From: a plasmid
Assembly: GCF_054482525.1 (NCBI RefSeq)
Contig: NZ_JBTHVG010000004.1
DNA length: 64,000 nucleotides
Strand: one strand, 5' to 3'
Both the position numbers and the translations under genes were made by a program. A model generated the notes under the pieces. That model had not been told where the DNA came from. It saw only the letters and a list, made by a program, of their open reading frames with translations, and did no database searches. Positions 1 to 64,000 of this stretch are shown here, piece after piece (position 1 is the first letter of the stretch; the number at the start of each line of letters is the position of its first letter).

Positions 1-1077
1 GTGTATAAATACACGGCACAATCGCTCCGCCATAAGCGACAGCTTGTGGCAGGTCTGAAGAATACTCCATATAACGCAGTACACTGGTGTCAGTTAGCAC
101 CCGAAGAGCAGATCCGTTTCTGGGAAGACTATGAAGCGGGAAGGGCGACCACTTTCCTGGTTGAACCGGAAAGGAAGCGCACGAAGCGTCGTCGTGGTGA
201 GCACTCCACCAAACCCAAATGCGAAAATCCGTCCTGGTATCGTCCTGAGCGCTATAAGGCGCTGAGCGGGCAGCTCGGGCACGCCTACAACCGTCTGGTG
301 AAAAAGGACCCGGTGACCGGCGAGCAGAGCCTGCGCATGCACATGTCTCTGCATCCTTTTTACGTGCAGAAACGAACGTATGCCGGTCGCAAATATGCTT
401 TCCGTCCGGAAAAACAACGCCTCCTCGATGCCGTCTGGCCGGTTCTGGTCAGCTTCAGTGATGCGGGCACACATACCGTAGGCATGAGTGTTTCCCGTCT
501 GGCCAGAGAAATCAGCCCGAAAGACAGCAAGGGGAAGGTTATTCCGGAACTGGAAGTGACGGTCTCCCGCCTTTCCCGTTTGCTGGCCGAACAGGTACGT
601 TTTGGTGTGCTGGGTGTTTCAGAGGAAACCCTGTGGGACCGTGAAACCCGCCAGCGTCTGCCACGTTACGTCTGGATAACACCGGCAGGCTGGCAGATGC
701 TGGGCGTCGACATGGTGAAACTTCACGAACAGCAGCAGAAGCGGTTGCGTGAAAGTGAAATCCGCCAGCAACTCATCCGGGAAGGCGTACTGCGTGAGGA
801 TGAAGATATCTCCGTACATGCGGCCAGAAAACGCTGGTATCTGCAGCGCAGCCAGGATGCACTGAAACACCGTCGTGCAAAAGCGGCAGCCAGTAAGCGC
901 GCCAGACGTCTGAAGAAACTGCCTGCCGACCAGCAGATTCATGAGATGGCAGAGTATCTCAGGAAGCGTCTGCCGCCGGATGAAGCCTATTTTTGTTCCG
1001 ATGACCATCTGAAGCGACTGGCCATCAGGGAGTTGCGTCAGCTTGAACTGACGCTGGCTGCGCCACCGCCGCACTAG
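1..1077 (+). CDS. repZ: Plasmid replication initiator (RepZ/RepA1-like, I-complex); ORF open to window edge, true start may lie upstream
   Basis: 358-codon ORF beginning at position 1 (GTG); basic initiator-like protein; followed by DnaA box and hairpin-rich origin-like region; fits IncI1 backbone order. Confidence 0.7.
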   Translation: MYKYTAQSLRHKRQLVAGLKNTPYNAVHWCQLAPEEQIRFWEDYEAGRATTFLVEPERKRTKRRRGEHSTKPKCENPSWYRPERYKALSGQLGHAYNRLVKKDPVTGEQSLRMHMSLHPFYVQKRTYAGRKYAFRPEKQRLLDAVWPVLVSFSDAGTHTVGMSVSRLAREISPKDSKGKVIPELEVTVSRLSRLLAEQVRFGVLGVSEETLWDRETRQRLPRYVWITPAGWQMLGVDMVKLHEQQQKRLRESEIRQQLIREGVLREDEDISVHAARKRWYLQRSQDALKHRRAKAAASKRARRLKKLPADQQIHEMAEYLRKRLPPDEAYFCSDDHLKRLAIRELRQLELTLAAPPPH

Positions 1078-1980
1078 ACAGCACCATTCCTTCAGCACTG
1101 AATCATCGCCAGCCCCTCCGGGGCTTTCGGCGCTGATTCCGCTCAGCCCAAAATCTGCAGTAATCACCTTAAATCCCCTCAGAGGGGCATATCTGCCCAT
1201 AAAACCACGTATCAGTCATCAGAACATGGCCACGTTGTTTCAGTTATCCACATAAATCCGCAAACAAAGAACTTTAAAAAGCTGCAAACCTGAAACAGCA
1301 AACCTGCAATATAGTCCTAACCCCATTATTTAATCCCCTGCGTTGCTTCGCCGCAGGGAAAGTCTTTATCTCTGAAACCACTGTGAACAAATACAAAGAG
1401 GCCTTCGCTTGCAGCGGCCAAGGCCTCGCCGCTCAGAATCTAAAAGCACCTCCCACGCTAACGCGCGGGCCCCGAACCTCACCGTTCTGAAACCACCGCG
1501 AAAACATCAGGAATAAAAAACACCACACAAACGCAGCACCGTGCCCACCCCTCATAACTGAAAAGCGAAGCCGCCCCCGCCCGAAGGGCGGGAACAACAT
1601 CGCTTTTAATTATGAATGTTGTAACTACATTGTCATCGCTGCCAGTCTTCTGGCTGGAAGTCCTCAGTACACGCTCGTAAGCGGCCCTGACGGCCCGCTA
1701 ACGCGGAGATACGCCCCGACTGCGGGTAAACCCTTGTCGGGACCACTCCGACCGCGCACAGAATCTATTTCATGGCTGAAAGCGGGTATGGCTTAGCAGG
1801 ATGGGGATGGGTAAGGTGAAATCTATCAATCAGTACCGGCTGACGCCGGGCTTCGGCGGTTTTGTTTCTGTGCCATATGTAACAACGGAGTGCCGCCTTA
1901 CATGCGCTGACGCGCATTATTTGCCTTGTTTCGTCTGAAAGTAATCACTATGATTAAATATGATTAACAGCTAATCGGAT
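1078..1980. other. Putative vegetative origin / CIS region downstream of rep gene
   Basis: non-coding about 900 bp with DnaA box, GC-rich hairpin cccgccc-gaa-gggcggg near 1576-1592 and short direct repeats gcaaacctg; origin sits downstream of rep in IncI1/IncFII-type replicons. Confidence 0.4.
1244..1252 (+). promoter_or_regulatory. DnaA box (TTATCCACA) in putative oriV
   Basis: perfect 9-mer ttatccaca about 170 bp downstream of rep stop. Confidence 0.5.
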
Positions 1981-2265
1981 ATGCAAATGAAAAACAATAC
2001 CGCACAGGCAACAAAAGTAATTACCGCGCATGTGCCATTACCTATGGCTGATAAAGTCGACCAGATGGCCGCCAGACTGGAACGCTCCCGGGGCTGGATT
2101 ATCAAACAGGCGCTTTCTGCATGGCTTGCCCAGGAGGAGGAGCGTAATCGCCTGACGCTGGAAGCCCTGGACGATGTGACATCCGGACAGGTTATCGACC
2201 ATCAGGCTGTACAGGCCTGGGCGGACAGCCTCAGTACTGACAATCCGTTACCGGTGCCACGCTGA
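1981..2265 (+). CDS. RHH (CopG/RelB/ParD-like) antitoxin
   Basis: 94 aa; stop overlaps start of downstream RelE/ParE-like ORF (shared position 2265); small acidic C-terminus. Confidence 0.65.
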   Translation: MQMKNNTAQATKVITAHVPLPMADKVDQMAARLERSRGWIIKQALSAWLAQEEERNRLTLEALDDVTSGQVIDHQAVQAWADSLSTDNPLPVPR

Positions 2266-2540
2266 TGGAACTGAAGTGGACCAGTAAGGCGCTTTCTGAT
2301 TTGGCGCGGTTATATGATTTTCTGGTGCTGGCCAGTAAACCTGCGGCCGCCAGAACGGTGCAGTCCCTGACACAGGCTCCGGTCATTCTGTTAACTCATC
2401 CACGTATGGGGGAACAGTTATTTCAGTTTGAACCCAGGGAGGTCAGACGGATTTTTGCTGGCGAGTACGAAATCCGTTACGAACTTACTGGCCAGACTAT
2501 TTATGTATTGCGCCTGTGGCACACACGAGAAAACAGGTAG
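2265..2540 (+). CDS. RelE/ParE-family toxin
   Basis: 91 aa; translationally coupled to upstream RHH gene; C-terminal ...YVLRLWHTRE typical of RelE/ParE fold proteins. Confidence 0.7.
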   Translation: MELKWTSKALSDLARLYDFLVLASKPAAARTVQSLTQAPVILLTHPRMGEQLFQFEPREVRRIFAGEYEIRYELTGQTIYVLRLWHTRENR

Positions 2541-2645
2541 ATTGTGTGTGGGGACAACTTAACATAGCCTGCAGATATTAATTCTGGAACATTATTATCA
2601 GGCCAGATATTTTGCATTCCATTAAATAATCTTGTAGGAGATAAA

Positions 2646-2927
2646 ATGAATTACGATGAAATAACGAAAATTACCGCTGAACGTATTAGCGACTACATGA
2701 CTGAAGCAGTTAATACAGACTCTATAGCCGTTGCGGAAATGTTTCATAACGCTGCATGGGGAGTGCGAACATTGTGGTTTGAACTCGTCACAAAAATAGA
2801 TATAGATATACATAAAAAGAACAGGTATGCGAGTTATGATCTTAGAAGGAAAATCGAAATGCAGCATGAAGAGTTTCAGAAAATGACAGAGCGCGAGCAA
2901 GTGCCTTTATTGAAATCGCCAGAATAA
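2646..2927 (+). CDS. Hypothetical protein (AT-rich island)
   Basis: 93 aa ORF preceded by SD-like aggagataaaATG; AT-rich. Confidence 0.4.
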
Positions 2928-3118
2928 TAGAAACAGAACAAGTACATTGCTGTATTGTTTTTTCCTTGAATATTGAATCGCGGTGCCCATGTACTACGAT
3001 TCCTTTCGTGTCATTTATCATTGCACACTTTCCCTGACTGAGCGTAAAACACTGACTACTTTCCCCTCAAACTCCTGGACGGCGAATGCAAAATTGGTCT
3101 GTTCCAGCCTAGAATATG

Positions 3119-3388
3119 TTACTTTTTCATGACCGAACCCGAAATTTTGCGCGTCAACAAGAGACGTTGTGTAAACTCAGTCCTTTTATCTGGCAGGTTA
3201 ACCCCTATCAATCTTAGGATGAAACCACGCCATCCTCTGTTTGCCTTGTTATTAATTTCATAAAGACGATTGTTTTCCTCTCGTAGTTTTGTCCACTCTA
3301 AACAAAGTGTTATATAATCCAGTTCTGTGATGTGTTTCACTTTTCCATTGACAGTTACAGTGTTTATTCCATTTCCTGTGATCATCAT
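3119..3388 (-). CDS. Hypothetical small protein, translationally coupled to upstream membrane protein gene
   Basis: 89 aa; start overlaps stop of 3385..3918 ORF. Confidence 0.35.
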   Translation of the reverse strand: MMITGNGINTVTVNGKVKHITELDYITLCLEWTKLREENNRLYEINNKANRGWRGFILRLIGVNLPDKRTEFTQRLLLTRKISGSVMKK

Positions 3389-3918
3389 CTTATGCCTTTT
3401 TTATCTTCATTTGGGACCGTGCTTTTCTTCGGAGTATCATTATTCGTTAACTGCTGTTTATCAATAAAATTCCTGATGTTATCAAGTGCTTCCTTTGTTT
3501 TTAGAATGCGCTTGATATCCATTTCATCCCGCCCGGTCATTCTTTTTCCGGACAAAAGACGCTCAAGAAGCTCCTGTTTCGCATCAGGAGAATCTTTGGC
3601 GAGATCCATCAGGTTAAGCAAATCTTCACGATCGAGAGGAAAGAAGTATTTTACAAAATACTTGAAAAGCGAAAGAAAGTAGTATGCTGTCCATGCAATA
3701 CAGAAACCGATTCTGAGAAACTCATTGTCAACTATACAGAAATACAGGTATATAATCAGGAGAATAGGTAAAATCCATAATACTATAGCTAAAAAAATAT
3801 ATACGGGGATCAGGCGTCTGTATGCCCGTTCATGTTTATTTAGGATGAATAAAATCTTCTCCGCTTCTGAATCACACATAACATTCTCTTCCCATTTTTT
3901 CTGATACGTAATGTCCAC
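3385..3918 (-). CDS. Hypothetical membrane protein (two predicted TM helices, charged C-terminal domain)
   Basis: 177 aa; hydrophobic stretch LIPVYIFLAIVLWILPILLIIYLYFCIV followed by second hydrophobic segment. Confidence 0.45.
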   Translation of the reverse strand: MDITYQKKWEENVMCDSEAEKILFILNKHERAYRRLIPVYIFLAIVLWILPILLIIYLYFCIVDNEFLRIGFCIAWTAYYFLSLFKYFVKYFFPLDREDLLNLMDLAKDSPDAKQELLERLLSGKRMTGRDEMDIKRILKTKEALDNIRNFIDKQQLTNNDTPKKSTVPNEDKKGIR

Positions 3919-3934
3919 CTGTTATCAGGAGTGT

Positions 3935-4537
3935 TTATTGCCCAGAAATATTCTCCTGCTGTGCCTGCATCCTGAGCCACTTTTGTTCTAATGTCGCCAG
4001 TCTGCGACCGGCACTCTGTGCTTCAGAGTCTGAGACCTGCCCTTTGGGGTGACCATCCAGGCCATAACGTGGGACGCCGGCGACAGCTGTCCGCTGCAGA
4101 TATACGCGGCGGGATGTGATGCAGGACACTGCACAGAGCCATTCGTCCATGGTCAGTTCTGTCTCCGGGTGTTCTGCCAGAAATGCCGAAATATCATTGT
4201 TTATGCCAATTTTCAGGGGAATAAATCCACCACCTTCAGCACGAAGATGAGGAAACAGGGCCTTTATTTTTTCCACGCACTCGTGAGTATACTCACGGGT
4301 CCAGTGGGAGGGACGTGGAAAACGGTGTCTTTTCTTTTTCTTCTTCCTGGCTGGCGCTTCGGGGATATGTGTTTCGACGGCAGATGAATTTATTCCGGCG
4401 GGGGCTGATTCTGCCGTCTGTTCAGTAAATACAGGTGCGATAATATCTGTTTTTTCGGATAAGGACGGTGGCGAAAAAGTACGACGTTTTTTCACCACAA
4501 TGACGGGAGTTTTCCTTTCTTCCTGATATTTTCCCAT
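3935..4537 (-). CDS. finO: FinO/ProQ-family RNA chaperone-like protein
   Basis: 200 aa; Lys/Arg-rich N-terminal half and C-terminal region resembling FinO fold (..EWLCAVSCITSRRVYLQRTAVAGVPRYGLDG..). Confidence 0.6.
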   Translation of the reverse strand: MGKYQEERKTPVIVVKKRRTFSPPSLSEKTDIIAPVFTEQTAESAPAGINSSAVETHIPEAPARKKKKKRHRFPRPSHWTREYTHECVEKIKALFPHLRAEGGGFIPLKIGINNDISAFLAEHPETELTMDEWLCAVSCITSRRVYLQRTAVAGVPRYGLDGHPKGQVSDSEAQSAGRRLATLEQKWLRMQAQQENISGQ

Positions 4538-4712
4538 AAATACCTCGGCTATGTTGTTCTACTTCCTTATAATATCATAGTTCAAAATTTAATAAACTTT
4601 CTGTTATGTAATATCCCTTGATAATTTACGAAGATGACTCTGTACCCTGCTATGTGAATCAGGAACGTTTATAGCAGGATACAACGGATTGTTACTTACA
4701 CAGTAAGATTTA

Positions 4713-5765
4713 CTAAGGTTTGTTTTCTTCTTTTCTTATATTTATCTGGTAATCCTTATCAACAATGCCTGCTCTACTGTTTGCATTAATCATTGCTGGT
4801 CTGATCCATATTAGTTTGTTATTTTTCCTGCGAATATGTCCTCTGCGTAAGTGCATCCTTTTCGTCCCACCGGATTTTCCTGTTCCAGTATGATTACTTT
4901 GCACCTTAGTTTCAGACAGTTGCAATACTTTATAAGTATATGAAGGGCGCTTGTTTTTTTCAGGTGGCTGAACTTTACGACCATTTATGAATTTTCTTTC
5001 TGGTTTAGTGCTAAGTGTGACAGGACACACATTTTCGCAATTTAACACGCTACATGCCTGTATGAAAGCCTGTAGTTCATCGCGAGTATCCATAATAATT
5101 TGCGCATATAATCTTTCAATACTTCCCACCTGCTTTATCAAATCATCTTTAAATTCCATGCTTGTTATAAAAGGCTCTGCTTTGAAGTGTGCTGCATTAT
5201 ATTTGGCTACTCCATTCTCTTTTAATGTGTCGATTACAAGCCTGGATGCAGGCAATGTCCTGTCAGGTTCGTATTTAGTGAGTTTGTTGTTATATGGGAA
5301 AAACATTCCACCGACACCAAGAATCCATATTTTTAAATCATCAGACCATGAAACAGGAAGGATAAACACTCCGCCATCAATATAAGTGTTAAGGATTGAA
5401 TTACATCCCGGGATGGGTTCAAAACTCTGTCTGGCCTCCCAGCACAGGGCAATTCTTCTGGATGATGGTGATATATTAAAATCACCTATTTGGGTTTCTA
5501 CATTGTCTTTGAACCATGGTATTTCAAATGTTACAACTGGATATGGTAATCGTGCCAAATCGAAATGCGTCTGGCGGTATTCTTCTGGTTCAATAATATC
5601 GCAGCAGTTCGGTAAGATGAACTTAACACTACTGTCCAGCATATCAATGACCTGACGCATAATATATGATGTAAGAGGTGCATTTGACCTTAATCCTTTT
5701 TCCATGACAGACAGGTCTTTTATGGCTTCCTTAGTGTAATTTAGTGGAGTAATTGTATCTTTCAT
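4713..5765 (-). CDS. Hypothetical protein, AT-rich cargo; C-terminal basic motif shared with 39354..40445 product
   Basis: 350 aa; AT-rich relative to flanks; C-terminal TGKSGGTKRMHLRRGHIRRKNNKLIWIRP. Confidence 0.6.
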   Translation of the reverse strand: MKDTITPLNYTKEAIKDLSVMEKGLRSNAPLTSYIMRQVIDMLDSSVKFILPNCCDIIEPEEYRQTHFDLARLPYPVVTFEIPWFKDNVETQIGDFNISPSSRRIALCWEARQSFEPIPGCNSILNTYIDGGVFILPVSWSDDLKIWILGVGGMFFPYNNKLTKYEPDRTLPASRLVIDTLKENGVAKYNAAHFKAEPFITSMEFKDDLIKQVGSIERLYAQIIMDTRDELQAFIQACSVLNCENVCPVTLSTKPERKFINGRKVQPPEKNKRPSYTYKVLQLSETKVQSNHTGTGKSGGTKRMHLRRGHIRRKNNKLIWIRPAMINANSRAGIVDKDYQINIRKEENKP

Positions 5766-5977
5766 TACGTTTTCTCTGGATATCTGATTACTATACAGGT
5801 ACGGCTACTTACGTAGCTCTGCCACCAGAAATACTCAGCCAGTAGGTTCCTGGCTACGGCAGAAGATGTGTGGATTTAGCTCGTACACAGGAGGCTGTTA
5901 CAGGTATCCACGATACCTGAACTGACGATTATTCTTGGAAATAATCAGCCATCCGCGCCGCTTTACTCAGGCCCCCT

Positions 5978-6568
5978 TTACGGGACGCTACTTTCATTTA
6001 TCTGTACGCGAACCTCTATTCCTGCGTCATGACAGGCCTGCAGCCACTGCGCCACTTCCAGCGGATCGCCCTCCAGGCGTACCACCCTGCCTTCTTTATT
6101 CCATAACTGCAGACAGGTGCTGCCGTCGAGACGCACCACAAAATCCCCACGGCAGGCCTGATACGTTATGCCGTTCAGCTCCACCGCCAGATCAGTGGCA
6201 GAAGTGCCGTCTGCGGGCAGACCTGCTGCCGGGACCAGCGGCAGTACGACGACTTCTGCCGCACGCTGTTCTGCCCGGAGGCGGTCCTGTTCTGCCAGCA
6301 GCAGAGGCTGTGCCACGGCCCGGCCGGCGTCCGTCAGCTCCACTGCCAGCTGCAGGTTCGGAGCGCGCAGGGTACGCAGCCAGCCGGCATCCTCCAGACG
6401 ACGGCAGGAGGCGCGCAGGTTTGGCCCGTAGACCGGGGCTTCCCCGCTTCGCTCCAGCACCCGTTCTATGTCCCGCGTCAGCACGGGTCCCGGCCGTTTT
6501 TCATCAAGGGCAGCCAGCACAATCAGCACTCTCCGCTGCAGTGGCGACGGTCGGCGGCTCTGAGTCAT
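5978..6568 (-). CDS. Hypothetical protein with putative N-terminal winged-helix DNA-binding domain (GC-rich gene)
   Basis: 196 aa; start overlaps stop of 6568..6822 ORF; high GC; opposite-strand 255 aa ORF is Pro/Arg/Ala-rich and judged spurious. Confidence 0.5.
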   Translation of the reverse strand: MTQSRRPSPLQRRVLIVLAALDEKRPGPVLTRDIERVLERSGEAPVYGPNLRASCRRLEDAGWLRTLRAPNLQLAVELTDAGRAVAQPLLLAEQDRLRAEQRAAEVVVLPLVPAAGLPADGTSATDLAVELNGITYQACRGDFVVRLDGSTCLQLWNKEGRVVRLEGDPLEVAQWLQACHDAGIEVRVQINESSVP

Positions 6569-6822
6569 TAACTGTCACCCTCCGACCAGATGAGTTTTTT
6601 GAGGCGCTGATAATCGGTATCGATGCGTTCCCGGGCCTGTGCGTGATTGTTCTGTGGCGCACCATGAATGGCCAGTTCATACCACAACCACAGCAGAGCT
6701 GAGGCCCTCAGTTCATTGAGGCACCTGGCGCTCTGGCTGTCCAGCCCACATTCACGGATATTTTTTTCCGCTATTCGGGTCAACTGCTCATAGCTGAGTG
6801 AAAACACCCTTTCTTCATCCAT
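6568..6822 (-). CDS. Hypothetical small protein, first gene of a two-gene operon
   Basis: 84 aa; translationally coupled to downstream 196 aa gene; palindromic operator-like sequences just upstream. Confidence 0.45.
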   Translation of the reverse strand: MDEERVFSLSYEQLTRIAEKNIRECGLDSQSARCLNELRASALLWLWYELAIHGAPQNNHAQARERIDTDYQRLKKLIWSEGDS

Positions 6823-6865
6823 CCTGCATGCTCCATCTGATAATGTTCCGACAGCTAAAAATCAT

Positions 6866-6965
6866 ATCATGCATGATTTGTGTGCTCTTGATTTATGATA
6901 ATATCTGATATGGTTTTTTCATCAATGATGAAAATCATATCAGATATGATTTTATGTGTGTTTTT
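6866..6965. promoter_or_regulatory. Cluster of palindromes/inverted repeats (operator-like or recombination site)
   Basis: perfect palindrome atcatgcatgat; inverted repeats atatctgatat / atatcagatat; near-palindrome aaaatcatatcagatatgatttt. Confidence 0.4.
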
Positions 6966-7389
6966 TATTATCATATTATTTGCGTCTTTTCTGCCGCGCA
7001 GATCCGGTTTCCGGCGGTTACGGATCTCCCACTTCCCCCACACAACGCCACCTCCCGTCAGCACAACATGTGGTGCCTGATTCAGCTGCTGATGACACTA
7101 TATGTTGTGTCATCTCCCTGACCTGTGATGCGCCGCGCAGGGGCGGAAAACAGCGATATGATTATTTCCTCAGCGTGATACACTTCCGGAAAGTTGTGAT
7201 ATTCAGGAAAGTCGGATCTGACGGAAGCGGCTCTCCGGTAATTTAACGGCGTGGTTATATGGATGCTTGTTATCATGGTGATGATGATAACGGCATGATG
7301 TTATCAGACGGCGTGACGGTAAGGGCAGTGATGACGGATGACGTTATCGCATGACCGTCCCTGCCCGGAAAAGAAAAAAGGAGTCACCC

Positions 7390-7803
7390 ATGTTTTTTAT
7401 TGAGAATGAAGGTCAGGCTGTCGCCGGAACGGATTACTGGCAGTCTGTACAGGCGCAGGCCGGATATGTCTACCTCAGCTGGAATGCCGGCGCAGCCAGG
7501 CTGCTTGTCCCGGATGCGGCAAAACATTTACTCAGGGAGATGCGGGGGGCTGAGTACGTCATCATCAGTAAGGGAACGCTGGATGGCCGCGATGCGCTGG
7601 AACTGGTATTTGAAGACGGCAGCGATGCGCCGTTCGTGATCCACATGCTGAGTGAGCAGTGCGATCGCCTGCTCCCCGAAAACAACCAGGGCGGGGGTTT
7701 TGTTGTCACCGTCTGGACGCGTGGCGGTAACCAGCTCCGTTATCCGGGAAAGTACCGGGTTGTGGAAAAACTGCCCGACGTTTCCCCGTGGAGTGAACAC
7801 TGA
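7390..7803 (+). CDS. Hypothetical protein encoded immediately upstream of resD
   Basis: start chosen at Met14 of the track ORF, preceded by SD aaggag; stop lies 1 bp before the resD ATG. Confidence 0.5.
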   Translation: MFFIENEGQAVAGTDYWQSVQAQAGYVYLSWNAGAARLLVPDAAKHLLREMRGAEYVIISKGTLDGRDALELVFEDGSDAPFVIHMLSEQCDRLLPENNQGGGFVVTVWTRGGNQLRYPGKYRVVEKLPDVSPWSEH

Positions 7804-7804
7804 T

Positions 7805-8584
7805 ATGCAGCACCTGCCGGCACCGATCCACCATGCCCGGGATGCCGCTCAGCTTCCTGTTGCCATCGATTATCCGGCAGCGCTGGCACTCCGCCAGATG
7901 TCGATGGTTCATGATGAACTGCCAAAATACCTGCTGGCCCCTGAAGTGAGCGCCCTGCTCCATTACGTCCCGGATCTGCGCCGCAAGATGCTGCTGGCCA
8001 CACTGTGGAACACCGGTGCGCGCATTAATGAAGCACTGGCGCTGACGCGGGGGGATTTTTCGCTCACGCCTCCGTATCCGTTTGTGCAGCTGGCCACTCT
8101 GAAGCAGCGGACCGAAAAAGCCGCCAGGACGGCAGGAAGAATGCCCGCCGGTCAGCAGACTCACCGGCTGGTTCCGCTCTCCGACGCCTGGTACGTCAGC
8201 CAGCTGCAGACGATGGTGGCCACACTGAAAATCCCCATGGAACGGCGTAATAAACGAACAGGCAGGACAGAGAAAGCGCGGATCTGGGAAGTGACGGACA
8301 GAACGGTCAGGACCTGGATTGGGGAGGCGGTTGCCGCCGCTGCCGCTGATGGTGTGACGTTCTCTGTCCCGGTCACGCCACATACGTTCCGCCATTCCTA
8401 TGCGATGCATATGCTGTATGCCGGTATACCGCTGAAGGTCCTGCAGAGTCTGATGGGGCATAAGTCCATCAGCTCAACGGAGGTCTACACGAAGGTGTTT
8501 GCACTGGATGTGGCTGCACGGCACCGGGTGCAGTTTTCGATGCCTGAGTCCGATGCGGTGTCTATGCTCAAAAGAATTCCATAA
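7805..8584 (+). CDS. resD: Site-specific tyrosine recombinase ResD (plasmid multimer resolution)
   Basis: start at internal Met (MQHLPAP...) of the track ORF; near-identical over most of its length to the F-plasmid ResD sequence as I recall it; C-terminal ..HTFRHSYA..LMGH.S...YT tyrosine-recombinase motifs. Confidence 0.85.
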   Translation: MQHLPAPIHHARDAAQLPVAIDYPAALALRQMSMVHDELPKYLLAPEVSALLHYVPDLRRKMLLATLWNTGARINEALALTRGDFSLTPPYPFVQLATLKQRTEKAARTAGRMPAGQQTHRLVPLSDAWYVSQLQTMVATLKIPMERRNKRTGRTEKARIWEVTDRTVRTWIGEAVAAAAADGVTFSVPVTPHTFRHSYAMHMLYAGIPLKVLQSLMGHKSISSTEVYTKVFALDVAARHRVQFSMPESDAVSMLKRIP

Positions 8585-8595
8585 GCTCTGACTTT

Positions 8596-8745
8596 TTTAA
8601 ATCCCTTTCGGATATCTCATGGATATATTATCGGTATTTCATATTCTGTTGACATGCAGGACCGGTATAGAGTAAAAAAACATCTATTGAGTACCTCTTG
8701 GATATCCGAAAGGTGTCTTATGGGGGCTTTATGGGTATTACATGT
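8596..8745. repeat. Iterated GGATATC/GGTAT-like repeats upstream of parA (centromere/operator-like)
   Basis: ggatatctcatggatatattatcggtat ... ttggatatccgaaaggtgtc; same motif recurs at 9412-9490 and 9806-9905. Confidence 0.4.
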
Positions 8746-8763
8746 GGATTCTGGAGATACACT

Positions 8764-9408
8764 ATGCCTGTTATTGCTAATACGCATCCCAAAGGTGGTG
8801 TGGGTAAGACAACTTCATCCGTAAACATTGTTGGTGAAATGAAGTCTGATACAGTTGATCTGGATACTCATACCGGGCTTTCTATCATTCTGGGGCTGAG
8901 ACCTGAAGGAAAAGAAATTTCCGTGAAAGTACCCAAAACAGTGGATGAGTTAATCGAAATTATGACTCCCTACAAGAACAGCGATAAGACGTTACTTATT
9001 GACTGTGGGGGATTTGACTCAGATCTTACCCGTACTGCGATTGCCTTTGCAGACTGCGTTATTGTCCCTTCAAAAGACTCCCTGACTGAACGTATTGGTT
9101 TGATGCATTTTGATGGAGTACTGGACGAAATCAGCTCTATCATGGGGACCGATATAACTGCTCACCTGTATCTCTGTAAAGTTAATCCTAACAAGAAGAA
9201 ATTCCCTAAGCTTGATGCAATCCTGCCATCGTTCAAACATCTGAAGCTGATGAAGAGCCGCATTTCTGCTCGTGCAGAATTTGAGGATGTCATTGAGACT
9301 GGGATGGGAATCACTGAGTCTGTTCATGGGCGCTATTCGGCAGGAGGTAAGGAAGTTATTGCCCTGATCGAAGAAATCAATCATCTGATTGAAAATAACA
9401 AACAGTAA
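8764..9408 (+). CDS. ParA-family partition ATPase (small, type Ib-like)
   Basis: deviant Walker A KGGVGKTT at N-terminus; start at Met23 of the track ORF. Confidence 0.8.
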   Translation: MPVIANTHPKGGVGKTTSSVNIVGEMKSDTVDLDTHTGLSIILGLRPEGKEISVKVPKTVDELIEIMTPYKNSDKTLLIDCGGFDSDLTRTAIAFADCVIVPSKDSLTERIGLMHFDGVLDEISSIMGTDITAHLYLCKVNPNKKKFPKLDAILPSFKHLKLMKSRISARAEFEDVIETGMGITESVHGRYSAGGKEVIALIEEINHLIENNKQ

Positions 9409-9411
9409 GGT

Positions 9412-9490
9412 GTGTCTATTGGGTATCCATATAGTATCCTTTGGGCTTTTAATGGATATCTTTTAAGTATCTAACAAACATCCTGGGTTA
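9412..9490. repeat. GGGTATCC/GGATATC repeat cluster between parA and partner gene
   Basis: gggtatccatatagtatcc ... atggatatcttttaagtatct. Confidence 0.35.
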
Positions 9491-9494
9491 TCTC

Positions 9495-9803
9495 ATGAGC
9501 AAAGCGAAATTTAGTGCACAGGCTGAAAAACTGAAAAACCTGGTGGATTCTGCCAGATTACAAACTTCTTCTTCTGCCGTAACAGCAACAGCCCCGTCTC
9601 AGCCAAATGAAGGTGCAGAGGAAGTTTCAGGTCGTCCCGTGGCTGCCAGGACGAAGGCTAAGAATCTTAAGGCCATACCGCTGTCGTATTTTGAAGCTCA
9701 TGCGGAACTTAAAGCGACCAGTAAAACATCTCTGGATTTTAGCTCATATATTATTGAGGCTATAAGAGAGAAGCTTGAACGTGATGGTGCAATAGGTCAA
9801 TAA
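9495..9803 (+). CDS. Small partition partner protein (ParG/RHH-like centromere-binding candidate)
   Basis: 102 aa immediately downstream of parA; C-terminal ..SLDFSSYIIEAIREKLERD resembles ribbon-helix-helix. Confidence 0.55.
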   Translation: MSKAKFSAQAEKLKNLVDSARLQTSSSAVTATAPSQPNEGAEEVSGRPVAARTKAKNLKAIPLSYFEAHAELKATSKTSLDFSSYIIEAIREKLERDGAIGQ

Positions 9804-9805
9804 AC

Positions 9806-9905
9806 TATCGGATACCTTAAGGGTATCTGATGTGTGTCTTTTAAATGCGTTATGGGGATTCTTCACATACCTAAAGAGTCCCCATTAGACATCTTTCTGT
9901 TTATG
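9806..9905. repeat. GGATACC/GGGTATC repeat cluster downstream of partition pair
   Basis: cggataccttaagggtatctgatg. Confidence 0.35.
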
Positions 9906-9959
9906 GTGACATGATTCGTCACCGCTTTCCTTTCCTCTCAGTTTCACCATTTCATTCCT

Positions 9960-10200
9960 TTTCCCCTAACCTGAACCATGATGTCCACGATGTTTTTATA
10001 TTGCATTTATGTATCACATATAACCTTCATAATGTTTTTGTATCTATGATTTCCTCTGGTCTTAAAGTTGTGTGTACAATGTACATGCAATTTATCGTGT
10101 TTTTATGTTGCATTTGTCCTTTCAGAAAGACCGTTTTTTCATTATAATTGAATATACATTGCATGTATGAAGCATGTTTGTTTTTTCTATTTGTTTATGA
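9960..10200. promoter_or_regulatory. AT-rich repeat-containing region upstream of parM (parC-like centromere/promoter candidate)
   Basis: short repeats of tgcattt / atgcaat / tgtacatgcaattta / atacattgcatgtatg. Confidence 0.35.
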
Positions 10201-10216
10201 GCAACGGAGACTGGTT

Positions 10217-11197
10217 ATGAAAATCTTTATTGATGATGGTTCTACCAACATTAAACTTGCCTGGTTGGAGGATGGTGACGTGAAAACGTTAATCAGCCCT
10301 AACAGCTTTAAACCGGAATGGTCTTTTAGTTTACTGGATGATGCTGCCCCGGCTAATTACGAGATCGACGGCGAGAAGTTTTCATTTGATCCATTAAGTG
10401 CTGATGCTGTCGTAACGACTGAAACACGCTATCAGTACAGTGATGTGAATGTTGTGGCCATTCAGCATGCGCTACAGCAGACCGGCCTGAAAGCGCAGCC
10501 TGTTGATGTCATCGTCACATTGCCGATCTCTGAATACCTTGACGCCAACAATCAGAAAAATAAGCAAAACATTGAAAGAAAGAAAAAAAATGTGATGCGT
10601 GAAGTACGGGTGCAGGGGAGTGATGCATTTGTTATTCGCAGTGTTTCCGTTCTTCCTGAAAGTATTCCCGCTGGTTTCAGTGTTCTTGCGGGGCTTGAGG
10701 ATGATGAATCCCTTTTGATCGTAGATCTCGGTGGTACAACTCTTGATGTGTCGCATGTTCGTAGCAAAATGACAGGGATTACAAAAACCTGGTGTGATCC
10801 AAATATCGGCGTGTCCCTGATTACATCCGGGGTTAAGGAACAGATGGCTGTACATGCTAATACAAGAGTGAGCTCATTCCAGGCTGACAATATCATTGTG
10901 CACCGTAATGAACCTGACTACCTTTCCCGTCGCATTTATAATGCTGAACAGCGTGAGTCTATCATTAATGTTATCAATGAACGGCAGAAGTTGCTTATTA
11001 AACGAGTTAATGATGTCATCAGCCGTTTCACCGACTATACACATGTAATGTGTGTTGGTGGTGGGGCTGAAATTGTGGCCGAGGCTGTGAAGAACCTGAC
11101 TAAGGTTCCTGATGAGCGCTTTTATCTGAGCTCATCCCCGCAGTTTGATTTAGTCATGGGAATGATAAAAATGAAAGGTGGTGTGACTAATGAGTGA
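10217..11197 (+). CDS. parM: Actin-like segregation ATPase ParM/StbA
   Basis: start MKIFIDDGSTNIKLAW with SD ggaga; strong similarity along its length to R1 ParM as recalled (..DLGGTTLD.., ..GGGAE..). Confidence 0.85.
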   Translation: MKIFIDDGSTNIKLAWLEDGDVKTLISPNSFKPEWSFSLLDDAAPANYEIDGEKFSFDPLSADAVVTTETRYQYSDVNVVAIQHALQQTGLKAQPVDVIVTLPISEYLDANNQKNKQNIERKKKNVMREVRVQGSDAFVIRSVSVLPESIPAGFSVLAGLEDDESLLIVDLGGTTLDVSHVRSKMTGITKTWCDPNIGVSLITSGVKEQMAVHANTRVSSFQADNIIVHRNEPDYLSRRIYNAEQRESIINVINERQKLLIKRVNDVISRFTDYTHVMCVGGGAEIVAEAVKNLTKVPDERFYLSSSPQFDLVMGMIKMKGGVTNE

Positions 11198-11606
11198 TGA
11201 AAATAAATCCAGACGCTGCTCATTTGAACTTTTCCCGGATGAACGGACAGGAGATAAGATAGCAGATGAGCTCATTGCAAATGAAAAACTGAAGGAGCGG
11301 GGACGTTTCATGCGCGCGATGTTAGTTACTGGTGCGGCGTTTGCAGCTATAGATAAACGTCTTCCTTTGCTGATATCGGAGTTACTGACAGAAAATACGA
11401 CTCTGGATGATATTAATAAGGTGATTTCCAGCGTGATACCAGGTGCTTTTTCGGTTGAAAAGAAATTGCTTGAATTACTGGAAAAACAATCTGGTCTCCA
11501 TACGTCTGTGGATTGCAGTACTCCTCCTACAGAGCAGAGTCTGTCGAGAAATGACGGTGAAGACCAGACCAGAAGAAACGCTGAAAATATGTTCGGAGAT
11601 GACTGA
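11190..11606 (+). CDS. parR: ParR/StbB adaptor protein
   Basis: 138 aa overlapping parM stop; N-terminal region resembles R1 ParR. Confidence 0.7.
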   Translation: MSDENKSRRCSFELFPDERTGDKIADELIANEKLKERGRFMRAMLVTGAAFAAIDKRLPLLISELLTENTTLDDINKVISSVIPGAFSVEKKLLELLEKQSGLHTSVDCSTPPTEQSLSRNDGEDQTRRNAENMFGDD

Positions 11607-11607
11607 A

Positions 11608-12882
11608 CTAACCCAGCCTGGCCAGGGGAATATCTCGCCATTTAGTTGTATAACACTGACTCAACATTTCCCGTTTCATTTGCCATTCAGGGGCGGTTCC
11701 TCGCCCCGCAAACCACACTTTCCCTTTTCCCGACTGGTTCAGTTCATCGAGTGTTTTCATTAACTTTTCACTGTTTTTACGGGGCTGGATTTCATCAAAT
11801 AATCCCGGCTGCGCTATACCCGATGGTGTGAAATCAGCCAGCATGACTCCTGCCTTCATATAGCGGTACCCTTCACGCCAGACATGGTTTAAGGCTCTGC
11901 ATGCGGCGGCAATAATGTCCCGGCTGTCCTGTGTGGGCAATGGAAGCTTTTCCACAGCGGCATTGCTGTAACAGGGTTCTTTTACTGCAAAGGGGGATGT
12001 CCGTACAAATGTCGTCACCTGCCGGCAATACTGAAGCTCCCCACGTAGTTTCTCTGCGGCCCGCTCTGCATACTGAACAACAGCCTGGTGCATGGCATCT
12101 TTGTCTGTGATTCGTTCACCAAAACTGCGACTACAGACAATCTGCTGTTTTGCCGGTGGTGCTTCTTCCAGGGATATGCAGGACTCGCCGTTGAGTTCGC
12201 GTACCGTACGCTCAAGAATGACGCTGAAGTTTTTCCGGATGAATGCCGTGTTAGCCTGCGCCAGCTGCAGTGCTGTGTTAATACCCAGTGCATTCAGCTT
12301 TTCCGTCAGTCTGCGTCCTACTCCCCAGACCTCACCAACTGGCTGCAGCCCCAGTAGCTTCAAGATCCGATTACGGTTTTCTGCCGTCAGCGCGACCACA
12401 CCGGAAAACTGTGGCCATTGCTTTGTTGCCCACTGTGCACTTTTAGCCAGCGTTTTTGTAGGCGCAATGCCCACCCCCATGGTGAGTCCTGTCCAGCTCT
12501 TTACCTGTTCCCTGAGCTGATGACCAAAAACCTCCGGAGAGATGCAACGGTTCACCCCCCGCAAATCAATGAACATTTCATCAATTGAGTAGGGCTCAAC
12601 TGCGGGAGAAAGCGACTCCAGAACAGCCATAACCCGTTGGCTCATGCTGTGGTACAGCGCATAATTGCTGGAAAATACATGTATTTTCTTCTCCAGGCGC
12701 ATTTGTCTCACCTGAAACCAGGGCTGCCCCATTCTGATGCCAAGGGCTTTTGCCTCCGGGCTGCGCGCGATCACACAGCCATCGTTATTGCTGAGTACGA
12801 TGACCGGTTCGTTGCGAAGGTCCGGGCGGAAAACTTTTTCACATGAGGCGTAGAAACTGTTGATATCAGCCAGTGCAAACAT
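11608..12882 (-). CDS. impB: Error-prone Y-family polymerase subunit ImpB (UmuC-like)
   Basis: 424 aa; N-terminal MFALADINSFYASCE..VLSNNDGCV typical of UmuC/DinB family. Confidence 0.9.
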   Translation of the reverse strand: MFALADINSFYASCEKVFRPDLRNEPVIVLSNNDGCVIARSPEAKALGIRMGQPWFQVRQMRLEKKIHVFSSNYALYHSMSQRVMAVLESLSPAVEPYSIDEMFIDLRGVNRCISPEVFGHQLREQVKSWTGLTMGVGIAPTKTLAKSAQWATKQWPQFSGVVALTAENRNRILKLLGLQPVGEVWGVGRRLTEKLNALGINTALQLAQANTAFIRKNFSVILERTVRELNGESCISLEEAPPAKQQIVCSRSFGERITDKDAMHQAVVQYAERAAEKLRGELQYCRQVTTFVRTSPFAVKEPCYSNAAVEKLPLPTQDSRDIIAAACRALNHVWREGYRYMKAGVMLADFTPSGIAQPGLFDEIQPRKNSEKLMKTLDELNQSGKGKVWFAGRGTAPEWQMKREMLSQCYTTKWRDIPLARLG

Positions 12883-13319
12883 CAGCGTAACTCCCGCGTC
12901 CTGTGTATCACGTGAGTGACAACACCAAAAATACAGATGTTTTCCGGATACAGTGTGCGGAACTCCGGGCTGTCTGAAACCGGCTCCAGTGCCGGGCGTG
13001 GGCGCAACAGCAGTCGTTTGACGGTGAACTCACCGTCGATCTCAGCGATAACGATGTCCCCGTGTTGTGGTTTTTCGGCCCTGTCCACTACCAGCAGATC
13101 ACCATTCTGCACGCCAGCCTGGTTCATCGATTCACCGCTGGCGCGCAGAAAGAAGGTGGCTGCAGGTCTGCTGATGCAATAGCTGTTCAGATCCAGTTCC
13201 TGCTCAGCATAATCAGTGGCAGGCGAAGGAAAACCGGCCTGGCAACGATCGGCAAACAACGGGCGCACGTAACTGTCATCGCCTGAAGGGTCAGCCGGAC
13301 GGTGATAAACGGTACTCAT
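12882..13319 (-). CDS. impA: ImpA (UmuD-like, LexA/S24 peptidase fold)
   Basis: 145 aa; overlaps impB start; S24-type motifs. Confidence 0.85.
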   Translation of the reverse strand: MSTVYHRPADPSGDDSYVRPLFADRCQAGFPSPATDYAEQELDLNSYCISRPAATFFLRASGESMNQAGVQNGDLLVVDRAEKPQHGDIVIAEIDGEFTVKRLLLRPRPALEPVSDSPEFRTLYPENICIFGVVTHVIHRTRELR

Positions 13320-13564
13320 GCTGCAGGCAGCCAGCTGTCGTCCTGCCAGATTTCTTCCAGCAGAGACAGGATACGTTCTTTATCCTTGTCTCTGCGGGCT
13401 CCTGTGACAGATACAGACGGGGCGCTGCCCTGGTCTATACGCAGCCAGATTTCCGGGTAGTGTGGTTTCAGACGTTGTTCGATTTCATTCTGTAGCGCCT
13501 GAAGTGTGCCTGATTTGAGGTTTTTTGTGCTCTGGCGGTCGAAAAGAATTTCAATGCGGATCAT
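13316..13564 (-). CDS. impC: ImpC, small first gene of impCAB operon
   Basis: start taken at internal Met (MIRIEILF..) so that the LexA box lies upstream; overlaps impA start. Confidence 0.65.
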   Translation of the reverse strand: MIRIEILFDRQSTKNLKSGTLQALQNEIEQRLKPHYPEIWLRIDQGSAPSVSVTGARRDKDKERILSLLEEIWQDDSWLPAA

Positions 13565-13586
13565 GTTCTCATCTCCCTTTTCTATT

Positions 13587-13602
13587 GCTGTATGCATATA
13601 CA
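13587..13602 (-). promoter_or_regulatory. LexA box (SOS operator) for impCAB
   Basis: ctgtatgcatatacag = CTGT-N8-ACAG, about 25 bp upstream of impC start. Confidence 0.6.
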
Positions 13603-13957
13603 GTATTCTAATAACTGAATCCACACACAGTCAAATGTCATTATTGTGACTAAAAAACGCTCAATTCTCTGAGGGTGTGGCGGTATGCCTGCTGTGGACT
13701 GCTGTGTCCAGCTTATCCACAGCATTTTGCGCACGGTTCTGTGAATAAAATACCTGGTTACCCAGGCCGTGCCGGCACGTTAACCGGGCTGCATCCGATG
13801 CAAGTGTGTCGCTGTCGCCGGCCTCCTCACCCGGTCACGTTTCGTCGTTCCTCCTCCACGCGCTGCGGCTTCGGGGCCGCACCTGCATTCGTATGCGGTC
13901 GCCCGGTTACAGGTGCGGCACGGCCTGATGGAGGCCGCATGTGAGAGGAGAATTCCC

Positions 13958-14884
13958 ATGCCAAACTGGTGCTCAAATCGTATGCATTTTTCTGGTGAAC
14001 CGGCACAGATTGCTGAGATTAAACGACTGGCCAGCGGTGCAGTCACACCGCTTTATCGCCGCGCCACAAATGAAGGTATTCAGCTGTTTCTGGCCGGAAG
14101 TGCCGGACTTCTGCAGACCACTGAAGATGTGCGGTTTGAACCATGCCCCGGACTGACGGCTGCCGGGCGTGGCGTTGTATCGCCGGAGAATATCGCGTTC
14201 ACCCGCTGGCTGACATACCTGCAGGACGGTGTACTGCTGGATGAGCAAAACTGCCTGATGCTGCATAAACTCTGGCTGCAGAGCGGTACTGGACAGTGTC
14301 GCTGGGAAGGATTACCGGACGATGTCAGGGATACCATCACCGCACTTTTCACCGCAAAAAGAGGTGACTGGTGTGGCTTCTGGAGTAACGAGGATGTATC
14401 GGTGTGGTGGAACCGTCTGTGTGACAACGTACTGCCGGAAAAAACCATGCCGTTTGACCTGCTGACGGTTCTGCCCACCCGCCTGGATGTTGAAGTGAAT
14501 GGCTTTAACGGTGGTGTTCTGAACGGTGTTCCTTCTGCATATCACTGGTATACGGAACAGTATGGCGTGAAGTGGCCTGTGGGGTATGAGGTGAATATCA
14601 GTAGTCAGGGAGACAACTTCATTCAGGTGGATTTCGACACGCCGTGGTGTCAGCCGGAAAGCGACGTTATTGCAGAATTAAGCCGCCGTTTCAGCTGCAC
14701 GCTGGAGCACTGGTACGCCGAACAGGGCTGTGATTTCTGTGGCTGGCAGTTGTATGAGCGCGGAGAGCTCGTTGATGTGCTGTGGGGGGAACTGGAATGG
14801 TCTTCCCCGACAGATGACGATGAGCTGCCGGAAGTCACCGGACCTGCGTGGATAGTCGACAATGTGGCGCATTATGGCGGATGA
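13958..14884 (+). CDS. Hypothetical leading-region protein
   Basis: start at internal Met (MPNWCSN..) preceded by SD gagaggaga; Trp/Cys-rich. Confidence 0.5.
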   Translation: MPNWCSNRMHFSGEPAQIAEIKRLASGAVTPLYRRATNEGIQLFLAGSAGLLQTTEDVRFEPCPGLTAAGRGVVSPENIAFTRWLTYLQDGVLLDEQNCLMLHKLWLQSGTGQCRWEGLPDDVRDTITALFTAKRGDWCGFWSNEDVSVWWNRLCDNVLPEKTMPFDLLTVLPTRLDVEVNGFNGGVLNGVPSAYHWYTEQYGVKWPVGYEVNISSQGDNFIQVDFDTPWCQPESDVIAELSRRFSCTLEHWYAEQGCDFCGWQLYERGELVDVLWGELEWSSPTDDDELPEVTGPAWIVDNVAHYGG

Positions 14885-15268
14885 AGTATGACGGAGACGG
14901 GCGGGAAACCGCCCGTTTCTTTTCCGACAAAGGATGTCGCCGTGCTCCTCTTTTTACTGCGCCGGCTGACGCGGCGCGGCATAAACGCTGCCTGTGGTCA
15001 GTGTCCCGCGTCCGGCCGGGCACGGGACGGGCGCTTTTACCGCTCCCGGCTGGCATCGGTGACAGTGTACGCCAGCCCGTCGCCCTTTTCTGATGAACGC
15101 CCTTCAAGCCGCTTTCGCGGCATATTCTCGCCGTCAAAAAGACGACGGCTGCGATATTCCACGGTCGGCCTGACCCGTTACCGGACGCGGTGAACAGCCC
15201 ACAGGCAGCGGGGAACGGGCACCACAGGGGTGCCCTCCCGGTGCCCTCTGTAAGAGAAGGAGTTTCGT

Positions 15269-15952
15269 ATGTCCCGTTTTGTCCTCGGTAACTGCATCGA
15301 TGTTATGGCCCGTATTCCTGATAACGCCATTGATTTCATCCTCACCGACCCTCCATATCTCGTCGGTTTCCGTGACCGTTCCGGGCGCACCATCGCCGGC
15401 GATAAAACCGATGAGTGGCTGCAACCGGCCTGTAATGAAATGTTCCGCGTGCTGAAAAAAGACGCGTTAATGGTGAGCTTCTACGGCTGGAACCGCGTCG
15501 ATCGCTTTATGGCCGCCTGGAAAAATGCGGGATTCAGCGTTGTTGGTCACCTGGTCTTCACCAAAAACTACACATCGAAGGCCGCATATGTGGGCTATCG
15601 CCACGAATGCGCCTACATCCTGGCAAAAGGCCGTCCACGTCTGCCACAAAAACCGCTGCCGGACGTGCTGGGCTGGAAATATTCAGGCAATCATCATCAC
15701 CCGACGGAAAAGCCTGTTACCAGCCTGCAACCGCTGATTGAGAGCTTCACACACCCGAACGCAATTGTGCTGGACCCGTTTGCAGGCAGCGGCTCAACCT
15801 GCGTTGCAGCCCTCCAGTCCGGACGCCGGTATATCGGTATCGAGCTGCTTGAGCAGTATCACCGTGCCGGACAGCAACGACTGGCTGCCGTACAACGGGC
15901 CATGCAGCAGGGGGCCGCGAATGATGACTGGTTTATGCCGGAGGCTGCGTAA
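15269..15952 (+). CDS. Orphan DNA N6-adenine/N4-cytosine methyltransferase
   Basis: 227 aa; catalytic DPPY motif (LTDPPYL) near N-terminus, FAGSGST SAM-binding motif near C-terminus; no adjacent restriction gene. Confidence 0.8.
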   Translation: MSRFVLGNCIDVMARIPDNAIDFILTDPPYLVGFRDRSGRTIAGDKTDEWLQPACNEMFRVLKKDALMVSFYGWNRVDRFMAAWKNAGFSVVGHLVFTKNYTSKAAYVGYRHECAYILAKGRPRLPQKPLPDVLGWKYSGNHHHPTEKPVTSLQPLIESFTHPNAIVLDPFAGSGSTCVAALQSGRRYIGIELLEQYHRAGQQRLAAVQRAMQQGAANDDWFMPEAA

Positions 15953-16174
15953 ATGAACTATGCCGGACACGAAAAACTTCGCGCCGAAGTGGCGGAGGTG
16001 GCCAATGCCATGTGCGACCTGCGTACAACCATGAATGAGATGGAGCGGCGGTACAGCTTTAATGCTGACACCCTGCCGGAACGTCTGGTGCGTCAGACGT
16101 TGTTTCGCGCAAACCGCCTCCTGATGGAGGCATATACCGAAATTCTTGAACTGGATGCGTGCTTCAAAGATTAA
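15953..16174 (+). CDS. Hypothetical small protein
   Basis: 73 aa; start abuts methyltransferase stop. Confidence 0.45.
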   Translation: MNYAGHEKLRAEVAEVANAMCDLRTTMNEMERRYSFNADTLPERLVRQTLFRANRLLMEAYTEILELDACFKD

Positions 16175-16186
16175 GGAGGAGACGAA

Positions 16187-16621
16187 ATGTACGGAACATG
16201 CGAAACGCTCTGCCGTGAGCTGGCAGCAAAGTATCCGGGAAACACGCCGCTGATGCTGCTTATCTGGTCCCCGGAAGAGATTCAGGCACTGGCCGACGGT
16301 ATGGAAATTTCTCTGACCGATCATGAAATCAGGACTGTCCTGGCGCACCTGGAGGACATCCCGGAAGACCAGCGGATGGAGTCCGGTATTTCTTCCGCCG
16401 CTGCGATGGAGATTATCAGCAACGTGAGCGAAAACCGCCTGGTGACCGTCTCTGCTGAACTGCTGGCGTCCCTGATTCAGACCGCTGAACAGGCACTGTG
16501 GAAACGTGAATGGGCCGCCCGTGATAACGGCCTTGCCGTCCCGGAATGTGTTACCCGCCGTCAGGCAGTGATTAATCAGGCCCGCACCCTGCTGAAAAAC
16601 AACACACACGAAAACAACTGA
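16187..16621 (+). CDS. Hypothetical protein
   Basis: 144 aa; SD aggaggagacgaaATG. Confidence 0.5.
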
Positions 16622-16671
16622 TGTTATCGCCGCCTGCCCTGCGGGCGGCGATACAGGGAGAACGCTTAATC

Positions 16672-17442
16672 ATGAACAAAACGCTGAATGCACTGGTTTG
16701 TCGTCACGCCCGTAACCTGCTGCTGGCGCAGGGCTGGCCGGAAGAGACGGATGTTGACCAGCGAAATCCGAACTATCCGGGCTGGATCAGCATTTACGTG
16801 CGGCTGGATGCGCCCCGGCTGGCGACGTTACTTATCAACCGTCACGGCGGCGTACTGCCACCGCTCCTGGCCTCCGCCATTCAGAGACTGACCGGAACCG
16901 GGGCGGAACTGGTACTGTCCGGCAGTCAGTGGCAGTCGCTGCCGGTACTTCCGGCAGACGGAACGCAGGTGTCTTTCCCGTATGCCGGAGAATGGCTGAC
17001 CGAAGACGAAATCAGGGCTGTTCTTGATGCGGTGCACGATGCGGTACGAAGCATCTGTTACCAGGTGGCAGAAGATGCGCGGCGTATCCGTGCGGCGCTG
17101 ACCACCACCGGTCAGACGTTGCTGACCCGCCAGACGCGCCGCTTTCGCCTGGTCGTGAAGGAAAGCGATCACCCCTGCTGGCTCGATGAAGATGACGAAA
17201 ACCTGCCCGTGGTGCTCGATGCCATCGTGAACCGGGGAGCACGTTTTTCGTCGGTGGAAATGTACCTGGTCAGCGATTGTATTGAGCATATCCTGTCCAG
17301 TGGGCTGGCCTGCGATGTGCTGCGTATACCCGATGAACCGCCCCGCCGCTGGTTTGACCGTGGTGTTCTGCGGGAGGTGGTCCGGGAAGCCCGGACCGAA
17401 ATCCGCAGCATGGCGGATGCCCTGGCAAAAATCCGGAAATGA
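16672..17442 (+). CDS. Hypothetical protein
   Basis: start at internal Met (MNKTLNAL..) of track ORF 16621..17442. Confidence 0.5.
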
Positions 17443-17507
17443 TGACACTGGCGGGGTAAATCCCCGCCTTTTTCCTGCCGGTCCCCGGACAGAGCACAAA
17501 GGAAGTC

Positions 17508-17842
17508 GCCGCCGGCTCCGCTTTACCCGGCCATGCGGGGCATGGCCTTGTGGTTTTTCAGTTATGTGGCCTCAGCGTCGTGTGCGGGCTGTGCCGTGCC
17601 TCCATCTTAGCCGGGCTGGCGTTGATGCAAGGGTACGCTTCGCCGCTGCGGTCACCCGGTCCCTCCTTCCCGTCTGCCGTGATTTTCCGGTCGTTCACCC
17701 GCTCAGATTTCGCGGTCTCACCCTGCAACTCCCGTCAGCCGTGTGCGTCAGGCTGCGGCTTCCCTTGCGCCCCTGCATCCCCGCCTGTTCGCCCGGCTTT
17801 TATGGAGGCACGGCACCGCCCGGTGTCGCGGAATATGTGAAC
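17508..17842 (+). promoter_or_regulatory. Leading-region repeat family A copy 1 (ssi/Frpo-like single-strand promoter element)
   Basis: about 335 bp GC-rich element nearly identical to 24457-24788; immediately upstream of klcA-like gene. Confidence 0.5.
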
Positions 17843-17858
17843 AACGGAGGAAAACATC

Positions 17859-18284
17859 ATGCAATATGCGAAACCTGTCACTCTGAATGTTGAAGAGTGC
17901 GACCGTCTCTCCTTTCTGCCGTATCTGTTTGGCAACGATTTTCTGTATGCCGAGGCGTATGTGTACGCGCTGGCGCAAAAAATGATGCCGGAATATCAGG
18001 GAGGCTTCTGGCACTTCATCCGCCTGCCGGACGGTGGCGGTTACATGATGCCGGATGGCGACCGTTTCCACATGGTGAACGGTGCAAACTGGTTTGACCG
18101 TACCGTGAGTGCTGATGCCGCAGGCATCATCCTTACCTCCCTTGTGATTAACCGCCAGTTGTGGCTGTACCACGACAGCGGGGATGCAGGACTGACCCAG
18201 CTTTACCGGATGCGCGATGCGCAGTTGTGGCGTCACATCGAATTTCACCCCGAATGCAACGCGATTTACGCGGCTCTGGACTGA
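17859..18284 (+). CDS. klcA: KlcA/ArdB-family anti-restriction protein
   Basis: 141 aa; recalled resemblance to KlcA/ArdB; sits directly behind repeat A. Confidence 0.6.
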
Positions 18285-18330
18285 TTAACGGACGGGGCGG
18301 CAATGCCGCCCCTGTAAAGGAGACGAGAAC

Positions 18331-18753
18331 ATGTACTGTACTGTTAAAGAAATTATCCGCGAAGTGCTGGATACAGACGTGCCGGACAGTGAATGCGTTT
18401 TTGCCGTGGTGCTGACCCGTGGGGATGTGCGTCACATAGCCCAGGACTGGAACCTGTCAGACGATGAGCTGGAAACCGTCATGCAGCGGCTGGACAATGC
18501 CTTTGAGCATGGTGCGGATGTCAGCGTTGTTCACGACGTTGTTCGTGAACTGATGGAAGAAAAGCGCGCCAGCCGTCATGTGACAGTCCCGGCGGTGATG
18601 CTGGAAAAAGTGATGGCGCTGGCAGGCAGTGAAATGAAGCGCCTGTATGCCGTCGGGAGTGAGAACGGGGGCGACGGTGACGCATTCGTCAGGGAGGAAC
18701 GCGAAGCAATGGACGTTGTGTTACAGGCGCTGGACGGGGAGACGATGTCATGA
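18331..18753 (+). CDS. Hypothetical leading-region protein
   Basis: 140 aa; SD aaggagacgagaacATG. Confidence 0.5.
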   Translation: MYCTVKEIIREVLDTDVPDSECVFAVVLTRGDVRHIAQDWNLSDDELETVMQRLDNAFEHGADVSVVHDVVRELMEEKRASRHVTVPAVMLEKVMALAGSEMKRLYAVGSENGGDGDAFVREEREAMDVVLQALDGETMS

Positions 18754-18941
18754 ATATCAGCACAGAAACCCGCGAAATTCTGCGTAATTACAGGGCCGTG
18801 ATTAATGCGCGGCGTCGTGAAATGGGGCAGAAACCGCTCACCACCGCGCAGATTGTTGATGAAATCTGCGATTTTGTGGCGAATCAGCAGGCGGTTTTCC
18901 TGGGCGGTCACTACATCTTACAGGGCAGCAGAAACAGGTGA
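18750..18941 (+). CDS. Hypothetical small protein
   Basis: 63 aa; overlaps upstream stop. Confidence 0.35.
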   Translation: MNISTETREILRNYRAVINARRREMGQKPLTTAQIVDEICDFVANQQAVFLGGHYILQGSRNR

Positions 18942-18974
18942 TACAGGGGCAGGCGGTGGAGGCCGCCTGTCAGC

Positions 18975-19700
18975 CCGCGCGAAAACCCCTGGCAGGCTGA
19001 CGCCTGCCGGAAACGCGGGGTGCAGCGCCTGCGGCGCTGCCGGCCCGGCTTTCCGGTCAGAAGGTAGTGTATGGCTGTATGCCAGGAACAGATGTGATAT
19101 TCCGTGACACTGTCACCGTTTATGGTTGTCTTTTATTGCGCCCACTTCGGCTCCCGGCTGCCTGGCGGCATCCGGTCGTCAGGCCCGACTCCGACAGGCA
19201 GCTGCTGGCGCACCCGCCAGTCTCCGCCGAACCCGCTGGCGCGGTTTCGGGCTGCCGCTACGGTCCGATGCGTGAAAACCCGGGCTTGCAGCGACCGTTA
19301 CGGTCGCGCCGCCCCTGTCGCGCCGTGACCTGCGCTCCCTGCACACCTGACGGTGTGTGAGGAAACTGCGCCTGATGGCGCAGCAGTCCTCCCTCCTGCC
19401 GCCACCCCTGCGGCCTGTTTCCCGCTGTGGACTTTCCGGGGGGCAGACGTAACCCCCTCCCGTTCCATCTGTCCAGGGTGAGATGCACCGGCCACAAAAT
19501 TTTTAGCCATGAACCCGGCAAAAAATTTTGCGTCCGCCCCCGGACAGCTGTCCCGTGAGGCGGTAAACGGGCCCCCATCGGAAAGGTCCACTGCGGGGAG
19601 AAACCCCGAAGAAGTGGACGGCAGGAGGAGCTTTCGCTCCTCTGAAGGGGCACATGAACGTCCCGTCGCCGGTATCCGGTTTATCTCACATCTTTCAGTC
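18975..19700 (+). promoter_or_regulatory. Leading-region repeat family B copy 1 (ssi/Frpo-like) upstream of ssb
   Basis: about 700 bp element with long near-identical stretches at 25355-26030 and partial copy at 28546-28895; ends at SD caggaggtt of ssb. Confidence 0.5.
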
Positions 19701-19711
19701 AGGAGGTTCTT

Positions 19712-20239
19712 ATGAGTGCACGTGGTATCAACAAGGTCATCCTCGTCGGGCGTCTGGGCAATGATCCGGAAGTCCGTTACATCCCCAACGGGGGCGCAGT
19801 GGCAAACCTGCAGGTGGCCACATCAGAAAGCTGGCGTGACAAACAGACGGGGGAGATGCGGGAGCAGACGGAATGGCACCGCGTGGTGCTGTTCGGCAAG
19901 CTCGCGGAAGTGGCAGGTGAATATCTGCGCAAGGGTGCGCAGGTCTACATCGAAGGTCAGCTTCGCACCCGTAGCTGGGAAGATAACGGTATCACCCGTT
20001 ACGTCACTGAAATTCTTGTTAAGACCACGGGCACCGTGCAGATGCTGGGACGTGCACCACAGCAGAACGCTCAGGCGCAACCGAAGCCTCAGCAGAATGG
20101 GCAGTCACAGAGTGCTGACGCGACGAAAAAAGGTGGCGCGAAAACGAAAGGCCGTGGACGTAAGGCCGCGCAGCCAGAGCCTCAGCCGCAACCGCCGGAG
20201 GGGGAGGATTACGGGTTTTCAGACGACATCCCGTTCTGA
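19712..20239 (+). CDS. ssb: Single-stranded DNA-binding protein
   Basis: 175 aa; OB-fold N-terminus, Gln/Pro-rich linker, acidic tail ending DDIPF. Confidence 0.9.
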
Positions 20240-20296
20240 TCGGGCTGACTGTGACAACCGCCCCGCCCTGTGCGGGGCATCACCGGAGATATGAGG

Positions 20297-20530
20297 ATGA
20301 GCGAATATTTCAGAATACTTCAGGGACTGCCGGACGGCTCCTTTACCCGCGAACAGGCGGAAGCCGTTGCCGCACAGTACCGGAACGTCTTTATCGAGGA
20401 TGATCAGGGAACGCATTTTCGCCTGGTTGTCCGTCAGGATGGCACGTTGATCTGGCGCTCCTGGAATTTTGAGGACGGTGCCGGGTACTGGATGAACCAG
20501 TACATCAGGGATTTCGGGATTCTTAAGTAA
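20297..20530 (+). CDS. Hypothetical small protein
   Basis: start at internal Met (MSEYFRIL..) of track ORF 20270..20530. Confidence 0.45.
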
Positions 20531-20582
20531 GAGAGGTGCCGGACGCGCAAACGTCCGGCAGGACATAAGCAATTATAAGGGG

Positions 20583-22547
20583 ATGATTATGCCTGTAACG
20601 AAGTGTGAACCAGAAACCACCCGCAAAGCAAGCCGTAAATATGTAAAAACGCAGGAAACTGCACTGTCTGCCCTGCTGGCGCAGACGGAGGAAGTGAGCG
20701 TGTCGCTGGCCTCACTGATTAAGTCACCGCTGAATGTGCGCACGGTGCCGTATTCTGCGGAGTCCGTCAGCGAACTGGCTGAGTCCATTAGGGGCGTTGG
20801 CCTGCTGCAGAATTTGGTCGTGCATACCCTGCCTGGTGACCGTTACGGTGTCGCCGCAGGTGGTCGCCGACTGGCTGCACTCAACATGCTGGCAGAGCGT
20901 GGCATCCTTACGGCTGACTGGCCTGTACGCGTGAAAATTATTCCGCAGGAGCTGGCGACTGCCGCATCAATGACTGAAAACGGTCATCGTCGGGATATGC
21001 ACCCTGCCGAACAGATTGCCGGATTCCGTGCAATGGCGCAGGAAGGCAAAACGCCTGCACAAATCGGTGATTTGCTGGGCTATTCGCCCCGCCATGTCCA
21101 GCGAATGCTGAAACTGGCTGACCTTGCGCCTGTCATCCTCGATGCGCTGGCAGAAGACCGCATCACCACAGAGCACTGTCAGGCGCTGGCGCTGGAGAAC
21201 GACACCGCGCGTCAGGTGCAGGTGTTTGAAGCCGCCTGCCAGTCGGGATGGGGCGGTAAACCGGAAGTACAGACCATTCGTCGTCTGGTGACCGAAAGTG
21301 AAGTGGCGGTGGCGGGGAACAGTAAATTCCGCTTCGTGGGGGCTGATGCCTTCTCGCCAGACGAACTGCGCACCGATTTGTTCAGCGACGACGAGGGTGG
21401 CTATGTGGACTGCGTGGCGCTCGATGCCGCCCTGCTGGAAAAACTCCAGGCTGTCGCAGAGTTCCTTCGGGAAGCCGAAGGCTGGGAATGGTGCGCCGGA
21501 CGCATGGAGCCTGTCGGTGAGTGCCGTGAGGATGCCGGAACATACCGCTGTCTGCCGGAGCCGGAAGCGGTGCTGACGGAGGCAGAAGAAGAACACCTGA
21601 ACGAACTGATGACGCGTTACGACGCGCTGGAAAACCAGTGTGAGGAATCCGACCTGCTGGAAGCAGAAATGAAGCTGATTGACTGCATGGCGAAGGTCAG
21701 GGCGTGGACGCCGGAGATGCGTGCCGGAAGTGGCGTGGTGGTGTCCTGGCGTTATGGCAACGTATGTGTCCAGCGTGGTGTGCAGTTGCGCAGTGAAGAT
21801 GACGCGACTGACGACGCTGACCGCACGGAACAGGTGCAGGAGAAAGCGTCAGTGGAGGAAATCAGCCTGCCGTTGCTGACGAAAATGTCCTCAGAGCGCA
21901 CGCTGGCAGTCCAGGCGGCACTCATGCAGCAGCCGGACAAATCTCTGGCACTGCTGGCATGGACGCTCTGCCTGAATGTGTTTGGCAGCGGGGCGTACAG
22001 TAAACCAGCACAAATCAGCCTGGAATGTGAACATTACTCGCTGACCAGCGATGCGCCATCGGGGAAGGAAGGTGCCGCATTCATGGCGCTGATGGCAGAA
22101 AAAGCCCGTCTTGCTGCCCTGTTACCGGAGGGATGGTCACGGGACATGACGACATTCCTGTCACTCAGTCAGGAGGTGCTGTTATCCCTGCTCAGCTTCT
22201 GCACTGCGTGCAGCATCCACGGTGTTCAGACCCGTGAGTATGGTCACACGTCACGCAGTCCGCTGGACTCGCTGGAAACCGCTATCGGCTTTCACATGCG
22301 CGACTGGTGGCAGCCGACAAAAGCAAACTTCTTCGGACACCTGAAAAAGCCGCAGATTATCGCAGCCCTGAATGAGGCAGGACTGTCCGGTGCCGCACGG
22401 GACGCGGAGAAGATGAAGAAAGGCGATGCCGCTGAACATGCAGAGTTCCATATGAAAGACAACCGCTGGGTGCCTGGCTGGATGTGTTCACCACGTCCAC
22501 AGACGGATGCCACTGAACGCGCCGATAACCTGGCTGATGCCGCCTGA
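20583..22547 (+). CDS. ParB/Srx N-terminal domain (ParB-like nuclease) protein of the leading region
   Basis: 654 aa; ParB-like N-terminal domain, HTH-like segment. Confidence 0.65.
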   Translation: MIMPVTKCEPETTRKASRKYVKTQETALSALLAQTEEVSVSLASLIKSPLNVRTVPYSAESVSELAESIRGVGLLQNLVVHTLPGDRYGVAAGGRRLAALNMLAERGILTADWPVRVKIIPQELATAASMTENGHRRDMHPAEQIAGFRAMAQEGKTPAQIGDLLGYSPRHVQRMLKLADLAPVILDALAEDRITTEHCQALALENDTARQVQVFEAACQSGWGGKPEVQTIRRLVTESEVAVAGNSKFRFVGADAFSPDELRTDLFSDDEGGYVDCVALDAALLEKLQAVAEFLREAEGWEWCAGRMEPVGECREDAGTYRCLPEPEAVLTEAEEEHLNELMTRYDALENQCEESDLLEAEMKLIDCMAKVRAWTPEMRAGSGVVVSWRYGNVCVQRGVQLRSEDDATDDADRTEQVQEKASVEEISLPLLTKMSSERTLAVQAALMQQPDKSLALLAWTLCLNVFGSGAYSKPAQISLECEHYSLTSDAPSGKEGAAFMALMAEKARLAALLPEGWSRDMTTFLSLSQEVLLSLLSFCTACSIHGVQTREYGHTSRSPLDSLETAIGFHMRDWWQPTKANFFGHLKKPQIIAALNEAGLSGAARDAEKMKKGDAAEHAEFHMKDNRWVPGWMCSPRPQTDATERADNLADAA

Positions 22548-22598
22548 TGAACAACCACACCGCCCCGCCGGAGACGGGGCGGCAGAGGGAGAAATACG

Positions 22599-23036
22599 AT
22601 GATGAATACCGAACTGACACTGAATGCCCTGCAGTCCATGAATGCCCAGGAATATGAAGAAATCCGTGCTGCGGGAAGCGATATGCGCCGTAATCTCACT
22701 CACGAGGTGATGCGTGAAGTGGACGCACCAGCTAACTGGATGATGAACGGAGAGTATGGCAGCGAGTTCGGGGGCTTTTTCCCCGTCCAGGTTCGTTTCA
22801 CGCCAGCCCACGAACGTTTCCACCTGGCATTATGTTCGCCGGGAGACGTCTCTCAGCTCTGGATGCTGGTTCTGGTGAATGGTGGTGGACAGCCTTTCGC
22901 CGTCGTTCAGGTGCAACATATCTTCACGCCTGTCGCGATCAGTCACACGCTGGCGCTTGCCGCGACACTGGATGCGCAGGGATACAGTGTTAACGACATC
23001 ATCCATATCCTGATGGCAGAAGGAGGTCAGGCATGA
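22599..23036 (+). CDS. psiB: Plasmid SOS inhibition protein PsiB
   Basis: 145 aa; near-colinear similarity to F PsiB as recalled (..[13 protein letters not shown].., ..[35 protein letters not shown]..). Confidence 0.9.
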
Positions 23037-23752
23037 GCGCACGTTCACGGGCACTGATCCCCCTCAGCGCAGAACAACAGGCCGCCATGCAGGCGGTGGC
23101 TGTCACAGAACAACGTCGTCGTCAGGGACGCACACTTTCAGCATGGCCTTATGCCACCGCTTTCTTTCGCTGCCTGAATGGCAGTCGCCGGATTTCGCTG
23201 ACCGATCTCCGCTTTTTTGCCCCTGCGCTGACGAAGGAGGAATTTCATGGCAACCGTCTCCTGTGGCTGGCTGCCGTGGATAAACTGATTGAAAGTTTTG
23301 GGGAAGTCTGTGTTCTTCCCCTGCCATCCGATGCGGGGCACCGTCTGTTCCCGTCCGTGCCTTTTCGTGAAGGTGAGCGTCGTCGTCAGAAAACCACGCT
23401 GACAGAGCAGAAATACAGCCGCCAGCGGGAACGTGAGGCAGAACGACGGGAACTGGAATACCAGACATGTTTTGCTCAGGCGCAGATTGACCTTGCGTTT
23501 CATACTCCCGCCACGGTCGGAAGCTGGTTGTCCCGCTGGTCTGGTGTTGTTGAGGAGCATGATCTGGAAACGATTTTCTGGGGGTGGTGCGGGCGTTTTC
23601 CGTCACTGTCATCATTTGACCGGTTTTTCTGGCAGGAGGAACCACTCTGGCGGCTGATTTTTGAAGCCGGTGAGGCCGGTCGTGGTGCACCGATACAGGT
23701 ACGTGCACTTGAGCAGTGGATGATCCCGAACAAGCTGGAGAACGTAATATGA
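23033..23752 (+). CDS. psiA: PsiA
   Basis: 239 aa; overlaps psiB stop. Confidence 0.75.
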
Positions 23753-24345
23753 TGAAATCAGACGAAAAATACCAGGTTCCCGCGTGGATGCGACCTCTGT
23801 TGCCGTTGCTCTGCAACACCGGGGGGAACGATCCGGAAGAACTGCTGAATGATACAGAAACCACTGCCAGTGCGAATGTTGTCCGTTATGTACTGATAGT
23901 TGCTGTGCGGTCGCAGGTTGATCTGCTGCAGCTTCTGTACAGGAAAGGGCTGTTGCGCACAGAGATACCAGGTGGCTTTTCACCGGAAGAAGCGCAGGCA
24001 CTCCTGGATAATCTGGTGCGCAGCCATATCAGCAAGGCGCTGTCGGGCGAGCGAATGGCAGCCCGTGACAGAAATGCCGATCTGGCCTGGATTAGACAGC
24101 AACTGGTCGATGCCGCCTGGTTTGTCCGTGCCACACTGGAAGCGCATGGGATGAGCGTCGGAAATGAGAGTCCCCCTGCTCCGCCGGAGACAATGCCGGA
24201 CATACAGACACGGGAACTGGTGATGTTGATCAAGCGACTGGCATCATCGCTGAAAGCGGTGAAACCGGACAGTTGTGTGGTGCGTGAAGCGCAGGACTGG
24301 CTGCGCGACAGAAAACTTGTGGATATCACAGATATTCTCCGGTGA
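23749..24345 (+). CDS. Hypothetical protein
   Basis: start at internal Met overlapping psiA stop. Confidence 0.45.
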   Translation: MMKSDEKYQVPAWMRPLLPLLCNTGGNDPEELLNDTETTASANVVRYVLIVAVRSQVDLLQLLYRKGLLRTEIPGGFSPEEAQALLDNLVRSHISKALSGERMAARDRNADLAWIRQQLVDAAWFVRATLEAHGMSVGNESPPAPPETMPDIQTRELVMLIKRLASSLKAVKPDSCVVREAQDWLRDRKLVDITDILR

Positions 24346-24456
24346 ACCAGGCATGTATATTTTACGCAGGGACATGCCGGTCATGATCGTTTCGTTCCAG
24401 GGGTGGTCTGGAGATCATGCGGTGTGCTCCCTGCTCTCGCCGGAATAAGGACGTCG

Positions 24457-24788
24457 CCGCCGGCTCCGCTTTTACCCGGCCATGCGGGGCATGGCCTTGT
24501 GGGTTTTCAGTTATGTGGCCTCAGCGTCGTGTGCGGGCTGTGCCGTGCCTCCATCGTAGCCGGGCTTCTGCGGGCGGGTTGCAAGGTAAGGTGAACCGCT
24601 GCGGTCACCCGGTCCCTCCTTCCCGTCCGCCGTGATTTTCCGGTCGTTCACCCGCTCAGATTTCGCGGTCTCACCCTCCAACTCCCGCCAGCCGTGTGCG
24701 TCAGGCTGCGGCTTCCCTTGCGCCCTTGCAACCCTGCAGGCCCGGCAAAGATGGAGGCACGGCACCGCCCGGTGTCGCAGAACATGTG
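24457..24788 (+). promoter_or_regulatory. Leading-region repeat family A copy 2 (ssi/Frpo-like) upstream of ardA
   Basis: near-identical to 17508-17842. Confidence 0.5.
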
Positions 24789-24806
24789 ACTATGGAGGAT
24801 TCGGGA

Positions 24807-25307
24807 ATGTCTGTTGTTGCACCTGCTGTATACGTTGGAACCTGGCACAAATACAACTGTGGAAGCATCGCCGGACGCTGGTTTGACCTGACCACGTTTG
24901 ATGATGAGCGCGACTTTTTCGCCGCCTGCCGTGCTCTTCACCAGGATGAAGCCGATCCTGAACTGATGTTTCAGGATTATGAGGGATTCCCGGGGAATAT
25001 GGCCTCTGAATGCCATATCAACTGGGCCTGGGTTGAAGGCTTCCGCCAGGCACGGGATGAAGGCTGCGAAGAGGCTTATCGTCTCTGGGTGGAGGATACC
25101 GGTGAGACGGATTTTGACACCTTCCGCGATGCCTGGTGGGGCGAGGCTGACAGTGAGGAGGCTTTTGCGGTTGAGTTCGCCAGTGATACCGGCCTGCTGG
25201 CTGACGTGCCGGAGACGGTGGCGCTCTATTTTGACTATGAGGCGTATGCGCGGGATTTATTCCTGGACTCCTTCACCTTTATTGACGGTCATGTGTTCCG
25301 TCGGTGA
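24807..25307 (+). CDS. ardA: Anti-restriction protein ArdA (DNA mimic)
   Basis: 166 aa from internal Met (MSVVAPAVYVGTWHKYN..); very acidic; matches ArdA as recalled. Confidence 0.9.
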   Translation: MSVVAPAVYVGTWHKYNCGSIAGRWFDLTTFDDERDFFAACRALHQDEADPELMFQDYEGFPGNMASECHINWAWVEGFRQARDEGCEEAYRLWVEDTGETDFDTFRDAWWGEADSEEAFAVEFASDTGLLADVPETVALYFDYEAYARDLFLDSFTFIDGHVFRR

Positions 25308-25354
25308 TTTACTCCCCCGCTCCGGCGGGGGTATGGCCTGCCAGGCCGCCGGAA

Positions 25355-26030
25355 AACCCTGGCAGGCTTACGCCTGCCTGAAATGCAGGAGGGCCGCGCC
25401 TGCGGCGCTGCCCTTCCTGCCCGTCATGGTGTGAGGCATTTTTCTGTTATGTCGTTTCTGTTGTTCTGATTTCCGGAGGCGGGGACACCTTCGGCTCCCG
25501 GCTGCCTGGCGGCATCCGGTCGTCAGGCCCGACTCCGACAGGCAGCTGCTGGCGCACCCGCCAGTCTCCGCCGAACCCGCTGGCGCGGTTTCGGGCTGCC
25601 GCTACGGTCCGATGTCTGAAAAACCAGGCTTGCAGCGACCGTTCCGGTCGCGCCGCCCCTGTCGCGCCGGAAACGGCGCTCCCTGCACACCTGACGGTGT
25701 GTAAGGCCACTGCGCCTGATGGCGCAGTCAACCCTTCCGCCGCCACCCCTGCGGCCTGTTTCCCGCTGTGGACTTTCCGGGGGCTGGAGTAACCACATCC
25801 CGTTTCAGCAGTCCAGGGGAAGATATACCGTCCACAAAATTTTTAGCCATAAACCCGGCAAAAAATTTTGCGTCCGCCCCCGGACAGCTGCCCCGTGACG
25901 TGGTGACGGACGCCCCATCGGAAAGGTCCACTGCGGGGAGAAACCCCGAAGAAGTGGACGGCAGAAGGGGCTTTCGCCCCTCCGGGGAGCAACCGGTCGG
26001 CCCGGCGACCTGATTCAGCAGAAGGAGACG
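25355..26030 (+). promoter_or_regulatory. Leading-region repeat family B copy 2
   Basis: long identity with 18975-19700; ends just upstream of ORF 26036. Confidence 0.5.
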
Positions 26031-26035
26031 TTTTC

Positions 26036-26470
26036 ATGACTGTCAGCAGCACGATTTCCGTTTTTTGCCGCGACGGGGTGTTCCGTACCGTTTACTGCCA
26101 CCTGCACGGTGAGCCGACCTGGAACGGTCGCATCCTGCATACCCACTATGCCACCGGTCAGCAGGCCGAAGCCCTGGTTGAACACGGTGATATCCGTTGC
26201 CTCGGTCCCCGTTGCGACAAACCCGCCGGGCATACGCTTCAGAACCCGGTGGACGGTGTGACGGCTTATTACGGACGTGACAGTGGTTTCCGGATGGACA
26301 GTGAGGCGCGTGAGTACCGTTCTTTCAGGGAGGCTATTGCCACTGAAAGCACTGAAGAGGTGCGCTTCCATTATGTGTTCATCGACGGCTACTGGAAGGT
26401 GATGTACCGCACGCCGGAAGGCTGGAAGATGAAAGCGCTCGCGCTGGCACTGCGTCGCTGTCCGAAATGA
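26036..26470 (+). CDS. Hypothetical protein immediately downstream of repeat B copy 2
   Basis: 144 aa; SD ggagacgttttcATG. Confidence 0.5.
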   Translation: MTVSSTISVFCRDGVFRTVYCHLHGEPTWNGRILHTHYATGQQAEALVEHGDIRCLGPRCDKPAGHTLQNPVDGVTAYYGRDSGFRMDSEAREYRSFREAIATESTEEVRFHYVFIDGYWKVMYRTPEGWKMKALALALRRCPK

Positions 26471-26562
26471 AAAAAGGCAGGGCGATAAACCCTGCCTCTC
26501 TCCGCCGGCGCTTCCCCGCCAGGAAGTCCGGCATCTCAATCACTATCTATGGAGATTATGCC

Positions 26563-26829
26563 ATGAGACCATCAATTATCTTCGCAACCGCCGAGTATGT
26601 AAAGCGTCTGCGTGAAGAGTGCCTGCGGGAGAATAAACCCCTGCACCGCCATACCCGCTTCAGACGTCAGGAGCTGGCACAGGATGAGATTAACCCGGAC
26701 GTCCTGGCGATGAGCGGCCATATCGCCAGACGCTGCAGTGAGCAGAAGCGGGTGCGTATCCCCGCTATGAAAGTCAGCGAATGGGGCCACCTGCTCCGCG
26801 CGCTTGAAATTGAGCGGGTCTGCCACTGA
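26563..26829 (+). CDS. Hypothetical small protein
   Basis: start at internal Met (MRPSIIF..) preceded by ggag. Confidence 0.4.
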   Translation: MRPSIIFATAEYVKRLREECLRENKPLHRHTRFRRQELAQDEINPDVLAMSGHIARRCSEQKRVRIPAMKVSEWGHLLRALEIERVCH

Positions 26830-26893
26830 TTAACCCTTGCCGTCTGCCTGTGCAGGCGGCAGGATACGTTCAGACATCTCACCAGGAGGAACC

Positions 26894-27784
26894 GTGAGTA
26901 AGAAGAAAACCACCACGACGCCCACGCCGCATGATGCCGCGTTCCGGTCGTTCCTGGCGAATCCCGACGTCGCCAGAGATTTTCTGGAACTGCATCTTCC
27001 GGCGGAGTACCGGCAGTTGTGCGACCTGTCCACGCTGAAGCTGGAACCCGCCACCTTTGTTGAGCCGGACCTGCATCAGTACGCCAGCGATATCCTCTGG
27101 AGTGTGAAAACCACCGGGGGTGAAGACGGCTATGTTTATACGCTCATCGAGCACCAGAGCACCGAAAATCTGTACATGCCTTTCCGCATGTTACGTTACA
27201 GTGTGGCGGCGATGCAGAGACATCTGGAGCAGCACAAAACGTTGCCACTGGTGATTCCTGTGCTGTTCTATCATGGTGAGCGCAGCCCGTACCCGTACAG
27301 CATGAACTGGCTGGACTGTTTTGAGAATCCGGCACTTGCGGCTAAAATATACACAAAGCCGTTTCCGCTGGTTGATATCACTGTCGTTGATGACAATGAA
27401 ATCATGAACCATCGCCGGATGGCCGCACTGACGCTGCTGATGAAGCATATCCGCCATCGTGACATGATGGATCTGCTGGACAAACTCCCGCAGGTCATGG
27501 TGGAAATTTCAGACGAGCAGGTGCGTGTTCTGATTCATTACATCGTTAACGCAGGGGACTCTGTATCACCGGAATTTATGCGGGCGCTGGCTGAGCGTCT
27601 GCCGCAGCATGAGGATAAACTGATGACTATCGCAGAACGTCTTGAGCAAAAAGGTCGCCAGGAAGGAGCGCTTGAAAAAGCCCTGGCTATTGCGTGCCAG
27701 CTTCAGAAAATGGGGATGACGCCGGAGCAGATTAAGCAGGCTACCGGACTTTCCGAAGCTGAACTGAAAAAAATCATTCACTGA
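26894..27784 (+). CDS. Rpn-family (YhgA-like, PD-(D/E)XK Transposase_31) recombination-promoting nuclease
   Basis: GTG start after SD aggagg; N-terminal ..HDAAFRSFL.. and ..YTLIEHQS.. motifs typical of Rpn/YhgA proteins. Confidence 0.7.
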   Translation: MSKKKTTTTPTPHDAAFRSFLANPDVARDFLELHLPAEYRQLCDLSTLKLEPATFVEPDLHQYASDILWSVKTTGGEDGYVYTLIEHQSTENLYMPFRMLRYSVAAMQRHLEQHKTLPLVIPVLFYHGERSPYPYSMNWLDCFENPALAAKIYTKPFPLVDITVVDDNEIMNHRRMAALTLLMKHIRHRDMMDLLDKLPQVMVEISDEQVRVLIHYIVNAGDSVSPEFMRALAERLPQHEDKLMTIAERLEQKGRQEGALEKALAIACQLQKMGMTPEQIKQATGLSEAELKKIIH

Positions 27785-27796
27785 TGAGAGCATCAC

Positions 27797-27822
27797 AGCC
27801 CGGCAAAATGCCGGGCTTTTTT
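27797..27822 (+). terminator. Rho-independent terminator-like hairpin after rpn
   Basis: agcccggca-aaa-tgccgggct followed by tttttt. Confidence 0.5.
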
Positions 27823-27846
27823 GTCAGCAGGAGCAGAGAAAACAGT

Positions 27847-28041
27847 ATGACGCTTGCAGAACGTCTTATACAGAAAGGTTTCGACGAAGGTTTTAAAGAA
27901 GGTTTTAAGAAAGGTGCGCTTGAAGTGGCGCGGGAAGCAGCCTGCCGGCTGCGGGATATGGGCTGGACGCCGGAACGGATTCAGGAGGCGACCGGACTTT
28001 CCGGTGAAGAACTGAAAAAGCTGTTTCCTGATGAGCAGTAG
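27847..28041 (+). CDS. Small protein resembling the C-terminal domain of the upstream Rpn nuclease
   Basis: MTLAERLIQKG...WTPERIQEATGLSGEELKKL aligns with Rpn C-terminus MTIAERLEQKG...MTPEQIKQATGLSEAELKKI. Confidence 0.45.
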   Translation: MTLAERLIQKGFDEGFKEGFKKGALEVAREAACRLRDMGWTPERIQEATGLSGEELKKLFPDEQ

Positions 28042-28071
28042 CCTGACATTCTGCCAGGCTGTGAATCACGC

Positions 28072-28323
28072 TCACACATTCCCTGCCGTTTCCCCCAGTT
28101 CATTTTCCAGACGCCTGATGATATCTGCCTTGCGCATCCCCTGCATGTGAGGCAGCAGGTCACGGACTGAAAGTGCCTGGGTGGTCCTCCAGACGGTGAC
28201 GTCCACCTGTTCCGCATTTTCCCAGGCGTGCCATGTTCTCTGCGTCACGCCAAATTCTCTGGCCGCTTTTTCGCGTGACCATAGCATGCTTTTTCGCCAG
28301 ATTCGCAGTTCCCAGCCGGTCAT
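28072..28323 (-). CDS. HTH (Cro/XRE-like) DNA-binding protein
   Basis: 83 aa; ..REKAAREFGVTQRTWHAWE.. HTH; palindromic operators upstream. Confidence 0.55.
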   Translation of the reverse strand: MTGWELRIWRKSMLWSREKAAREFGVTQRTWHAWENAEQVDVTVWRTTQALSVRDLLPHMQGMRKADIIRRLENELGETAGNV

Positions 28324-28337
28324 AAAACACCTTTGAA

Positions 28338-28425
28338 AAAGTGAAAAAACTTCACTTTATTTTATCATCACAATTGCCAAATCAGCGCGATAAATAAGTG
28401 TAAAAAAGTGAAGAAATTTCACTTT
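28338..28425. promoter_or_regulatory. Two copies of palindrome AAAGTGAA-N-TTCACTTT upstream of HTH gene (operator candidates)
   Basis: aaagtgaaaaaacttcacttt at about 28338-28358 and aaagtgaagaaatttcacttt at about 28405-28425. Confidence 0.5.
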
Positions 28426-28545
28426 TTTTGTTTGTAAGTGTCGTGCGGTTTTCTCTGTTTTCACCTGTGCGGGAGTGGTGTGCCAGTGACCACCACATGC
28501 CATTGTTGTGCCGTCGTTTTTCTTCAGTCGCGCCGGATGCGGCGC

Positions 28546-28895
28546 TCCCTGCACACCTTACGGTGTGTAAGGCCACTGCGCCTGATGGCGCAGCTGTCTC
28601 TTGCCTGTCTGCCGCCGCACTGCGGCCTGTTCTCCGCAGACGGACTTTCCGGGGGTACATACACGACCACATCCCGTTTCAGTCGTCCAGGGGAGAGATG
28701 TACCAGCCACAAAACTTTTTGCCGCTGGCGTCAAAAACTTTTGCGTCTGCCCCCGGACAACTGCCCCGTGACGTGGTGAGCGTCCCCCGTCGGAAAGGTC
28801 CACTGCGGGGAAATACCCTAAGACCCGGACGGCAGAAGGAGCTTCGCTCCTCCGGGAAATGACCTGGCTGACCCGGCAGTCGTGACGATGAGGAG
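28546..28895 (+). promoter_or_regulatory. Leading-region repeat family B, partial copy 3
   Basis: matches the 3' two-thirds of copies at 18975-19700 and 25355-26030. Confidence 0.45.
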
Positions 28896-28900
28896 ACAAT

Positions 28901-29752
28901 GTGATGAATCAGACTTTACCCACTGCTGACCTGAATACTGCCGGCACGACAGATGTTATTCCGTCTGTGGCTATCGACCGCATCATCGCGCAGCGTAACG
29001 AAGGTATTGCACTATTCATGCAGGCGATGGAATGCCTGGCGACAGCGCGCAGGATTCTGCTCGATGCGTCAGGTGATATTTTTCTTTACGGGTTTGAAGA
29101 CTGCGTGACTGATTCCGTTCGTCGCATGGATAAGCCGGAAGAAGCGAAAAGGAATATCACCCGTCTTGCCGACCGGAAAATCTGGGACCGCCTGATGACA
29201 GATACGGGCATGTACACCTTCATGAGTTCATGCCAGCGTGATGAGTGGAACAGCCAGCTGATGAGCGACACCTGTCCTGAAATCACCCTGGACAATGTAC
29301 TGGCAACATTCCGCCATCTTAATACCAGCAAGATGCAGACGTTTGAACAGGGACTGATTGATGTCTACCGGAAATTGTCATGGGATTACAGAACCAATAA
29401 TCCCTGCCGTCTGGGCAAGAAAATCATTATTGAAAACATGCTGTACCGCTGGAGTAACGGGCGTGTGACGCTGGACTGCAGCGGACGGGAGGCACTGGAT
29501 GACCTGGTACGTCCTTTTTATCTGCTGGAGGGGCGAAACGTTCCTGACTTCCGGAGCAGCATCGGGGCGCAGTATGGTGAATTTCTCGGGAACGGCGACA
29601 ACGTCGGTAAGCTGTTAGAAGGGGAATATTTTACGGTGCGTGGCTACCAGAAAGGGACCGTACACATTGTCTTTAAGCGTCCTGACCTTGTTGAAAAACT
29701 GAATGATATTATTGCACGGCATTATCCTGGTGCATTGCCGCCACGAGTCTGA
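28901..29752 (+). CDS. Hypothetical protein, first leading-region gene next to oriT
   Basis: 283 aa; preceded by repeat B copy 3 and SD aggagacaatgtgATG; followed by terminator. Confidence 0.55.
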   Translation: MMNQTLPTADLNTAGTTDVIPSVAIDRIIAQRNEGIALFMQAMECLATARRILLDASGDIFLYGFEDCVTDSVRRMDKPEEAKRNITRLADRKIWDRLMTDTGMYTFMSSCQRDEWNSQLMSDTCPEITLDNVLATFRHLNTSKMQTFEQGLIDVYRKLSWDYRTNNPCRLGKKIIIENMLYRWSNGRVTLDCSGREALDDLVRPFYLLEGRNVPDFRSSIGAQYGEFLGNGDNVGKLLEGEYFTVRGYQKGTVHIVFKRPDLVEKLNDIIARHYPGALPPRV

Positions 29753-29761
29753 TTAAACAGA

Positions 29762-29795
29762 AAAGCCCTGGTATTTATGCCGGGGCTTTTTTTTC
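29762..29795 (+). terminator. Rho-independent terminator-like hairpin
   Basis: aaagccctgg-loop-ccggggc followed by T-run. Confidence 0.5.
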
Positions 29796-29837
29796 TGTAA
29801 TCATCATAATCTCAGAACACGATGTGACATTGTCACA

Positions 29838-30179
29838 TCAATTGTTGTTCATATCGATGCCATCTTTCCTGCCTGAATCTGTCTTTTTAGGTGCTGTTTT
29901 AGAGGAAGAACGGCGGGATGGTTTTTTCGATTCTGCTTCCCGAATAATGTCACGAAGTGCCTTCTCTCCTACTTCATACCCTGCATTTTTAAGCGTGTCA
30001 CGAACATCTGCCAGTGTATAACCCTTTGTCCTTACCAGGACAATGATGTCATCACGAATGGCATCAAGAAAATCACGCAATGTTTTCCGTTGAGCGGTGA
30101 GGTCCGGCAATTCCGATAAGGCAGCTTTTGCCAGCTGGATGTCATCATCTGAGTAAAATTTTTTAGAAGCCATTGGCAC
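29838..30179 (-). CDS. Small basic DNA-binding-like protein adjacent to oriT
   Basis: 113 aa; ..KGYTLADVRDTLKNAGYEV.. HTH-like; Lys/Ser-rich C-terminus. Confidence 0.45.
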   Translation of the reverse strand: MPMASKKFYSDDDIQLAKAALSELPDLTAQRKTLRDFLDAIRDDIIVLVRTKGYTLADVRDTLKNAGYEVGEKALRDIIREAESKKPSRRSSSKTAPKKTDSGRKDGIDMNNN

Positions 30180-30184
30180 TTTCT

Positions 30185-30370
30185 CTCCGTTTCATGTTGA
30201 AGTCTGATTTTATCATCAAAAACTGACTCCTGGCAGGGCTGCGCCCTGCTTCTGCCGTCTGCATAAGACTATGATGCACAAAAATAACAGGCTATAATGG
30301 CCTGAAAAACGGGACAGGATGTGCAATTGTAATACCGTCACACGCGACGCTATTACAATTGCCATCTGGT
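30185..30370. other. oriT: oriT region (origin of transfer) upstream of nikA
   Basis: perfect 12 bp inverted repeat gcaattgtaata / tattacaattgc at about 30323-30363 and GC-rich IR gcagggc..gccctgc; immediately upstream of nikA. Confidence 0.6.
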
Positions 30371-30406
30371 CAGGGCTTCGCCCCGACACCCCGTAAGGAG
30401 CCTGAA

Positions 30407-30739
30407 GTGAGTGATAGTGCGGTAAGAAAGAAAAGTGAGGTACGGCAAAAGACAGTTGTCAGGACACTCAGATTCTCTCCTGTTGAGGATGAAACCATCA
30501 GGAAAAAAGCTGAAGATTCCGGACTTACTGTATCTGCTTACATCCGAAATGCAGCACTGAATAAGCGAATTAACTCCCGTACAGATGATGCTTTTCTGAA
30601 GGAGTTAATGAGACTGGGAAGGATGCAGAAGCATCTGTTTGTTCAGGGAAAAAGAACCGGTGACAAGGAATACGCAGAAGTGCTTGTTGCCATAACCGAA
30701 CTTACAAATACATTGCGTAAACAGTTAATGGAAGGTTGA
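30407..30739 (+). CDS. nikA: Relaxosome accessory protein NikA (RHH, oriT-binding)
   Basis: GTG start (MSDSAVRKK..) within track ORF; matches IncI1 NikA as recalled. Confidence 0.85.
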   Translation: MSDSAVRKKSEVRQKTVVRTLRFSPVEDETIRKKAEDSGLTVSAYIRNAALNKRINSRTDDAFLKELMRLGRMQKHLFVQGKRTGDKEYAEVLVAITELTNTLRKQLMEG

Positions 30740-30749
30740 GGATTCTCCG

Positions 30750-33452
30750 GTGAATGCAGTCATTCCGAAAAAGAGAAGGGACGGCAAGTCTTCGTTCGAA
30801 GACCTGGTATCCTACGTCTCTGTCCGGGATGACATGACCGATGAGGAACTGGATTTATCTTCTTCTTCGCAGGCTGAACAACCGCACCGAAGCCGTTTCA
30901 GTCGCCTTGTTGATTATGCGACACGTCTTCGAAATGAGTCATTCGTGGCGCTGGTTGATGTCATGAAGGACGGCTGCGAATGGGTCAACTTTTATGGTGT
31001 CACCTGCTTTCATAACTGTACTTCTCTTGAAACTGCCGCTGCAGATATGGAGTACATTGCCCGGCAGGCACACTATGCAAAAGATGACACTGATCCTGTT
31101 TTTCACTACATCCTTTCCTGGCAGTCACATGAAAGCCCGCGTCCGGAACAGATTTATGACAGTGTACGTCATACGCTGAAATCACTCGGCCTTGCCGACC
31201 ATCAGTATGTCTCTGCCGTGCATACTGATACAGATAATCTGCACGTCCATGTGGCTGTTAACCGGGTACACCCTGAAACGGGTTATCTGAACCGGTTATC
31301 ATGGAGTCAGGAAAAACTCAGTCGTGCCTGCCGTGAGCTTGAACTGAAGCATGGTTTTGCTCCGGATAACGGTTGCTGGGTCCATGCGCCGGGAAATCGT
31401 ATCGTTCGCAAAACTGCCGTTGAACGTGATCGCCAGAACGCTTGGACACGCGGAAAAAAACAAACTTTTCGCGAGTATGTTGCGCAGACAGCGGTCGCTG
31501 GTTTACGCAGTGAACCTGTACATGACTGGTTATCCCTGCATCGTCGTCTTGCTGAAGATGGTTTGTACCTGTCTCAGATGGACGGAAAATTTCTGGTGAT
31601 GGATGGCTGGGATCGCAACAGGGAAGGTGTACAGCTTGACTCGTTTGGTCCCTCCTGGTGTGCAGAAAAACTCATGAAAAAAATGGGTGACTACACGCCA
31701 GTGCCAAAAGACATTTTCAGCCAGGTGGAAGCACCAGGACGCTATAATCCGGACTTCATTGCAGCTGATGTTCGCCCGGAAAAAATCGCTGAAACAGAAA
31801 GTCTGCAGCAGTATGCCTGTCGTCATCTTGGAGAACGTCTGCCGGAAATGGCACGGGAAGGACGGCTGGAAAACTGCCAGGCTATTCACCGCACACTGGC
31901 TGAAGCGGGATTATGGATGCGTGTTCAGCATGGTCACCTGGTTATCTGTGACGGTTATGATCATAACCAGACTCCCGTTCGTGCTGACAGCGTATGGTCA
32001 CTGCTGACGCTCGACAATGTGAATCAACTCGATGGTGGCTGGCAGCCTGTACCAACAGATATTTTCCGCCAGGTTACGCCAACAGAACGCTTCCGTGGTC
32101 GTCGTATGGAGAGCTGTCCTGCGACCGATAAAGAATGGCACCGTATGCGTACAGGTACGGGGCCGCAGGGGGCTATCAAACGCGAACTGTTTTCTGACAA
32201 AGAAAGTCTGTGGGGATACAGCATCAGCCATTGTAGCCCTCAGATTGAAGAAATGATCACACAGGGTGAGTTTACCTGGCAGCGTTGTCATGAGTTGTTT
32301 GCACAACAGGGACTGATGCTACAGAAACAACATCACGGGCTTGTTGTCGTTGATGCCTTTAATCATGAGCAAACGCCGGTGAAGGCCAGCAGCATTCATC
32401 CTGATCTGACTCTGGGGCGTGCAGAGCCACAGGCCGGACCTTTTGTGAGTGCCCCAGCAGATTTGTTTGACAGGGTGCAACCTGAAAGTCGCTATAACCC
32501 GGAGCTGGCTGTCAGTGACAGGTACGGGGTCAGCAGTAAACGTGACCCAATGCTGCGCCGGCAGCGACGTGAAGCCAGAGCTGAGGCCCGTGCTGACCTG
32601 CGTGCCCGCTATCTGGCATGGCGTGAACAATGGCGTAAACCAGATCTGCGTTATGGGGAACGTTGTCGGGAAATTCATCAGGCATGCCGTCTGCGGAAGT
32701 CACACATTCGTGCGCAGTACGATGATCCGGCATTACGTAAGCTGCATTATCACATTGCAGAAGTTCAGCGAATGCAGGCATTGATCAGGCTGAAAGAAGA
32801 CATCAGGGATGAGCGGCAGAAACTTATTGCTGACGGGAAGTGGTATCCACCCTCTTACCGTCAGTGGGTCGAAATTCAGGCTGCTCAGGGAGACAGGGCT
32901 GCTGTATCGCAGCTGAGAGGCTGGGATTATCGCGATCGCCGTAAAGATAAGTCACGCACAACGACAACAGACCGCTGTGTCGTGCTTTGTGAACCGGGCG
33001 GAACGCCGGTATACGGTAATACCGGTGATCTCGAGGCCCGTTTGCAGAAGAACGGGAGTGTTCGTTTCCGTGACCGTCGGACGGGAGAGTTTGTCTGTAC
33101 GGATTATGGTGACAGGGTTGTTTTCCGTAATCACCATGACCGCAATGCGCTGGCAGATAAACTGGATTTGATTGCACCGGTATTATTCGGGCGTGATCCA
33201 CGCATGGGTTTTGAACCAGAAGGAAACGACAAACAATTTAACCAGGTCTTTGCTGAAATGGTTGCCTGGCATAATGTGACAGGCCGTACCGGTCACGAAG
33301 ACTACAGGATTACGCGACCGGACGTGGATCATCACCGTGAAGGAAGTGAACGCTACTACCGCGATTATATCGCGGCGAACAGCAACGATGACGCATCACT
33401 GCCTCCGCCGGAGCAGGATAAACTCTGGGAACCGCCTTCTCCGATGAGATGA
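30750..33452 (+). CDS. nikB: Relaxase NikB
   Basis: 900 aa; follows nikA; N-terminal relaxase region with conserved His cluster (HTDTDNLHVHVAVNRV). Confidence 0.9.
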   Translation: MNAVIPKKRRDGKSSFEDLVSYVSVRDDMTDEELDLSSSSQAEQPHRSRFSRLVDYATRLRNESFVALVDVMKDGCEWVNFYGVTCFHNCTSLETAAADMEYIARQAHYAKDDTDPVFHYILSWQSHESPRPEQIYDSVRHTLKSLGLADHQYVSAVHTDTDNLHVHVAVNRVHPETGYLNRLSWSQEKLSRACRELELKHGFAPDNGCWVHAPGNRIVRKTAVERDRQNAWTRGKKQTFREYVAQTAVAGLRSEPVHDWLSLHRRLAEDGLYLSQMDGKFLVMDGWDRNREGVQLDSFGPSWCAEKLMKKMGDYTPVPKDIFSQVEAPGRYNPDFIAADVRPEKIAETESLQQYACRHLGERLPEMAREGRLENCQAIHRTLAEAGLWMRVQHGHLVICDGYDHNQTPVRADSVWSLLTLDNVNQLDGGWQPVPTDIFRQVTPTERFRGRRMESCPATDKEWHRMRTGTGPQGAIKRELFSDKESLWGYSISHCSPQIEEMITQGEFTWQRCHELFAQQGLMLQKQHHGLVVVDAFNHEQTPVKASSIHPDLTLGRAEPQAGPFVSAPADLFDRVQPESRYNPELAVSDRYGVSSKRDPMLRRQRREARAEARADLRARYLAWREQWRKPDLRYGERCREIHQACRLRKSHIRAQYDDPALRKLHYHIAEVQRMQALIRLKEDIRDERQKLIADGKWYPPSYRQWVEIQAAQGDRAAVSQLRGWDYRDRRKDKSRTTTTDRCVVLCEPGGTPVYGNTGDLEARLQKNGSVRFRDRRTGEFVCTDYGDRVVFRNHHDRNALADKLDLIAPVLFGRDPRMGFEPEGNDKQFNQVFAEMVAWHNVTGRTGHEDYRITRPDVDHHREGSERYYRDYIAANSNDDASLPPPEQDKLWEPPSPMR

Positions 33453-33574
33453 CAGATGAAGCTTTATTAGTTTCGTTATAGAATGAAAAAATCACCAATA
33501 TTAAATATGGGTGTGGTGGTAAAAATAAATATGTTAGGCAATGTTAAGTAACTCTATTGACGGAATCATGTTTT

Positions 33575-34393
33575 ATGAGCACTAATCTTGCTTTTCGTTA
33601 TGCAAGTGTTGAAACTTTTTTTAAAATGATTGAAAACCAAGAATTATGGTTTACCGATCTTCGGAATATGAATGATCCGGAAGAATACTCGGCTGGCTAT
33701 GAAATAGTCAAGAGAATAATAAATGAGGAATTTCCAGATTGCATTAGACTATTAGAAGAAGTATCACCTAATAAGATAGACGAAAATTTTAAGATATTAA
33801 TTTGTTGTTTCTGTTCTGATGGAGATCGTTCCAACATGTGGAGCGAGTATGGTGATAATGGCAAAGGCGTTGCTATTGGTTATGATAAGAATATTATAAC
33901 CCAAAATCATATTTTGGCTCGGTTTGAAGAACATTTTCAACCTATTAGTGGTAGAGTTGTCTTTCATCCTGTTATCTATTCAGAAGAACTGTTTCGAGAA
34001 TATGTAAGAAACGCATTGCATGATTATATTAATCGCTCAAGTTTAAATATTAAATATGCACGTGGCATACTTCATGCACATCTTATCAGACTATGTTCAT
34101 TATATAAGAGAGAGAGTTTTGAATGTGAAAATGAGGTCCGAGGACTTATTGAAGTAGATGAACGTACATTCCCACCATACAAACTTGAAAAACGTAGTAC
34201 TGATTACGGAATTGCGTATTATACTAAGGTGAAATTTACCTGTAACAATATTACGGCAATTAGAGAGATTGTGTTGGGGCCTTTATTTGAACAATCTGAT
34301 GAACAGCTTCGGTCAAAATTAGATGATCTAGGGTTAAAGAATATAAAAATTAGACGTTCCATATGTACCTACAATGATGTGGTTAATCTGTAA
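33575..34393 (+). CDS. DUF2971-like protein (uncharacterised; AT-rich insertion between nikB and trbC)
   Basis: N-terminal W-F-T-D-x4-N-D-P-E-E motif as I recall for DUF2971; ATG at 33575 chosen (track ORF starts at TTG). Confidence 0.55.
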   Translation: MSTNLAFRYASVETFFKMIENQELWFTDLRNMNDPEEYSAGYEIVKRIINEEFPDCIRLLEEVSPNKIDENFKILICCFCSDGDRSNMWSEYGDNGKGVAIGYDKNIITQNHILARFEEHFQPISGRVVFHPVIYSEELFREYVRNALHDYINRSSLNIKYARGILHAHLIRLCSLYKRESFECENEVRGLIEVDERTFPPYKLEKRSTDYGIAYYTKVKFTCNNITAIREIVLGPLFEQSDEQLRSKLDDLGLKNIKIRRSICTYNDVVNL

Positions 34394-34397
34394 TCTG

Positions 34398-34426
34398 AAT
34401 GCTGGTATCTAGTACCAGCATTTTTA
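34398..34426 (+). terminator. Rho-independent terminator-like hairpin after DUF2971-like gene
   Basis: palindrome gctggta..taccagc followed by ttttt. Confidence 0.5.
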
Positions 34427-34465
34427 AATAGGTTTTTTGCGGGAAGACCAAAGTATGGTCACAGT

Positions 34466-36757
34466 TCAGTACATTCCGTCCCAGTCCGGACGGTTGTTTT
34501 TTTTATGATGAAACCCGTTTACAGGACGCCCTGTCGGGTGGTTATTGTCCTGTGGAAGCGTTAACAGGTTTATACCGGCTCTTTCTGCTCTCACTGATAT
34601 CTGATTTTCCTCATTTGTTTCAGGTAGTTCTGGTCTGTTCAGTGTGATATAGCGAATTCGTCGCTCTTCCCGGGTGGTCGTTTTAAGCGTATTCACCGCT
34701 GTTTCCCATAAGGCACTTTCACGTGCGTTGATATCCGTGTCGTACTCTTCCAGCATTGCCATAGCCGCCTGACGTCCTGCAATGCGTTGCTGGAATGTAT
34801 CCACGATCGTGTGCGGCTCTGTGCGAATTTTTCGTCTTTTTCTGGAGGGTTTTGCAGTCAGGACGCCAATGATGGCACTGACATTTTCCGGTGACGGTAT
34901 TCGACGTTGAGTAGTACGGGGAACAAGACGGCGGAGACGGTCCAGGCGTGGCGCATCCACGCTGATATACCTGTTTATAACAACGGGATCGCTGCTGCAG
35001 CTTTTCTCATCGTCAGGGATGAAGAATGATGCTGATGGTACGGTTTCTCCCCGGAAAATAGAAAAGAACTCGCCAGGATGAAGTTCAATCAACTCCTGAA
35101 CATTTATCTTGCTTTCCATCAGGATGCTGATTTGTGGGCTGTCAATCCATGATTCACCAAATATGCCGTCCTGACGCTGCAGGTTGTTCATCCTCGCCCT
35201 GGCTTCTTCACCGGCGGCGCTTTTCAGCGTTCTGGCCGTACTACCCTCGCTGACAATCCTGCCGGCAAATTTTGTCCCCGTGTTCTGCATCAGTGTTGCA
35301 GTATTCGTGGCTGTTGTCTGTCCTTCTATACGTTCCTGGTCCTGTGCCATCAAAATCAGAGCAAAATCCAGTGAACGCACCTGAGTGGCTTCCACAGCAA
35401 TACGGTCCGTATAGTATGCCCCCACTTCATCAAGGAAACACAGATAAGGGAAACGCCCCTTATATTTTTTGACTTCCAGTGCATCGGAATCAGTTCCTTC
35501 GAGGCGGTAGCCCAAATCACGGGCGAGAATCATACTTTTCTGGGTGATAAACATTCGTCCAAGAGCAGACGTTGTATGCGCTGATGTATCCAGAGCGGGG
35601 ATCATTACCATCAGAATCCTGTCGCTGTGAATGCTGTCACGGATATCGATATCACCGGAATCTTCAGCAAAAATATCCCCGAATGCTTCCGTGAATGTGC
35701 TGAAAGTTTCAGAAAACTGCCCGGAGAGATAAGCATGTTGTTTTCTGGGTTCTTCCGTCCAGGCTGATGGTGTCCTGACCAGCGACAGGTCGAAACCGGG
35801 AACGTCCTGAAGGTAGTTACGTAACGGTGCGATAGCTTCTTCCGGCCACTGATCATCGAGGCCACGACAGTAAAGTTTGGCCATCCCTTCGAGAGTCATA
35901 TGTTCACGGAGCATCTGCAGCGACATTGTTTTGCCTTCGCGCACACACCAGAATTTAGTACCAAATACCAGTGCCTTATTCATGGCAATGGCCCGGGACT
36001 GCCACTCGCCCCCCTGGACGTTCTGGGGCAGCATTGACTGCATTGTCTCCGCTGTGAATGCCTCAGTGCTGTAACAGAAGGGATTCCAGGTATTTGACTG
36101 AGGACGCGTTTTTTCACCACTCAGAATGATTTCACTGCGGGATTTTCCTCCGTTCATGAAGTTAATGACTTCCACATCGTCTTCACGTCCAAAGCGTCTG
36201 GCCAGATACCAGATCGTTCTTGCCGTATCATTCTGTGCCTTGCCATCGACAAGGGTGAATCCTCTTGCCCAGCAAAGTGGGTTAATCGCCCAGGCAAAGA
36301 TGGTTTCCGTTTTACCGCCACCGGTGGTGGCGAAAAACATTATATGGCGGGTCAGATCGTCCATACTCAGCCATAACTCCCTGCCAATATCCCTGACGCG
36401 TTGATAACCAACATAGAATATGCCGCTGGCCGGTGATTCCAGAATGACCTCATACTGGAACAGGGTTGGCCAGAAGCTGAAAAGACTTCTTTTAATCATT
36501 CTGTCCTGTGACGGGTCAGCACATTCCAGCGTCATGGGCATACGAAGAGGGCAGCGCCATCGCTGCAGACTAAATACCAGCATTGTTATCAGTGTGAACA
36601 ACAGACATGCCGGTAATGCAAGTGGCCAGATAAAACTGGCCACAAGACTTGCCACCAGGCAAAAGCCATAGATATTGAGACTCTGGAGTGCATTCCAGAC
36701 AGGATTTCCCCAGGCTGTACGGTGTAAAAGCTCGGGGTTAACGCGATGTTCACTCAT
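34466..36757 (-). CDS. trbC: TrbC (DotL/IcmO-like type IV coupling protein)
   Basis: 763 aa; N-terminal TM segments; Walker A FFATTGGGKTE. Confidence 0.85.
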   Translation of the reverse strand: MSEHRVNPELLHRTAWGNPVWNALQSLNIYGFCLVASLVASFIWPLALPACLLFTLITMLVFSLQRWRCPLRMPMTLECADPSQDRMIKRSLFSFWPTLFQYEVILESPASGIFYVGYQRVRDIGRELWLSMDDLTRHIMFFATTGGGKTETIFAWAINPLCWARGFTLVDGKAQNDTARTIWYLARRFGREDDVEVINFMNGGKSRSEIILSGEKTRPQSNTWNPFCYSTEAFTAETMQSMLPQNVQGGEWQSRAIAMNKALVFGTKFWCVREGKTMSLQMLREHMTLEGMAKLYCRGLDDQWPEEAIAPLRNYLQDVPGFDLSLVRTPSAWTEEPRKQHAYLSGQFSETFSTFTEAFGDIFAEDSGDIDIRDSIHSDRILMVMIPALDTSAHTTSALGRMFITQKSMILARDLGYRLEGTDSDALEVKKYKGRFPYLCFLDEVGAYYTDRIAVEATQVRSLDFALILMAQDQERIEGQTTATNTATLMQNTGTKFAGRIVSEGSTARTLKSAAGEEARARMNNLQRQDGIFGESWIDSPQISILMESKINVQELIELHPGEFFSIFRGETVPSASFFIPDDEKSCSSDPVVINRYISVDAPRLDRLRRLVPRTTQRRIPSPENVSAIIGVLTAKPSRKRRKIRTEPHTIVDTFQQRIAGRQAAMAMLEEYDTDINARESALWETAVNTLKTTTREERRIRYITLNRPELPETNEENQISVRAERAGINLLTLPQDNNHPTGRPVNGFHHKKNNRPDWDGMY

Positions 36758-37820
36758 GGCCAGACTCGCTGTCGGTGGTTTTCAGGAATAAATTAAGCGT
36801 GCCAGTTTCCTGCAGAATTCCTGTAGGCAGATGCCAGCCGGTGTCGGACAGCACCCATGGGGTACCGGCAAATCCGAACTTACGGAAGGCGACATTGTTA
36901 ACATCAATCGCAGCTCTGGCTGCTTTCAGGCATGTTTCATCTGCAGGCGTTGTTTCTTCTGATGGCGTCATCATTCCGTTATCTGCGGAATACAGTCGGT
37001 GCCAGCCGGCAGCACGTTTCTGAGCATCTTTTTCACACAGCAGTGGTGCCACACGGTCGGTGGATTCCTCTCCACCAATAACTGAAACCGGGTAGATAAC
37101 GACATTGAAGTCGCTGGCCAGGCGTTTTAAGGCCGGCTCCAGAAGTCTGCAGTTAGGACAGGCAGGATCGAGAAATGCGAACAGGGTTCGTTCATGACCG
37201 GATGACAGGTTGATGGTAAACATGCCCCGATCGGCGTTCCGCTTCAGAACAGTAGCCAGATTATGTCGCGCAGCTGCGGCTTCCGGATTTTTGCTTGTGA
37301 TTGTTTTCTCCGGGACCTGGACGTCTTTTTTCGGGGGAACCGGGAGTTGAATGCCTTCATTTAATGGCACAGTGTGATTCAGGTGAGGGGGTAGCAGTCG
37401 TGGCTCACCTGCTGTCTGTACTGCTTCAGGCGTTGTATCATCCCAGAATACACGATCAACATAGCGGAACAGAGAGAAGCCAATCGTTGCCATTACGAAC
37501 AGCACAACGCTGGCGATTATGCCACGGAACAAAGGTGTTCTGCTGAAGCGGCGTTCCATCAGATATTCAAGGCGCAGGCAGGAATCAATAGCTGTAAGTA
37601 TCTGGTCAGCGTTATGCTCCTGTTTATCAATCAGGACGGTTTCTCTGTTACGGGTGCCCATGGCGTCAAAGGCTATATGAATCAGTTGATTATTTCGTGT
37701 TACCAGCCCTGACAGGGCATCCCGTGGAAGGACAGCAATAATTTCTGTCCTGCCATCCGGCCAGATTGCCTGCACGGAAATATGTTTTGCAATGCGTGTT
37801 GCAAAGTACTCGATTGTCAT
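36750..37820 (-). CDS. trbB: TrbB (thioredoxin-fold disulfide isomerase-like)
   Basis: 356 aa; CxxC motif LDPACPNCR. Confidence 0.8.
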   Translation of the reverse strand: MTIEYFATRIAKHISVQAIWPDGRTEIIAVLPRDALSGLVTRNNQLIHIAFDAMGTRNRETVLIDKQEHNADQILTAIDSCLRLEYLMERRFSRTPLFRGIIASVVLFVMATIGFSLFRYVDRVFWDDTTPEAVQTAGEPRLLPPHLNHTVPLNEGIQLPVPPKKDVQVPEKTITSKNPEAAAARHNLATVLKRNADRGMFTINLSSGHERTLFAFLDPACPNCRLLEPALKRLASDFNVVIYPVSVIGGEESTDRVAPLLCEKDAQKRAAGWHRLYSADNGMMTPSEETTPADETCLKAARAAIDVNNVAFRKFGFAGTPWVLSDTGWHLPTGILQETGTLNLFLKTTDSESGHE

Positions 37821-37838
37821 TTTCAGTTCTCCGGATAA

Positions 37839-39047
37839 TCAGAATTCGTTGTCTGTAGCAGGTGTGCGGGGCAGGATGTCGTCGGTGAGGGACCAGTTGG
37901 TCAGGATGCGGCGTTTCCGGTCGCGATCTGGTTGTGGTTCATCCCAGATAAGACCGAGACTGAGCATATCCCGCCGTAAGCCTTCCACCGCTTCATCAAC
38001 ACAGGGTTCAGGGCAGGGAAGACCAAAACGCATGGCTTCGGCCTCTGCACGTGCAACGGCCACCACGCCAGCGCCTTCAATAAATCCTTTCGTGGTATTG
38101 GCGCGGTGTAATGCATAAAACAGCGTTCTGTCCACGCCTTTCAGCCAAATCCAGTTGGGTGGCGTAAGCCGCAGGTCATGTGCATACAGCCAGACCAGCC
38201 CACTGCGGACGTAGCGATGTTGTTTCAGCCATTGCTGTGCTCCGTTGCTTTTAATCACTCTCTGGAAAGCTGATTTGGCCAGTGAATAAACAGGGGTACA
38301 GAATTTCCCGCTGTCCCGTTTGCTTTTAATTCTGCATGAGAGGTTCAGTGTATCCATGAGCTTTAATGCTGCCTTCCGATCATCCAGGAAATACTGAAGG
38401 CCAAATATGGCAAAGAGCGCTTTTTCATGTGGTGCCATGTCTTTCCAGGACGTTAAAGGTTTACCCAACTGGGCCATGAAACATCGTCTTGCAGCTGCAA
38501 CATCGAGCTGCATATTGGTGATGAGAGTATGCTGTTCGACAAATGCTTCCGGGGTGAGAGCAACCCGCCGTTCAGGTCGTTTACCACCATGAAAGAGTTT
38601 TTTCGGATCACCATCTGCCAGTACAGGGGCGATAGCAGGGGATAACGAAGCAAAGATGTGTGGCAGTCGGGTAATATCTACTGGTCTGCGGGTGAAACGG
38701 CTTTGTCCCGGATGTTGATACCATTCCCACAAACACCAGAGTGTCACAGGTAAGAGGTACATCCACAGAATACCTATGGTCTGTTCCATGACGTTAACCC
38801 ACTGGCTATAGCTTATGTTGGCGGCGTTGTTACCGGTCATGGCAAGCAGGTTGTATCGTGGTGCTGCATAGTTATGAAATGGTCCCCAGTCGACCAGTCC
38901 CCATAAGGTATGAAGAATCAGGCAGCTGGTGTAAACCACTTCCGGCAAGAATAACCATATGACGAATAGCAGCAGGATAAGAAGGACACCAACAGCGCCC
39001 CATATCTGCATAGGATCTTCTGCGACAGGCTGTCGATTGTAAGACAT
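37839..39047 (-). CDS. trbA: TrbA (DotM/IcmP-like inner membrane protein)
   Basis: 402 aa; N-terminal hydrophobic segments; position in trbCBA operon. Confidence 0.8.
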   Translation of the reverse strand: MSYNRQPVAEDPMQIWGAVGVLLILLLFVIWLFLPEVVYTSCLILHTLWGLVDWGPFHNYAAPRYNLLAMTGNNAANISYSQWVNVMEQTIGILWMYLLPVTLWCLWEWYQHPGQSRFTRRPVDITRLPHIFASLSPAIAPVLADGDPKKLFHGGKRPERRVALTPEAFVEQHTLITNMQLDVAAARRCFMAQLGKPLTSWKDMAPHEKALFAIFGLQYFLDDRKAALKLMDTLNLSCRIKSKRDSGKFCTPVYSLAKSAFQRVIKSNGAQQWLKQHRYVRSGLVWLYAHDLRLTPPNWIWLKGVDRTLFYALHRANTTKGFIEGAGVVAVARAEAEAMRFGLPCPEPCVDEAVEGLRRDMLSLGLIWDEPQPDRDRKRRILTNWSLTDDILPRTPATDNEF

Positions 39048-39140
39048 GACAAAGTCTCCATTTCTGGAATTTAAATCAAACGGAAAGGTTAAAAATTTAT
39101 TTGCAGGCGATAAGAGCTAACCAGAGGAATTAGCCGTGTG

Positions 39141-39310
39141 ATAAAAGGATTGTTGCAGATACGAAAGTCGTTAGAATAGCCGCGGACGCTTGAGGCTGTA
39201 TGCCGAAAGCGTTTTGTGGATGGTATACAGCAGAAAGCCCCCTGGAGATTTTTTATCAATCAACCAGGGGCTCTACTGTAATGCCTAGACAACATTATAG
39301 TAGCCTGATA
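39141..39310 (+). repeat. Truncated upstream copy of the pnd (hok/sok-type) leader, direct repeat of 40562-40731
   Basis: about 170 bp roughly 93 percent identical to the leader in front of pndA; contains the mok-frame start atgccgaaagcg but diverges just before the pndA SD. Confidence 0.6.
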
Positions 39311-39353
39311 ATTTAGATATGTGTACATCCTACCGGAAAAGATACTTTTCAGG

Positions 39354-40445
39354 TCATTTATCAATGGGTGTTATTACCACCGGTAGTTTGTTTACGTCTT
39401 CTAAATTAACTGGTACCGGAGGTAACCATATTAATCTAGGTTTACGCTCATGGGCTAGTTCTGGTTTCTTACTTCCTGTCCAGTATGTATGCCAGTGTCC
39501 CCGGCGTATATGAGGACGTTTGCTACCTATTGTTGTCCGCTCTTTCCCTGTGGGTTCTGCTTGGCGATATTGCCGTATGGCTTGCCCCATTCGAATACCA
39601 ACGTCCCACTCCCGAATGTTTTGTGCTGGTAGTTCATGGTGAGTGTGAACATGCTTTTTGTGCTTTTCTGACCGTTTAAATTGATTTTTTTCTTTTATAT
39701 CATTGATCTGTGAACAGATATAAAGCACCATTGATATCTGTGCGTTAAGAAGATTAAACTCCCTGTCTCTGAAATCTTTGAGCTTTTCGTTAACTGTTAC
39801 GACGACTTCACCATCGATACACTCCATCTTTCTGGAGTCAAGAAGTCCTTCACGAGAGTCCTTTATTCTGATGATATTATTGACGACGTCAACATCCTTT
39901 TCTTTTAGCCCTGTAGTTCCTTGACTTTGTTTCAGATCATCAATAATGAAAAGCCGGATAATATTTCCATTATTGTCCAAAAATGGATAAAAGAAAAATC
40001 CATGTATCGGATAGGACGTAGGAAGTATAGTATGCAGATTTTCGGCTGAAACATAGATACTCCATGAAGGGAGTTCCTTGAGGATCTGTGCAGGAATGTT
40101 ATCAACATAGGTGTTAGCCACATCACTGATGATGTCCTCGCTTAGGCGATAAATTTTCTTTGTATAGCGCCAGTATATAAAACACAAAATACTGTGTGGT
40201 GACGATAATTCGTTTCCATGAAATAAAGATTCTAGTTTAGAAGCCAGTTCTTCATTTTTTTGTTGGCTCTGGAGACGACTCATTAGTATGCGTTCTTCAT
40301 CTTTTCTGTCGATAAATAATAATGGATTGTCGCTGCGTTTTTTATTTCGGCATGCAAAGATTTGCTCTTCAAGCCCAGGGATTGTGTTGATGACTTTTTT
40401 TATCTTTTTCAGGAAAATAGGTTGTTTTAACTGCGACATTTCCAT
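39354..40445 (-). CDS. Hypothetical protein, AT-rich cargo; C-terminal motif shared with 4713..5765 product
   Basis: 363 aa; SD aggagatggaaATG; C-terminal TGKERTTIGSKRPHIRRGHWHTYW...RLIWLPPVPVN. Confidence 0.6.
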   Translation of the reverse strand: MEMSQLKQPIFLKKIKKVINTIPGLEEQIFACRNKKRSDNPLLFIDRKDEERILMSRLQSQQKNEELASKLESLFHGNELSSPHSILCFIYWRYTKKIYRLSEDIISDVANTYVDNIPAQILKELPSWSIYVSAENLHTILPTSYPIHGFFFYPFLDNNGNIIRLFIIDDLKQSQGTTGLKEKDVDVVNNIIRIKDSREGLLDSRKMECIDGEVVVTVNEKLKDFRDREFNLLNAQISMVLYICSQINDIKEKNQFKRSEKHKKHVHTHHELPAQNIREWDVGIRMGQAIRQYRQAEPTGKERTTIGSKRPHIRRGHWHTYWTGSKKPELAHERKPRLIWLPPVPVNLEDVNKLPVVITPIDK

Positions 40446-40561
40446 CTCCTAAGGGGATTCTTTTATTAACTAAAATCAGCATAACATGCGTTGTTGTGAA
40501 GTAGAGAACCATGTATTGGGTTGGTTGTTAACTTCAAAAACAACGCTGAATCATTCAAATA

Positions 40562-40731
40562 ATAAAAGGATTGTTACAGATACGAAAGTCGTTAGAATAG
40601 CTGCGGGCGCTTGAGGCTGTATGCCGAAAGCGTTTTGTGGACGGTATACAGCAGAAAGCCCCTGGAGATTTTTTTATCAATCAACCAAGGGCTCTACTGT
40701 AATGCCTCAACAACATTATAGTAGCCCGATA
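40562..40731 (+). repeat. pnd leader copy 2 (functional copy upstream of pndA)
   Basis: direct repeat of 39141-39310. Confidence 0.6.
40570..40640 (-). ncRNA. pndB: Putative PndB (Sok-like) antisense RNA region
   Basis: inferred only from hok/sok organisation (antisense to leader around the mok start); no promoter mapped. Confidence 0.25.
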
Positions 40732-40905
40732 ACCGCCGGAAGGCAATGGAGGGGCTATGATGCCACAGCGAACGTTTTTAATGATGTTAATCGTCGTCTG
40801 TGTGACGATTCTGTGTTTTGTCTGGATGGTGAGGGATTCGCTTTGCGGACTCCGGCTCCAGCAGGGAAACACAGTGCTTGTGGCAACGTTAGCCTACGAA
40901 GTTAA
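40621..40905 (+). CDS. pndC: PndC (Mok-like overlapping leader frame)
   Basis: 94 aa frame overlapping pndA in +1 register, as in mok/hok. Confidence 0.45.
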   Translation: MPKAFCGRYTAESPWRFFYQSTKGSTVMPQQHYSSPITAGRQWRGYDATANVFNDVNRRLCDDSVFCLDGEGFALRTPAPAGKHSACGNVSLRS

Positions 40906-40912
40906 ACGTTAA
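40757..40912 (+). CDS. pndA: PndA, Hok-family type I toxin
   Basis: manual translation MMPQRTFLMMLIVVCVTILCFVWMVRDSLCGLRLQQGNTVLVATLAYEVKR; SD ggagg; not in ORF track because under 60 aa. Confidence 0.85.
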   Translation: MMPQRTFLMMLIVVCVTILCFVWMVRDSLCGLRLQQGNTVLVATLAYEVKR

Positions 40913-40921
40913 CGGGCAACA

Positions 40922-40952
40922 CGGCGGCAGGTTTTCTGCCGCCGCTTTGTTG
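40922..40952 (+). terminator. Rho-independent terminator after pndA
   Basis: ggcggcag-gttttc-tgccgccg followed by ctttgttg. Confidence 0.5.
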
Positions 40953-40983
40953 CGAAGGCTGACCTCATTGCGCCCTTTCTTCT

Positions 40984-41235
40984 TCAATGAAGCGTATCTG
41001 GTATTGTTTCATTTTCCCTGAAGCCGATTAGCTCCAGCCGAATGCCTTTGCCATCGGGGGCCACGTTCTGCATTTCGCAGATACCACGTCGGGTCATGAG
41101 TGTGAAGGCTGTCATTGCCAGCATGGCTAACGCGTTTTCCTCGCTTCCGCTGCGTTTCTCGAGAGCATCGGCAATTTCTTCTATGCTCCCCACCTGAAAG
41201 CAAGAGTCGAATTCTTTACTCCACTTTTCTGACAT
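40984..41235 (-). CDS. Hypothetical small protein
   Basis: 83 aa. Confidence 0.4.
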   Translation of the reverse strand: MSEKWSKEFDSCFQVGSIEEIADALEKRSGSEENALAMLAMTAFTLMTRRGICEMQNVAPDGKGIRLELIGFRENETIPDTLH

Positions 41236-41388
41236 CGGATTTTCTCTCTGTATTTATGGGTAGTTATCGAACTGAATGTGCCAGTTTTTTCAGGAGACGG
41301 CAAAGTTGAGATGATTGGTTCTGATTCAAAGCATGAGTTTCCCCGGTGTGACGGGCATGTCGGGCGGATTTTGAGAAACAACAGATGT

Positions 41389-41419
41389 AAAAAAACCGAC
41401 TGGTGAGGTCGGTTTTTTT
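41389..41419. terminator. Bidirectional terminator-like hairpin
   Basis: aaaaaaaccgac-tggtgag-gtcggttttttt. Confidence 0.5.
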
Positions 41420-41723
41420 ACTGTTCCGTTACAGAGTGGGTGGCTCTGGTCGGAAAAGAACTGTCTATAACTGACTTGTAGATAGTACGTCTGGAATTAT
41501 ATTTCTGCAAGTACTGGATAAGTGTATACTCGGCATGTCAGCTCTGAGGCATGTTCTGTCCGACATATTGTTCAGCGGGAAGAACAGGTTGCAAGTCCTG
41601 GCCAAAACATCAGGTGGTGCTGGTTTTGGTGCTCTGGTCGGAGAAGAACTGTCTATAACTGACACTATAGAAACCGTTGTGACAGGCAGTGTAAGAGCGA
41701 ACAACGGGGTTCTTTCTCCAGTG

Positions 41724-41831
41724 ATGGAGAAGCGGATGATTAATCTGTTAATCATCGTTCTCAGGGCAGTAGTTGCCGTTGCAAACGCGCTGATTGCTGT
41801 TCTGGAACTGATCCGGGAACTTATCGACTGA
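41724..41831 (+). CDS. Small hydrophobic peptide, TisB-like type I toxin candidate
   Basis: MEKRMINLLIIVLRAVVAVANALIAVLELIRELID; GGAG 7 nt upstream of the second ATG (41736); long repeat-containing 5' region. Confidence 0.3.
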   Translation: MEKRMINLLIIVLRAVVAVANALIAVLELIRELID

Positions 41832-41895
41832 TAAGCCTGGAAACGTAACTAAGGGCAGGGAGTTACCGCTTCCTGCCCTTTAACAAAAAGAGATC

Positions 41896-42072
41896 TCACG
41901 TTAAAAATTTGTACCCTTCTTTAACTTCCAGTGCCTGCTCCTTTGACTCAAACATCAGTCTTGTTTTCCCGGGAACACCCCATGAAATGTATTCAACATC
42001 TATCCACCATTTTCCATATTCTTCATATGGCTCGGATATTACTTTTTTGACAAAGGCGTCTACCAGATTCAT
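41896..42072 (-). CDS. Hypothetical small protein
   Basis: 58 aa from internal Met MNLVDAFVKK.. with SD aggaaaaaacaATG. Confidence 0.35.
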   Translation of the reverse strand: MNLVDAFVKKVISEPYEEYGKWWIDVEYISWGVPGKTRLMFESKEQALEVKEGYKFLT

Positions 42073-42463
42073 TGTTTTTTCCTTTTTGTGTTGAAAATAA
42101 TTAATGCCAGAGCACAGCGAAAATAATGAATGCGCTGGCTGTGATAATTGCGATTTTCTCCCATATGATATTTTTCTCATGGGGGTTTCTACGGAGATTA
42201 TTTCTTCGCATTGAGATACCGGTATTCATGTTTTATCTTGGATTTTTGTTTTGTTGTCTGTCTGGCAGGCTGTTCTGCGCCCGTTTGTGACAAGGTTAGC
42301 TTATGGGGTTAAATGGTCACGGACATCATGCGGACGGTTCCCTGTCACATGCCATCTGGTTTTTTCATTCAAATTGAGAGATATTGCTAAGTTGAGTCGC
42401 TTGCGATAGTGGACTCCTGTTTGCAAGTGAGTGCCATTGTTTATTTCATGAAGAGGATTGATT

Positions 42464-42673
42464 ATGAGCATGCCTCCTGCGATAGCTAATACTTTCTTGT
42501 TTGAAATGATGAAGAGTAAATCAAAAGACGTTACACTTGCTGCGATCTATGCATTAGGTGAAGGCCGGTGTCAGGCGGAGAACATTACTCGTGAATTACA
42601 TAGATTGAGTCAAAGTGATGATATGGAAATAAAAATTGCTGCGATTAAAGCACTTGGTCGAATTTATCGGTAA
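42464..42673 (+). CDS. Hypothetical small protein
   Basis: 69 aa from ATG 42464 (track ORF starts at TTG); SD agagga. Confidence 0.3.
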   Translation: MSMPPAIANTFLFEMMKSKSKDVTLAAIYALGEGRCQAENITRELHRLSQSDDMEIKIAAIKALGRIYR

Positions 42674-42744
42674 CGGCATAAGTTATCTGTTGTAATGAAC
42701 AAAAGCCGGCTCATTTGAACCGGCTGTTATGGAGGGAGCTTATC

Positions 42745-43407
42745 TTAAAATACTTCGGCTACAGGTATGCCTGCAATCTGCTCCCACTCCTTACGCTTTT
42801 CCTGAATCAGGCGAGGAAAGTCGACAGGGTAATCATATCCTCGACTTGCCATCGCGTGCATGGTGTTTGATGCGGTTTCTGGATGAGTACACCATGATGG
42901 AATAGGAACCATTGGCAGGTTGATGTATTTCGTATGAATTTCCAGTGTTTTGTCGTCTGTTACAGTACGAGTGAAATTATGAATGTCAAAACCGATAACA
43001 TCCATAATGTTGCCTGGATAAATACGGACATACAACATTGTGCCATTTTTAAGGTCAATACCGAAATAAGCTCCCTGAGTTAAAGATAATCCTTCATACC
43101 CCTTCTCTGGAGAGTAGAAGCCTGACTCTTTTATTGTTTGTACAACTTTTCTTATTTTTTCTCTCCTTGTTTTTGCACGTGAGTACATCCATATGCCTGG
43201 CGCAAGTAATAAGAACCAACTACCAAAAGTGACAACATAATCTTCGACCTTATTTCCGAAATAACGATCAGAACATAGCATTTCGGTAAAGCCTAATGCG
43301 CAGAACAGAAAAAAAGGTATTCCAAGAAAGAAATAAGCTTTTCTTAATACATAATAAAATAGCCACCAGGTTGGAAATCTGTCTGTTGTTTCTTTTTTAG
43401 CTTTCAT
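42745..43407 (-). CDS. excA: Entry exclusion protein ExcA (membrane)
   Basis: 220 aa; N-terminal TM segments; position between pnd and traY. Confidence 0.7.
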
Positions 43408-43477
43408 ATAATGCCTCCCCTCGTACTATCTATTATTTTAATGCCGATGGGGAGGTTGTGCAATATTTATATTGATA

Positions 43478-45715
43478 TTATCCTTTTATTCCGTCCTTGT
43501 CGTCACTTCCTTTTGTATTATCTTTAAGACGATCTGTTTTCATTCCAGGAGTATGTCGGATATTGCGACTTCCTCCAATAAATATTTCTTTAACAGAATT
43601 TGCCATGCTGCCAAGCGTGTTGGCTCCATCACGTCCCCCTAGGAAGTTAATAACATGATCAGGTAGGTAGGCCTGAAGGGCAAATATGGCAGCTACAGTG
43701 GTTGTACAAATTCTGGCGTATATCAGCAAGAAACCAGCAAGACTGAAAATACCGGTCAGCGAATTGAACTGTACGTTAACCAGGGCAGCGCCAAATAATG
43801 CATTCAGTATTGTGCCTACGGCGATGATGGCTACAGAAGCAAAGAAAAAACCAAAGACCATGATGGGCGGCCTTATCATACTATCAATTAAGTATATATA
43901 ACCGTAGGCTGCCCGACTTCCTCTGTCTTCTGATGTCCCGAGATGTGTTGCAGCCCACAGCGGCCCGGCGGTACATCCTATTAATACGCTGACTATCCAG
44001 TTCCCGATGCCTGTCATCCAGAAAATAAACGGAATGAATGGCAGGTAAATTGATAAGGAAAATCCAGCACAGAACATCAGGAACAAAAGAAAATAAACAG
44101 GTGGTGCAAGTGCTTCAAACAGCGCGGTAAGCATCGAAGCGGCACCTGTTAGTGAGTTAAAGAATTTTACAAGAATTGAATCTTTGCCACCGGCAACGAC
44201 AACTCTGGCCGTTGTATATATAGTCCAGATTCCTTCTGCACTTACCATTGTTATATCTCCGATATTTTTCATTTTTATCAGAGGATTAATTTGAGCACTG
44301 GTTGTGCCTGTGCCACTTGTTTCCGTTGCAATCCTGTTAGTGAGACTAACAAGGGGGCCCATAATTTCAGACAAGGCAGATTTCGGATCTTGTGCATTTG
44401 CCATGCGTTGTTCACTGGATGATACTACTGTGCCCAGCGGTGGCGTATAGGAGGAATTCTGCAGTTGCGTCCTATAGGCACTCATGACCGCACTGAATAA
44501 GTCAGTATCACCAACTTCTCCCAGTGATGACATTGAAGTTACAGCTGGAGCTCTGTCAGCCAGCTCTGCCAGACGCTGGTTAGCAGTGGCAAAGGTCTGA
44601 TACCATGCGCCAAGCGTTACCCACCCGTAGGTTGTGAGATAAGATTTAAGAGCCTCTTTTCTGGATTGCTCTCCGTTATCAGTGGGTAGCGATTTTTGCA
44701 CAGCACGTTCGTATTCGTCGGCTGCTTTCTGAATTCGTGTCTCGATATCCGGCAGTGTTCCGTTGCCAGAATTTCTTTTTTCCAGAAATGTTGTCACAAA
44801 CTCACTGGCAGCGTTGTCCATGTCGCTAATCATATTATCCATGGCTGCACGTTGTGCTGAGATAACACCGCTGTATTCGTTTTTACTGAAGGGATTAAAG
44901 AATTTTCCAATCGTCGACTGATCTGTTGTTCCGTTCCCTTCTACTGACAGGCTGGCAGTACCACAGATACCGCTGCCATTGGATATTGTGACAGTGTAAT
45001 TACCACTGGCGGTTTTAGCTGATTCTGTCATCAGTGAAGTCGAGGATTTGGCCGTCTGATTAAAATCATTTAGCCCTGCGTTAACCGCATACTTACACAG
45101 TTCCATTTCAAAAATGCCACGCGCTGCTGTTCGTGTGGATGCCTGAACTGGCTGTACAGTCATTGAATAACCATTTGCGATATTATCAGCGGCAACTTGC
45201 ACCATCACATTGGCGGACCCAACCCCCATTATCGATGCGCCCCATAACATAATGAGCTGAGCGAGACTCCAGCCATTTCCGGTAGGAACGATCATCAGAA
45301 AACCTGCGACGAAACTCAGTATGCCGACAATATCGCGCCCGACGCTGAATACCTGTCCCTGATGCCCCGAACGCACAACATGGCGGATACTAATGAAGAT
45401 ACACCAGACGATAGCAAGTACGGCAATGATATTGTTGAACACCCAGAACATGCTTCCGATCAGGGTGGGGTCGCTGGTTGACAGTGGATTGGTGACCACA
45501 TCACCGAATATCGTGACCAGCGCCTGGCGGGACAGATCGTCAGGATTGGTGGCGGCAGACACAATATCCTGATAGGTCACTGAAGCCATTGCCGGCAGTG
45601 AGGATATAGCAAGGCCTGCACAGAGTGCGCGAAGTAAAATTTTCACAGTAACTCCGGAATAGAATTGCGTATGGGCAAAGGCCACACAGGATTTAATTAA
45701 GGGGGATGGCGACAT
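43478..45715 (-). CDS. traY: TraY, polytopic inner membrane protein (DotA-like)
   Basis: 745 aa with many hydrophobic segments. Confidence 0.85.
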   Translation of the reverse strand: MSPSPLIKSCVAFAHTQFYSGVTVKILLRALCAGLAISSLPAMASVTYQDIVSAATNPDDLSRQALVTIFGDVVTNPLSTSDPTLIGSMFWVFNNIIAVLAIVWCIFISIRHVVRSGHQGQVFSVGRDIVGILSFVAGFLMIVPTGNGWSLAQLIMLWGASIMGVGSANVMVQVAADNIANGYSMTVQPVQASTRTAARGIFEMELCKYAVNAGLNDFNQTAKSSTSLMTESAKTASGNYTVTISNGSGICGTASLSVEGNGTTDQSTIGKFFNPFSKNEYSGVISAQRAAMDNMISDMDNAASEFVTTFLEKRNSGNGTLPDIETRIQKAADEYERAVQKSLPTDNGEQSRKEALKSYLTTYGWVTLGAWYQTFATANQRLAELADRAPAVTSMSSLGEVGDTDLFSAVMSAYRTQLQNSSYTPPLGTVVSSSEQRMANAQDPKSALSEIMGPLVSLTNRIATETSGTGTTSAQINPLIKMKNIGDITMVSAEGIWTIYTTARVVVAGGKDSILVKFFNSLTGAASMLTALFEALAPPVYFLLFLMFCAGFSLSIYLPFIPFIFWMTGIGNWIVSVLIGCTAGPLWAATHLGTSEDRGSRAAYGYIYLIDSMIRPPIMVFGFFFASVAIIAVGTILNALFGAALVNVQFNSLTGIFSLAGFLLIYARICTTTVAAIFALQAYLPDHVINFLGGRDGANTLGSMANSVKEIFIGGSRNIRHTPGMKTDRLKDNTKGSDDKDGIKG

Positions 45716-45742
45716 GCCACTGGTACTGGCATCTGGACGTGA

Positions 45743-46327
45743 TCAGTATTGTTTACTGGTTACGGCAATTAATGTGGCATTGCGCCAGCCATTGCGGTCG
45801 TTCAGAAAATCACGGAAAGTCCCCTGCTCGGGTTCGCTGACTTTTCGTTCATGCAACTGCCAGAGGCGGTATGTAACAATCAGTGCTCTGGAAGCACAAA
45901 GAGCGACGCCTGACAGTATCAACACAAGAGTGCTGATGGCGCGTACCAGAGTCGTAAGAGGTAATGAAGAGGCGGCAAAGAGCATACCACTGAGAAACAA
46001 AGCGATGGCCAGCAGACTCCAGCAACAGAATCGCCATACTGTTCTGCGCCGGCGGAAACGACGATCCAGATCGTCTACTGACATATGGCTGGCCTGCAGA
46101 GCTTCTTCCCACGTGAGGTGGAGTTGCGCCTTTTTATTATTTACCTGACGAAATCTGTCCAGCCTGCGTTTTTGTTGTTCCAGCATATGCTGTACAGAAT
46201 TCGTTATCAGGCGAGTCTCCATCAGCGGAACAAAAATGTTAATAATCCTCCGGGTGGCTATGCGGGTTATGGATGGTGATTTTTTGACGTTTTTCGTCTG
46301 GTCTGAATTTTCCGGTAACTTATTCAT
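45743..46327 (-). CDS. traX: TraX
   Basis: 194 aa; membrane segment; gene order. Confidence 0.7.
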   Translation of the reverse strand: MNKLPENSDQTKNVKKSPSITRIATRRIINIFVPLMETRLITNSVQHMLEQQKRRLDRFRQVNNKKAQLHLTWEEALQASHMSVDDLDRRFRRRRTVWRFCCWSLLAIALFLSGMLFAASSLPLTTLVRAISTLVLILSGVALCASRALIVTYRLWQLHERKVSEPEQGTFRDFLNDRNGWRNATLIAVTSKQY

Positions 46328-46355
46328 TTTTTCAGTCCTGTTCTGACGTCAGCTT

Positions 46356-47558
46356 TCAACGTGCGTTTGCCTGATTGATTGTTTTCTCAAGGCTACCGAG
46401 TTGTTTTTCATAATACTGGCGGGCAGTCAGAGCCAGTTGCTGGCCAGAGATAACATTACCCTGGCGGATCTGTTCTTTCAGATCGTTCAGCTGCCAGTTC
46501 ATTTGCGCAGTGATTCTTACCAGTTCACGGAGCAGGTTATCCCCCTGCATTTCCTGTAAATCCACCAGGTATGCTGTGTTGGCGTAGCGCCGGCCAGCCT
46601 CAAAAGCTTCAAACTCACGGGTACTCATATATCCCCGTGCTTTTGCTTCTGGTGAAGCCACCTGGTCGAAGTAAGCGGCCGCTGAGTCTGACTGCAGTGT
46701 TTCAGCCAGTGCTTTACGTGTGCTTTCATTAGGCGTGCTGTCAGCAATCAACGTCAGTTGGGGATTCGACGCAGAATCAATGATGCCGTTGTATTCGTTC
46801 TGGAGTCCGACGTAGGTTCGCCCACTCTGGGTATTCACTTCTCCTTTACCCAGAGCACGACCGGCAGAGGGGCGGGAAGTGTTTTTCATGTAAGCCGTCG
46901 CTGCATCTATTTGCTTCTGATCCCATGTCAGTGCCGCAGGTGTGTCCGCTGTACCTGCGCCGTGGTAAATCGAGCGTACCTGACTGTCTCCACCTGGTAT
47001 TTCGCCCACAGAAGGACAAACGGCGGTTCCTCCAAAACGTGCATATTCTGCTTCTGTACAGTAACTGGCGTGTATGGCCGCGCCATCATAAGCTTCCCGC
47101 ACGGGAGAGTTTGCTGCGCTGGCCAGACGGTCGCGGATGCTACGGTTGCTCACACCGCCACCTTTACTGAGTTTTGAGGCTGCGGATGCTGAGGCACTTT
47201 TGCTTTCTGTTGCAATCCCTGATGCGGATTCACTGCAGATGGAGTCTGGCACGGTGAAGCTTTTCCGTGCCTCCTCGAGGCGCTGAGTTTCATTACTGAA
47301 AATCATCTGCTGACGTGTCGCCTGTCCGTTCTGGGCAATGACACTTGCCAGCTTTTCAGAGTTCTGATTGATAGCGGTACCCGTGGCTGTCTGGGTACTC
47401 AGTATGTCACTCAGCACACCTTTGATGGCCTCCATTCTGGGGACGACCTGCTGTTCAACGGGACGGCTGGCGACGACGGTGACTGAATAAGCATGAGCCT
47501 GGTATGCCGTTCCATTCAGGATAGCTATAAGGGCTGCGAGTAATGTTTTTCTTTGCAT
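46356..47558 (-). CDS. traW: TraW (secreted/lipoprotein component)
   Basis: 400 aa; N-terminal signal peptide. Confidence 0.75.
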   Translation of the reverse strand: MQRKTLLAALIAILNGTAYQAHAYSVTVVASRPVEQQVVPRMEAIKGVLSDILSTQTATGTAINQNSEKLASVIAQNGQATRQQMIFSNETQRLEEARKSFTVPDSICSESASGIATESKSASASAASKLSKGGGVSNRSIRDRLASAANSPVREAYDGAAIHASYCTEAEYARFGGTAVCPSVGEIPGGDSQVRSIYHGAGTADTPAALTWDQKQIDAATAYMKNTSRPSAGRALGKGEVNTQSGRTYVGLQNEYNGIIDSASNPQLTLIADSTPNESTRKALAETLQSDSAAAYFDQVASPEAKARGYMSTREFEAFEAGRRYANTAYLVDLQEMQGDNLLRELVRITAQMNWQLNDLKEQIRQGNVISGQQLALTARQYYEKQLGSLEKTINQANAR

Positions 47559-48139
47559 TTTATTGTCTCCTGCTCGGGGTGGAGCACAAGGTCAGGAAGG
47601 CTGTCGTATTTTCTGTCTTCAGGTAGTGGGGCCAGTGGGAAACACTGATATCGCCTGGTGATATAACCTTTCCTGTTCCGGTTATCGATGATGCTGAAAG
47701 AACGACGTCTGACGCGCCGTAAGGTGGAAGGGTCAGTATCCATTACAGGCCAGTCACCGGCACTCAGTGCCGGCGTTCCGGGAACGGATGGCCATAACCA
47801 GGTATCATCGGACATCAGCGAAGCCAGCGGTGAAGGGAGTATCCACTGGATGACATGCTGAACGTCGAATGGTGCTTCATCCGGGACAGAAACCTGCCAT
47901 ATTGCCGTTGTTATCAGCTCATCTGTGCTGGACGGCAACAACAGCCGCATGCCTGTAACCTTTCCCTGTGTTCTGGCATCCGAGGCGTATATCACTCTGG
48001 GATTGGGGGCCGGATGTAACCTGAAGACACGTGACGGCAGAGTGAATGAGAAACTGTCACCTTTTACCTCAAGTTTTTTAAGAAATACCTGCCCTCTGGC
48101 AGGTCTCCGGCAGCGTGGGGTGATATGAATTGTACACAT
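47525..48139 (-). CDS. traV: TraV
   Basis: 204 aa; gene order. Confidence 0.7.
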   Translation of the reverse strand: MCTIHITPRCRRPARGQVFLKKLEVKGDSFSFTLPSRVFRLHPAPNPRVIYASDARTQGKVTGMRLLLPSSTDELITTAIWQVSVPDEAPFDVQHVIQWILPSPLASLMSDDTWLWPSVPGTPALSAGDWPVMDTDPSTLRRVRRRSFSIIDNRNRKGYITRRYQCFPLAPLPEDRKYDSLPDLVLHPEQETIKCKEKHYSQPL

Positions 48140-51100
48140 CAGAGATTGTATCCCTGTTTTCGGATGAGCTCCGAGGCCAGTTCTTCAATAACATTGTCAC
48201 TGTTATGTTGGCCCGCCCGGTGCTCAATTAATGACGTTGCAGAACCTCTGGGGAAGTTTTCGGCCAGAATCTTACGTGCCCGAACTGAACCTAACTTATT
48301 TGTCAGTGTTTTACGCAGGGCACTGTCTTTTGGCGATGAGTTCAGCGCCCATAGCTCCAGTGGACCGACGGTAAATTTGAGTATTCTCGCAAGCGTGCCA
48401 CTTTTTACCCTGAATACTCCCAGAACAGGAACACCACTACCATCTGGTGCCGGGCCTTCCGGCATTTTCAGGAAGCGTTTCAGCATAAATTCAGGCACGT
48501 TGAAGTTATCCCTCAGTACGGGGATATCTTCGGGTTTGTAGCGCAGTAACCAGAGAGTATTTGCTGACTTAAGAACGCTTTCCGGGTAGTCCCTCAGATA
48601 CTGCGTACTCAGAACCGTGCGGATAGCAAACTTGCGTTGCTCACGCTCCTGGGTATCCAGATTTTCCCAGATGAAGTCAATGCCCCGGGCGTTATGCAGT
48701 TCATCATAAACTTTTGTCTTAACCTCCTGATCAAGTTGGTTAATACGTTTAAGAGCGATTTCATGGTATTCCCGTGGAAGCTGCTTTAACACTTCATCCC
48801 TGTATTGTGGCAGGGTGAAGTCACCACCGGCGATCTGACCTGCAAGCAGGTACATGATGCCGGTTTTAAGCCTGCCTGCAGGCGTTTTGTCACCGGCAAC
48901 ATTATTCAGATCGACAGCGATGACCCGGGTTTCCGGGTTGATCATAAACCGGGTATACCCGGATATCATGGGGTAGTCGTTATGTCCCTGCTCGAGAGCG
49001 CGGCGGATGTAGTCCAGCAGAAGTTCGTTTGAACCATCACGCTGAACAGTACCGAAAACATCCCTGAGACTGGTATGGCCCAGCATCGAGGACACTTCGG
49101 GAAGCTGGGGCATTGCCTGATAATGTGCCCGCTGAGCCGCCATGATATACCCGGCATTGTGGAGCATATCCCGGACTTCGAACCAGGTTGATCTGGCCCA
49201 CCAGGCTGCATCATGTTTTTCATACAGTCCCGAGTCCTGCAGTGCTGAATCCACCAGTTCTTCCGTTGAGGCGCGATAAAGTCGCGGATTATTTTCACCG
49301 TACTCTTTAAAAGCCAGCTCGATAAGCTGGTTGATAATTTGTCGGGTGTCTCCGGGGTTACAGGGTTGACCGGTACCGGTATCGACACAGAGAGCACACA
49401 GCACAGATGACATGAAATTCTTTTCCGGCGTAATAGGCTTTTTAGCGCCGTACATCACGTCAAAAAGGTTACGGGTGTATTCCGGATCATTGCTCAGAAT
49501 AATACCGACAGCTTCGTCTTTTCTTTCCGGAGGAAGACTGTCGCGAATAAGCTGAACCAGTCCCTGAGCACTGTATCCCTTATCGATATAGGCAATGAAG
49601 GGCAGGTTTTTCTGAGCAGATGATATCTGTATTTCCGACAACGTATTAATCAGAACTGATTTACCCAGTCCCGGATCGCCTGGTGCCAGTTCTGTATGTT
49701 TATTTTGTTGGGATGACGCCAGACCAACCTCAAATGCGGAACCGTCTTCTGTATGTAACATCAGATTCCCTTTGCCTCGCCAGACAGAGCCTGCCCTGTT
49801 AAGCGGGAAAAGCGAGATGGCATGTGACAACGGGGGATACAGGGGAACCGGGCCGGAGCCTCCGGATGCCGCGAGAATGGTATTCACCCAGGCGCGTCGG
49901 GGATCGCCAAATGTTGTCGTGGTGCCACATACGCCCCAGCCTTCAATGGCCGATTTCAGAATGGCCTGGTTTCGTGTGCATATTTCACGTGTTTTTCCCC
50001 ACGTGGAGGCCATGATGGTCATTATGCAGACAGGTTCTTTTTCATCCGTTGCAGCCAGGGTCATAACGGATTCATACATTGGACGAACGGCAGAAATGAA
50101 GCTGCTGTAAGTCAGAAGCGTTTTCTTCAGATTAAGAGCCTTCATCCCGCCGGGCATCAGATCCATTCTGATGCGCCAGGGGACTGCGCGGGGGACGGCA
50201 CGGACCAGTTCGTTAAACGTCTGCAGATTTTGCGGAGGTAAAGTAATCGATACCATTCCGTGCCAGAGTCCGCCCGCCTGAACCAGGTTGCCCTGTGTGG
50301 TCACCTGAGTGTTGAATAACTGCAAATGCAATGAAGGAGCATGTAGTACGGATTCATCGTCAGTCCAGCGATATCCCGCTGGCTGGGCATCTTCAGGCAG
50401 GTGGGGTTGCCAGTTACGCGGTGTGCTGTGCCGTTCTGTCTGACGACGTATTTCACGCCCGACCTCGTGTATATCCAGTAGCCGGAGAATCAGGCCATCA
50501 GATGAATGTCTCAGTGCCTGTTCCACATTATCAAGAAAAGCTTCGTGGCGGATTTTCAGTGCAGATAAGGCCCACTGCCAGGGGGACTGGGCAAAGCGTG
50601 CTTTCGGTACCCGTTCAGCCAGTCTTCTGACAAGCTCATCATGGGCGGTGCGATCGCTGTTGCTGATAAGGTCGGGTCCACTCCAGATCGCCAGCCAGCA
50701 ACGCTCCCGGACCAGCCATGGGGACAGTGTTGTGACTTTCTCATCGACCACATCCTGTAACTGGATACCTGTATTAGCCAGTGAGCGCTTTTGTGGGGCG
50801 ACCATGTCTTCGATTTCTTCTTTCCCCATGTCAGGATCACGCTCAAAAACGAAGCTGATTTTATGACCGCTGTTTTTATATGCCGTATTCAGGCTGTCAC
50901 TCATGCTGGTGATCAGCGATTCCAGTGAACCTGGGCCAGTCTGGTCGGATGCTTCATCCATTTCCCTGAAAGCACCGCTGACTTCAAAGACAGAGAGATA
51001 TTCTCCACGCTTTGTGGCTGCAATATAGGGCGAATTCAGCCATGGGCGGCGTTCACGATCCTGTCTGTCCAGACCAATTACAGTACGTAAATCGCAATAT

Positions 51101-51276
51101 TCAACAAAACTGCTTGCGACAGAGAAACGGGATAGCGTGTTCAGACAGTCTTCGATAGTGAAGATTAAACGGTTTATGTTCATAGGTGAGGGAACTCCGG
51201 ACTTACAGGAGGGAGGTTTGTGCAGTTTGATTTTTTTAATGCCACCCCGCGCTGGAGTGGCATGAAGAAAAATCAA
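48139..51276 (-). CDS. traU: TraU, DotO/IcmB-like (VirB4-type) ATPase
   Basis: 1045 aa; Walker A GDPGLGKS. Confidence 0.85.
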   Translation of the reverse strand: MIFLHATPARGGIKKIKLHKPPSCKSGVPSPMNINRLIFTIEDCLNTLSRFSVASSFVEYCDLRTVIGLDRQDRERRPWLNSPYIAATKRGEYLSVFEVSGAFREMDEASDQTGPGSLESLITSMSDSLNTAYKNSGHKISFVFERDPDMGKEEIEDMVAPQKRSLANTGIQLQDVVDEKVTTLSPWLVRERCWLAIWSGPDLISNSDRTAHDELVRRLAERVPKARFAQSPWQWALSALKIRHEAFLDNVEQALRHSSDGLILRLLDIHEVGREIRRQTERHSTPRNWQPHLPEDAQPAGYRWTDDESVLHAPSLHLQLFNTQVTTQGNLVQAGGLWHGMVSITLPPQNLQTFNELVRAVPRAVPWRIRMDLMPGGMKALNLKKTLLTYSSFISAVRPMYESVMTLAATDEKEPVCIMTIMASTWGKTREICTRNQAILKSAIEGWGVCGTTTTFGDPRRAWVNTILAASGGSGPVPLYPPLSHAISLFPLNRAGSVWRGKGNLMLHTEDGSAFEVGLASSQQNKHTELAPGDPGLGKSVLINTLSEIQISSAQKNLPFIAYIDKGYSAQGLVQLIRDSLPPERKDEAVGIILSNDPEYTRNLFDVMYGAKKPITPEKNFMSSVLCALCVDTGTGQPCNPGDTRQIINQLIELAFKEYGENNPRLYRASTEELVDSALQDSGLYEKHDAAWWARSTWFEVRDMLHNAGYIMAAQRAHYQAMPQLPEVSSMLGHTSLRDVFGTVQRDGSNELLLDYIRRALEQGHNDYPMISGYTRFMINPETRVIAVDLNNVAGDKTPAGRLKTGIMYLLAGQIAGGDFTLPQYRDEVLKQLPREYHEIALKRINQLDQEVKTKVYDELHNARGIDFIWENLDTQEREQRKFAIRTVLSTQYLRDYPESVLKSANTLWLLRYKPEDIPVLRDNFNVPEFMLKRFLKMPEGPAPDGSGVPVLGVFRVKSGTLARILKFTVGPLELWALNSSPKDSALRKTLTNKLGSVRARKILAENFPRGSATSLIEHRAGQHNSDNVIEELASELIRKQGYNL

Positions 51277-52073
51277 TCAACGTATTCTTTTTTGATGAAT
51301 GAATCTGGTGTCAGAATCAGGGCAATCCCGTTCATTTTTTCACGCAGGGGCGAACGACCGGAAGGTGGATAGCGACGAAAAACGTCAGCGAAATCGGCCG
51401 GGCGGAAACTGCGGAATTTATCCTCAACCGCCAGTCTGTTTTGCATCAGTGCAGAGAGCGCTTCCCGTCCCCGCCGGACCCGGAACTTATCATTACTGAA
51501 AACTTCCTGTAATGAACGGCGGTTAAGGGCCACGACTGTGGATGGATGAAGGTCGGGTAGCCACACCATAACGCCCTGTGCTGCGGCATAACCATTCAGT
51601 GAATGCCAGGCGTGGCAGAAAGCACATAAGCTGTAAGGCGGGCCGTCTTCATGAAACAGTTCCTGCTCTTTCTCTGACAACGGCTCTGTACTGGTGATTT
51701 CAGCTTTCTGTACATGGCGGAGTGAAAGACGTCTGGCAGACAGACGGGCCTGCTCAAGCGCCCGTTCAGCGGCTTTTACTGCCGTGTTGTACTTTTCCTT
51801 TTCGCCGGTTGCGACTGGTTCACCACGCCTGATTAACTTAACCAGATGTTCTGTGGCCTTATTAAGACGAACTCGTGTGTCACTGATTGTGTCGGTAAGC
51901 TGTCTGAGTGGCCATGAGTCATCCAGTCTGAAACGGTGCCTGACGTTTTGCCGGCAGCAGATACATCGACCGGGCGTTGTTAATTCCGGTTCCGGTAACA
52001 GTGGCTCCTGTGTATGAACCACATCAATTTCTGGAAAGGGATACAACCACAAGTTTTTAATGCTGTGTTGCAT
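51273..52073 (-). CDS. traT: TraT
   Basis: 266 aa; overlaps traU start. Confidence 0.7.
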   Translation of the reverse strand: MQHSIKNLWLYPFPEIDVVHTQEPLLPEPELTTPGRCICCRQNVRHRFRLDDSWPLRQLTDTISDTRVRLNKATEHLVKLIRRGEPVATGEKEKYNTAVKAAERALEQARLSARRLSLRHVQKAEITSTEPLSEKEQELFHEDGPPYSLCAFCHAWHSLNGYAAAQGVMVWLPDLHPSTVVALNRRSLQEVFSNDKFRVRRGREALSALMQNRLAVEDKFRSFRPADFADVFRRYPPSGRSPLREKMNGIALILTPDSFIKKEYVD

Positions 52074-52245
52074 GAGCAGGCTCCGTACTGGTGTAACGTT
52101 TCACGGCTTCCAGAATGATGTTTGCGATTTCATCGGAACAGCATTCTGCAAAAATGAATTCCTGATCGTCCCGACTGTCGTGGGCAATCACATTGCCGTT
52201 TTCTGTTCGTCGTAACGTTATGTGCTCCGGGCTCCAGGCAGACAT
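52057..52245 (-). CDS. traS: TraS
   Basis: 62 aa; gene order. Confidence 0.5.
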   Translation of the reverse strand: MSAWSPEHITLRRTENGNVIAHDSRDDQEFIFAECCSDEIANIILEAVKRYTSTEPAHATQH

Positions 52246-52308
52246 ATGTGCCTCCTTGTATTGCCGAACAGGAAGGGCACCGGATAAATGCCAGTGCCCT
52301 GGACAAGA

Positions 52309-52713
52309 TTAGCCAATGGAAATTGAGGAAATCCCCAACTGTTTCTGGCTGCGACTCATCATTTCAGGTCCGGCGACAAGTACCGCCCCAATGACGATAG
52401 ATACAATGCAACTAGCCAGTCCCATCCCCCCTTGTTTCCCAACTTTTTTCAGGCCAATCAGGCCCCCGAGAAACAGAATTACGCCGATGAACTGCGCAAT
52501 AGTCAGTGATGATGACTGTGCTGTTTTGGCACCTTGTTCGACATTGCGAACCATATCGGCAAGATCTCCATCGGCAAGAACGGCTTTGGGCAGCAACATC
52601 ATGGGAATGAGCAGCAGGAACTTAGTCAGTTTGCTCCGGCATGACATTACAAACAGTTGTGCGTGGATAAATGCGGCGTACAGACGGGCCGCTACGACAC
52701 GAATACGTGACAT
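52309..52713 (-). CDS. traR: TraR (membrane)
   Basis: 134 aa; hydrophobic. Confidence 0.7.
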   Translation of the reverse strand: MSRIRVVAARLYAAFIHAQLFVMSCRSKLTKFLLLIPMMLLPKAVLADGDLADMVRNVEQGAKTAQSSSLTIAQFIGVILFLGGLIGLKKVGKQGGMGLASCIVSIVIGAVLVAGPEMMSRSQKQLGISSISIG

Positions 52714-52763
52714 AGTTTCTCCTTAAATGGATATATCAGTGGTTTATATGAAGGTGAAAAAAA

Positions 52764-53291
52764 TCAGAAGACGATTCCAATGCTTGCCAGCAGGGCATTG
52801 AGGACACGATCGATAAAGACCAGCAGGACGCCGGCAATAAATTTGACGTTTCCCTTACTGACGGATTCACTGGCACTCAGTGCGGTATGTCCATCGAGTC
52901 CGGCCTTGCGCCAGATGGATATCCCGTTCATTACAAATCCAACACCGGCCAGCTTGGCCAGCGACAGAACTGCATTTGCTGCGCCAGCAGCAGCGCCAAA
53001 CGTCTGAGGTTGTACATATGCAATCGGGCCAAATGAGTCAGCCCTGAATCCCATTTGTACGCCTCCGGCGTTAATCATTGCCGGGAGTGATACGAGCATG
53101 CAGCTGGTTAACATCCCCGCAATAAATTTTCCGGGAGACATTTTTACCGGACCGGCTGAACGGGCGCGGGCAAACAGGGTAATCATGCTGATCACCCCGA
53201 TGAATTCTCCCCAGGTAAACAGGAAATCCATTCCGGCACTGAAAATACTGCTGGCAAAGTTCTCAATGGCGGTCAGGGCATCCATGTTCAT
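52764..53291 (-). CDS. traQ: TraQ (membrane)
   Basis: 175 aa; hydrophobic. Confidence 0.7.
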   Translation of the reverse strand: MNMDALTAIENFASSIFSAGMDFLFTWGEFIGVISMITLFARARSAGPVKMSPGKFIAGMLTSCMLVSLPAMINAGGVQMGFRADSFGPIAYVQPQTFGAAAGAANAVLSLAKLAGVGFVMNGISIWRKAGLDGHTALSASESVSKGNVKFIAGVLLVFIDRVLNALLASIGIVF

Positions 53292-53995
53292 CAGCGTAAC
53301 GTCCCTGCACTGGTGATGATGGTCCGGGTAGTCGGATCAATCCGCTGGATCACCACATTGCCCAGCGTCTGACCTTCTCTGACAGCCCAGGTACTACCCT
53401 GCCAGCGAATCCAGGCCATACCAGTTTCCATCGACATGATTTTCATTCCGTTAAGTACAGACGACGTTTTTTTCTTTGCTGGATGCGGTGTGGAAGAGGA
53501 TTCAGTGACGCTTTTCTGTGTCATTATTCCGTTCAGGCGGCTCCGGATATCATCCAGCTGACGGCGTGTTTCCTGTGCGTATTCTTCATCCTTTTTTATA
53601 GCTTCGCCCAGCTTGTTAATGCTGTCGTGAAGCATATTCAGTGTTGCCTGAATTTTTTCATCGCGGTTATCCAGCTCTGTTTTTACATCCCGGGCAAGCT
53701 GGCTCATATCTTCTCCTGTCCGGACAGTCATAGTCTCAGTGGACTGAACGGAAGGTGATGATTCTTGTGTGGTTTGCCAGGTCTGTACGCCAGCATCCGC
53801 ATCATTAAACGGAGGCATGCCTGTTTCCGATGGCGCTCTCAGGAACAGATACCATATGGCTGCGAGCAACACGATTGCACATAGCCCCCATGTTGCTACA
53901 GATATCCCCCAGACGGAACGTTTCCAGAAGGGGGCGGGTTTCTCTTCGGGTTCACCGAAGCTGCCGGTTTCATCTATTTCTGTTTCAGGTTTCAT
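53291..53995 (-). CDS. traP: TraP
   Basis: 234 aa; TM segment then coiled-coil-like region. Confidence 0.7.
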   Translation of the reverse strand: MKPETEIDETGSFGEPEEKPAPFWKRSVWGISVATWGLCAIVLLAAIWYLFLRAPSETGMPPFNDADAGVQTWQTTQESSPSVQSTETMTVRTGEDMSQLARDVKTELDNRDEKIQATLNMLHDSINKLGEAIKKDEEYAQETRRQLDDIRSRLNGIMTQKSVTESSSTPHPAKKKTSSVLNGMKIMSMETGMAWIRWQGSTWAVREGQTLGNVVIQRIDPTTRTIITSAGTLR

Positions 53996-55284
53996 TATGG
54001 TGTCTCCGGTTGTTCATCATACCGACGTTGCATCACAGCTTTTCTTTGCTCCATGGCTGTCTGCATTCGTGCCTGCGAGCGTTGTTCCGCCTGTGATGTA
54101 CGATTAACTGAAGGGGAAATGCCACTGGAAAGGGAAGATGACCTGGCGTCGTTTGTCATTACCGGGTCAACAAACAGAATTGATACGACTTCATGCTGAT
54201 ACACTTCTACCTGTTTATAGGGCTCACTTTCTGCCTGGCGGGTTAATATCTGACTTCCTCTTTCCGCCATACCACCGGCAATAACGCCCGCAACAGCTTC
54301 ACCACTGGGCATTCCCACGCGTCCGGTAACCGTGCCATAGTTACCCTGAATAACCTGCGTGTTGGCATCTTTATAAAGTGTGCCAATACTGCCCACACCT
54401 CCTAACACTGACGGCAGAATGATATGTTTAAACCAGCGTGTATTCACATTGCTGGCCACGGATGACATCAGGTTGTCTTCCCGTTGAGCATATGCATTGA
54501 CCTTAAGGTCCATGCCGTTCCAGCTCATCCGGTCGAAATGGATCTCCACGCCGTTACCCACCAGTTTGACTCCCGGACTGAACAGCGTTGCCCCTGCCCA
54601 GGGGCCAGCGGGAATGGTTGCGATAACCTTGGATGACGGGTTATCAGAATCCACTGCAGTATCAATATATGCCGGTATACGGGTCAGAGCAGGTATCAGT
54701 TGTATCCCTTTTTCTGCTACAGGCGTGGACAGGCTGGCATTCTGTAATGCGAATTGCTGCGTACCATTCTGCCCTGTTGTTTCTGCCGGAGATTTATTCC
54801 ACATAGTCGTTGCTATGGTTGGTGTACTACCGGCAGGATGCTGATCTTTTATTCTTACAATCAGCTTTTGCAGCCGCTCCATACGTTTTTCACTGGCTGC
54901 TCGATCCTCCTGTGGTGTGCCGGAAGCCTGGCGATGAGCATAGTTTTCCGGTTTTGCTGCAGGCTGTTGTTGCTTTTCCGGAGTGTCCGGAATATCAAGC
55001 CCCTGTGGAAGACTGGCAATGAACGTCTGATTATTGCGGGCTGCAGCTGCGGCCCCTCGTTCATTATCCGCTCTTAACAGTTCACGATAGTGAGGCGTTT
55101 CGGTAACGCTGCGCGTTCCGCCGCTTGCTGCACTGTTAATGTTCACGGCTGACTGCATATCGCTGTTACTCCCTGATAGTTTGGAAAACGCGATATAGCC
55201 GCCGCCAAATAAGATGATGCTGCCCAGTCCAAGCAGGGCAGCCAGTTTCTTTCCGGATTTACCGGCATCCTGTTCAGCACTCAT
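53995..55284 (-). CDS. traO: TraO (DotG/IcmE-like channel component)
   Basis: 429 aa; N-terminal TM; Gln/Pro-rich linker. Confidence 0.8.
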   Translation of the reverse strand: MSAEQDAGKSGKKLAALLGLGSIILFGGGYIAFSKLSGSNSDMQSAVNINSAASGGTRSVTETPHYRELLRADNERGAAAAARNNQTFIASLPQGLDIPDTPEKQQQPAAKPENYAHRQASGTPQEDRAASEKRMERLQKLIVRIKDQHPAGSTPTIATTMWNKSPAETTGQNGTQQFALQNASLSTPVAEKGIQLIPALTRIPAYIDTAVDSDNPSSKVIATIPAGPWAGATLFSPGVKLVGNGVEIHFDRMSWNGMDLKVNAYAQREDNLMSSVASNVNTRWFKHIILPSVLGGVGSIGTLYKDANTQVIQGNYGTVTGRVGMPSGEAVAGVIAGGMAERGSQILTRQAESEPYKQVEVYQHEVVSILFVDPVMTNDARSSSLSSGISPSVNRTSQAEQRSQARMQTAMEQRKAVMQRRYDEQPETP

Positions 55285-55286
55285 GA

Positions 55287-56270
55287 TTACTCCAGTTCTG
55301 GTGTCACGTGAACGGACTGGCCATTCACAGAGAAAGTCAGTAGTGGGGTGACGGGAAGTTTCCAGAGATGAGTTCCGTCGGCAGAGGACAAGGTCTGTTC
55401 AAATTCATCGCGCAACATCGCCCGGGAACGAACCAGAAGGTCATCGCCGTGTTGCCAGATCGTTGTATCCGGGACATTACCTGTGAATTTCAGCCTCTTA
55501 ACTGAAGGGTCCCGGGGAGGAATACCATCCAGAAATGCCTGTAATGTTGCATCATGCAGGGCGATCTTATCCGTCGGGATGGAGACAACTGGGCTGGTTG
55601 GTCCCTGCCGTGGTATTCGCAGATCCAGACGACTGTCCATTTCCTGACTGGATGACGGCGTATCTGTTTCGCCACTGGTTACGTTCAGGATGACCGGTAC
55701 CGACAGACCTTTCAGGTAGACAGAAATATTTCCGGATGCCCATGGCCGCAATGGTGTGATTGTCACCATGTTCTCGTTGTACTGCACATCAAAGAGTTTT
55801 GGTGCCGCGTTATAAGGAGGATCGGATTGTGGCCATGGTGAACCGTTGATATCGGTAAATGTCACCACGCTCAGGTTGTTCATGGCTGTGCGAACAAGAG
55901 GAAGGCTGGCACCGGGGGACAGATTAACTGTCAGAGAGCTGATACGGGGTACAACACTGGTGATGGGCGCATTGATGGCCCGCTCGTTATCCGCCATGAG
56001 ACTGCGTAGTGAGCGAATCTCATCGGCGGAGAGCTCAGAATCAAGCCTTGCCGCATCCTGTACCAGCGGGCTGGCCTGCCCGGGGGCAGGCAGCTCACCT
56101 TTTACCAGTGTTGCCGGAACACCTCCGGTGTTTTGGGAGGTGTTCTGAACGTGATCGCTGGCAGAATTTGTCGTTTGTGGTGTGCGTGCGTTCTGCCATC
56201 CTGCGTTATCTGCAGACGTGGCGGCGCTGCACACCAGGAGCAGTGTGCTCAGTAAATAACGTGATTGCAT
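55287..56270 (-). CDS. traN: TraN (DotH/IcmK-like, secreted)
   Basis: 327 aa; signal peptide. Confidence 0.8.
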   Translation of the reverse strand: MQSRYLLSTLLLVCSAATSADNAGWQNARTPQTTNSASDHVQNTSQNTGGVPATLVKGELPAPGQASPLVQDAARLDSELSADEIRSLRSLMADNERAINAPITSVVPRISSLTVNLSPGASLPLVRTAMNNLSVVTFTDINGSPWPQSDPPYNAAPKLFDVQYNENMVTITPLRPWASGNISVYLKGLSVPVILNVTSGETDTPSSSQEMDSRLDLRIPRQGPTSPVVSIPTDKIALHDATLQAFLDGIPPRDPSVKRLKFTGNVPDTTIWQHGDDLLVRSRAMLRDEFEQTLSSADGTHLWKLPVTPLLTFSVNGQSVHVTPELE

Positions 56271-56280
56271 ATTACTTATC

Positions 56281-56973
56281 TCAGGAGTTCGGTCCGGCGT
56301 TACGGGAGATCATCTGCCGGATTTCCATACCGGATGGTTTCAGTCTGGGGTCAACACGCTGGATGGTGATTTCGAAAACAAAAGACTGTTCTGGCTTGCT
56401 GGTTGTCTGGCCGACCAGACGCATACGGACAGGATACTGGAATGTCCAGAACCATACGCCGTCGGACATTTGTCCCTGTCGTACCAGAACGCCAGCACCT
56501 GTCGTGGCGGTCAGATTCATCTTCTCTTTCTTGATCGTCTCCAGAATGTTAGATGCCTGTAATGCATTCACATATCCGACAAAACCTTCGTCAGAAAAAC
56601 GCGGAGACAGGGAGGAGATCTGTGAACGATAGTGCACAAAATCCAGGTTGAATGCGGTCGCCAGTGCCTGGCTGCCAAAGGCCATTGCATCATTCTGACT
56701 CCATGCTGGCTGACTTGTTGGTGCCAGCCTGACCAGACGACCATTGTCTGTAGCGAAATATTCGCGCTCCACATTCGTTGAGTGCCAGTACTGAATGGCG
56801 TTACCAGTAATACTGATAAGAAGACATGTGCCCGTACATAAAAGCGCTTTTATCAGCGCAGGGACATTATTTGCCCGCTGTTCTGACTGCTTCATAGCCC
56901 TGATTGTGCTCTTCAGTATTTCCGGGTCAGGTGCCGGATGTGATGGCGAGGATGGCTCGGTATTTTCGGTCAT
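56281..56973 (-). CDS. traM: TraM (DotI/IcmL-like)
   Basis: 230 aa; single TM. Confidence 0.75.
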   Translation of the reverse strand: MTENTEPSSPSHPAPDPEILKSTIRAMKQSEQRANNVPALIKALLCTGTCLLISITGNAIQYWHSTNVEREYFATDNGRLVRLAPTSQPAWSQNDAMAFGSQALATAFNLDFVHYRSQISSLSPRFSDEGFVGYVNALQASNILETIKKEKMNLTATTGAGVLVRQGQMSDGVWFWTFQYPVRMRLVGQTTSKPEQSFVFEITIQRVDPRLKPSGMEIRQMISRNAGPNS

Positions 56974-57317
56974 AGGTTGTAGTCCTTCCAGGGATCAATA
57001 TTCCCCGGCAGCTTTTCATTCACCTTGTCCACGACCGCGTCGCAGACCTGGTTTTCCAGCTGCGACAGAATGTCGTCAAGGCTGGGGAACTGGGGGAGGT
57101 TTATGCTGATTTTTTTGATTCGTGACAGACAGGACTGCAGGGATGAGGAAACATCGTTTTCACGTTGTGACCATGCATCCGCAGCTGCACGTGCTCGCTC
57201 ATATCCTGTATTACTACCGGCCTGTGCCGCGCTACCCGCACGACAGGTTGCAGCACTTGCCGTGGATGAAATCAGGATAAGGCCGAGCACGGCAACCAGA
57301 GACTTATGCATGTTCAT
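56970..57317 (-). CDS. traL: TraL
   Basis: 115 aa; signal peptide. Confidence 0.7.
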   Translation of the reverse strand: MNMHKSLVAVLGLILISSTASAATCRAGSAAQAGSNTGYERARAAADAWSQRENDVSSSLQSCLSRIKKISINLPQFPSLDDILSQLENQVCDAVVDKVNEKLPGNIDPWKDYNL

Positions 57318-57334
57318 ATGGCTTCCTTACCGGC

Positions 57335-60300
57335 TCATCGGCCGGGGCTGTGGGAGAGATCCTGATGCAGAGTTTTTTCCTGCCTGTCCTCCGGCTTTTG
57401 GCTGTTGGACCACTGCTGCCATGACTGCTCGAAGCCCAGGTTCCGGTACAACGCATCAGGTTGTTTTTCCGGCGTGTAGACAGCAGCAAAAAGCGGTTCT
57501 TCCCGGGTTTTCAGATGAAACTGCATAAGCTCCGGTGCAGGGCGATTCGTGCTGTCAGCATCGTGGTTTACCGCTTCACCATAACCTGCAAAGCGTAAAC
57601 CTTTGTCGGTCAGCGCATTGATAACCAGCTGACTGTTGTCGGCTGATGGGGTGGCCAGTGCCGGATACAATGTGCCGTTCAGCCGGACCACACCCTGCAG
57701 ATGTTCATCGGCACTCTGGACAAGTAGCAGGTTGAGTTCACGCGTATCCTTATCCACTGATCCCAGAACAGGTGTCAGCTTGTCAGGGGCTGCGCTGGTT
57801 ATTTCTGTTACCTGATTTGCGTTCTGTGGCGCGGAGACCGGATGTCGGTCTTCACCGATAAACAGATGTGAGCCGACGTTTTCTGGCATACGTAACGCTT
57901 TCATCTCTTCGGGCCACCCCTGGCTGATTTGCGCAGCCACTTTCATAAAGGTTTCGACCGGAATCGCCTGAATACGCTGACCTTTATCCGGATTATCATG
58001 TGATACCGAGATCCCGTTGGTAACTGACTCCATGGACCACTTATTCCGGAAACGTGCTTTTTGCTCTCCCGGGAGGATGAATTGTTCGCGGTTCTGAAGT
58101 GTCAGTGTCACCACGTCACCTTTCTGATGGTTTTTGACCAGACTTTCCAGTTGTTCCCCCCAGTAGAGTTTGCTGCCACTGCGGTTTTTAAGCTCAACAA
58201 AGAAACTCTCTCCTTTGCCGGGTGCATATTCAGCACGACCAAAATTGTGCAGTACGGCAGTCACGCTCTCTCCCGGGCGAAGTTTTCCTGGTGGTTCTTC
58301 ACCTTGTGCCGCATCTGCCGTTTTGCCAGGTTCAGCCGGTGATGATGCAGGGACGGTGCTGACGGTTGATGCTTCAGGGGCTACTGGGGACGCCGGGGAT
58401 TGTGTGGCTTCTTTTTCCTGAACAGGGTCTGGGACTGCTGGTTGTTCAGGGGTATTCCGGTTAAGTTCCGGTGTTGGCTTATGGGTGACAACAGTATCCT
58501 TACCGACAGCCATTTCCTTGCGTAATTTTTCGAGCGCCGCTCGCTGATCCGGGAATTTCATGCGCACTTTGATGTTGTGCTCGATGATCAACTGCATCGC
58601 TTTTTGCTTAAAGGCATCACTGCCCGTCAGCTCAATGACACCACCATAAAAATCAGTGGCCACAGCAAGTGCAGCCAGAACACTGCGATCGTCATTGCTG
58701 GCACCGTTGACCATTTCCAGCCGGTTTACCCGGTCAATGAAGGCAGGTTTGCCATCCAGTTTGTACAGGACGGTTCTGTCTGCTCGTTCTTCACCTTCCA
58801 GCGATTTAATGATTTCGTCCAGATTGAGCGATATCGGTGCATCAGGGCGTTCCGGGGCGTAGACAATACTGTCAGGTGCCGGTGTGGTCGTCGTGGTTTC
58901 CGGTGAGGGTGTGGGATCACTGTTCTCATGCGCCTGGGAATCCGTTTTTTTACGCGTAAAAAAGCCACGCGCTTTGTCGAGAAACGATGAAGTATTATCA
59001 GAAGATGATGTGCTCTGAACAGGTTGCTGTGGAGTGGGGTCATCCCGGACAGCCGGTTCTACTGTATCTGTTGTGGCCTGAAGTTCTGACTCATCAGCCT
59101 GAACGTGGCCTGTGTCCGGTTGCGACGGCATATCACTGTTTTCCTGCAGATGCTCAGGATTTTCATTGTTCATCAGCTCCTGATATGTGCTGTAGTTTTC
59201 GTATTCTTCGGGGCCATCTGACTCAGGAAGGAACGGCTCTGGCTGAAGGGGAATGTCTTCAGTTACATGGTTGACCGCCTCTTCCCGGGGAGTATCCGGG
59301 GATATTCCGGTGCTTTGTTTGTCATCAGGCTCCGTCATCACGGTCATTTCCTCTTTGACTGCATCAGGGGAAGGTGATGGCTCGGCTGATTCATTCATGG
59401 TTTCAGATGAGGGACTGTCTTCAGGGGATGCGGTGGTGGCAGCAGGGGCCGGTATTTCAGGTGAAGTGCCGGATTCCTGTTGTGACTCGTTTTTTTCCGG
59501 TTGTGACAGTTCAGCTTCAAATTCACGCCAGTCTTTATCTGTGGCCACCGAGACAACTTTTTCCGGAGGTTCCGCCGGATGAGCGGGTTCATCAGGGGCA
59601 GACGCCGTTGTACTTTCCGGGGACGCCAGTGATTCTGCAGGGGAGTCCTGAACTACAGAGCTTTCCGTTTGCGCCTGAACGTTATCAGCGTGCCGCTCAT
59701 CTTTGCCGTTATTTTCAGTGGCGTGACTGGTAAATGACTGTGTTTCATCAGCAATGTTACTGCTGGAAGCAGCTGGTTGTTCCTGCTGCGTGGCGGACGG
59801 CAGAGAAGGTCCCTGGTCATGGCTGTGCCCTGTATCGGGTGATGTTTCAGGATATTCTGTCGGAGTCATGGTTTTTTCCTCAGTGTGGACCGGTGTAAAA
59901 ACGAGGTTGCCTATCACCAGTGCCTCGCGCATTTCCGGGGTGTTACTGTTGGGGGTGGAAACCCCGATGTGTTCTAACTGGGCGTTGATGACATGCTGAA
60001 AAGCGGCCCGTCCCCGGCTTGCGTCCAGGTCATTGAAATCGGTCAGCCCCTGCGCTTTTTCGGCATCGGTGAACGCAGGAAAGATGACCGATCCTCCTGT
60101 CAGTTCTGCGGCTTTTGTTGCACTGACGATACCTTTGTTAACCCGGATTGCATGATCGTTGTCGGCACAGAAGATAAAGGGGCTTTGCGTCCACTTTTGC
60201 CGGGCATTTTCGGCAACGGCAATCATGTTGCCTCCATCCACCGTCATCAGTACCGGAAGGCCCGTGGCTTCGTGCAGGGAGGCCGCAGTGGCATAGCCCT

Positions 60301-61138
60301 CGGCAAACAGTACCGGCTGACCGTTGCGCGGTGTGCCCAGCGCAAACCAGTTACCGGTTTTCTCCGAATCTATCAGGATGCGGGCATCTTTCCCCCCGGT
60401 GACCGGAATACGCTGGTAAGAGCGTATCGCGCCGTTACGGTTACTGAAGGGAATAACCAGTTCATTTTTGTTGTTTACCCGCACCCCCGGTGCAGCCTGA
60501 ATGCCTTTCCGGGTCAGGTATTCATGTGCTGTGGCCTGCGGCCATTTGTTGATATAGCGGCGGGCATACGCGGCCTGTCGGTTGTACTGTGCTTTCAGTT
60601 CCCGCTCCGCGTCCTCCCTGCGTTGCATTGAATGCGCTTTCAGGTGGAGTCTTGCGCGGGGATCTGTCTGTTCTCCGCCGGAGAAGGTCCAGGTGATCGG
60701 CGAATTATCCGCGCTGCGATAATCCCTGTACCAGCCGGCAGGTCTGCCGTCCAGGAATCCGCGATATGCGCCACTTTTTTGTCCTTTTTTGTCATCGGCG
60801 GTCGGGACACGGTGGATTTTCCCGTCCATGACCGGCAGTTCTTTCAGAACCAGTCCGGCATTCTCCAGAACCTGGGCAAACTCGGTGACCGGATCACTGC
60901 CGTTCATGGAGACGTCCTGTGGCCGGGGCAGCCAGCGGTCCAGCCTGGACAGGTCCGCCCCCGGGCGGGCGAACCAGAGTTTGTGCTCCTTGTCCCAGAT
61001 GACGGGCGTGTGCCCGTTCATCGGGGGATGTGCTTTTTTGAGATCTTCTATTTCATCTGCAGGCACGGCAAGCCAGGTGCGGTAGCGGGATACAGACGGC
61101 ATGAGTGCTTCTCCTGAAAAAAGACGGAAAAAAACCAC
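57335..61138 (-). CDS. sogL: Sog DNA primase (large form SogL; conjugatively transferred primase)
   Basis: 1267 aa; N-terminal primase-like domain, about 350 aa acidic Pro/Ser/Thr/Glu-rich low-complexity linker, C-terminal domain. Confidence 0.85.
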   Translation of the reverse strand: MVFFRLFSGEALMPSVSRYRTWLAVPADEIEDLKKAHPPMNGHTPVIWDKEHKLWFARPGADLSRLDRWLPRPQDVSMNGSDPVTEFAQVLENAGLVLKELPVMDGKIHRVPTADDKKGQKSGAYRGFLDGRPAGWYRDYRSADNSPITWTFSGGEQTDPRARLHLKAHSMQRREDAERELKAQYNRQAAYARRYINKWPQATAHEYLTRKGIQAAPGVRVNNKNELVIPFSNRNGAIRSYQRIPVTGGKDARILIDSEKTGNWFALGTPRNGQPVLFAEGYATAASLHEATGLPVLMTVDGGNMIAVAENARQKWTQSPFIFCADNDHAIRVNKGIVSATKAAELTGGSVIFPAFTDAEKAQGLTDFNDLDASRGRAAFQHVINAQLEHIGVSTPNSNTPEMREALVIGNLVFTPVHTEEKTMTPTEYPETSPDTGHSHDQGPSLPSATQQEQPAASSSNIADETQSFTSHATENNGKDERHADNVQAQTESSVVQDSPAESLASPESTTASAPDEPAHPAEPPEKVVSVATDKDWREFEAELSQPEKNESQQESGTSPEIPAPAATTASPEDSPSSETMNESAEPSPSPDAVKEEMTVMTEPDDKQSTGISPDTPREEAVNHVTEDIPLQPEPFLPESDGPEEYENYSTYQELMNNENPEHLQENSDMPSQPDTGHVQADESELQATTDTVEPAVRDDPTPQQPVQSTSSSDNTSSFLDKARGFFTRKKTDSQAHENSDPTPSPETTTTTPAPDSIVYAPERPDAPISLNLDEIIKSLEGEERADRTVLYKLDGKPAFIDRVNRLEMVNGASNDDRSVLAALAVATDFYGGVIELTGSDAFKQKAMQLIIEHNIKVRMKFPDQRAALEKLRKEMAVGKDTVVTHKPTPELNRNTPEQPAVPDPVQEKEATQSPASPVAPEASTVSTVPASSPAEPGKTADAAQGEEPPGKLRPGESVTAVLHNFGRAEYAPGKGESFFVELKNRSGSKLYWGEQLESLVKNHQKGDVVTLTLQNREQFILPGEQKARFRNKWSMESVTNGISVSHDNPDKGQRIQAIPVETFMKVAAQISQGWPEEMKALRMPENVGSHLFIGEDRHPVSAPQNANQVTEITSAAPDKLTPVLGSVDKDTRELNLLLVQSADEHLQGVVRLNGTLYPALATPSADNSQLVINALTDKGLRFAGYGEAVNHDADSTNRPAPELMQFHLKTREEPLFAAVYTPEKQPDALYRNLGFEQSWQQWSNSQKPEDRQEKTLHQDLSHSPGR

Positions 61139-61191
61139 CGCCGGAAGCCGGGGGTGGCTGGGGGGATAGAAAATCGGGGGAGAAATGTTTG

Positions 61192-61743
61192 TCAGGGTCT
61201 CCAGTCTGTACCCTTATTCCAGCGATCCTGCCAGTGTTCAAGATATTGTGCGGCTACATCCGGCATATTCTTGAGCACAACGACATTCTCTGAATTCTTG
61301 CGTGCAGCAGCACGAGAGAAGTTATAGGAGCCAGTTTCAACCGTGTTTCCGTCAACAATGATGACTTTGTCGTGATGGATGGGGAAGGCATCTACAGTCC
61401 GGAGAGGAATGTCCAGCAGGTTGATATATTTCATCGCTTCCTGACTTGCCCGGTTCGTATTCCCCTTGTCATCAACAACAATACGGACGTCCACTCCGCG
61501 TTTTTTCGCTTTTGCCAGCGCATGCATTACATCCGGGTCGGTGAAGGAATATGCCATCATCCTGATGGAGCTTTCCGCACTGTTGATTGTGTCAAGCACC
61601 AGAGCGGATGCGCTTCCTTCAGGAGAAAAGCCGACCTTCACGGATGGCGTGTCGATCATTGCAAACGATGGTGTCGTGAACAGTAACGGGCATGCCAGTA
61701 GCGATACCCGGAGCAGAGTAACGATAGTTTTTTTACCTGACAT
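61192..61743 (-). CDS. nuc: Nuc, phospholipase D-family (HKD) endonuclease
   Basis: start at internal Met MSGKKTIV.. with signal peptide; HKD motif HHDKVIIVDGNTVETGSYNFS. Confidence 0.8.
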   Translation of the reverse strand: MSGKKTIVTLLRVSLLACPLLFTTPSFAMIDTPSVKVGFSPEGSASALVLDTINSAESSIRMMAYSFTDPDVMHALAKAKKRGVDVRIVVDDKGNTNRASQEAMKYINLLDIPLRTVDAFPIHHDKVIIVDGNTVETGSYNFSRAAARKNSENVVVLKNMPDVAAQYLEHWQDRWNKGTDWRP

Positions 61744-61757
61744 AAAGACTCCAGAAT

Positions 61758-62048
61758 TTAATCGAGGCCAGTCCAGTCTCGTGGTGATTCCGTATGGTGG
61801 CGATACCACCATGGACGACCGGAGGCGATGGCCCCTCTCAGAATGCTGAAAATGCGAGTACAGATCGTCCTGACAGTCCAGCCTGAACGGTCGAGAATGA
61901 CGAAAAATAAAATGATGCCGGTGCAAATCCAGAAGGTTGTTTTGGAGGGAAAGGGGCATATAAACAGATAAATCATGGTGAACGGCAGAGGTACGCCCTG
62001 GATGTTGACTGGCGGTGTTGCATATCGCCAGAAACCTTCTCTTTTCAT
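61758..62048 (-). CDS. traK: TraK (small membrane protein)
   Basis: 96 aa; hydrophobic. Confidence 0.65.
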   Translation of the reverse strand: MKREGFWRYATPPVNIQGVPLPFTMIYLFICPFPSKTTFWICTGIILFFVILDRSGWTVRTICTRIFSILRGAIASGRPWWYRHHTESPRDWTGLD

Positions 62049-63193
62049 GACCGTAACTCCCCTGGCGGGATAAAAAGAATCGCTTCTCTTCGGTCAACTT
62101 CATTCCGGATATACATTTCCAGAATCTGGTCCCGGATACGGCGCTTCTCCTGCCGGATTATGGCATCAATGTGATGCCCCCACTCTGCATGCGGCATTCC
62201 GGAAAGATTGTCGCGAAGCTCATCGTTAATGACGATATATTCCCGGACGGCTTTACGACCACCGTCATTTGTTCTGACCAGAACCTGAACCAGAATGAAC
62301 TGCAACAGTGACAGGACAGCCCAGGCCATCGAATCCCTGATGACAGGGGGAAACAGCCCAAGAAGACGTGCCAGCGTTTCACCAGGAGATTTCGTATGCA
62401 TGGTGCTCAGGCAGTAATGCCCGGTGTTGCCTGCCTGTACCGCTGCGTCGGCGGTTTCGTTATCCCTGATCTCACCAACACCGATAATTTCGGGATTACG
62501 TCGTACAGCAGAACGCAGTCCGGCAGCAAAACTGACCACATCACGCCCGATTTCTGCCTGATGCGGTGGGAGCAGATCGTTTTCATTTCCCAGGATATAT
62601 TCCACCGGGTCTTCATATGTCACGATTTTGGCGTCGGGGAAATTGTCCATAATGTAACGGTACAGTGCTGAACACAGCGTTGATTTTCCTGACCCGGTTT
62701 CACCACATACAAATCCCAGACCGCTTTTGCAGACCATTGCTTCAAGCAGGTCTGGTTCAATGTTCATGGAGAGAATGTCCGGTATTTCTGTCGGGATGAC
62801 ACGCATGGTTATTGAGACTGCTTTCTCCTCTGCACCAGATGTGCCCTGAATGAGGTGAGAGCGTAACCGGATGCGTTCTCCGCGTTTAAGACCATAGCGA
62901 CCGGATGCATCCCCGTTAATCTGTATCGTCCTGTCAACCGGATTGCCTGCCAGAACGCGGGGAACGACTTCCCGACCGAACAGTTCATCAATCAGGGAGG
63001 ACATGAGTGTGGTTGGTAACGTTGCACTGGAACAACGCACCCGTCGGCCAAAGCGACTGACAGATACAGGTGACCCACCGGTCAGATCCACATCACTGAC
63101 TTTATGTGCGGCACACCAGACAAAGAAATGCCGTAATTCATCTGCAGTGAAACGCTGAAACGGAAAAAGACCAAACTCATCAGGAATATTCAT
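62045..63193 (-). CDS. traJ: TraJ, DotB/PilT/VirB11-type secretion ATPase
   Basis: 382 aa; Walker A GETGSGKST. Confidence 0.9.
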   Translation of the reverse strand: MNIPDEFGLFPFQRFTADELRHFFVWCAAHKVSDVDLTGGSPVSVSRFGRRVRCSSATLPTTLMSSLIDELFGREVVPRVLAGNPVDRTIQINGDASGRYGLKRGERIRLRSHLIQGTSGAEEKAVSITMRVIPTEIPDILSMNIEPDLLEAMVCKSGLGFVCGETGSGKSTLCSALYRYIMDNFPDAKIVTYEDPVEYILGNENDLLPPHQAEIGRDVVSFAAGLRSAVRRNPEIIGVGEIRDNETADAAVQAGNTGHYCLSTMHTKSPGETLARLLGLFPPVIRDSMAWAVLSLLQFILVQVLVRTNDGGRKAVREYIVINDELRDNLSGMPHAEWGHHIDAIIRQEKRRIRDQILEMYIRNEVDRREAILFIPPGELRS

Positions 63194-63984
63194 CGGGAGC
63201 CTCCTTCAGTGCCTATAAGCGGACGCCAGTGAGATTTCTGAAGATTGAATTCCGCATGATTTTTAAGGCGACGAACACGATCTCCAGTGACCAGTTTTTT
63301 CCCGTCACCTGTAACGGTTTGCATTTGATCAGAAACATCCGGACGGGTGATCATGCCCTGACGCCAGAGAAGTGAGTACAGCATCATGCCCCGGTAATCA
63401 CGGGTGAGGGTTTTCTGGTTGGCTTCAAGCGTCAGGTCGGCGTTTTGTCTTCCTTCCTGCCATCCCTGCCGTAATGCGGTTTCCCACACTTTTCGTTGCA
63501 CGCTGTCTTCTGGAACGACGCTGCCTTCTGTACCCGGAGTGGCTGTTGTTGAAAGCCCCCGGAGAAGCCAGTCACGCCAGCCCGGTGGATTGCTGACAAA
63601 GCGTTCAGGGCGAATGATGGTCCAGACCCGGGAAGAGGTCCGGATTTGATCTGGCGTGATATGAGCTACGTCCTGTGCTTCATCAATAACCGGTGGTAGC
63701 CAGCCTTCCGGGCTAATCAGTGGCCGGAAATCGTATAAGGCATTAAGTGTGCTTTCCCGGGCGTTGAGTGCCTGAATCAGCTCCCATGAACGCTGAGCCT
63801 TGCCACCACGAAATCCAAGCGTTTTACCTGCGTCGGTCAGCATTTTCCAGCGTGTTTCTGACAGACTATCCGGCTTTTCACTTCGTGGTTTAAGCCATGC
63901 ATTAATGTCAGGTGGTGGCGTATTGACACCACCTGGCGAGATGGTAGGGGAAGAAGAACAACCAGTAAGCAGTATTACTGGCAA
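63190..63984 (-). CDS. traI: TraI lipoprotein (DotC-like)
   Basis: 264 aa; lipobox LLTGC. Confidence 0.8.
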   Translation of the reverse strand: MPVILLTGCSSSPTISPGGVNTPPPDINAWLKPRSEKPDSLSETRWKMLTDAGKTLGFRGGKAQRSWELIQALNARESTLNALYDFRPLISPEGWLPPVIDEAQDVAHITPDQIRTSSRVWTIIRPERFVSNPPGWRDWLLRGLSTTATPGTEGSVVPEDSVQRKVWETALRQGWQEGRQNADLTLEANQKTLTRDYRGMMLYSLLWRQGMITRPDVSDQMQTVTGDGKKLVTGDRVRRLKNHAEFNLQKSHWRPLIGTEGGSR

Positions 63985-64000
63985 AATGAGAGAGGTGAGT

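Follow-up and report, generated by a model that had tools for sequence, protein, structure and literature searches.

yafA, orf88 and a neighbouring reading frame in an AT-rich segment of an IncI1 plasmid: families, gene context and possible roles

The best-described counterpart of the genes considered here is found on ColIb-P9 (pCol1B9), in which fopA, also named yafB, sits between yafA and yagA (PMC7491321), and the FopA protein of this plasmid binds the Inc antisense RNA of repZ (PMC7491321). The name yafA dates from the ColIb-P9 sequence, and all three genes at issue, namely yafA, the small gene orf88 that overlaps it and a further reading frame (ORF A), are known, catalogued and annotated as hypothetical; a literature search gave no functional data on yafA, yfiA or orf88, the 'yafA' of IncX and Salmonella papers being an unrelated gene name. 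A transposon screen of pESBL (PMC4288162, Table 2) scored YafA at 0.96 for non-essential, 0.04 for maintenance and 0.00 for transfer. That screen has shown yafA to be dispensable for plasmid maintenance and transfer in an allele 63% identical to the present one, from a plasmid in which orf88 is already truncated, and the result is not informative on the intact pair.

The window, a 64,000-nt stretch of a plasmid contig (NZ_JBTHVG010000004.1, assembly GCF_054482525.1), carries the same fopA-yafA-orf88 block (Table 1). Positions 3117-4599 are 98% identical in DNA to ColIb-P9 4895-6377 (blastn), with gene order, spacing and overlapping stop and start codons the same, and the encoded proteins are 98.5% (FopA), 98.8% (YafA) and 96.6% (Orf88) identical. 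The two plasmids differ on either side of the block, which in ColIb-P9 is followed by a second yafA reduced to a 95-nt relic, by yadA and by yacC (a 3'-5' exonuclease gene), whereas in the present plasmid ORF A and another allele of the ParE pair come after it; upstream of fopA stand yagA in ColIb-P9 and an AT-rich ORF of 350 aa in this plasmid. The comparison with reference IncI1 plasmids that had been proposed in a first-pass annotation of the segment accounts in this way for yafA and orf88 and leaves ORF A outside the shared block.

Table 1. Features of the segment and its flanks (window coordinates).
Feature	Position	Strand	Description	Basis	Placement
yacA-like gene	1981..2265	+	RHH (CopG-type) antitoxin	Pfam RHH_1, E=3.7e-11; PGAP annotation in identical plasmid	First gene, module 1
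yacB-like gene	2265..2540	+	ParE/RelE toxin	Pfam ParE_toxin, E=1.2e-16	Module 1
ORF A	2646..2927	+	93 aa, acidic (pI 5.4), soluble conserved hypothetical	ORF list	Module 1, outside yafA pair
Spacer	2937..3116		Non-coding, convergent	blastn boundaries	Junction of modules 1 and 2
orf88 (C)	3119..3385	-	88 aa, basic (pI 10.2)	ORF, overlap, PGAP CDS	Last gene of fopA-yafA-orf88 block
yafA (B)	3385..3879	-	164 aa, predicted inner-membrane, two TM helices	ORF; start by Shine-Dalgarno sequence, PGAP and homologues; UniRef name 'Protein YafA'	
fopA/yafB	3935..4537	-	FinO/ProQ-domain RNA-binding protein	Pfam ProQ, E=1.4e-12	

Gene content and module boundaries

The sharp fall in GC described downstream of the RelE/ParE pair is borne out, as GC per 300-nt interval runs at 0.51-0.56 over 1951-2550, lies at 0.35-0.42 over 2401-3900 and is back to 0.54 at 3901-4200. 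By gene, ORF A (0.38), yafA (0.37) and orf88 (0.38) contrast with fopA (0.50), parE (0.50) and repZ (0.56). All three listed ORFs (2646-2927, plus strand, 93 aa; 3119-3388, minus strand, 89 aa; 3385-3918, minus strand, 177 aa) exist and behave as real genes, by dN/dS (0.16 for ORF A, 0.16-0.26 for orf88 and 0.34-0.56 for yafA) and by plasmid counts, each being present in about 2,500-3,700 PLSDB plasmids. The yafA/orf88 junction on the minus strand reads AAGATGATGATC, with the yafA stop TGA (3387-3385) inside ATGATG, and the overlap claimed between a membrane gene and its small partner is therefore real; it spans 4 nt if orf88 starts at 3388, the 89-aa frame first given, and 1 nt if it starts at 3385, as in the PGAP call of 88 aa. 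The 177-aa length given for the membrane protein did not survive, although its two TM helices did. That form would begin at a GTG at 3918, which is preceded by CTCCTGATAACAG, without a Shine-Dalgarno sequence. We assign YafA a length of 164 aa, with its start at the ATG at 3879, because a Shine-Dalgarno sequence (in the preceding GGGAAGAGAATGTT), the PGAP call and the homologue starts all point to this codon, every YafA homologue beginning at the matching position (MxKSDxEKI).

These genes do not form the single three-gene cluster first proposed, since the blastn boundaries divide them between two modules. Positions 2301-2936 (the 3' part of the ParE gene and ORF A) share 92% identity with a stretch beside parMR on an IncFII plasmid, with homology extending up to 2936, and homology with ColIb-P9 runs from 3117. 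Two recombination modules thus meet in this part of the accessory region of a Col-type IncI1 plasmid, module 1 consisting of the RHH/ParE pair and ORF A, and module 2 of the fopA-yafA-orf88 block as in ColIb-P9. Our best explanation as a whole, which adds to these modules the operon, the roles given below to YafA and Orf88 and the non-defence reading of the pair, seems to us about as likely as not. The spacer at their junction is present in 387 plasmids and has neither a special RNA structure (fold z-score +0.30) nor a terminator-like site; the sole RNA element found in the RNA-element search was a partial PK-repZ pseudoknot at 1-33.

FopA belongs to the FinO/ProQ domain family (PF04352, scoring 47.9 bits where the gathering cut-off is 27), and yafA follows fopA on the same strand after a 55-nt gap. 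Weak consensus scans found no promoter-like or terminator-like site at the fopA/yafA and yafA/orf88 junctions or past orf88, and weak promoter-like matches only within yafA. Judging from this spacing and these scans, the block may be transcribed as a single unit from upstream of fopA, which is probably the first gene of the operon, and translation of orf88 could be coupled to that of yafA through the TGA-inside-ATGATG overlap. Neither yafA nor orf88 accompanies the fopA homologues of R64-type, IncF and IncI2 plasmids.

YafA and its relatives in conjugative operons

By hydropathy the first TM helix of YafA is strong and the second, rich in aromatic residues, is weaker, and the AF2 model of the protein is a helical hairpin (helices 3-48 and 53-79), in agreement with the topology first described; both termini are predicted to lie in the cytoplasm. 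The earlier statement that no family could be recognised also holds, as neither YafA nor Orf88 matched Pfam, NCBIfam, PADLOC, PHROGs or, by sequence or profile, the PDB, and a Pfam search of 46 members of the two families gave no significant match. One PDB hit, to a helix bundle of de novo design, was rejected as compositional. The fold search that had been suggested, with AF2 models of both proteins at medium confidence (pLDDT 73-75), returned no informative fold match for either.

An exhaustive profile search recovered only 104 representatives of the YafA family among 1.84 billion proteins. YafA shares with them a length of about 145-170 aa and the N-terminal helix EKIxxILxxHE, in which I9 hardly varies and the close set agrees throughout at K8, I12, L13 and E17, followed by a two-TM hairpin whose columns are unconserved in the alignment. 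The C-terminal motif R..L..L....D..D....RLLSG..T.RD..I is also present, in a three-helix domain (LLxRLLSGKxxTGRDE), and residues R84, L90, D99, R107, L108, S110, G111, T115, D118 and I122 are nearly invariant in 21 sequences, down to 21% identity. This distribution would fit TM helices that serve as a variable anchor only, with the conserved N-terminal helix and C-terminal domain facing the cytoplasm. A dN/dS of about 0.5 shows that yafA is under only weak constraint, and its dS is 0.46 as against 0.043 for the adjacent fopA.

The relatives with a readable neighbourhood lie mostly within conjugative T4SS operons, directly after traR or before virB1. In three F-type operons the order is traV-traR-[YafA-like]-traC, with the start of the YafA-like gene overlapping or abutting the traR stop, and in an X/VirB-type operon the YafA-like gene comes after genes for a NusG-like and an 88-aa protein and before those for SLT, VirB3 and VirB4; at three other loci a copy stands alone, with IS elements or unrelated genes on its flanks. 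The YfiA-type ORFs found between traR and traC of F-like plasmids are homologous to YafA over their full length (35% identity, pairwise E=6e-27) and have the same build, with about 155-170 aa, the N-terminal helix, two TM helices and a LLNRLLSGKxLTGRDE domain. They differ in lying inside a T4SS operon, coupled to the upstream traR and followed by unrelated small ORFs instead of an orf88-family gene. Neither here nor in ColIb-P9 is yafA in such an operon; in both it follows fopA near the replicon. Because most readable relatives sit in conjugative T4SS operons, YafA is most likely an accessory or modulatory factor, non-essential and anchored in the membrane, that is tied to the conjugation apparatus or the envelope; the T4SS link rests on relatives 25-40% identical to an IncI1 gene that itself lies outside any tra operon. 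Our best guess is a conjugation-linked membrane adaptor co-expressed with fopA.

The Orf88 family and ORF A

The orf88 family occurs in 3,718 enterobacterial PLSDB plasmid records, mostly without YafA, and only about 880 of these roughly 3,700 plasmids have the IncI1-type allele beside yafA. Family members without yafA were found at 13 sampled loci, and contexts include the ends of par/kor/hha operons. Conversely, about 310 records of the pND12_96/pESBL lineage retain yafA but have a truncated orf88. Orf88 is only loosely associated with YafA. The gene itself is under purifying selection. Among 25 sequences, G6, I7, T9, V10, K17, H18, I19, L22, D23, E37, L41, Y42, W52, G54, G61 and L64 are invariant, and Orf88 has the family core, a GINTV..(N/G)xEVKHIxxLD hairpin and then an EW.KL..EN..LY....N.GWRGFILRL helix; its AF2 model (pLDDT 74.6) shows a beta-hairpin at 9-18 (strands 9-12 and 15-18) and a helix at 24-59. 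The tail xIxGINAKxESIYP seen elsewhere in the family is missing from the IncI1 copies, which end EFTQRLLLTRKISGSVMKK, and a frameshift origin of this divergent tail was rejected, as the other two frames hold no GINAK..YP-like reading. The most plausible role for Orf88 is in nucleic-acid binding or in regulation. That it might be a degenerate TraR/DksA, as local BLAST hinted, was not upheld (hhalign probability 1.5%; a single, non-invariant Cys within the aligned stretch against a C4 zinc finger), nor was a relationship between Orf88 and YafA (hhalign probability 0.2%).

ORF A is found in 2,576 PLSDB records, including IncF plasmids in which it stands beside parM/parR, and had no Pfam, NCBIfam, PADLOC, PHROGs or PDB match. 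An ORF A homologue (35% identical) lies directly upstream of an orf88 homologue in a Hafnia contig; we reject a functional link, as no PLSDB record contains the tandem at the DNA level and the two genes belong to different modules here, and their adjacency is probably incidental. An apparent ORF A paralogue at 49174-49215 proved to be a chance match within a tra gene of 1,045 aa.

Alternative readings and implications

The AT-rich genes could instead be decaying, silenced cargo, relics of an old acquisition that are not usefully expressed in IncI1 and serve no current function. Their GC of 0.37-0.38 is typical of xenogeneically silenced DNA, and the dN/dS of yafA, its non-essentiality by Tn-seq (PMC4288162), the truncation of Orf88 in one lineage, the replacement of its C-terminal 20 aa in IncI1 and the yafA relic in ColIb-P9 are all consistent with decay. 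We nevertheless consider this unlikely, since both ORFs are intact at at least 95% identity in about 830-860 plasmids from several genera, orf88 keeps its low dN/dS, the cytoplasmic motif of YafA stays almost unchanged at overall identities as low as 21%, and the overlapping start and stop codons are kept in ColIb-P9. The alternative raised in the first-pass annotation itself, that these are conserved backbone genes with an assigned function, is right as to conservation and prior cataloguing (yafA) and not as to function.

Another reading, which we judge quite unlikely, is an obligate two-protein switch in which the YafA-family member ties a small soluble regulator to the inner membrane, releasing it according to the state of the T4SS or envelope. 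For IncI1 that regulator would be Orf88, for F-like plasmids TraR and for the X-like operon the basic protein of 88 aa. A gene for a small (73-88 aa) soluble protein always adjoins the YafA-family gene, traR overlapping it by 8-14 nt or lying 13 nt away, orf88 overlapping it and the 88-aa gene lying 61 nt away; conservation in YafA is confined to its cytoplasmic parts; and orf88-family genes often have a small TM protein gene before them. Such a partnership is difficult to reconcile with the plasmids that have lost Orf88 and kept yafA, with the absence of YafA beside most orf88-family genes and with the lack of any detectable relationship between Orf88 and TraR. That the YafA family as a whole consists of tethers gating Orf88, the RNA-polymerase-binding TraR and the 88-aa basic protein by the state of the conjugation machinery or envelope seems to us very doubtful; if true, it would give plasmids a counterpart of anti-sigma-type sequestration, and the placement behind fopA would tie the tether to IncI1 replication control.

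The resemblance to toxin/immunity or abortive-infection pairs first suggested for yafA and orf88 is understandable, as small, adjacent, coupled plasmid genes next to a genuine ParE/RHH pair are reminiscent of type II toxin-antitoxin and two-gene defence systems, here with a small membrane protein gene apparently coupled in translation to a small partner. The cargo is AT-rich and sits in an IncI1 region in which related plasmids also have phage-inhibition genes (PMC8004404); yafA resembles an exchangeable allele in its dS, with the TM helices most variable, a pattern possible for specificity determinants; its survival of orf88 truncation would suit an orphan immunity gene; and unrelated small TM proteins precede orf88-family genes in several plasmids. 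Unlike type II systems, neither protein, nor the 46 family members searched, has a Pfam or NCBIfam toxin or antitoxin domain, and the two are not co-inherited, each occurring without the other, with the family of Orf88 standing in about 2,800 plasmids without YafA, often with no adjoining membrane gene, and YafA relatives beside traR in T4SS operons without an orf88-family gene. None of the 5,027 PADLOC models matched yafA or orf88 (PADLOC-DB v2, 0 families for all three genes at E<=1), and a phage origin of the pair was rejected after a tblastn search of 50,697 phage records gave no match. Orf88 lacks both a signal peptide and a TM segment, and we know of no case in which a membrane protein neutralises a basic protein of the cytoplasm. 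Entry-exclusion proteins such as TraS of F and Eex of SXT/R391 are likewise small, inner-membrane, encoded with T4SS genes and lineage-variable, but no sequence similarity to YafA was found, and the conserved part of YafA is predicted to be cytoplasmic and is the same across alleles. F-like plasmids with yfiA also bear traS/traT elsewhere. In IncI1 the exclusion function is assigned to excA (PMC4288162, Table 2). The reading of yafA-orf88 as a toxin/immunity or abortive-infection system is thus not supported, and we hold it improbable that the two form such a pair or an exclusion pair, or that YafA works in the inner membrane as an orphan immunity or exclusion protein.

The significance is limited at present, as these are ordinary accessory genes annotated as hypothetical in hundreds to thousands of IncI1 and IncF plasmids. 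Studies of FopA and IncI1 copy number should check for polar effects on, and possible cooperation with, yafA and orf88, and the full-length YafA relatives, next to traR in F-like and ahead of virB1 in X-like T4SS operons, offer experimenters a first way into an orphan family carried on epidemic resistance plasmids.

Genes of the AT-rich stretch

The I-complex replicon at the start of the window is confirmed by the repZ regulatory pseudoknot, PK-repZ, whose 3' end lies at 1-33 (Rfam RF01087, 35 bits; the element is clipped by the window edge). Over 300-nt windows the GC content falls to 0.35-0.42 between about 2550 and 3900, compared with 0.51-0.56 just before and 0.54 just after; by gene, ORF A, yafA and orf88 all lie at 0.37-0.38, and fopA and parE at 0.50. 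The AT-rich stretch described in a first-pass annotation is thus present, as are its three open reading frames and the overlap between the stop of the membrane-protein gene and the start of the small gene. On the minus strand this junction reads ...AAGATGATGATC..., with the yafA TGA stop inside the ATGATG that opens orf88. The 177-aa length given for the membrane protein has to be shortened to 164 aa, because the GTG at 3918 lacks a Shine-Dalgarno sequence and the ATG at 3879, preceded by GGGAAGAG, is both the NCBI pipeline's choice in an identical plasmid and the starting point of all homologues. For orf88, an 89-aa open reading frame, the annotated length is 88 aa.

Coordinates of features in the window and in three other plasmids
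Feature	Sequence	Position	Strand	Remarks
repZ	window	1-1077		replicon of IncI1-type plasmid
Ribbon-helix-helix antitoxin gene	window	1981-2265		before ParE gene
ParE toxin gene	window	2265-2540		after antitoxin gene
ORF A	window	2646-2927	+	93 aa
orf88	window	3119-3388	-	89-aa ORF; called at 88 aa
yafA	window	3385-3918	-	177 aa as longest ORF; 164 aa from ATG 3879
fopA (yafB)	window	3935-4537	-	FinO/ProQ domain; immediately upstream of yafA, same strand
AT-rich ORF	window	4713-5765	-	350 aa; upstream of fopA
Overlapping pair, first gene	window	5978-6568	-	196 aa
Overlapping pair, second gene	window	6568-6822	-	84 aa
Multi-TM gene upstream of orf88-family gene	plasmid L008	3671-3928		85 aa
Multi-TM gene upstream of orf88-family gene	plasmid L022	3241-3480		79 aa
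Multi-TM gene upstream of orf88-family gene	plasmid L020	3260-3439		59 aa

Pairwise Nei-Gojobori estimates of dN/dS (ORF A, 0.16; orf88, 0.16-0.26; yafA, 0.34-0.56) indicate that all three genes are under coding constraint; that they are decaying, silenced cargo is an unlikely reading.

Two recombination modules

Module boundaries were set by blastn of the window against reference loci. One block, window 3117-4599, spans orf88, yafA and fopA with the 60 nt upstream of it and is 98% identical to ColIb-P9 4895-6377. The other, window 2301-2936, takes in the 3' portion of parE, the spacer and ORF A and shares 92% identity with an IncFII Klebsiella plasmid in which the ORF A homologue adjoins parM/parR. 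The 180 nt separating the two homology blocks form a junction present in 387 plasmids, with no notable RNA structure. ColIb-P9 has yacC and yadA at the position held here by ORF A (PMC8004404). From the blastn boundaries and the ColIb-P9 arrangement, ORF A goes with the ParE pair and yafA and orf88 go with fopA, so the single three-gene cluster first proposed resolves into two modules; both carry AT-rich cargo, and their shared low GC does not make one unit of them.

The comparison with reference IncI1 plasmids that the first-pass annotation had called for also places the locus as the fopA-yafA region of ColIb-P9-type IncI1 plasmids, annotated for years, already known and uncharacterised; a literature search found no paper characterising yafA or yfiA. 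Many IncI1 plasmid sequences from E. coli, Shigella and Salmonella contain the 1.7-kb region at 100% identity, and at least 80% of it is carried by 254 PLSDB records. The yafA product is 'Protein YafA' in UniRef, and that of fopA, the name given to YafB by Gerovac et al. 2020 (PMC7491321), shares 98.5% identity with its ColIb-P9 counterpart.

Downstream of its orf88, ColIb-P9 (4731-4817) carries a 95-nt copy, 83% identical to window 3702-3796, of the TM-coding part of yafA, apparently left over from a second yafA; the window has the ORF A junction in its place. Upstream of fopA, where ColIb-P9 has yagA, the window has the 350-aa ORF, which gave no recognisable family, only a short TVHS-like match below threshold. 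Within a GC-rich island (0.62-0.69) lie two more genes whose stop and start codons overlap (196 and 84 aa), a pair conserved in ColIb-P9 (11026-11873); its 196-aa protein gave weak matches only, to an AbiEi_4 HTH (E=0.034) and phrog_19460 (E=4.7e-7).

Protein families and their contexts

Hydropathy and an AF2 model (pLDDT 73) agree with the two-TM membrane protein first described: YafA is predicted to comprise an N-terminal helix continuing into TM1 (H3-48), TM2 (H53-79), a C-terminal three-helix domain (H84-94, H98-109, H116-147) and a lysine-rich disordered tail. With its positive N-terminal flank (NKHERAYRRL) and short loop, YafA probably has both termini in the cytoplasm. Only 104 family proteins emerged from an exhaustive HMMER profile search covering 1.84 billion representatives. 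In a 21-sequence alignment the TM columns are unconserved, and sequences as little as 21% identical still keep an almost unchanged N-helix and motif R..L..L....D..D....RLLSG..T.RD..I. By sequence criteria, yafA and orf88 fit two orphan families confined to plasmids and absent from Pfam, and ORF A found no database match, in keeping with the initial failure to recognise a family.

Homologues 35% identical to YafA, annotated yfiA, occupy F-like tra operons in the order traR-yfiA-traC (L011, L026 and L027), with the yfiA start overlapping or abutting the traR stop; in a VirB-type operon (L025) a relative follows a NusG-like gene and an 88-aa basic ORF and precedes SLT/VirB3/VirB4, and a further relative lies near a TraG_N gene. 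These positions imply that the family accompanies the genes of conjugative type IV secretion, a rule from which the IncI1 yafA, placed behind fopA, departs. In L011 a 124-aa single-TM ORF (3776-4150), lying two genes beyond yfiA, may be a distant paralogue, its helical charged tail loosely resembling the YafA C-terminal region. The only functional datum on yafA is a pESBL transposon screen, in a plasmid where orf88 is already truncated; its scores for the categories non-essential, essential for maintenance and required for transfer are 0.96, 0.04 and 0.00 for YafA and 0.95, 0.05 and 0.00 for FopA (PMC4288162, Table 2).

Orf88 is basic (pI 10.2) and is modelled by AF2 (pLDDT 74.6) as a beta-hairpin (9-18) leading into a long helix (24-59), the tail being poorly predicted; 16 invariant positions of the family alignment fall within hairpin and helix, and Foldseek and PDB profile searches gave no informative match. 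A faint resemblance to TraR was dismissed (hhalign probability 1.5%). In IncI1 Orf88 (window 3119-3180) a lineage-specific 20-aa tail, EFTQRLLLTRKISGSVMKK, replaces the family-wide xIxGINAKxESIYP, which neither other reading frame restores. In three unrelated plasmids a small multi-TM protein gene lies directly upstream of the orf88-family gene; none of the three is related to YafA or to the others. The ORF A product is acidic (pI 5.4) and soluble. On a Hafnia contig a 35%-identical ORF A homologue lies 11 nt upstream of an orf88 homologue, but this tandem is missing from PLSDB at the DNA level, and the ORF A/orf88 adjacency in the window is therefore probably incidental. That IncX-like contig (L003, 4481-6868) carries hha, the ORF A-like (87 aa) and the orf88-like (84 aa) genes in tight tandem, then a convergent Thoeris ThsA/ThsB pair.

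Relation of yafA to orf88

By tblastn against 72,556 plasmids, orf88 occurs in 3,718 records (~880 with the IncI1-type allele at ≥90% identity) and yafA in 2,540 (~940 at ≥90%, ~326 with a 60-80% allele and ~1,270 with a 35% homologue). The pND12_96/pESBL lineage has, behind a 96.5% identical fopA, a yafA allele 63-68% identical and then only a 100-nt orf88 remnant (residues 40-75), with which the ~310 records giving partial orf88 matches are consistent. Solitary yafA alleles adjoin IS elements or unrelated genes, and orf88 homologues without any yafA were found in 13 sampled loci, among them sites at the ends of parA/parB-like operons beside the IncX replicon, after korA-incC-korB, after hha in Klebsiella IncFII(K) and a Hafnia plasmid, next to resolvase genes, in IncHI2 and IncHI1 plasmids, and adjoining tacAT on a Citrobacter chromosome. 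On these separate distributions, yafA and orf88 are not an obligate pair. Downstream of the fopA homologues of R64-type IncI, IncF and IncI2 plasmids there is neither gene. Between two IncI lineages, dS for yafA (window 3385-3879 vs L012 3001-3510) is 0.46, ~10x that of adjacent fopA (0.043), which indicates allelic replacement of yafA beside a conserved fopA, the TM helices varying most.

The anatomy, module structure, family distributions and genomic contexts of the three genes, and the dispensability of yafA, are established by these data. We infer that fopA, yafA and orf88 would form one transcript, because they share a strand, are spaced by 55 nt at the first junction and overlap at the second, and lack any terminator-like site at these junctions or after orf88. 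Translation of orf88 would be coupled to that of yafA; YafA would be membrane-anchored, acting on the cytoplasmic side and tied to the conjugation apparatus or envelope, and Orf88 may be a small nucleic-acid-binding or regulatory protein. We give this overall picture, of the anatomy together with co-transcribed accessory genes, a conjugation- or envelope-linked YafA and a regulatory Orf88, an even chance, most of its weight resting on the anatomy and on the genes being dispensable accessory ones rather than a toxin/defence pair. An obligate membrane-tether switch, suggested by the recurring patterns of a YafA-like protein with a small soluble protein and of a small TM protein with an orf88-like gene, is about as unlikely as silenced cargo. 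Similarly unlikely is a toxin/immunity, abortive-infection or exclusion pair, as partly suggested by the first-pass annotation, which keeps some weight because yafA acts as an exchangeable allele and outlasts orf88 loss, but yafA-orf88 departs from type II toxin-antitoxin pairs and known defence systems in every testable respect. The one lead worth experiment is the link of YafA/YfiA to traR and type IV secretion operons, and a possible partnership with small regulators.

Follow-up and report, generated by a model that had tools for sequence, protein, structure and literature searches.

[quoted passage not shown] Residues H286, R288 and H291 are needed for mRNA loss but dispensable for binding, and members of the family resemble one another mainly in the C-terminal domain and differ at the N-terminus (bioRxiv 10.1101/2022.11.29.518452). 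Members are found in many mobile elements, usually without Cas12a, and FinQ of the I-like plasmids is a homologue (bioRxiv 10.1101/2022.11.29.518452). The source for the mechanism is this one preprint, and the mRNA degradation machinery is still unknown according to a 2026 review. FinQ itself has been described as lowering the transcripts of the F tra operon.

Here we describe ORF1, a gene of a conjugative IncI-complex plasmid, within a window of 64,000 nucleotides (the whole stretch of DNA that was analysed). Bases 4400-6000 of the window are 100% identical to Escherichia coli plasmid pI_050613 (NZ_CP019215.2) and to many others. It is very probable that ORF1 belongs to the AcrVA2/FinQ superfamily as a highly divergent member, and finQ is present some 35 kb away on the same plasmid. 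The features discussed below are as follows.

3935..4537, minus strand: yafB (IncI1 nomenclature), a finO-like gene of the ProQ/FinO family by annotation, kept in plasmids without ORF1.
4602..5976 (roughly), no strand: AT-rich cargo segment of ~1.4 kb (39.3% GC) containing ORF1, between yafB and the ydeA/ydfA block, delimited by megablast and GC content.
4713..5765, minus strand: ORF1 (WP_000655519.1), a 350-aa coding sequence with an ATG start, encoding a very probable, divergent member of the AcrVA2/FinQ superfamily.
4716..5120, minus strand: conserved C-terminal module of ORF1, residues 216-350 (a long helix ending IQACSVLNC, beta strands, HxRRGH and WIRP).
4836..4859, minus strand: HxRRGH motif of ORF1, R303-M-H305-L-R307-R308-G-H310, from a motif scan; equivalent to AcrVA2 H286/R288/H291.
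5121..5765, minus strand: N-terminal body of ORF1, residues 1-215, a putative target-recognition part with a confident AF2 fold and fast divergence.
39354..40445, minus strand: finQ, 363 aa, a distant paralogue of ORF1; fertility-inhibition protein and AcrVA2 homologue at the sequence level.
39495..39518, minus strand: HxRRGH motif of FinQ (KRPHIRRGH), from a motif scan and alignment to AcrVA2.

The initial annotation had described an AT-rich reading frame of 350 aa next to finO, and in these respects it was accurate: the frame is present on the minus strand with its C-terminus exactly as quoted, its GC content is 38.0% against 51.1% for the window, with merely 1.7% of 1053-bp windows equally AT-rich, and the gene directly downstream is annotated as ProQ/FINO family. 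A functional tie between ORF1 and this finO-like neighbour was considered and rejected, because yafB is conserved independently of ORF1. A promoter/terminator scan gave no convincing promoter for ORF1 in the 212-bp upstream spacer and identified, following ydeA, a hairpin at 5856-5836 that resembles a terminator. In the interval separating ORF1 from yafB we note by eye an 8-bp perfect stem (4646-4678, minus strand; CCTGCTAT / ATAGCAGG) with a 17-nt loop and no T-run, about 35 nt past the ORF1 stop codon, which could serve in RNA processing or stability or act as a weak terminator. On the other side, the ydeA/ydfA-like genes (5978-6822, minus strand) have GC contents of 64% and 52% and abut the 38% GC ORF1 segment, and homologous DNA turns up in over 3,700 plasmids, some of them with records 150-300 kb long, which suggests a mosaic junction.

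When positions 3900-7000 are compared by megablast, most plasmids match either query positions 1-702 (yafB) or 2078-3101 (ydeA/ydfA) alone, and in 188 records a single place accounts for 80% or more of the query. The initial annotation had proposed a comparison with reference IncI1 plasmids, and the two compared, ColIb-P9 and pS122, both lack ORF1 and carry at its position yagA, a 449-aa gene on the opposite strand after yafB. ORF1 is cargo, replacing the yagA of ColIb-P9-type plasmids. The site lies in the repZ-rfsF accessory region, which holds variable cargo including IncI1 phage-inhibition genes such as ibfA. ORF1 occurs in 224 PLSDB plasmids, mostly conjugative (at least 99% identity in 215), and in 135 of 5426 complete E. 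coli genomes, where 137 of 141 places are on plasmids. Since finQ is found in 518 plasmids and a concatenated query of the two genes matches 727 records, about 15 plasmids carry both, and the joint presence of ORF1 and finQ in the window is an unusual combination.

The wider family is also carried by mobile elements, with members in ICEs, genomic islands and plasmids. In ICE transfer clusters, relatives of ORF1 sit between traC and DUF1525-traU and may point either way; others are located at the termini of islands that carry an integrase, and an IncFII-type plasmid is a further location. Two homologues with 63% identity (L003, 8001-9056; L014, 7001-8047) occupy the same slot between traC (TraC_F_IV) and DUF1525-traU in different enterobacteria, one co-directional with the transfer cluster and the other inverted, and the slot looks like a cargo hotspot inside the transfer operon. 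In a Serratia marcescens island (L010, 4853-9095) the homologue comes directly after genes for ArdC (ArdcN + MPTase-PolyVal), a CbtA toxin, a DUF1281 protein and an orphan N6-methylase. A DUF1281 and methylase pair is also annotated in pI_050613, at the place corresponding to window positions 13983-15953, where that plasmid is collinear with the window.

The second gene, at 39354..40445, is finQ, encoding the IncI1 fertility inhibitor of F known from R820a/R62 and a published AcrVA2 homologue. Its product is found, as an exact match, in a cluster of 829 sequences named 'protein finQ' and is annotated as finQ in plasmid records, the GC content of the gene is 39.0% against 51.1% in the window, and the protein aligns with the crystallised AcrVA2 sequence (PDB 7CI1) with E=3.9e-17, the segment KRPHIRRGHWH included. 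The surroundings of finQ present several further observations. A 171-nt direct repeat (92% identity, spacing 1421 nt) brackets the gene at 39141-39311 and 40562-40732; each copy matches the Rfam sok family RF01794 (39184-39341 at 84.6 bits and 40605-40762 at 132.8 bits), and a Hok/PndA-like reading frame (40757..40912, plus strand) follows the second copy only. It seems that the finQ cassette either entered the pnd/hok-sok locus by insertion or duplicated a portion of it; in pI_050613 an unrelated 328-aa gene is found at this site instead. A match to the Rfam AgrB antisense RNA (RF02891, 53.7 bits) at 41387-41474 on the minus strand lies near the region where pI_050613 has an annotated DinQ-like type I toxin (dqlB), and with the AgrB/dqlB locus the plasmid would have, in addition to pnd, another type I toxin-antitoxin locus.

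That the C-termini of the two products align had been claimed from the window itself, and the claim stands: BLASTP of ORF1 against FinQ gives one significant segment, residues 289-327 against 295-347, with 30% identity and E=5e-4 (single comparison), and comparison of family profiles by hhalign (35 ORF1-family sequences, alignment A1, and 21 FinQ-family sequences, A2) gives a probability of 88.6% and E=2.6e-6 for 38 columns surrounding the motif. The pattern H.RR[GA]H, sought in six frames over the entire window, is present in ORF1 and FinQ only, with a chance expectation of about 0.01 matches (a rough estimate from residue frequencies). The initial interpretation was right to this extent, that the two genes are paralogous conflict-type cargo.

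The weak N-terminal similarity that had also been claimed lacks significance at the sequence level and finds support in structure. A FinQ-family HMM matches ORF1-family proteins at the C-terminus alone, with no bridge via the N-terminal part, and a low-stringency hhalign of the two families reaches 257 columns with near-zero confidence in the extension, so that its pairings (LPxPCVxFExP with LPEWCIYIxTP, GVF with GFF, and IQACS with LYICS) are a hint only. In the alignment of FinQ with AcrVA2, residues W92, R93, T95 and Y99 are conserved in a WRxT..IYRFD block (W79 and D89 are important in AcrVA2), and in the low-stringency alignment this block is left unaligned in ORF1; a candidate counterpart, SVKFILPN with invariant K48 and F49, is suggested by secondary-structure order only. 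Judging from these sequence comparisons, the homology of ORF1 outside the C-terminus is remote.

The initial annotation recognised no family for ORF1; the family is in fact already catalogued as PF26125 ('AcrVA2-like'). A precomputed PF26125 assignment is present on the ORF1 cluster and on many of 334 homologues, marked weak on five of them, and is carried by all FinQ homologues; by sequence models, ORF1 is a member of the AcrVA2-like superfamily, weakly. RefSeq labels WP_000655519.1 a 'hypothetical protein' in most records and an 'AcrVA2 family anti-CRISPR protein' in newer ones (NZ_CP135699.1, NZ_JBYYIV010000003.1), a name that must derive from another rule, since NCBIfam (release 20) gave no match to ORF1. 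PF26125 or WP_000655519 is mentioned in no paper that we found. Searches of PDB sequences did not reach AcrVA2 from ORF1 alone or from the 35-sequence profile A1, and a Pfam-A scan yielded no AcrVA2-like match for ORF1, the same copy of Pfam-A giving nothing even for FinQ; a Tepsin match of 23 residues in that scan is spurious. ORF1 is by far more diverged from AcrVA2 than is FinQ.

ORF1 residues H305, R307 and H310 align with AcrVA2 H286, R288 and H291 (AcrVA2 segment KRPHIRRGHWH). RMHLRRGH is invariant in 35 of 35 close homologues, it forms the most conserved block (at least 90% conserved) of a 127-sequence alignment, and HxRRGH is present in 115 of 122 family representatives. The AF2 model of ORF1 has pLDDT values mostly above 85 over residues 10-250, with the motif region poorly modelled, and the predicted structure has an AcrVA2-like three-dimensional fold. 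Foldseek of ORF1 against the PDB returned noise only, with class II tRNA-synthetase matches at a probability of 0.1 or less, which were rejected. We note separately that broken ORF1 alleles losing HxRRGH, truncated or frameshifted, recur and are common in public data: a 317-aa allele (P0125, 31 contigs) switches frame at an A7 run (window about 4955-4962, codons about 268-271), a 180-aa truncation (P0123) is present in 136 contigs, and an insertion-disrupted 361-aa form (P0003) in 6 contigs. These could reflect genuine inactivation or homopolymer sequencing errors.

A search with profile A1 recovers 6463 representatives of 50%-identity clusters at E<=1e-3, 2785 at E<=1e-10 and 232 at E<=1e-30. 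The profile was cut between residues 215 and 216 and each piece was scored on 122 representatives: the N-part (residues 1-215) drops from 1.3 bits per position to 0.15, and the C-part (residues 216-350) remains close to 0.8 over the same sequences, a pattern in keeping with an unchanging effector module linked to a recognition body that evolves fast. By analogy with AcrVA2, the N-terminal body of ORF1 would recognise the target. The N-part is well conserved too when only close homologues are compared (43-72% identity, spanning Enterobacteria, Ralstonia, Methylibium and Xanthomonas), which suggests from sequence that this clade may have one common target.

The reading we favour, and hold to be rather probable when superfamily and mechanism are taken together, is that ORF1 works in the manner of AcrVA2/FinQ, as a peptide-directed silencer that acts on one specific gene, and that its target is other than Cas12a. 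On the analogy of AcrVA2 and of the reports on FinQ, the N-terminal and middle body, which is folded, would attach to a short peptide belonging to a single target protein, probably while that protein emerges from the ribosome, and the C-terminal module with its invariant HxRRGH would then cause loss of the target mRNA, so that the gene is silenced. Cas12a would not be the target because the enterobacterial hosts typically do not have it (Marino et al., bioRxiv 10.1101/2022.11.29.518452), and the target is probably not that of FinQ because the recognition part is unrelated in sequence. Mobile elements are always the carriers of this gene, and for that reason we expect its target most likely to be either some function of a competing mobile element, which would amount to fertility inhibition, or a protein of host defence.

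A broader form of this proposal can be put forward tentatively, namely that the AcrVA2/FinQ superfamily contains a large clade, defined by ORF1 and hitherto unstudied, whose members are nascent-peptide-directed silencers of a widely conserved non-CRISPR target. The conservation of the recognition body in close homologues from Enterobacteria to Burkholderiales and Xanthomonas would imply such a target, candidates being a defence or conjugation protein of common occurrence and a host function. If this is true, plasmids with both FinQ and ORF1 hold two silencers of different specificities.

The two rival readings that merit most attention differ in target only. ORF1 could be a FinQ-like fertility inhibitor that lowers transfer-gene expression of a co-resident conjugative plasmid (IncF or other), and so a special case of peptide-directed silencing by the same mechanism; it might even account for one of the fertility-inhibition phenotypes described long ago for IncI plasmids and never mapped, such as FinU of JR66a, genetically defined and unsequenced. 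FinQ is its closest characterised plasmid relative and resides on the same plasmid backbone, and ORF1 homologues are embedded in ICE transfer-gene clusters. The N-terminal body is nevertheless conserved as far as Ralstonia, Methylibium and Xanthomonas (43-46% identity), where F-like plasmids are atypical, and ORF1 and finQ seldom co-occur, so that on balance we regard this as unlikely.

Equally unlikely is that ORF1 is an Acr-like anti-defence factor which silences a host immune gene (Cas, restriction or other) and aids plasmid establishment. AcrVA2, the founder of the family, is an anti-CRISPR, the newer RefSeq name says the same of ORF1, and conservation of the target-binding part in beta- and gamma-proteobacteria fits a widespread host target. 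The set of genes preceding the Serratia homologue is typical of anti-restriction or leading regions, but such a context is seen in one of seven homologue contexts only, and ORF1 itself is ~25 kb away from oriT, nikA being at about 30.4 kb, and does not belong to the ardA-psiB-ssb leading block. Moreover, defence proteins already present would be untouched by silencing of new synthesis (Marino et al., bioRxiv 10.1101/2022.11.29.518452), and tblastn against phage records turned up no homologue. The 'anti-CRISPR' of the RefSeq name is probably a functional misnomer in these hosts.

The initial suggestion of a HEPN-type RNase or single-protein abortive-infection toxin with a catalytic R-x6-H is very unlikely, for although the R303...H310 spacing exists and ORF1, like these proteins, is AT-rich cargo (in the repZ-rfsF region that is home to phage-inhibition genes), the likeness is superficial: there is no profile or fold match, ORF1 matching none of the PADLOC-DB defence and abortive-infection families at E<=1, the motif does not lie in an all-helical HEPN domain and its context and predicted secondary structure differ, and the arginine and histidine are accounted for by the HxRRGH of the AcrVA2 family.

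ORF1 is thus an uncharacterised and very divergent member of an already catalogued family, and an abundant example on the well-studied IncI plasmids of E. coli, Salmonella and Shigella, which are of FinQ's backbone type and genetically tractable. As a peptide-directed silencer it would offer a tractable route to what AcrVA2-like proteins target in bacteria without Cas12a, and its target, once found, would test the mechanism as a general, retargetable weapon between mobile elements or of plasmid against host and would reveal the benefit to IncI plasmids. Among described families, PHROG 6160, a phage family of unknown function, shares a C-terminal profile region with both plasmid proteins; the match of FinQ is strong (1e-47), whereas that of ORF1 (residues 228-328 against 208-318, E=0.26), its sole match in PHROGs, is not significant by itself. 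The closest comparison is with FinQ, of which ORF1 is a paralogue and not an orthologue, since the alignment is limited to 53 residues at 30% identity and the locus differs, ORF1 lying by yafB and not in the trbA-pnd interval of IncI1 plasmids. The two nonetheless have in common a superfamily, a motif and a plasmid type, both are AT-rich cargo, and the order of their secondary-structure elements corresponds.

Follow-up and report, generated by a model that had tools for sequence, protein, structure and literature searches.

Do the palindromes in front of a small plasmid operon serve the operon itself, as an operator, or do they serve the recombinase ResD encoded nearby? Both possibilities had been raised in a first-pass annotation of the locus, which consists of two small genes, here called ydfA and ydeA, in a plasmid sequence of 64,000 nucleotides (the window, i.e., the whole stretch of DNA that was analyzed). 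We establish the gene structure and coupling, the predicted fold, the conservation of the operators, and the boundaries of the module. The answer that we favor, with some confidence, is that YdeA auto-represses the ydfA-ydeA operon from three operators within a module bounded by recombination.

Plasmid context and base composition

Positions 5700-7400 of plasmid unnamed1 of E. coli YL03 (NZ_CP093549.1), a conjugative IncI-gamma/K1 (IncI-complex) plasmid, have the same sequence as this region, and the window likewise belongs to the IncI complex. Both genes are labeled hypothetical proteins by RefSeq in NZ_CP093549.1, and ydeA is labeled hypothetical everywhere. The names used here follow the R64 nomenclature and were taken from the source names of homologues and from one annotated plasmid. 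In a 2026 GWAS on IncK2 plasmids (PMC12987596), a plasmid gene “ydeA” was read as the chromosomal L-arabinose exporter YdeA; if this is the same gene as the R64-type ydeA, the function given there is a name collision.

Table 1. Positions of genes, domains, and candidate regulatory and recombination sites in the window
Feature	Position	Strand	Description
Two small genes at the operon end	3119-3385 and 3385-3879	-	
FinO/ProQ-family gene (fopA)	3935-4537	-	
350-aa gene	4713-5765	-	Downstream of ydeA
ydeA	5978-6568	-	ORF, 196 aa
YdeA C-terminal domain, residues ~126-196	5981-6192	-	Beta-rich, conserved
YdeA residues 1-104	6257-6568	-	Winged helix-turn-helix (wHTH) and long helix (predicted structure)
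ydfA	6568-6822	-	ORF, 84 aa
Shine-Dalgarno GGAG	6831-6834	-	8 nt before the ydfA ATG (read from the sequence)
Candidate operator O3	6859-6879		0 mismatches; in the 5' UTR, centre ~+22
Candidate operator O2	6896-6916		4/14 mismatches here; overlaps the -10, ~-15
Predicted sigma-70 promoter	6898-6925	-	-35 TTGATG (6925-6920), 16-nt spacer, -10 TATTAT (6903-6898)
Candidate operator O1	6932-6952		0 mismatches; upstream of the -35, centre ~-51
Extra half-site-like block ATTATCATAT (coding strand ATATGATAAT)	6966-6975		Conserved; between O1 and the recombination core
rfsF-like core AGATCCG-N14-CGGATCT, AGATCCGGTTTCCGGCGGTTACGGATCT	7000-7027		Inverted repeat; beyond the end (6965) of the region first annotated
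137-aa gene	7390-7803	+	
Tyrosine recombinase gene, ResD type	7805-8584	+	parA next on the plus strand

The two translationally coupled genes that had been noted, of 84 and 196 aa, are both present as ORFs (Table 1). The ydfA stop codon TAA (6570-6568) and the ydeA start codon ATG (6568-6566) share one base in the sequence TAATG (6566-6570), and a stop-start overlap or close abutment is also found in most of the other loci examined. A further ORF of 58-65 aa (6867-7064, minus strand) runs across operators and promoter and is annotated as a CDS in AP024477.1 (record 6871-7047); it is probably no real gene. On the other side of the intergenic region, the 137-aa gene directly precedes resD, its stop lying 2 nt ahead of the resD start, and in F-type plasmids and pO113 its place is filled by ccdA-ccdB.

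The two genes had also been described as much more GC-rich than the surrounding plasmid, which was taken to suggest a separate origin. This holds for ydeA (64.1% GC, GC3 66.5%) but not for ydfA, which at 51.8% is close to the window mean of 51.1%. The promoter region (6823-7015) has a GC content of 34.7% and the downstream 350-aa gene one of 38.0%. Homologues of ydeA have 59-72% GC (GC3 60-82%) in every lineage examined, regardless of context; their GC content is high even though the flanking plasmid DNA has 45-54% GC and the lineages are dS ~1 apart (loci L006 and L010-L024). As to separate origin, the unit from 5978 to 7015 is indeed bounded by recombination (see below), but its GC-rich part is ydeA only. 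What is movable and of unusual composition is the AT-rich cargo that lies downstream.

Three candidate operators around the predicted promoter

The cluster of perfect palindromes reported upstream of ydfA is real. It comprises ATCATGCATGAT at 6866-6877, ATATCTGATAT at 6901-6911, and ATATCAGATAT at 6937-6947, the last within a perfect 23-bp palindrome (11+1+11) at 6931-6953, and a further 19-bp palindrome (9+1+9) is found at 6916-6934. Among 2000 dinucleotide-type shuffles of 6823-7015, the longest arm was reached in one and the count of arms of at least 6 in four. Taken together, the palindromes are parts of three 21-bp sites of the pattern AAATCAT-N7-ATGATTT, with centres 36 and 37 bp apart. 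Two of these, 73 bp apart, are exact in all 14 specified bases, and no other site with up to two mismatches occurs elsewhere in the 64-kb window.

The sites were footprinted across 18 loci covering IncI, IncF(K), IncHI2, and other replicons and at least 10 genera. O3 has two mismatches or fewer in 15 of the 18, at a fixed position, and its arms carry 1.64 bits against 0.65 bits in the spacer; O1 does so in 12 (arms 1.61 bits, spacer 1.01 bits). O2 is degenerate in this plasmid and is a good site in several other lineages, and its spacer owes its conservation to the TG-n-TATGAT -10 element, which falls at the same position. Counted from the ydfA ATG, the sites fall near -131, -95, and -58 across loci, while their spacers vary, and the operator positions are kept in ~17 loci from other Enterobacterales. 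Upstream of the most divergent homologues, which lie on short contigs, no palindromes were found. The Shine-Dalgarno sequence is part of a strongly conserved translation-initiation block in the 18-locus alignment.

The predicted promoter is the only promoter-like site on the coding strand and would start transcription at about 6891. This agrees with an independent BProm prediction for a related plasmid, where the transcription start was placed 69 nt before the ydfA ATG (PMC12111858). In most other lineages the -10 element is TATGAT preceded by TG, and the -35 hexamer is poorly conserved between lineages.

A reading of the palindromes as RNA hairpins was rejected. The changes in the operator arms are not compensatory in the 18-locus comparison, the 5' UTR folds no more stably than shuffled sequences (z +0.67), and Rfam contains no family matching the palindrome region, which together points to a protein-binding DNA site. 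Such a pattern is what is expected of DNA sites to which a dimeric protein binds. As they bracket or overlap the predicted promoter and are phylogenetically footprinted, the comparison gives good support to the proposal that they form the operator of the operon. Bound by a wHTH protein, such repeats might instead make up a partition centromere or replication iterons, which we consider extremely improbable given that the module has no NTPase partner and that the sites overlap the promoter predicted to drive ydfA-ydeA. Separate ParA and ParM systems, as well as a RepA replicon, are also present already at other places on the plasmid.

A separate rfsF-like core bounds the module

In a megablast of the intergenic region against other plasmids, two classes of matches were obtained, which meet at ~7015-7017. 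Matches to 6823-7015 go with ydfA/ydeA, even where other genes follow (e.g., in pR17.4111_p113k). Those from 7017 on go with resD, including thousands of F-type plasmids, and the sequence to the right of ~7017 matches the region found upstream of ccdA-ccdB-resD in IncFIA plasmids. The homology switch between plasmids falls inside the central 14 bp of the rfsF-like core. The IncFIA plasmid examined has this core and the resD-side sequence, and is without the AAATCAT palindromes and ydfA/ydeA.

According to a published description, rfsF consists of imperfect inverted repeats that flank a short spacer (PMC5587640), which fits 7000-7027. IncI1 plasmids carry rfsF at the matching position (PMC8004404) and swap the “Delta” and “Col” gene sets there (PMC8004404, PMC9412624). 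The features expected of rfsF, namely imperfect repeats of 10-14 bp, a spacer of 6-8 bp, a link to resD, and crossovers inside the site, are found at 7000-7027 and not at the palindromes. The suggestion that the palindromes are the ResD resolution site thus finds no support, as they segregate with ydfA rather than with resD and a separate core is present. On these alignments, the core marks where the module ends on its outer side and does not belong to the operator. Another half-site-like CGGATCT is found ~190 bp farther right (7213-7219), in a segment that F-type plasmids also have.

Homology to an R64-type plasmid (88.6%) extends exactly from 5978, the ydeA stop codon, to 7015. Judged by these comparisons, 5978-7015 is one conserved, recombination-bounded plasmid module.

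The palindrome array could still take part in recombination, either as a ResD/rfsF site or as accessory architecture that is bound by YdeA or ResD and gives selectivity. It lies 50-140 bp from the rfsF-like core. In nearly all loci the ydfA-side core arm and ~40 bp beside it remain attached to the module, at a fixed distance from O1 and even where the flank contains no resD. The regular spacing of 36-37 bp may be likened to that of accessory sites in other resolution systems, such as Xer/cer and Tn3 res. However, the array moves with ydfA, IncFIA ccdAB-resD plasmids have the core and the resD-side sequence but neither palindromes nor ydfA/ydeA, AAATCAT is unlike the core arms AGATCCG, and roughly half the loci lack a resD within 5-6 kb. 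We therefore hold a role of the array in ResD recombination to be very improbable and retain the operator reading.

YdeA, YdfA, and the assignment of the sites

The winged-helix-like N-terminus claimed for the 196-aa protein was confirmed on the predicted structure. An AlphaFold2 model of YdeA (mean pLDDT 85.4, from a 17-sequence alignment) has a wHTH made up of helices 9-24, 31-40, and 48-60 and wing strands 64-68 and 74-78, followed by a long helix (residues 80-104) that is probably a dimerisation helix. A linker of variable length (~105-125), with a low-confidence stretch at ~111-126 in the model, leads to a compact C-terminal domain (127-190 in the model) in which five strands are followed by a helix and one more strand. 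Foldseek matched YdeA to DNA-bound MarR-family structures, e.g., 8ylg and 5h3r, with probability 1.0, and in a profile search of the PDB the MarR proteins come first (E 0.004-0.06); the single sequence had no PDB match.

YdeA falls below the curated threshold of every wHTH family model in Pfam and NCBIfam, and no MarR, PadR, or HxlR model of these libraries was found at E up to 0.1. The best sub-threshold matches were AbiEi_4 for YdeA (E 0.034) and PaaX for its relatives (E 0.007). PHROGs returned one unnamed phage family (phrog_19460, E 4.7e-7), and a PADLOC scan gave no match above threshold. The C-terminal domain, which the first-pass annotation could not assign, is identified by no library and has no fold match in the whole-protein searches, all of which are dominated by the wHTH; sequence search detected no WYL/WCX domain in YdeA.

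Residues 1-88 of YdeA are nearly invariant between genera, while homologues range from 169 to 214 aa through linker deletions and a 7-residue duplication. Tandem repeats were considered as the source of this linker polymorphism, and none were found in the ydeA gene. The dN/dS of ydeA (0.22-0.41) indicates purifying selection. Long forms of YdeA (321-419 aa) occur in Buttiauxella, Citrobacter, Enterobacter, and Superficieibacter (L010 6001-7197, L012 5989-7248, and L013 5989-7209, as well as L011, L015, and L016). Their extension is a conserved additional C-terminal region of 130-220 residues that matches no family and of which no relic is present in the window; the 196-aa YdeA may be a shortened version of the long form.

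For YdfA, a model of fused YdfA-YdeA predicts a three-helix bundle (helices 11-24, 33-54, and 57-78). This prediction, in which YdfA and YdeA were joined by a linker, reached a pTM of 0.45 and held no usable interface information. The N-terminal motif MDxExxFSLSYEQLT is conserved, and a YdfA-like gene stands immediately upstream of ydeA in ~17 of 18 loci. YdfA had no match in Pfam, NCBIfam, PADLOC, PHROGs, or, as a single sequence, the PDB; its profile found nothing meaningful in the PDB, and no relatives were detectable beyond its own family. ydfA is under purifying selection (dN/dS 0.38-0.51), and YdfA identity between loci is 33-60%. Between this plasmid and the R64-type and pO113-type plasmids (L003 and L008), YdfA amino-acid identity is 56-59%, and dS is 0.77 for ydfA versus 0.07-0.09 for ydeA, which indicates that ydfA alleles have been swapped within the module independently of ydeA.

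The obvious candidate binder is YdeA, since its DNA-binding domain is near-invariant, like the half-sites, and YdfA is not. The operators may also be real but bound by YdfA or a host factor, with the wHTH of YdeA targeting other DNA, RNA, or protein. The assignment of the sites to YdeA is indirect, and the small helical YdfA always accompanies them. Yet YdfA alleles diverge while the half-sites are constant, profile searches relate YdfA to no DNA-binding family, and YdeA holds the only recognizable DNA-binding fold in the conserved module. We regard binding by YdfA or a host factor as unlikely, and infer that the sites are bound by YdeA, with repression as the result.

A narrow but very common family

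A tblastn search of 72,556 plasmid records found YdeA in at least 5,000, nearly all from Escherichia, Klebsiella, and Salmonella. Among the carriers are resistance plasmids of the IncI1, IncK, and IncF types from E. coli and Salmonella, and the large Klebsiella plasmids of type FIB/FII. An exhaustive HMMER search of 1.84 billion cluster representatives recovered 220 YdeA clusters at 50% identity, many of them fragments, and a scan of one genome per species found 19 loci, essentially all in Enterobacterales. The family is narrow but extremely common.

Two small coupled genes behind a palindrome-rich plasmid promoter, a weak match to an antitoxin-type wHTH (AbiEi_4), and a position among stability functions (the RelE/ParE pair, resD, and parA) would also suit a toxin-antitoxin addiction module with the palindromes as its autoregulatory operator. 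However, searches of Pfam, NCBIfam, and PADLOC found no toxin or antitoxin family for either protein, and an AbiEii-type nucleotidyltransferase partner is absent. An IncHI2 plasmid (L007) keeps ydfA, with ydeA there in fragments, and Tn21 insertions in ydfA have been reported (PMC9412624), so that loss of either gene appears to be tolerated. Many natural ydeA variants also have large linker deletions. An addiction module is therefore improbable, and we continue with YdeA as an autorepressor.

Cargo genes and transcription

The genes that follow the module differ between plasmids. In this plasmid a 350-aa PF26125-family protein comes first, followed by FopA and two small proteins. R64-type plasmids have the 518-aa AAA ATPase IbfA (abortive infection) and then FopA, and the FIB/FII plasmids of Klebsiella encode a 164-aa “DNA-binding protein” together with membrane proteins and a Hha-domain protein. 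The 350-aa gene (38% GC) fills the slot of ibfA in R64-type plasmids and is a candidate defense or other accessory cargo gene. Its product had no match in PADLOC or the local Pfam copy, and its homologues carry PF26125 in precomputed annotation. These homologues are widespread in Enterobacterales and are found in Ralstonia and Methylibium as well; some of the contigs that carry them are very large. The last small gene (3119-3385) encodes 88 aa, and ~60% identical homologues end the operons of Klebsiella, Pluralibacter, and Enterobacter (L006 2358-2612, L022 7400-7600, and L024 6622-6822), with different genes in between.

In pUA1135, RT-PCR placed ydfA, ydeA, ibfA, and the proQ-like gene on one transcript, and ibfA leads to abortive infection of a P22-like phage (PMC12111858). 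In addition, a separate promoter is predicted there for ibfA, and a clone of ibfA by itself is functional (PMC12111858), and thus control of the cargo by the ydfA promoter may be partial. FopA binds the Inc/repZ RNAs of the IncI replicon (PMC7491321). We found no functional study of ydfA or ydeA in the literature; the published data found on them are the co-transcription and predicted promoter above (PMC12111858) and detection by qRT-PCR in pS88. Both outcomes that were to count against the first interpretation, palindromes serving solely as a ResD site and an operon of known role, were looked for, and neither was found.

Proposed mechanism

In the mechanism that we propose, the promoter of the module carries the three 21-bp palindromic operators at even intervals, and ydfA and ydeA lie behind it. 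YdeA, a MarR/PadR-like winged-helix protein, would dimerise via its long helix, and the dimer would bind AAATCAT-N7-ATGATTT at O1 upstream of the -35, at O2 over the -10, and at O3 in the 5' UTR, repressing transcription of its own operon. Read-through from the ydfA promoter would reach the downstream cargo, so that the module would set the expression level of the accessory genes. The input side would probably be the conserved C-terminal domain of YdeA together with the co-translated YdfA, as a ligand or partner modulating DNA binding.

A broader reading, which we put forward as doubtful, is that YdfA-YdeA is a widespread two-protein sensor/repressor switch that silences costly, variable cargo until a trigger arrives, for instance phage infection or entry into a new host. 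The cargo would be IbfA, the PF26125 protein, FopA as a replication-control RNA chaperone, and Hha-type silencers. ResD exchange at the abutting rfsF would move such “regulated cargo slots” among IncI, IncF, IncHI2, and Klebsiella plasmids, and YdfA, whose alleles are shuffled independently of ydeA, would be the specificity or sensing subunit.

The interest of the module lies mainly in its very wide distribution and its link to phage-defense and replication-control cargo. If YdeA represses the operon, it would control traits that affect phage typing and phage therapy, with a possible effect on plasmid copy-number control via FopA (PMC7491321). The operator consensus and exact module boundaries make the autorepression idea directly testable, and the separation of the operator from the rfsF site helps the annotation of IncI plasmids.

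Comparison with known systems

ydfA and ydeA have so far been known as conserved hypotheticals, and their operator, fold, and module structure appear not to have been described before. The predicted mechanism of autorepression is of a familiar kind. With the MarR/PadR autorepressors (MarR-marO, LmrR/PadR), YdeA shares the winged helix-turn-helix fold of its predicted structure. Unlike them, it passes no MarR or PadR family model, has an additional beta-rich C-terminal domain of ~70 residues on a variable linker, and always has a small coupled gene ahead of its own, with three operators in a 36-37-bp phase.

YdeA also resembles AbiEi, a type IV antitoxin and autoregulator, in its size of ~200 aa, its N-terminal wHTH and C-terminal domain, its two-gene operon, its phage-defense neighborhood in some plasmids, and the weak AbiEi_4 match below threshold. 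Its partner, however, is an upstream 84-aa helical protein rather than a downstream AbiEii nucleotidyltransferase, and no nucleotidyltransferase gene lies directly downstream of ydeA; this position is occupied by the PF26125 gene here, by that of the AAA ATPase in R64-type plasmids, and by different genes in Klebsiella.

Like the wHTH-WYL regulators BrxR and CapW, YdeA heads an operon with abortive-infection cargo (ibfA, in R64-type plasmids) and has a sensory-looking C-terminal domain, but no WYL or WCX domain was detected in it by sequence and the cargo is not always defensive (FopA here, Hha in Klebsiella). The rfsF/ResD system of the F plasmid, finally, has its counterpart in 7000-7027 and the sequence to its right, which are homologous to the region upstream of ccdAB-resD (IncFIA), whereas the palindromes, absent from the IncFIA plasmid examined, are a different element.

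Follow-up and report, generated by a model that had tools for sequence, protein, structure and literature searches.

The small gene directly in front of resD in the window (the whole 64,000-nucleotide stretch of plasmid DNA that was analysed) is probably cargo rather than a resolution factor. Alignment with other plasmid records shows the interval between an upstream rfsF-type site block and resD to be modular; in IncI-type plasmids, of which this is one, it holds a single gene for a protein of 137 amino acids, and in other plasmid lineages it holds other genes. Over the stretch compared, the window is identical base for base to the start of IncI-gamma/K1-type conjugative plasmids (e.g. NZ_CP093549.1). 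The 137-aa protein is encoded at 96-100% identity in about 1100 (more than 1000) records of IncI-type plasmids, and its exact sequence occurs on at least 1000 contigs. The gene points the same way as the leading-region genes of the window (methylase, antirestriction, ssb, psiB, psiA and ardA), which run towards oriT; the imp and par genes separate it from them, and it lies about 22.6 kb from oriT, which is found near 30.3 kb.

Gene arrangement and the junction with resD

The features of the gene pair, all on the + strand, are as follows.

7378-7383, + strand: Shine-Dalgarno sequence AAGGAG of the 137-aa ORF, read from the sequence, 6 nt 5' of the ATG at 7390
7390-7803, + strand: 137-aa ORF (ATG 7390, TGA 7801-7803), called yedA in R64-style annotation; WP_021513973.1
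7790-7807, + strand: junction of the 137-aa ORF with resD, comprising GGAG (7790-7793), TGA (7801-7803), T7804 and the resD ATG (7805-7807)
7805-8584, + strand: ResD-type tyrosine recombinase of 259 aa (Pfam Phage_integrase PF00589, E 2e-18)

The preliminary description had placed the end of the ORF 1 bp before the resD ATG, and that is indeed the arrangement, with the single base T7804 between the TGA and the ATG. The GGAG at 7790-7793 lies within the 3' end of the 137-aa ORF and could serve as the resD ribosome-binding site, a layout compatible with translational coupling from the small gene to resD. A search of the + strand found no terminator-like site between the two genes, and a consensus scan of the + strand found no consensus sigma-70 promoter upstream of the 137-aa ORF. 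Co-transcription is plausible, given that the genes share a strand, are 1 nt apart, have an internal GGAG 5' of the resD ATG and have no terminator between them. Thus the co-expression that had been suggested from the proximity of the two genes stands as a plausible reading of the sequence, but the accessory role in multimer resolution suggested along with it is unsupported, for the reasons given in the Discussion.

A longer reading of the small ORF, of 150 aa, is also present from an ATG at 7351; it was rejected on the family alignment, in which the homologues begin at the position of M7390. The small gene is named yedA in LC567053.1, and in identical plasmid records the recombinase at 7805-8584 is variously labelled resD, "resolvase ResA" or site-specific integrase.

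A variable slot between the rfsF-type block and resD

A BLAST search of positions 6800-8700 against plasmids returned at least 5000 records with the resD locus. Among the matches listed, about 1080 records span the whole query, and the remainder mostly give two separate matches, one 5' of about 7275 and one covering resD from about 7850, with different content between them. Only 1155-1160 plasmid records carry the 137-aa gene, versus the at least 5000 with the resD locus. On the left, alignment and the two-piece BLAST matches agree that similarity between the slot variants stops at about 7275-7290; on the right, the breakpoint in the alignment lies at about 7851, which corresponds to about residue 16 of ResD, or roughly 15 codons into the gene. 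The contents of the slot in the loci compared, with the distance from the last slot gene to resD, are listed here.

IncFIA/FIB F type (L060): ccdA and ccdB, then the integrase; 0 nt
IncI (window): the 137-aa gene; 1 nt
ColV-type IncFIB (L061): genes for 116 aa and 229 aa; 4-nt overlap
pESI (L062): genes for 104 aa and 259 aa; 44 nt
Leclercia plasmid (L057): genes for 229 aa, a member of the 137-aa family (69% identity) and 275 aa, then ResD (85% identity); 11-nt overlap
Enterobacter pYK16-mcr-10 (L068): genes for 123, 150 and 114 aa and a member of the 137-aa family (74%), then ResD (88%), behind a more diverged copy of the upstream block; 92 nt

Whatever the variant, the cargo gene nearest resD touches it, overlaps it or ends no more than 92 nt from it, which fits resD being the distal gene of a unit with an exchangeable proximal part. 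The 229-aa proteins of the ColV-type and Leclercia loci both match the PADLOC defence candidate PDC-S67 (E 2e-35 and 1e-17) and are 34% identical to one another; apart from this pair, no similarity was found between slot cargo proteins of different kinds.

Candidate recombination sites upstream

The region 5' of the slot, together with the short IncI-specific stretch that follows it, contains these features.

7000-7275 (approximate): conserved rfsF/oriV1-type block, about 90% identical to the region 5' of ccdA in an IncFIA plasmid and also aligning with the ColV-type IncFIB and pESI loci
7061-7076: palindrome GCACAACATGTGGTGC (repeat search), sharing the motif CACAACAT..GTG with the 7091-7114 site, in inverted orientation
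7091-7114: perfect inverted repeat GATGACAC - 8 nt (TATATGTT) - GTGTCATC, a candidate rfsF core (repeat search)
7269-7348: IncI-specific region with four GTTATC/GATAAC motifs (repeat search), past the end of homology with the other slot variants
7269-7291: inverted repeat GTTATCAT-7 nt-ATGATAAC, within the GTTATC/GATAAC region

The core site of a tyrosine recombinase usually consists of two arms around an A+T-rich spacer. Both the arms and the spacer of the repeat at 7091-7114 are conserved; of the four locus variants, two differ by single bases. By their position and in the light of the literature, this repeat and the palindrome at 7061-7076 are candidates for rfsF sites, the palindrome being a possible second rfsF-type recombination site: two rfsF sites are mentioned for the F-type locus, where the gene order is rfsF, oriV1, ccdAB, resD (PMC4398462), and in IncI1 plasmids rfsF stands directly before this gene set and forms a boundary of the variable region (PMC8004404). 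An rfsF-type block upstream and a ResD-type recombinase beside the site are both found here; they concern the neighbouring gene and site, not the 137-aa ORF.

The GTTATC motif was not found upstream of family members outside the IncI plasmids. The idea that the protein is an autoregulator acting through these repeats was dropped, since they are missing upstream of the relatives elsewhere.

Distribution of the family and of ResD

The loci of the 137-aa family that were compared comprised 32 on viral contigs and 18 on genome contigs, about 45 of them non-redundant, and the surrounding ORFs were clustered. ResD lies directly downstream only in the IncI-type loci among these; in a single further locus there is an unrelated integrase about 750 bp away. 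None of the downstream neighbour families is seen in as many as four groups of the approximately 45 loci. On the upstream side, a PAPS-reductase/DUF3440 gene (about 410 aa) and a ParB_N gene directly precede the family gene on the same strand in 10 of the 45; in 8 of the 45 groups an SNF2 helicase also lies upstream, at a greater distance. A Pfam scan of 112 pooled neighbours was mostly blank, with scattered phage integrases, Mom, a Dam-type methyltransferase, SSB, a UmuD-like peptidase and portal, terminase and tail proteins, and a PADLOC scan of the prophage neighbours gave no defined system, the matches being to generic helicase, PAPS-reductase and methyltransferase domains.

The plasmid-borne relatives are also without an adjacent recombinase in a variety of settings. 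On a Rep3 plasmid the family gene lies near ssb, H-NS and an FtsK-like gene; on a Desulfosarcina plasmid it belongs to a run of small genes, all on one strand, that includes a DUF4942 methyltransferase and ssb; on Polaromonas pPNAP02 it is near an ABC-three-component system and on a Pseudomonas plasmid near a DUF4942 gene. The same is true of Pantoea IncFII-type plasmids and of a phage-plasmid-like record from E. albertii.

Seen from the side of the recombinase, thousands of plasmids, IncF and others, do not carry the 137-aa gene and have the same resD, at about 90-95% nucleotide identity, behind ccdAB or behind genes unrelated to it, and the clusters of ResD orthologues, with thousands of members each, far outnumber the cluster of the small protein, with 1808 members. 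Obligate co-occurrence of the 137-aa protein with ResD therefore fails in both directions. In the Leclercia and Enterobacter loci the small protein is 69-74% and ResD 85-88% identical to those of the window; both genes being close relatives of the IncI ones, these pairings are not independent, and the arrangements probably share ancestry with that of IncI.

The protein family and its predicted structure

The 137-aa ORF is clearly a real gene rather than a chance ORF, to judge from the number of its relatives, the invariant columns in their alignment and the confident model that the alignment yields. A word-indexed search gave 275 close relatives, all called "hypothetical", and an exhaustive profile search gave 1135 cluster representatives (50% identity) at E<=1e-3, 856 of them at E<=1e-10. 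Family members are mostly stand-alone proteins of about 140 aa, and identity across phyla is 35-60%. Eleven columns do not vary across 59 relatives (P41, G62, E71, E75, P81, D92, R93, G101, W109, G120 and P129), and numerous polar residues are near-invariant; the invariant acidic residues, together with a histidine, suggest a binding or catalytic site. A hand count gives 18 acidic and 12 basic residues, and no signal peptide or membrane segment was seen by eye.

The preliminary description had recognised no family, and wider searching bears this out. Pfam-A, NCBIfam, PADLOC-DB 2.0 and PHROGs gave no match for the 137-aa protein, nor did PDB sequences, searched both with the single sequence and with the profile. 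For 91 diverse relatives, Pfam, NCBIfam and PHROGs gave scattered chance-level matches only, and PDB sequences and the defence and candidate models of PADLOC-DB 2.0 gave none. No relative was found in 50,697 GenBank phage genomes; the 32 loci on viral contigs are from IMG/VR. Among longer "fusion" relatives the single informative case joins the family domain to DUF4262. A DUF6404 match seen in one relative (P0049) was discarded, as it belongs to a chimeric N-terminus.

The AlphaFold2 model built from the family alignment (mean pLDDT 89.9, pTM 0.86) has eleven strands and two short helices. It found no significant structural match in the PDB or BFVD, and no DNA-binding or recombinase-related fold was detected.

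Natural deletion variants

There are natural forms of the protein from which part of the conserved core has been removed, and the gene contains a repeat that bears on their origin.

7589-7597 and 7622-7630, + strand: 9-bp direct repeat GCGATGCGC, the two copies 33 nt apart and flanking the codons for the invariant ELxFEDGSD motif

Two clusters of 126-aa variants, P0003 (44 members) and P0005 (48 members), lack residues 71-81 or 68-78 and with them the ELxFEDGSD motif. The direct repeat explains one of these two deletions, and the repeat pair would appear to be a hotspot for in-frame deletion. Four natural deletion variants are in frame (P0003, P0005, P0009 and P0013), and shorter forms of the protein also exist. 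In-frame forms may seem preferred only because of the way in which protein clusters are listed. A motif-deleted variant is found together with a ResD identical to that of the window in the complete conjugative plasmid pECAZ147_2 (NZ_CP018993.1), which suggests, circumstantially, that the activity of the 137-aa protein is dispensable for the maintenance of plasmids with the deletion; more generally, the deleted and shortened variants may be a sign that IncI plasmids can do without the gene or that it is decaying in them.

Discussion

We lean towards a two-gene operon in which the 137-aa gene is a promoter-proximal passenger, with a mobile-element function in establishment or in conflict between host and element, and resD comes last. 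In enterobacterial plasmids an rfsF-type site block and resD form a common module around a slot that unrelated genes fill in different lineages: ccdAB in F, the 137-aa gene in IncI and further uncharacterised genes elsewhere, among them a PADLOC defence candidate. On this model the position of the slot would supply the cargo gene with transcription, and the upstream cistron would in turn deliver ribosomes to resD, a ribosome ending at 7803 re-initiating at 7805 with the aid of the GGAG at 7790-7793, so that expression of resD would depend on the cargo cistron. The family is one of proteins predicted to be mostly beta-stranded and cytoplasmic, carried by plasmids and prophage-like elements in many phyla and usually with no recombinase nearby. 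The 137-aa protein itself would bind a conserved ligand or a host protein by way of an invariant acidic surface motif (E71, E75, D76, D79, H85, E89, D92 and R93).

The assignment of an establishment or conflict function to the protein is a tentative part of this proposal. It is weakly suggested by the placing of relatives, in prophages and plasmids, among genes for DNA modification, helicases, methyltransferases and ssb, by the toxin-antitoxin pair and the defence candidate that the slot houses elsewhere, and by the orientation of the gene, which is that of the leading-region genes. Such neighbourhood patterns are its whole basis; they are heterogeneous, and most of the neighbours are themselves uncharacterised. 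Two observations speak against a part in conflict: the conservation of the family across phyla would be unusual for fast-evolving anti-defence proteins, and the family is missing from the GenBank phage genomes, PHROGs and PADLOC, with no tie to a known defence or anti-defence system. A more far-reaching version, which we regard as doubtful, is that this is a large, undescribed family of mobile-element proteins with a fold absent from solved structures, acting in conflict between host and element, for instance as an inhibitor or sponge directed at a conserved component of host immunity or a signalling molecule, and that the rfsF-resD interval is a hotspot for the exchange of conflict modules (ccdAB, the PDC-S67 candidate, the 137-aa family and others).

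The accessory role in resolution raised in the preliminary description, in which the protein would help to build or control the ResD-rfsF synapse, perhaps as an architectural protein that makes resolution selective, now appears very improbable. It draws on the tight juxtaposition with resD, on the pairing or near-pairing with it in Leclercia and Enterobacter plasmids also, and on the GTTATC repeats just upstream, which could be binding sites. Against this, ResD orthologues 85-95% identical to that of the window serve thousands of plasmids with ccdAB or other genes in place of the 137-aa gene, and their clusters far outnumber that of the small protein; most family members have no recombinase nearby, with ResD directly downstream only in the IncI-type ones among the approximately 45 non-redundant loci compared; the Leclercia and Enterobacter near-pairings are not independent; the GTTATC motif is missing upstream of relatives elsewhere; deletions of the invariant motif persist beside an intact, identical ResD in complete conjugative plasmids; and structure prediction, which had been proposed as a check, gave neither a DNA-binding nor a recombinase-related fold. 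To our knowledge, resolution of F by ResD at rfsF has been described with no such accessory factor. Given the proximity of the two genes in three enterobacterial plasmid lineages, there may nevertheless be a functional link between the small gene and ResD that is specific to those lineages.

Two other explanations take the position of the gene as their starting point. In F-type plasmids the ccdAB post-segregational killing pair is found in precisely this slot (PMC4398462), and the 137-aa gene might accordingly be a stability or addiction-type module that has replaced ccdAB, acting on a host target such as gyrase or the replication or division machinery and putting plasmid-free or multimer-carrying cells at a disadvantage. 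The strong conservation of the protein would fit a conserved host target, but the gene stands alone, lacking a partner antitoxin; it has no similarity to CcdA or CcdB (BLAST against the F-type locus) or to any toxin family in Pfam or NCBIfam, its relatives are found in the early or accessory regions of prophages and in leading-like regions of plasmids and not beside antitoxin-like genes, and variants that have lost the motif are tolerated. We consider such a module unlikely. It is, if anything, slightly less likely that the gene is mainly a leader cistron, whose translation feeds ribosomes to resD or which autoregulates the operon, with the activity of the protein secondary or lost in IncI. 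The single nucleotide between stop and start, the location of the resD GGAG within the ORF, the four natural deletion variants that stay in frame and the ending of every slot variant at resD or no more than 92 nt away are all as a leader would have them; yet across more than 1000 IncI plasmids the protein stays 96-100% identical, and elsewhere, with no resD, strong conservation of the family is seen too, which argues for a function at the level of the protein.

These observations matter in several ways. IncI-type plasmids are major carriers of resistance genes, and the 137-aa gene is near-unchanged in more than 1000 sequenced examples. That it is swappable cargo in the slot of F's ccdAB would shift experiments from resolution towards phenotypes of establishment, stability and defence. 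The rfsF-resD interval seems to be a place where small accessory modules are exchanged between plasmids, and a large, conserved family with a confident model and no structural match could reasonably be taken up for structure determination and in defence and anti-defence screens. The locus itself is already annotated in IncI plasmids, as yedA-resD; the protein is outside the curated families, defence models and known folds that were tested.

Comparison with known systems

The yedA-resD locus of R64 and ColIb-P9-type IncI1 plasmids is the same locus as that of the window. No published function for the plasmid yedA was found in the literature on yedA, resD and rfsF; most matches to "yedA" were set aside, as they concern an unrelated gene next to tetA. 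The IncI1 pESBL plasmid of a transposon-sequencing study is without the yedA-resD region.

The leading-region genes (ardA, klcA/ardB-type, psiB, ssb and the orphan DUF4942 methyltransferases) resemble the 137-aa gene in being small, cytoplasmic in their products and borne on mobile elements, and in the window they share its orientation; relatives of the 137-aa gene also lie near ssb or DUF4942 methyltransferase genes in three other plasmids. In contrast, the 137-aa protein has no similarity of sequence or fold to the ardA, klcA/ardB, psiB, ssb or DUF4942 families, and its gene in the window lies well away from oriT, beyond par and imp. A different likeness is to the prophage pairs of PAPS reductase-DUF3440 and ParB_N genes, presumably IbrA/IbrB-like, directly after which the family gene stands in 10 of the 45 loci; no such pair, however, is found beside the ORF of the window.

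The closest known system, as far as the alignments go, is the rfsF-oriV1-ccdA-ccdB-resD set of the F-plasmid RepFIA region, which has the same flanks and other cargo. Both have the rfsF-type block upstream and an orthologous resD, seen as two-piece matches of 90-95% identity, and in both the gene or genes upstream stop immediately before resD. They differ in that the slot holds one 137-aa gene in the window and a toxin-antitoxin pair in F, with no sequence similarity to CcdA or CcdB, and in that the first 15 or so codons of resD and about 110 bp 5' of the cargo gene are specific to each variant.

Possible defence-type cargo upstream of resD

The interval between the rfsF-type block and the ResD-type recombinase gene resD, whose contents differ by plasmid lineage, encodes a 229-aa protein on two other plasmids:

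L061 2271-2960: 229-aa protein in the interval upstream of resD, ColV-type IncFIB plasmid
L057 5261-5950: 229-aa protein in the interval upstream of resD, Leclercia plasmid

These proteins, which from their sequence look membrane-anchored, match PDC-S67, a PADLOC candidate for phage defence, with E-values of 1e-17 and 2e-35, and this match suggests that defence-type cargo accumulates in the rfsF-resD interval. On our IncI-type plasmid the stretch from the conserved rfsF block to the 137-aa ORF (yedA) is IncI-specific and carries four GTTATC/GATAAC motifs (7269-7348). Two of them pair as a perfect inverted repeat of 8 bp whose arms are separated by 7 nt, and the motif region yielded no consensus promoter. 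Left of the rfsF block lie the following genes:

4713-5765, minus strand: 350-aa ORF of low G+C (~38%)
5978-6822, minus strand: ydeA (196 aa) and ydfA (84 aa), close to the left side of the rfsF block

The ydeA and ydfA genes overlap by one base, and their G+C content of 59-65% is unusually high compared with the 35-45% seen nearby; the only similarities for ydeA are weak ones, with an AbiEi-type winged helix and with phrog_19460. Neither PADLOC nor PHROGs, the two libraries searched, gave a match for the 350-aa ORF, which is labelled hypothetical in every record seen.

Relatives of the 137-aa protein and their surroundings

At ten non-redundant loci, L003 and nine others, the family gene is immediately preceded by a recurrent block of prophage genes (further examples are L008, L018, L028, L034, L041, L043 and L046), comprising an uncharacterised ~400-aa protein, an SNF2 helicase and small ORFs, along with a PAPS-reductase/DUF3440 protein and a ParB_N protein:

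L003 50-5780: prophage gene block

The 139-aa relative P0049 is a chimera, its first ~50 residues being DUF6404, joined in frame with residues ~50-137 of the IncI protein, and presumably represents a rearrangement junction in some plasmid. The longer relatives P0124, P0131, P0162 and P0172 have extra conserved regions, with an N-terminal domain common to P0124 and P0131, a C-terminal domain common to P0124 and P0162, and DUF4262 in P0172, the only Pfam match among these regions; each of the four could be a genuine fusion or come from gene calls that were run together.

The 137-aa gene itself is subject to natural 33-nt in-frame deletions, which remove the invariant ELxFEDGSD motif of the family:

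7589-7630, plus strand: deletion site together with the two flanking copies, 33 nt apart, of the 9-bp direct repeat GCGATGCGC
L066 1501-1881 (NZ_CP018993.1, plasmid pECAZ147_2): example of the resulting 126-aa form

The 126-aa form and an intact ResD are found together in complete conjugative plasmids.

Downstream of resD

8764-9803: partition-type module 1, ParA-like ATPase and 102-aa partner
10217-11606: partition-type module 2, ParM/StbA and StbB
~13980-30500, plus strand: long run of leading-region genes toward oriT/nikA (30455)

The leading-region run includes DUF1281, a DNA methylase, a KlcA-type antirestriction protein, ssb, a large ParB-like protein, psiB, psiA, ardA, an Rpn-family nuclease and a DUF4942 protein. 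The two partition-type modules stand back to back; the ParA-like pair also occurs at this position in the F-type and pESI loci, where it is inverted.
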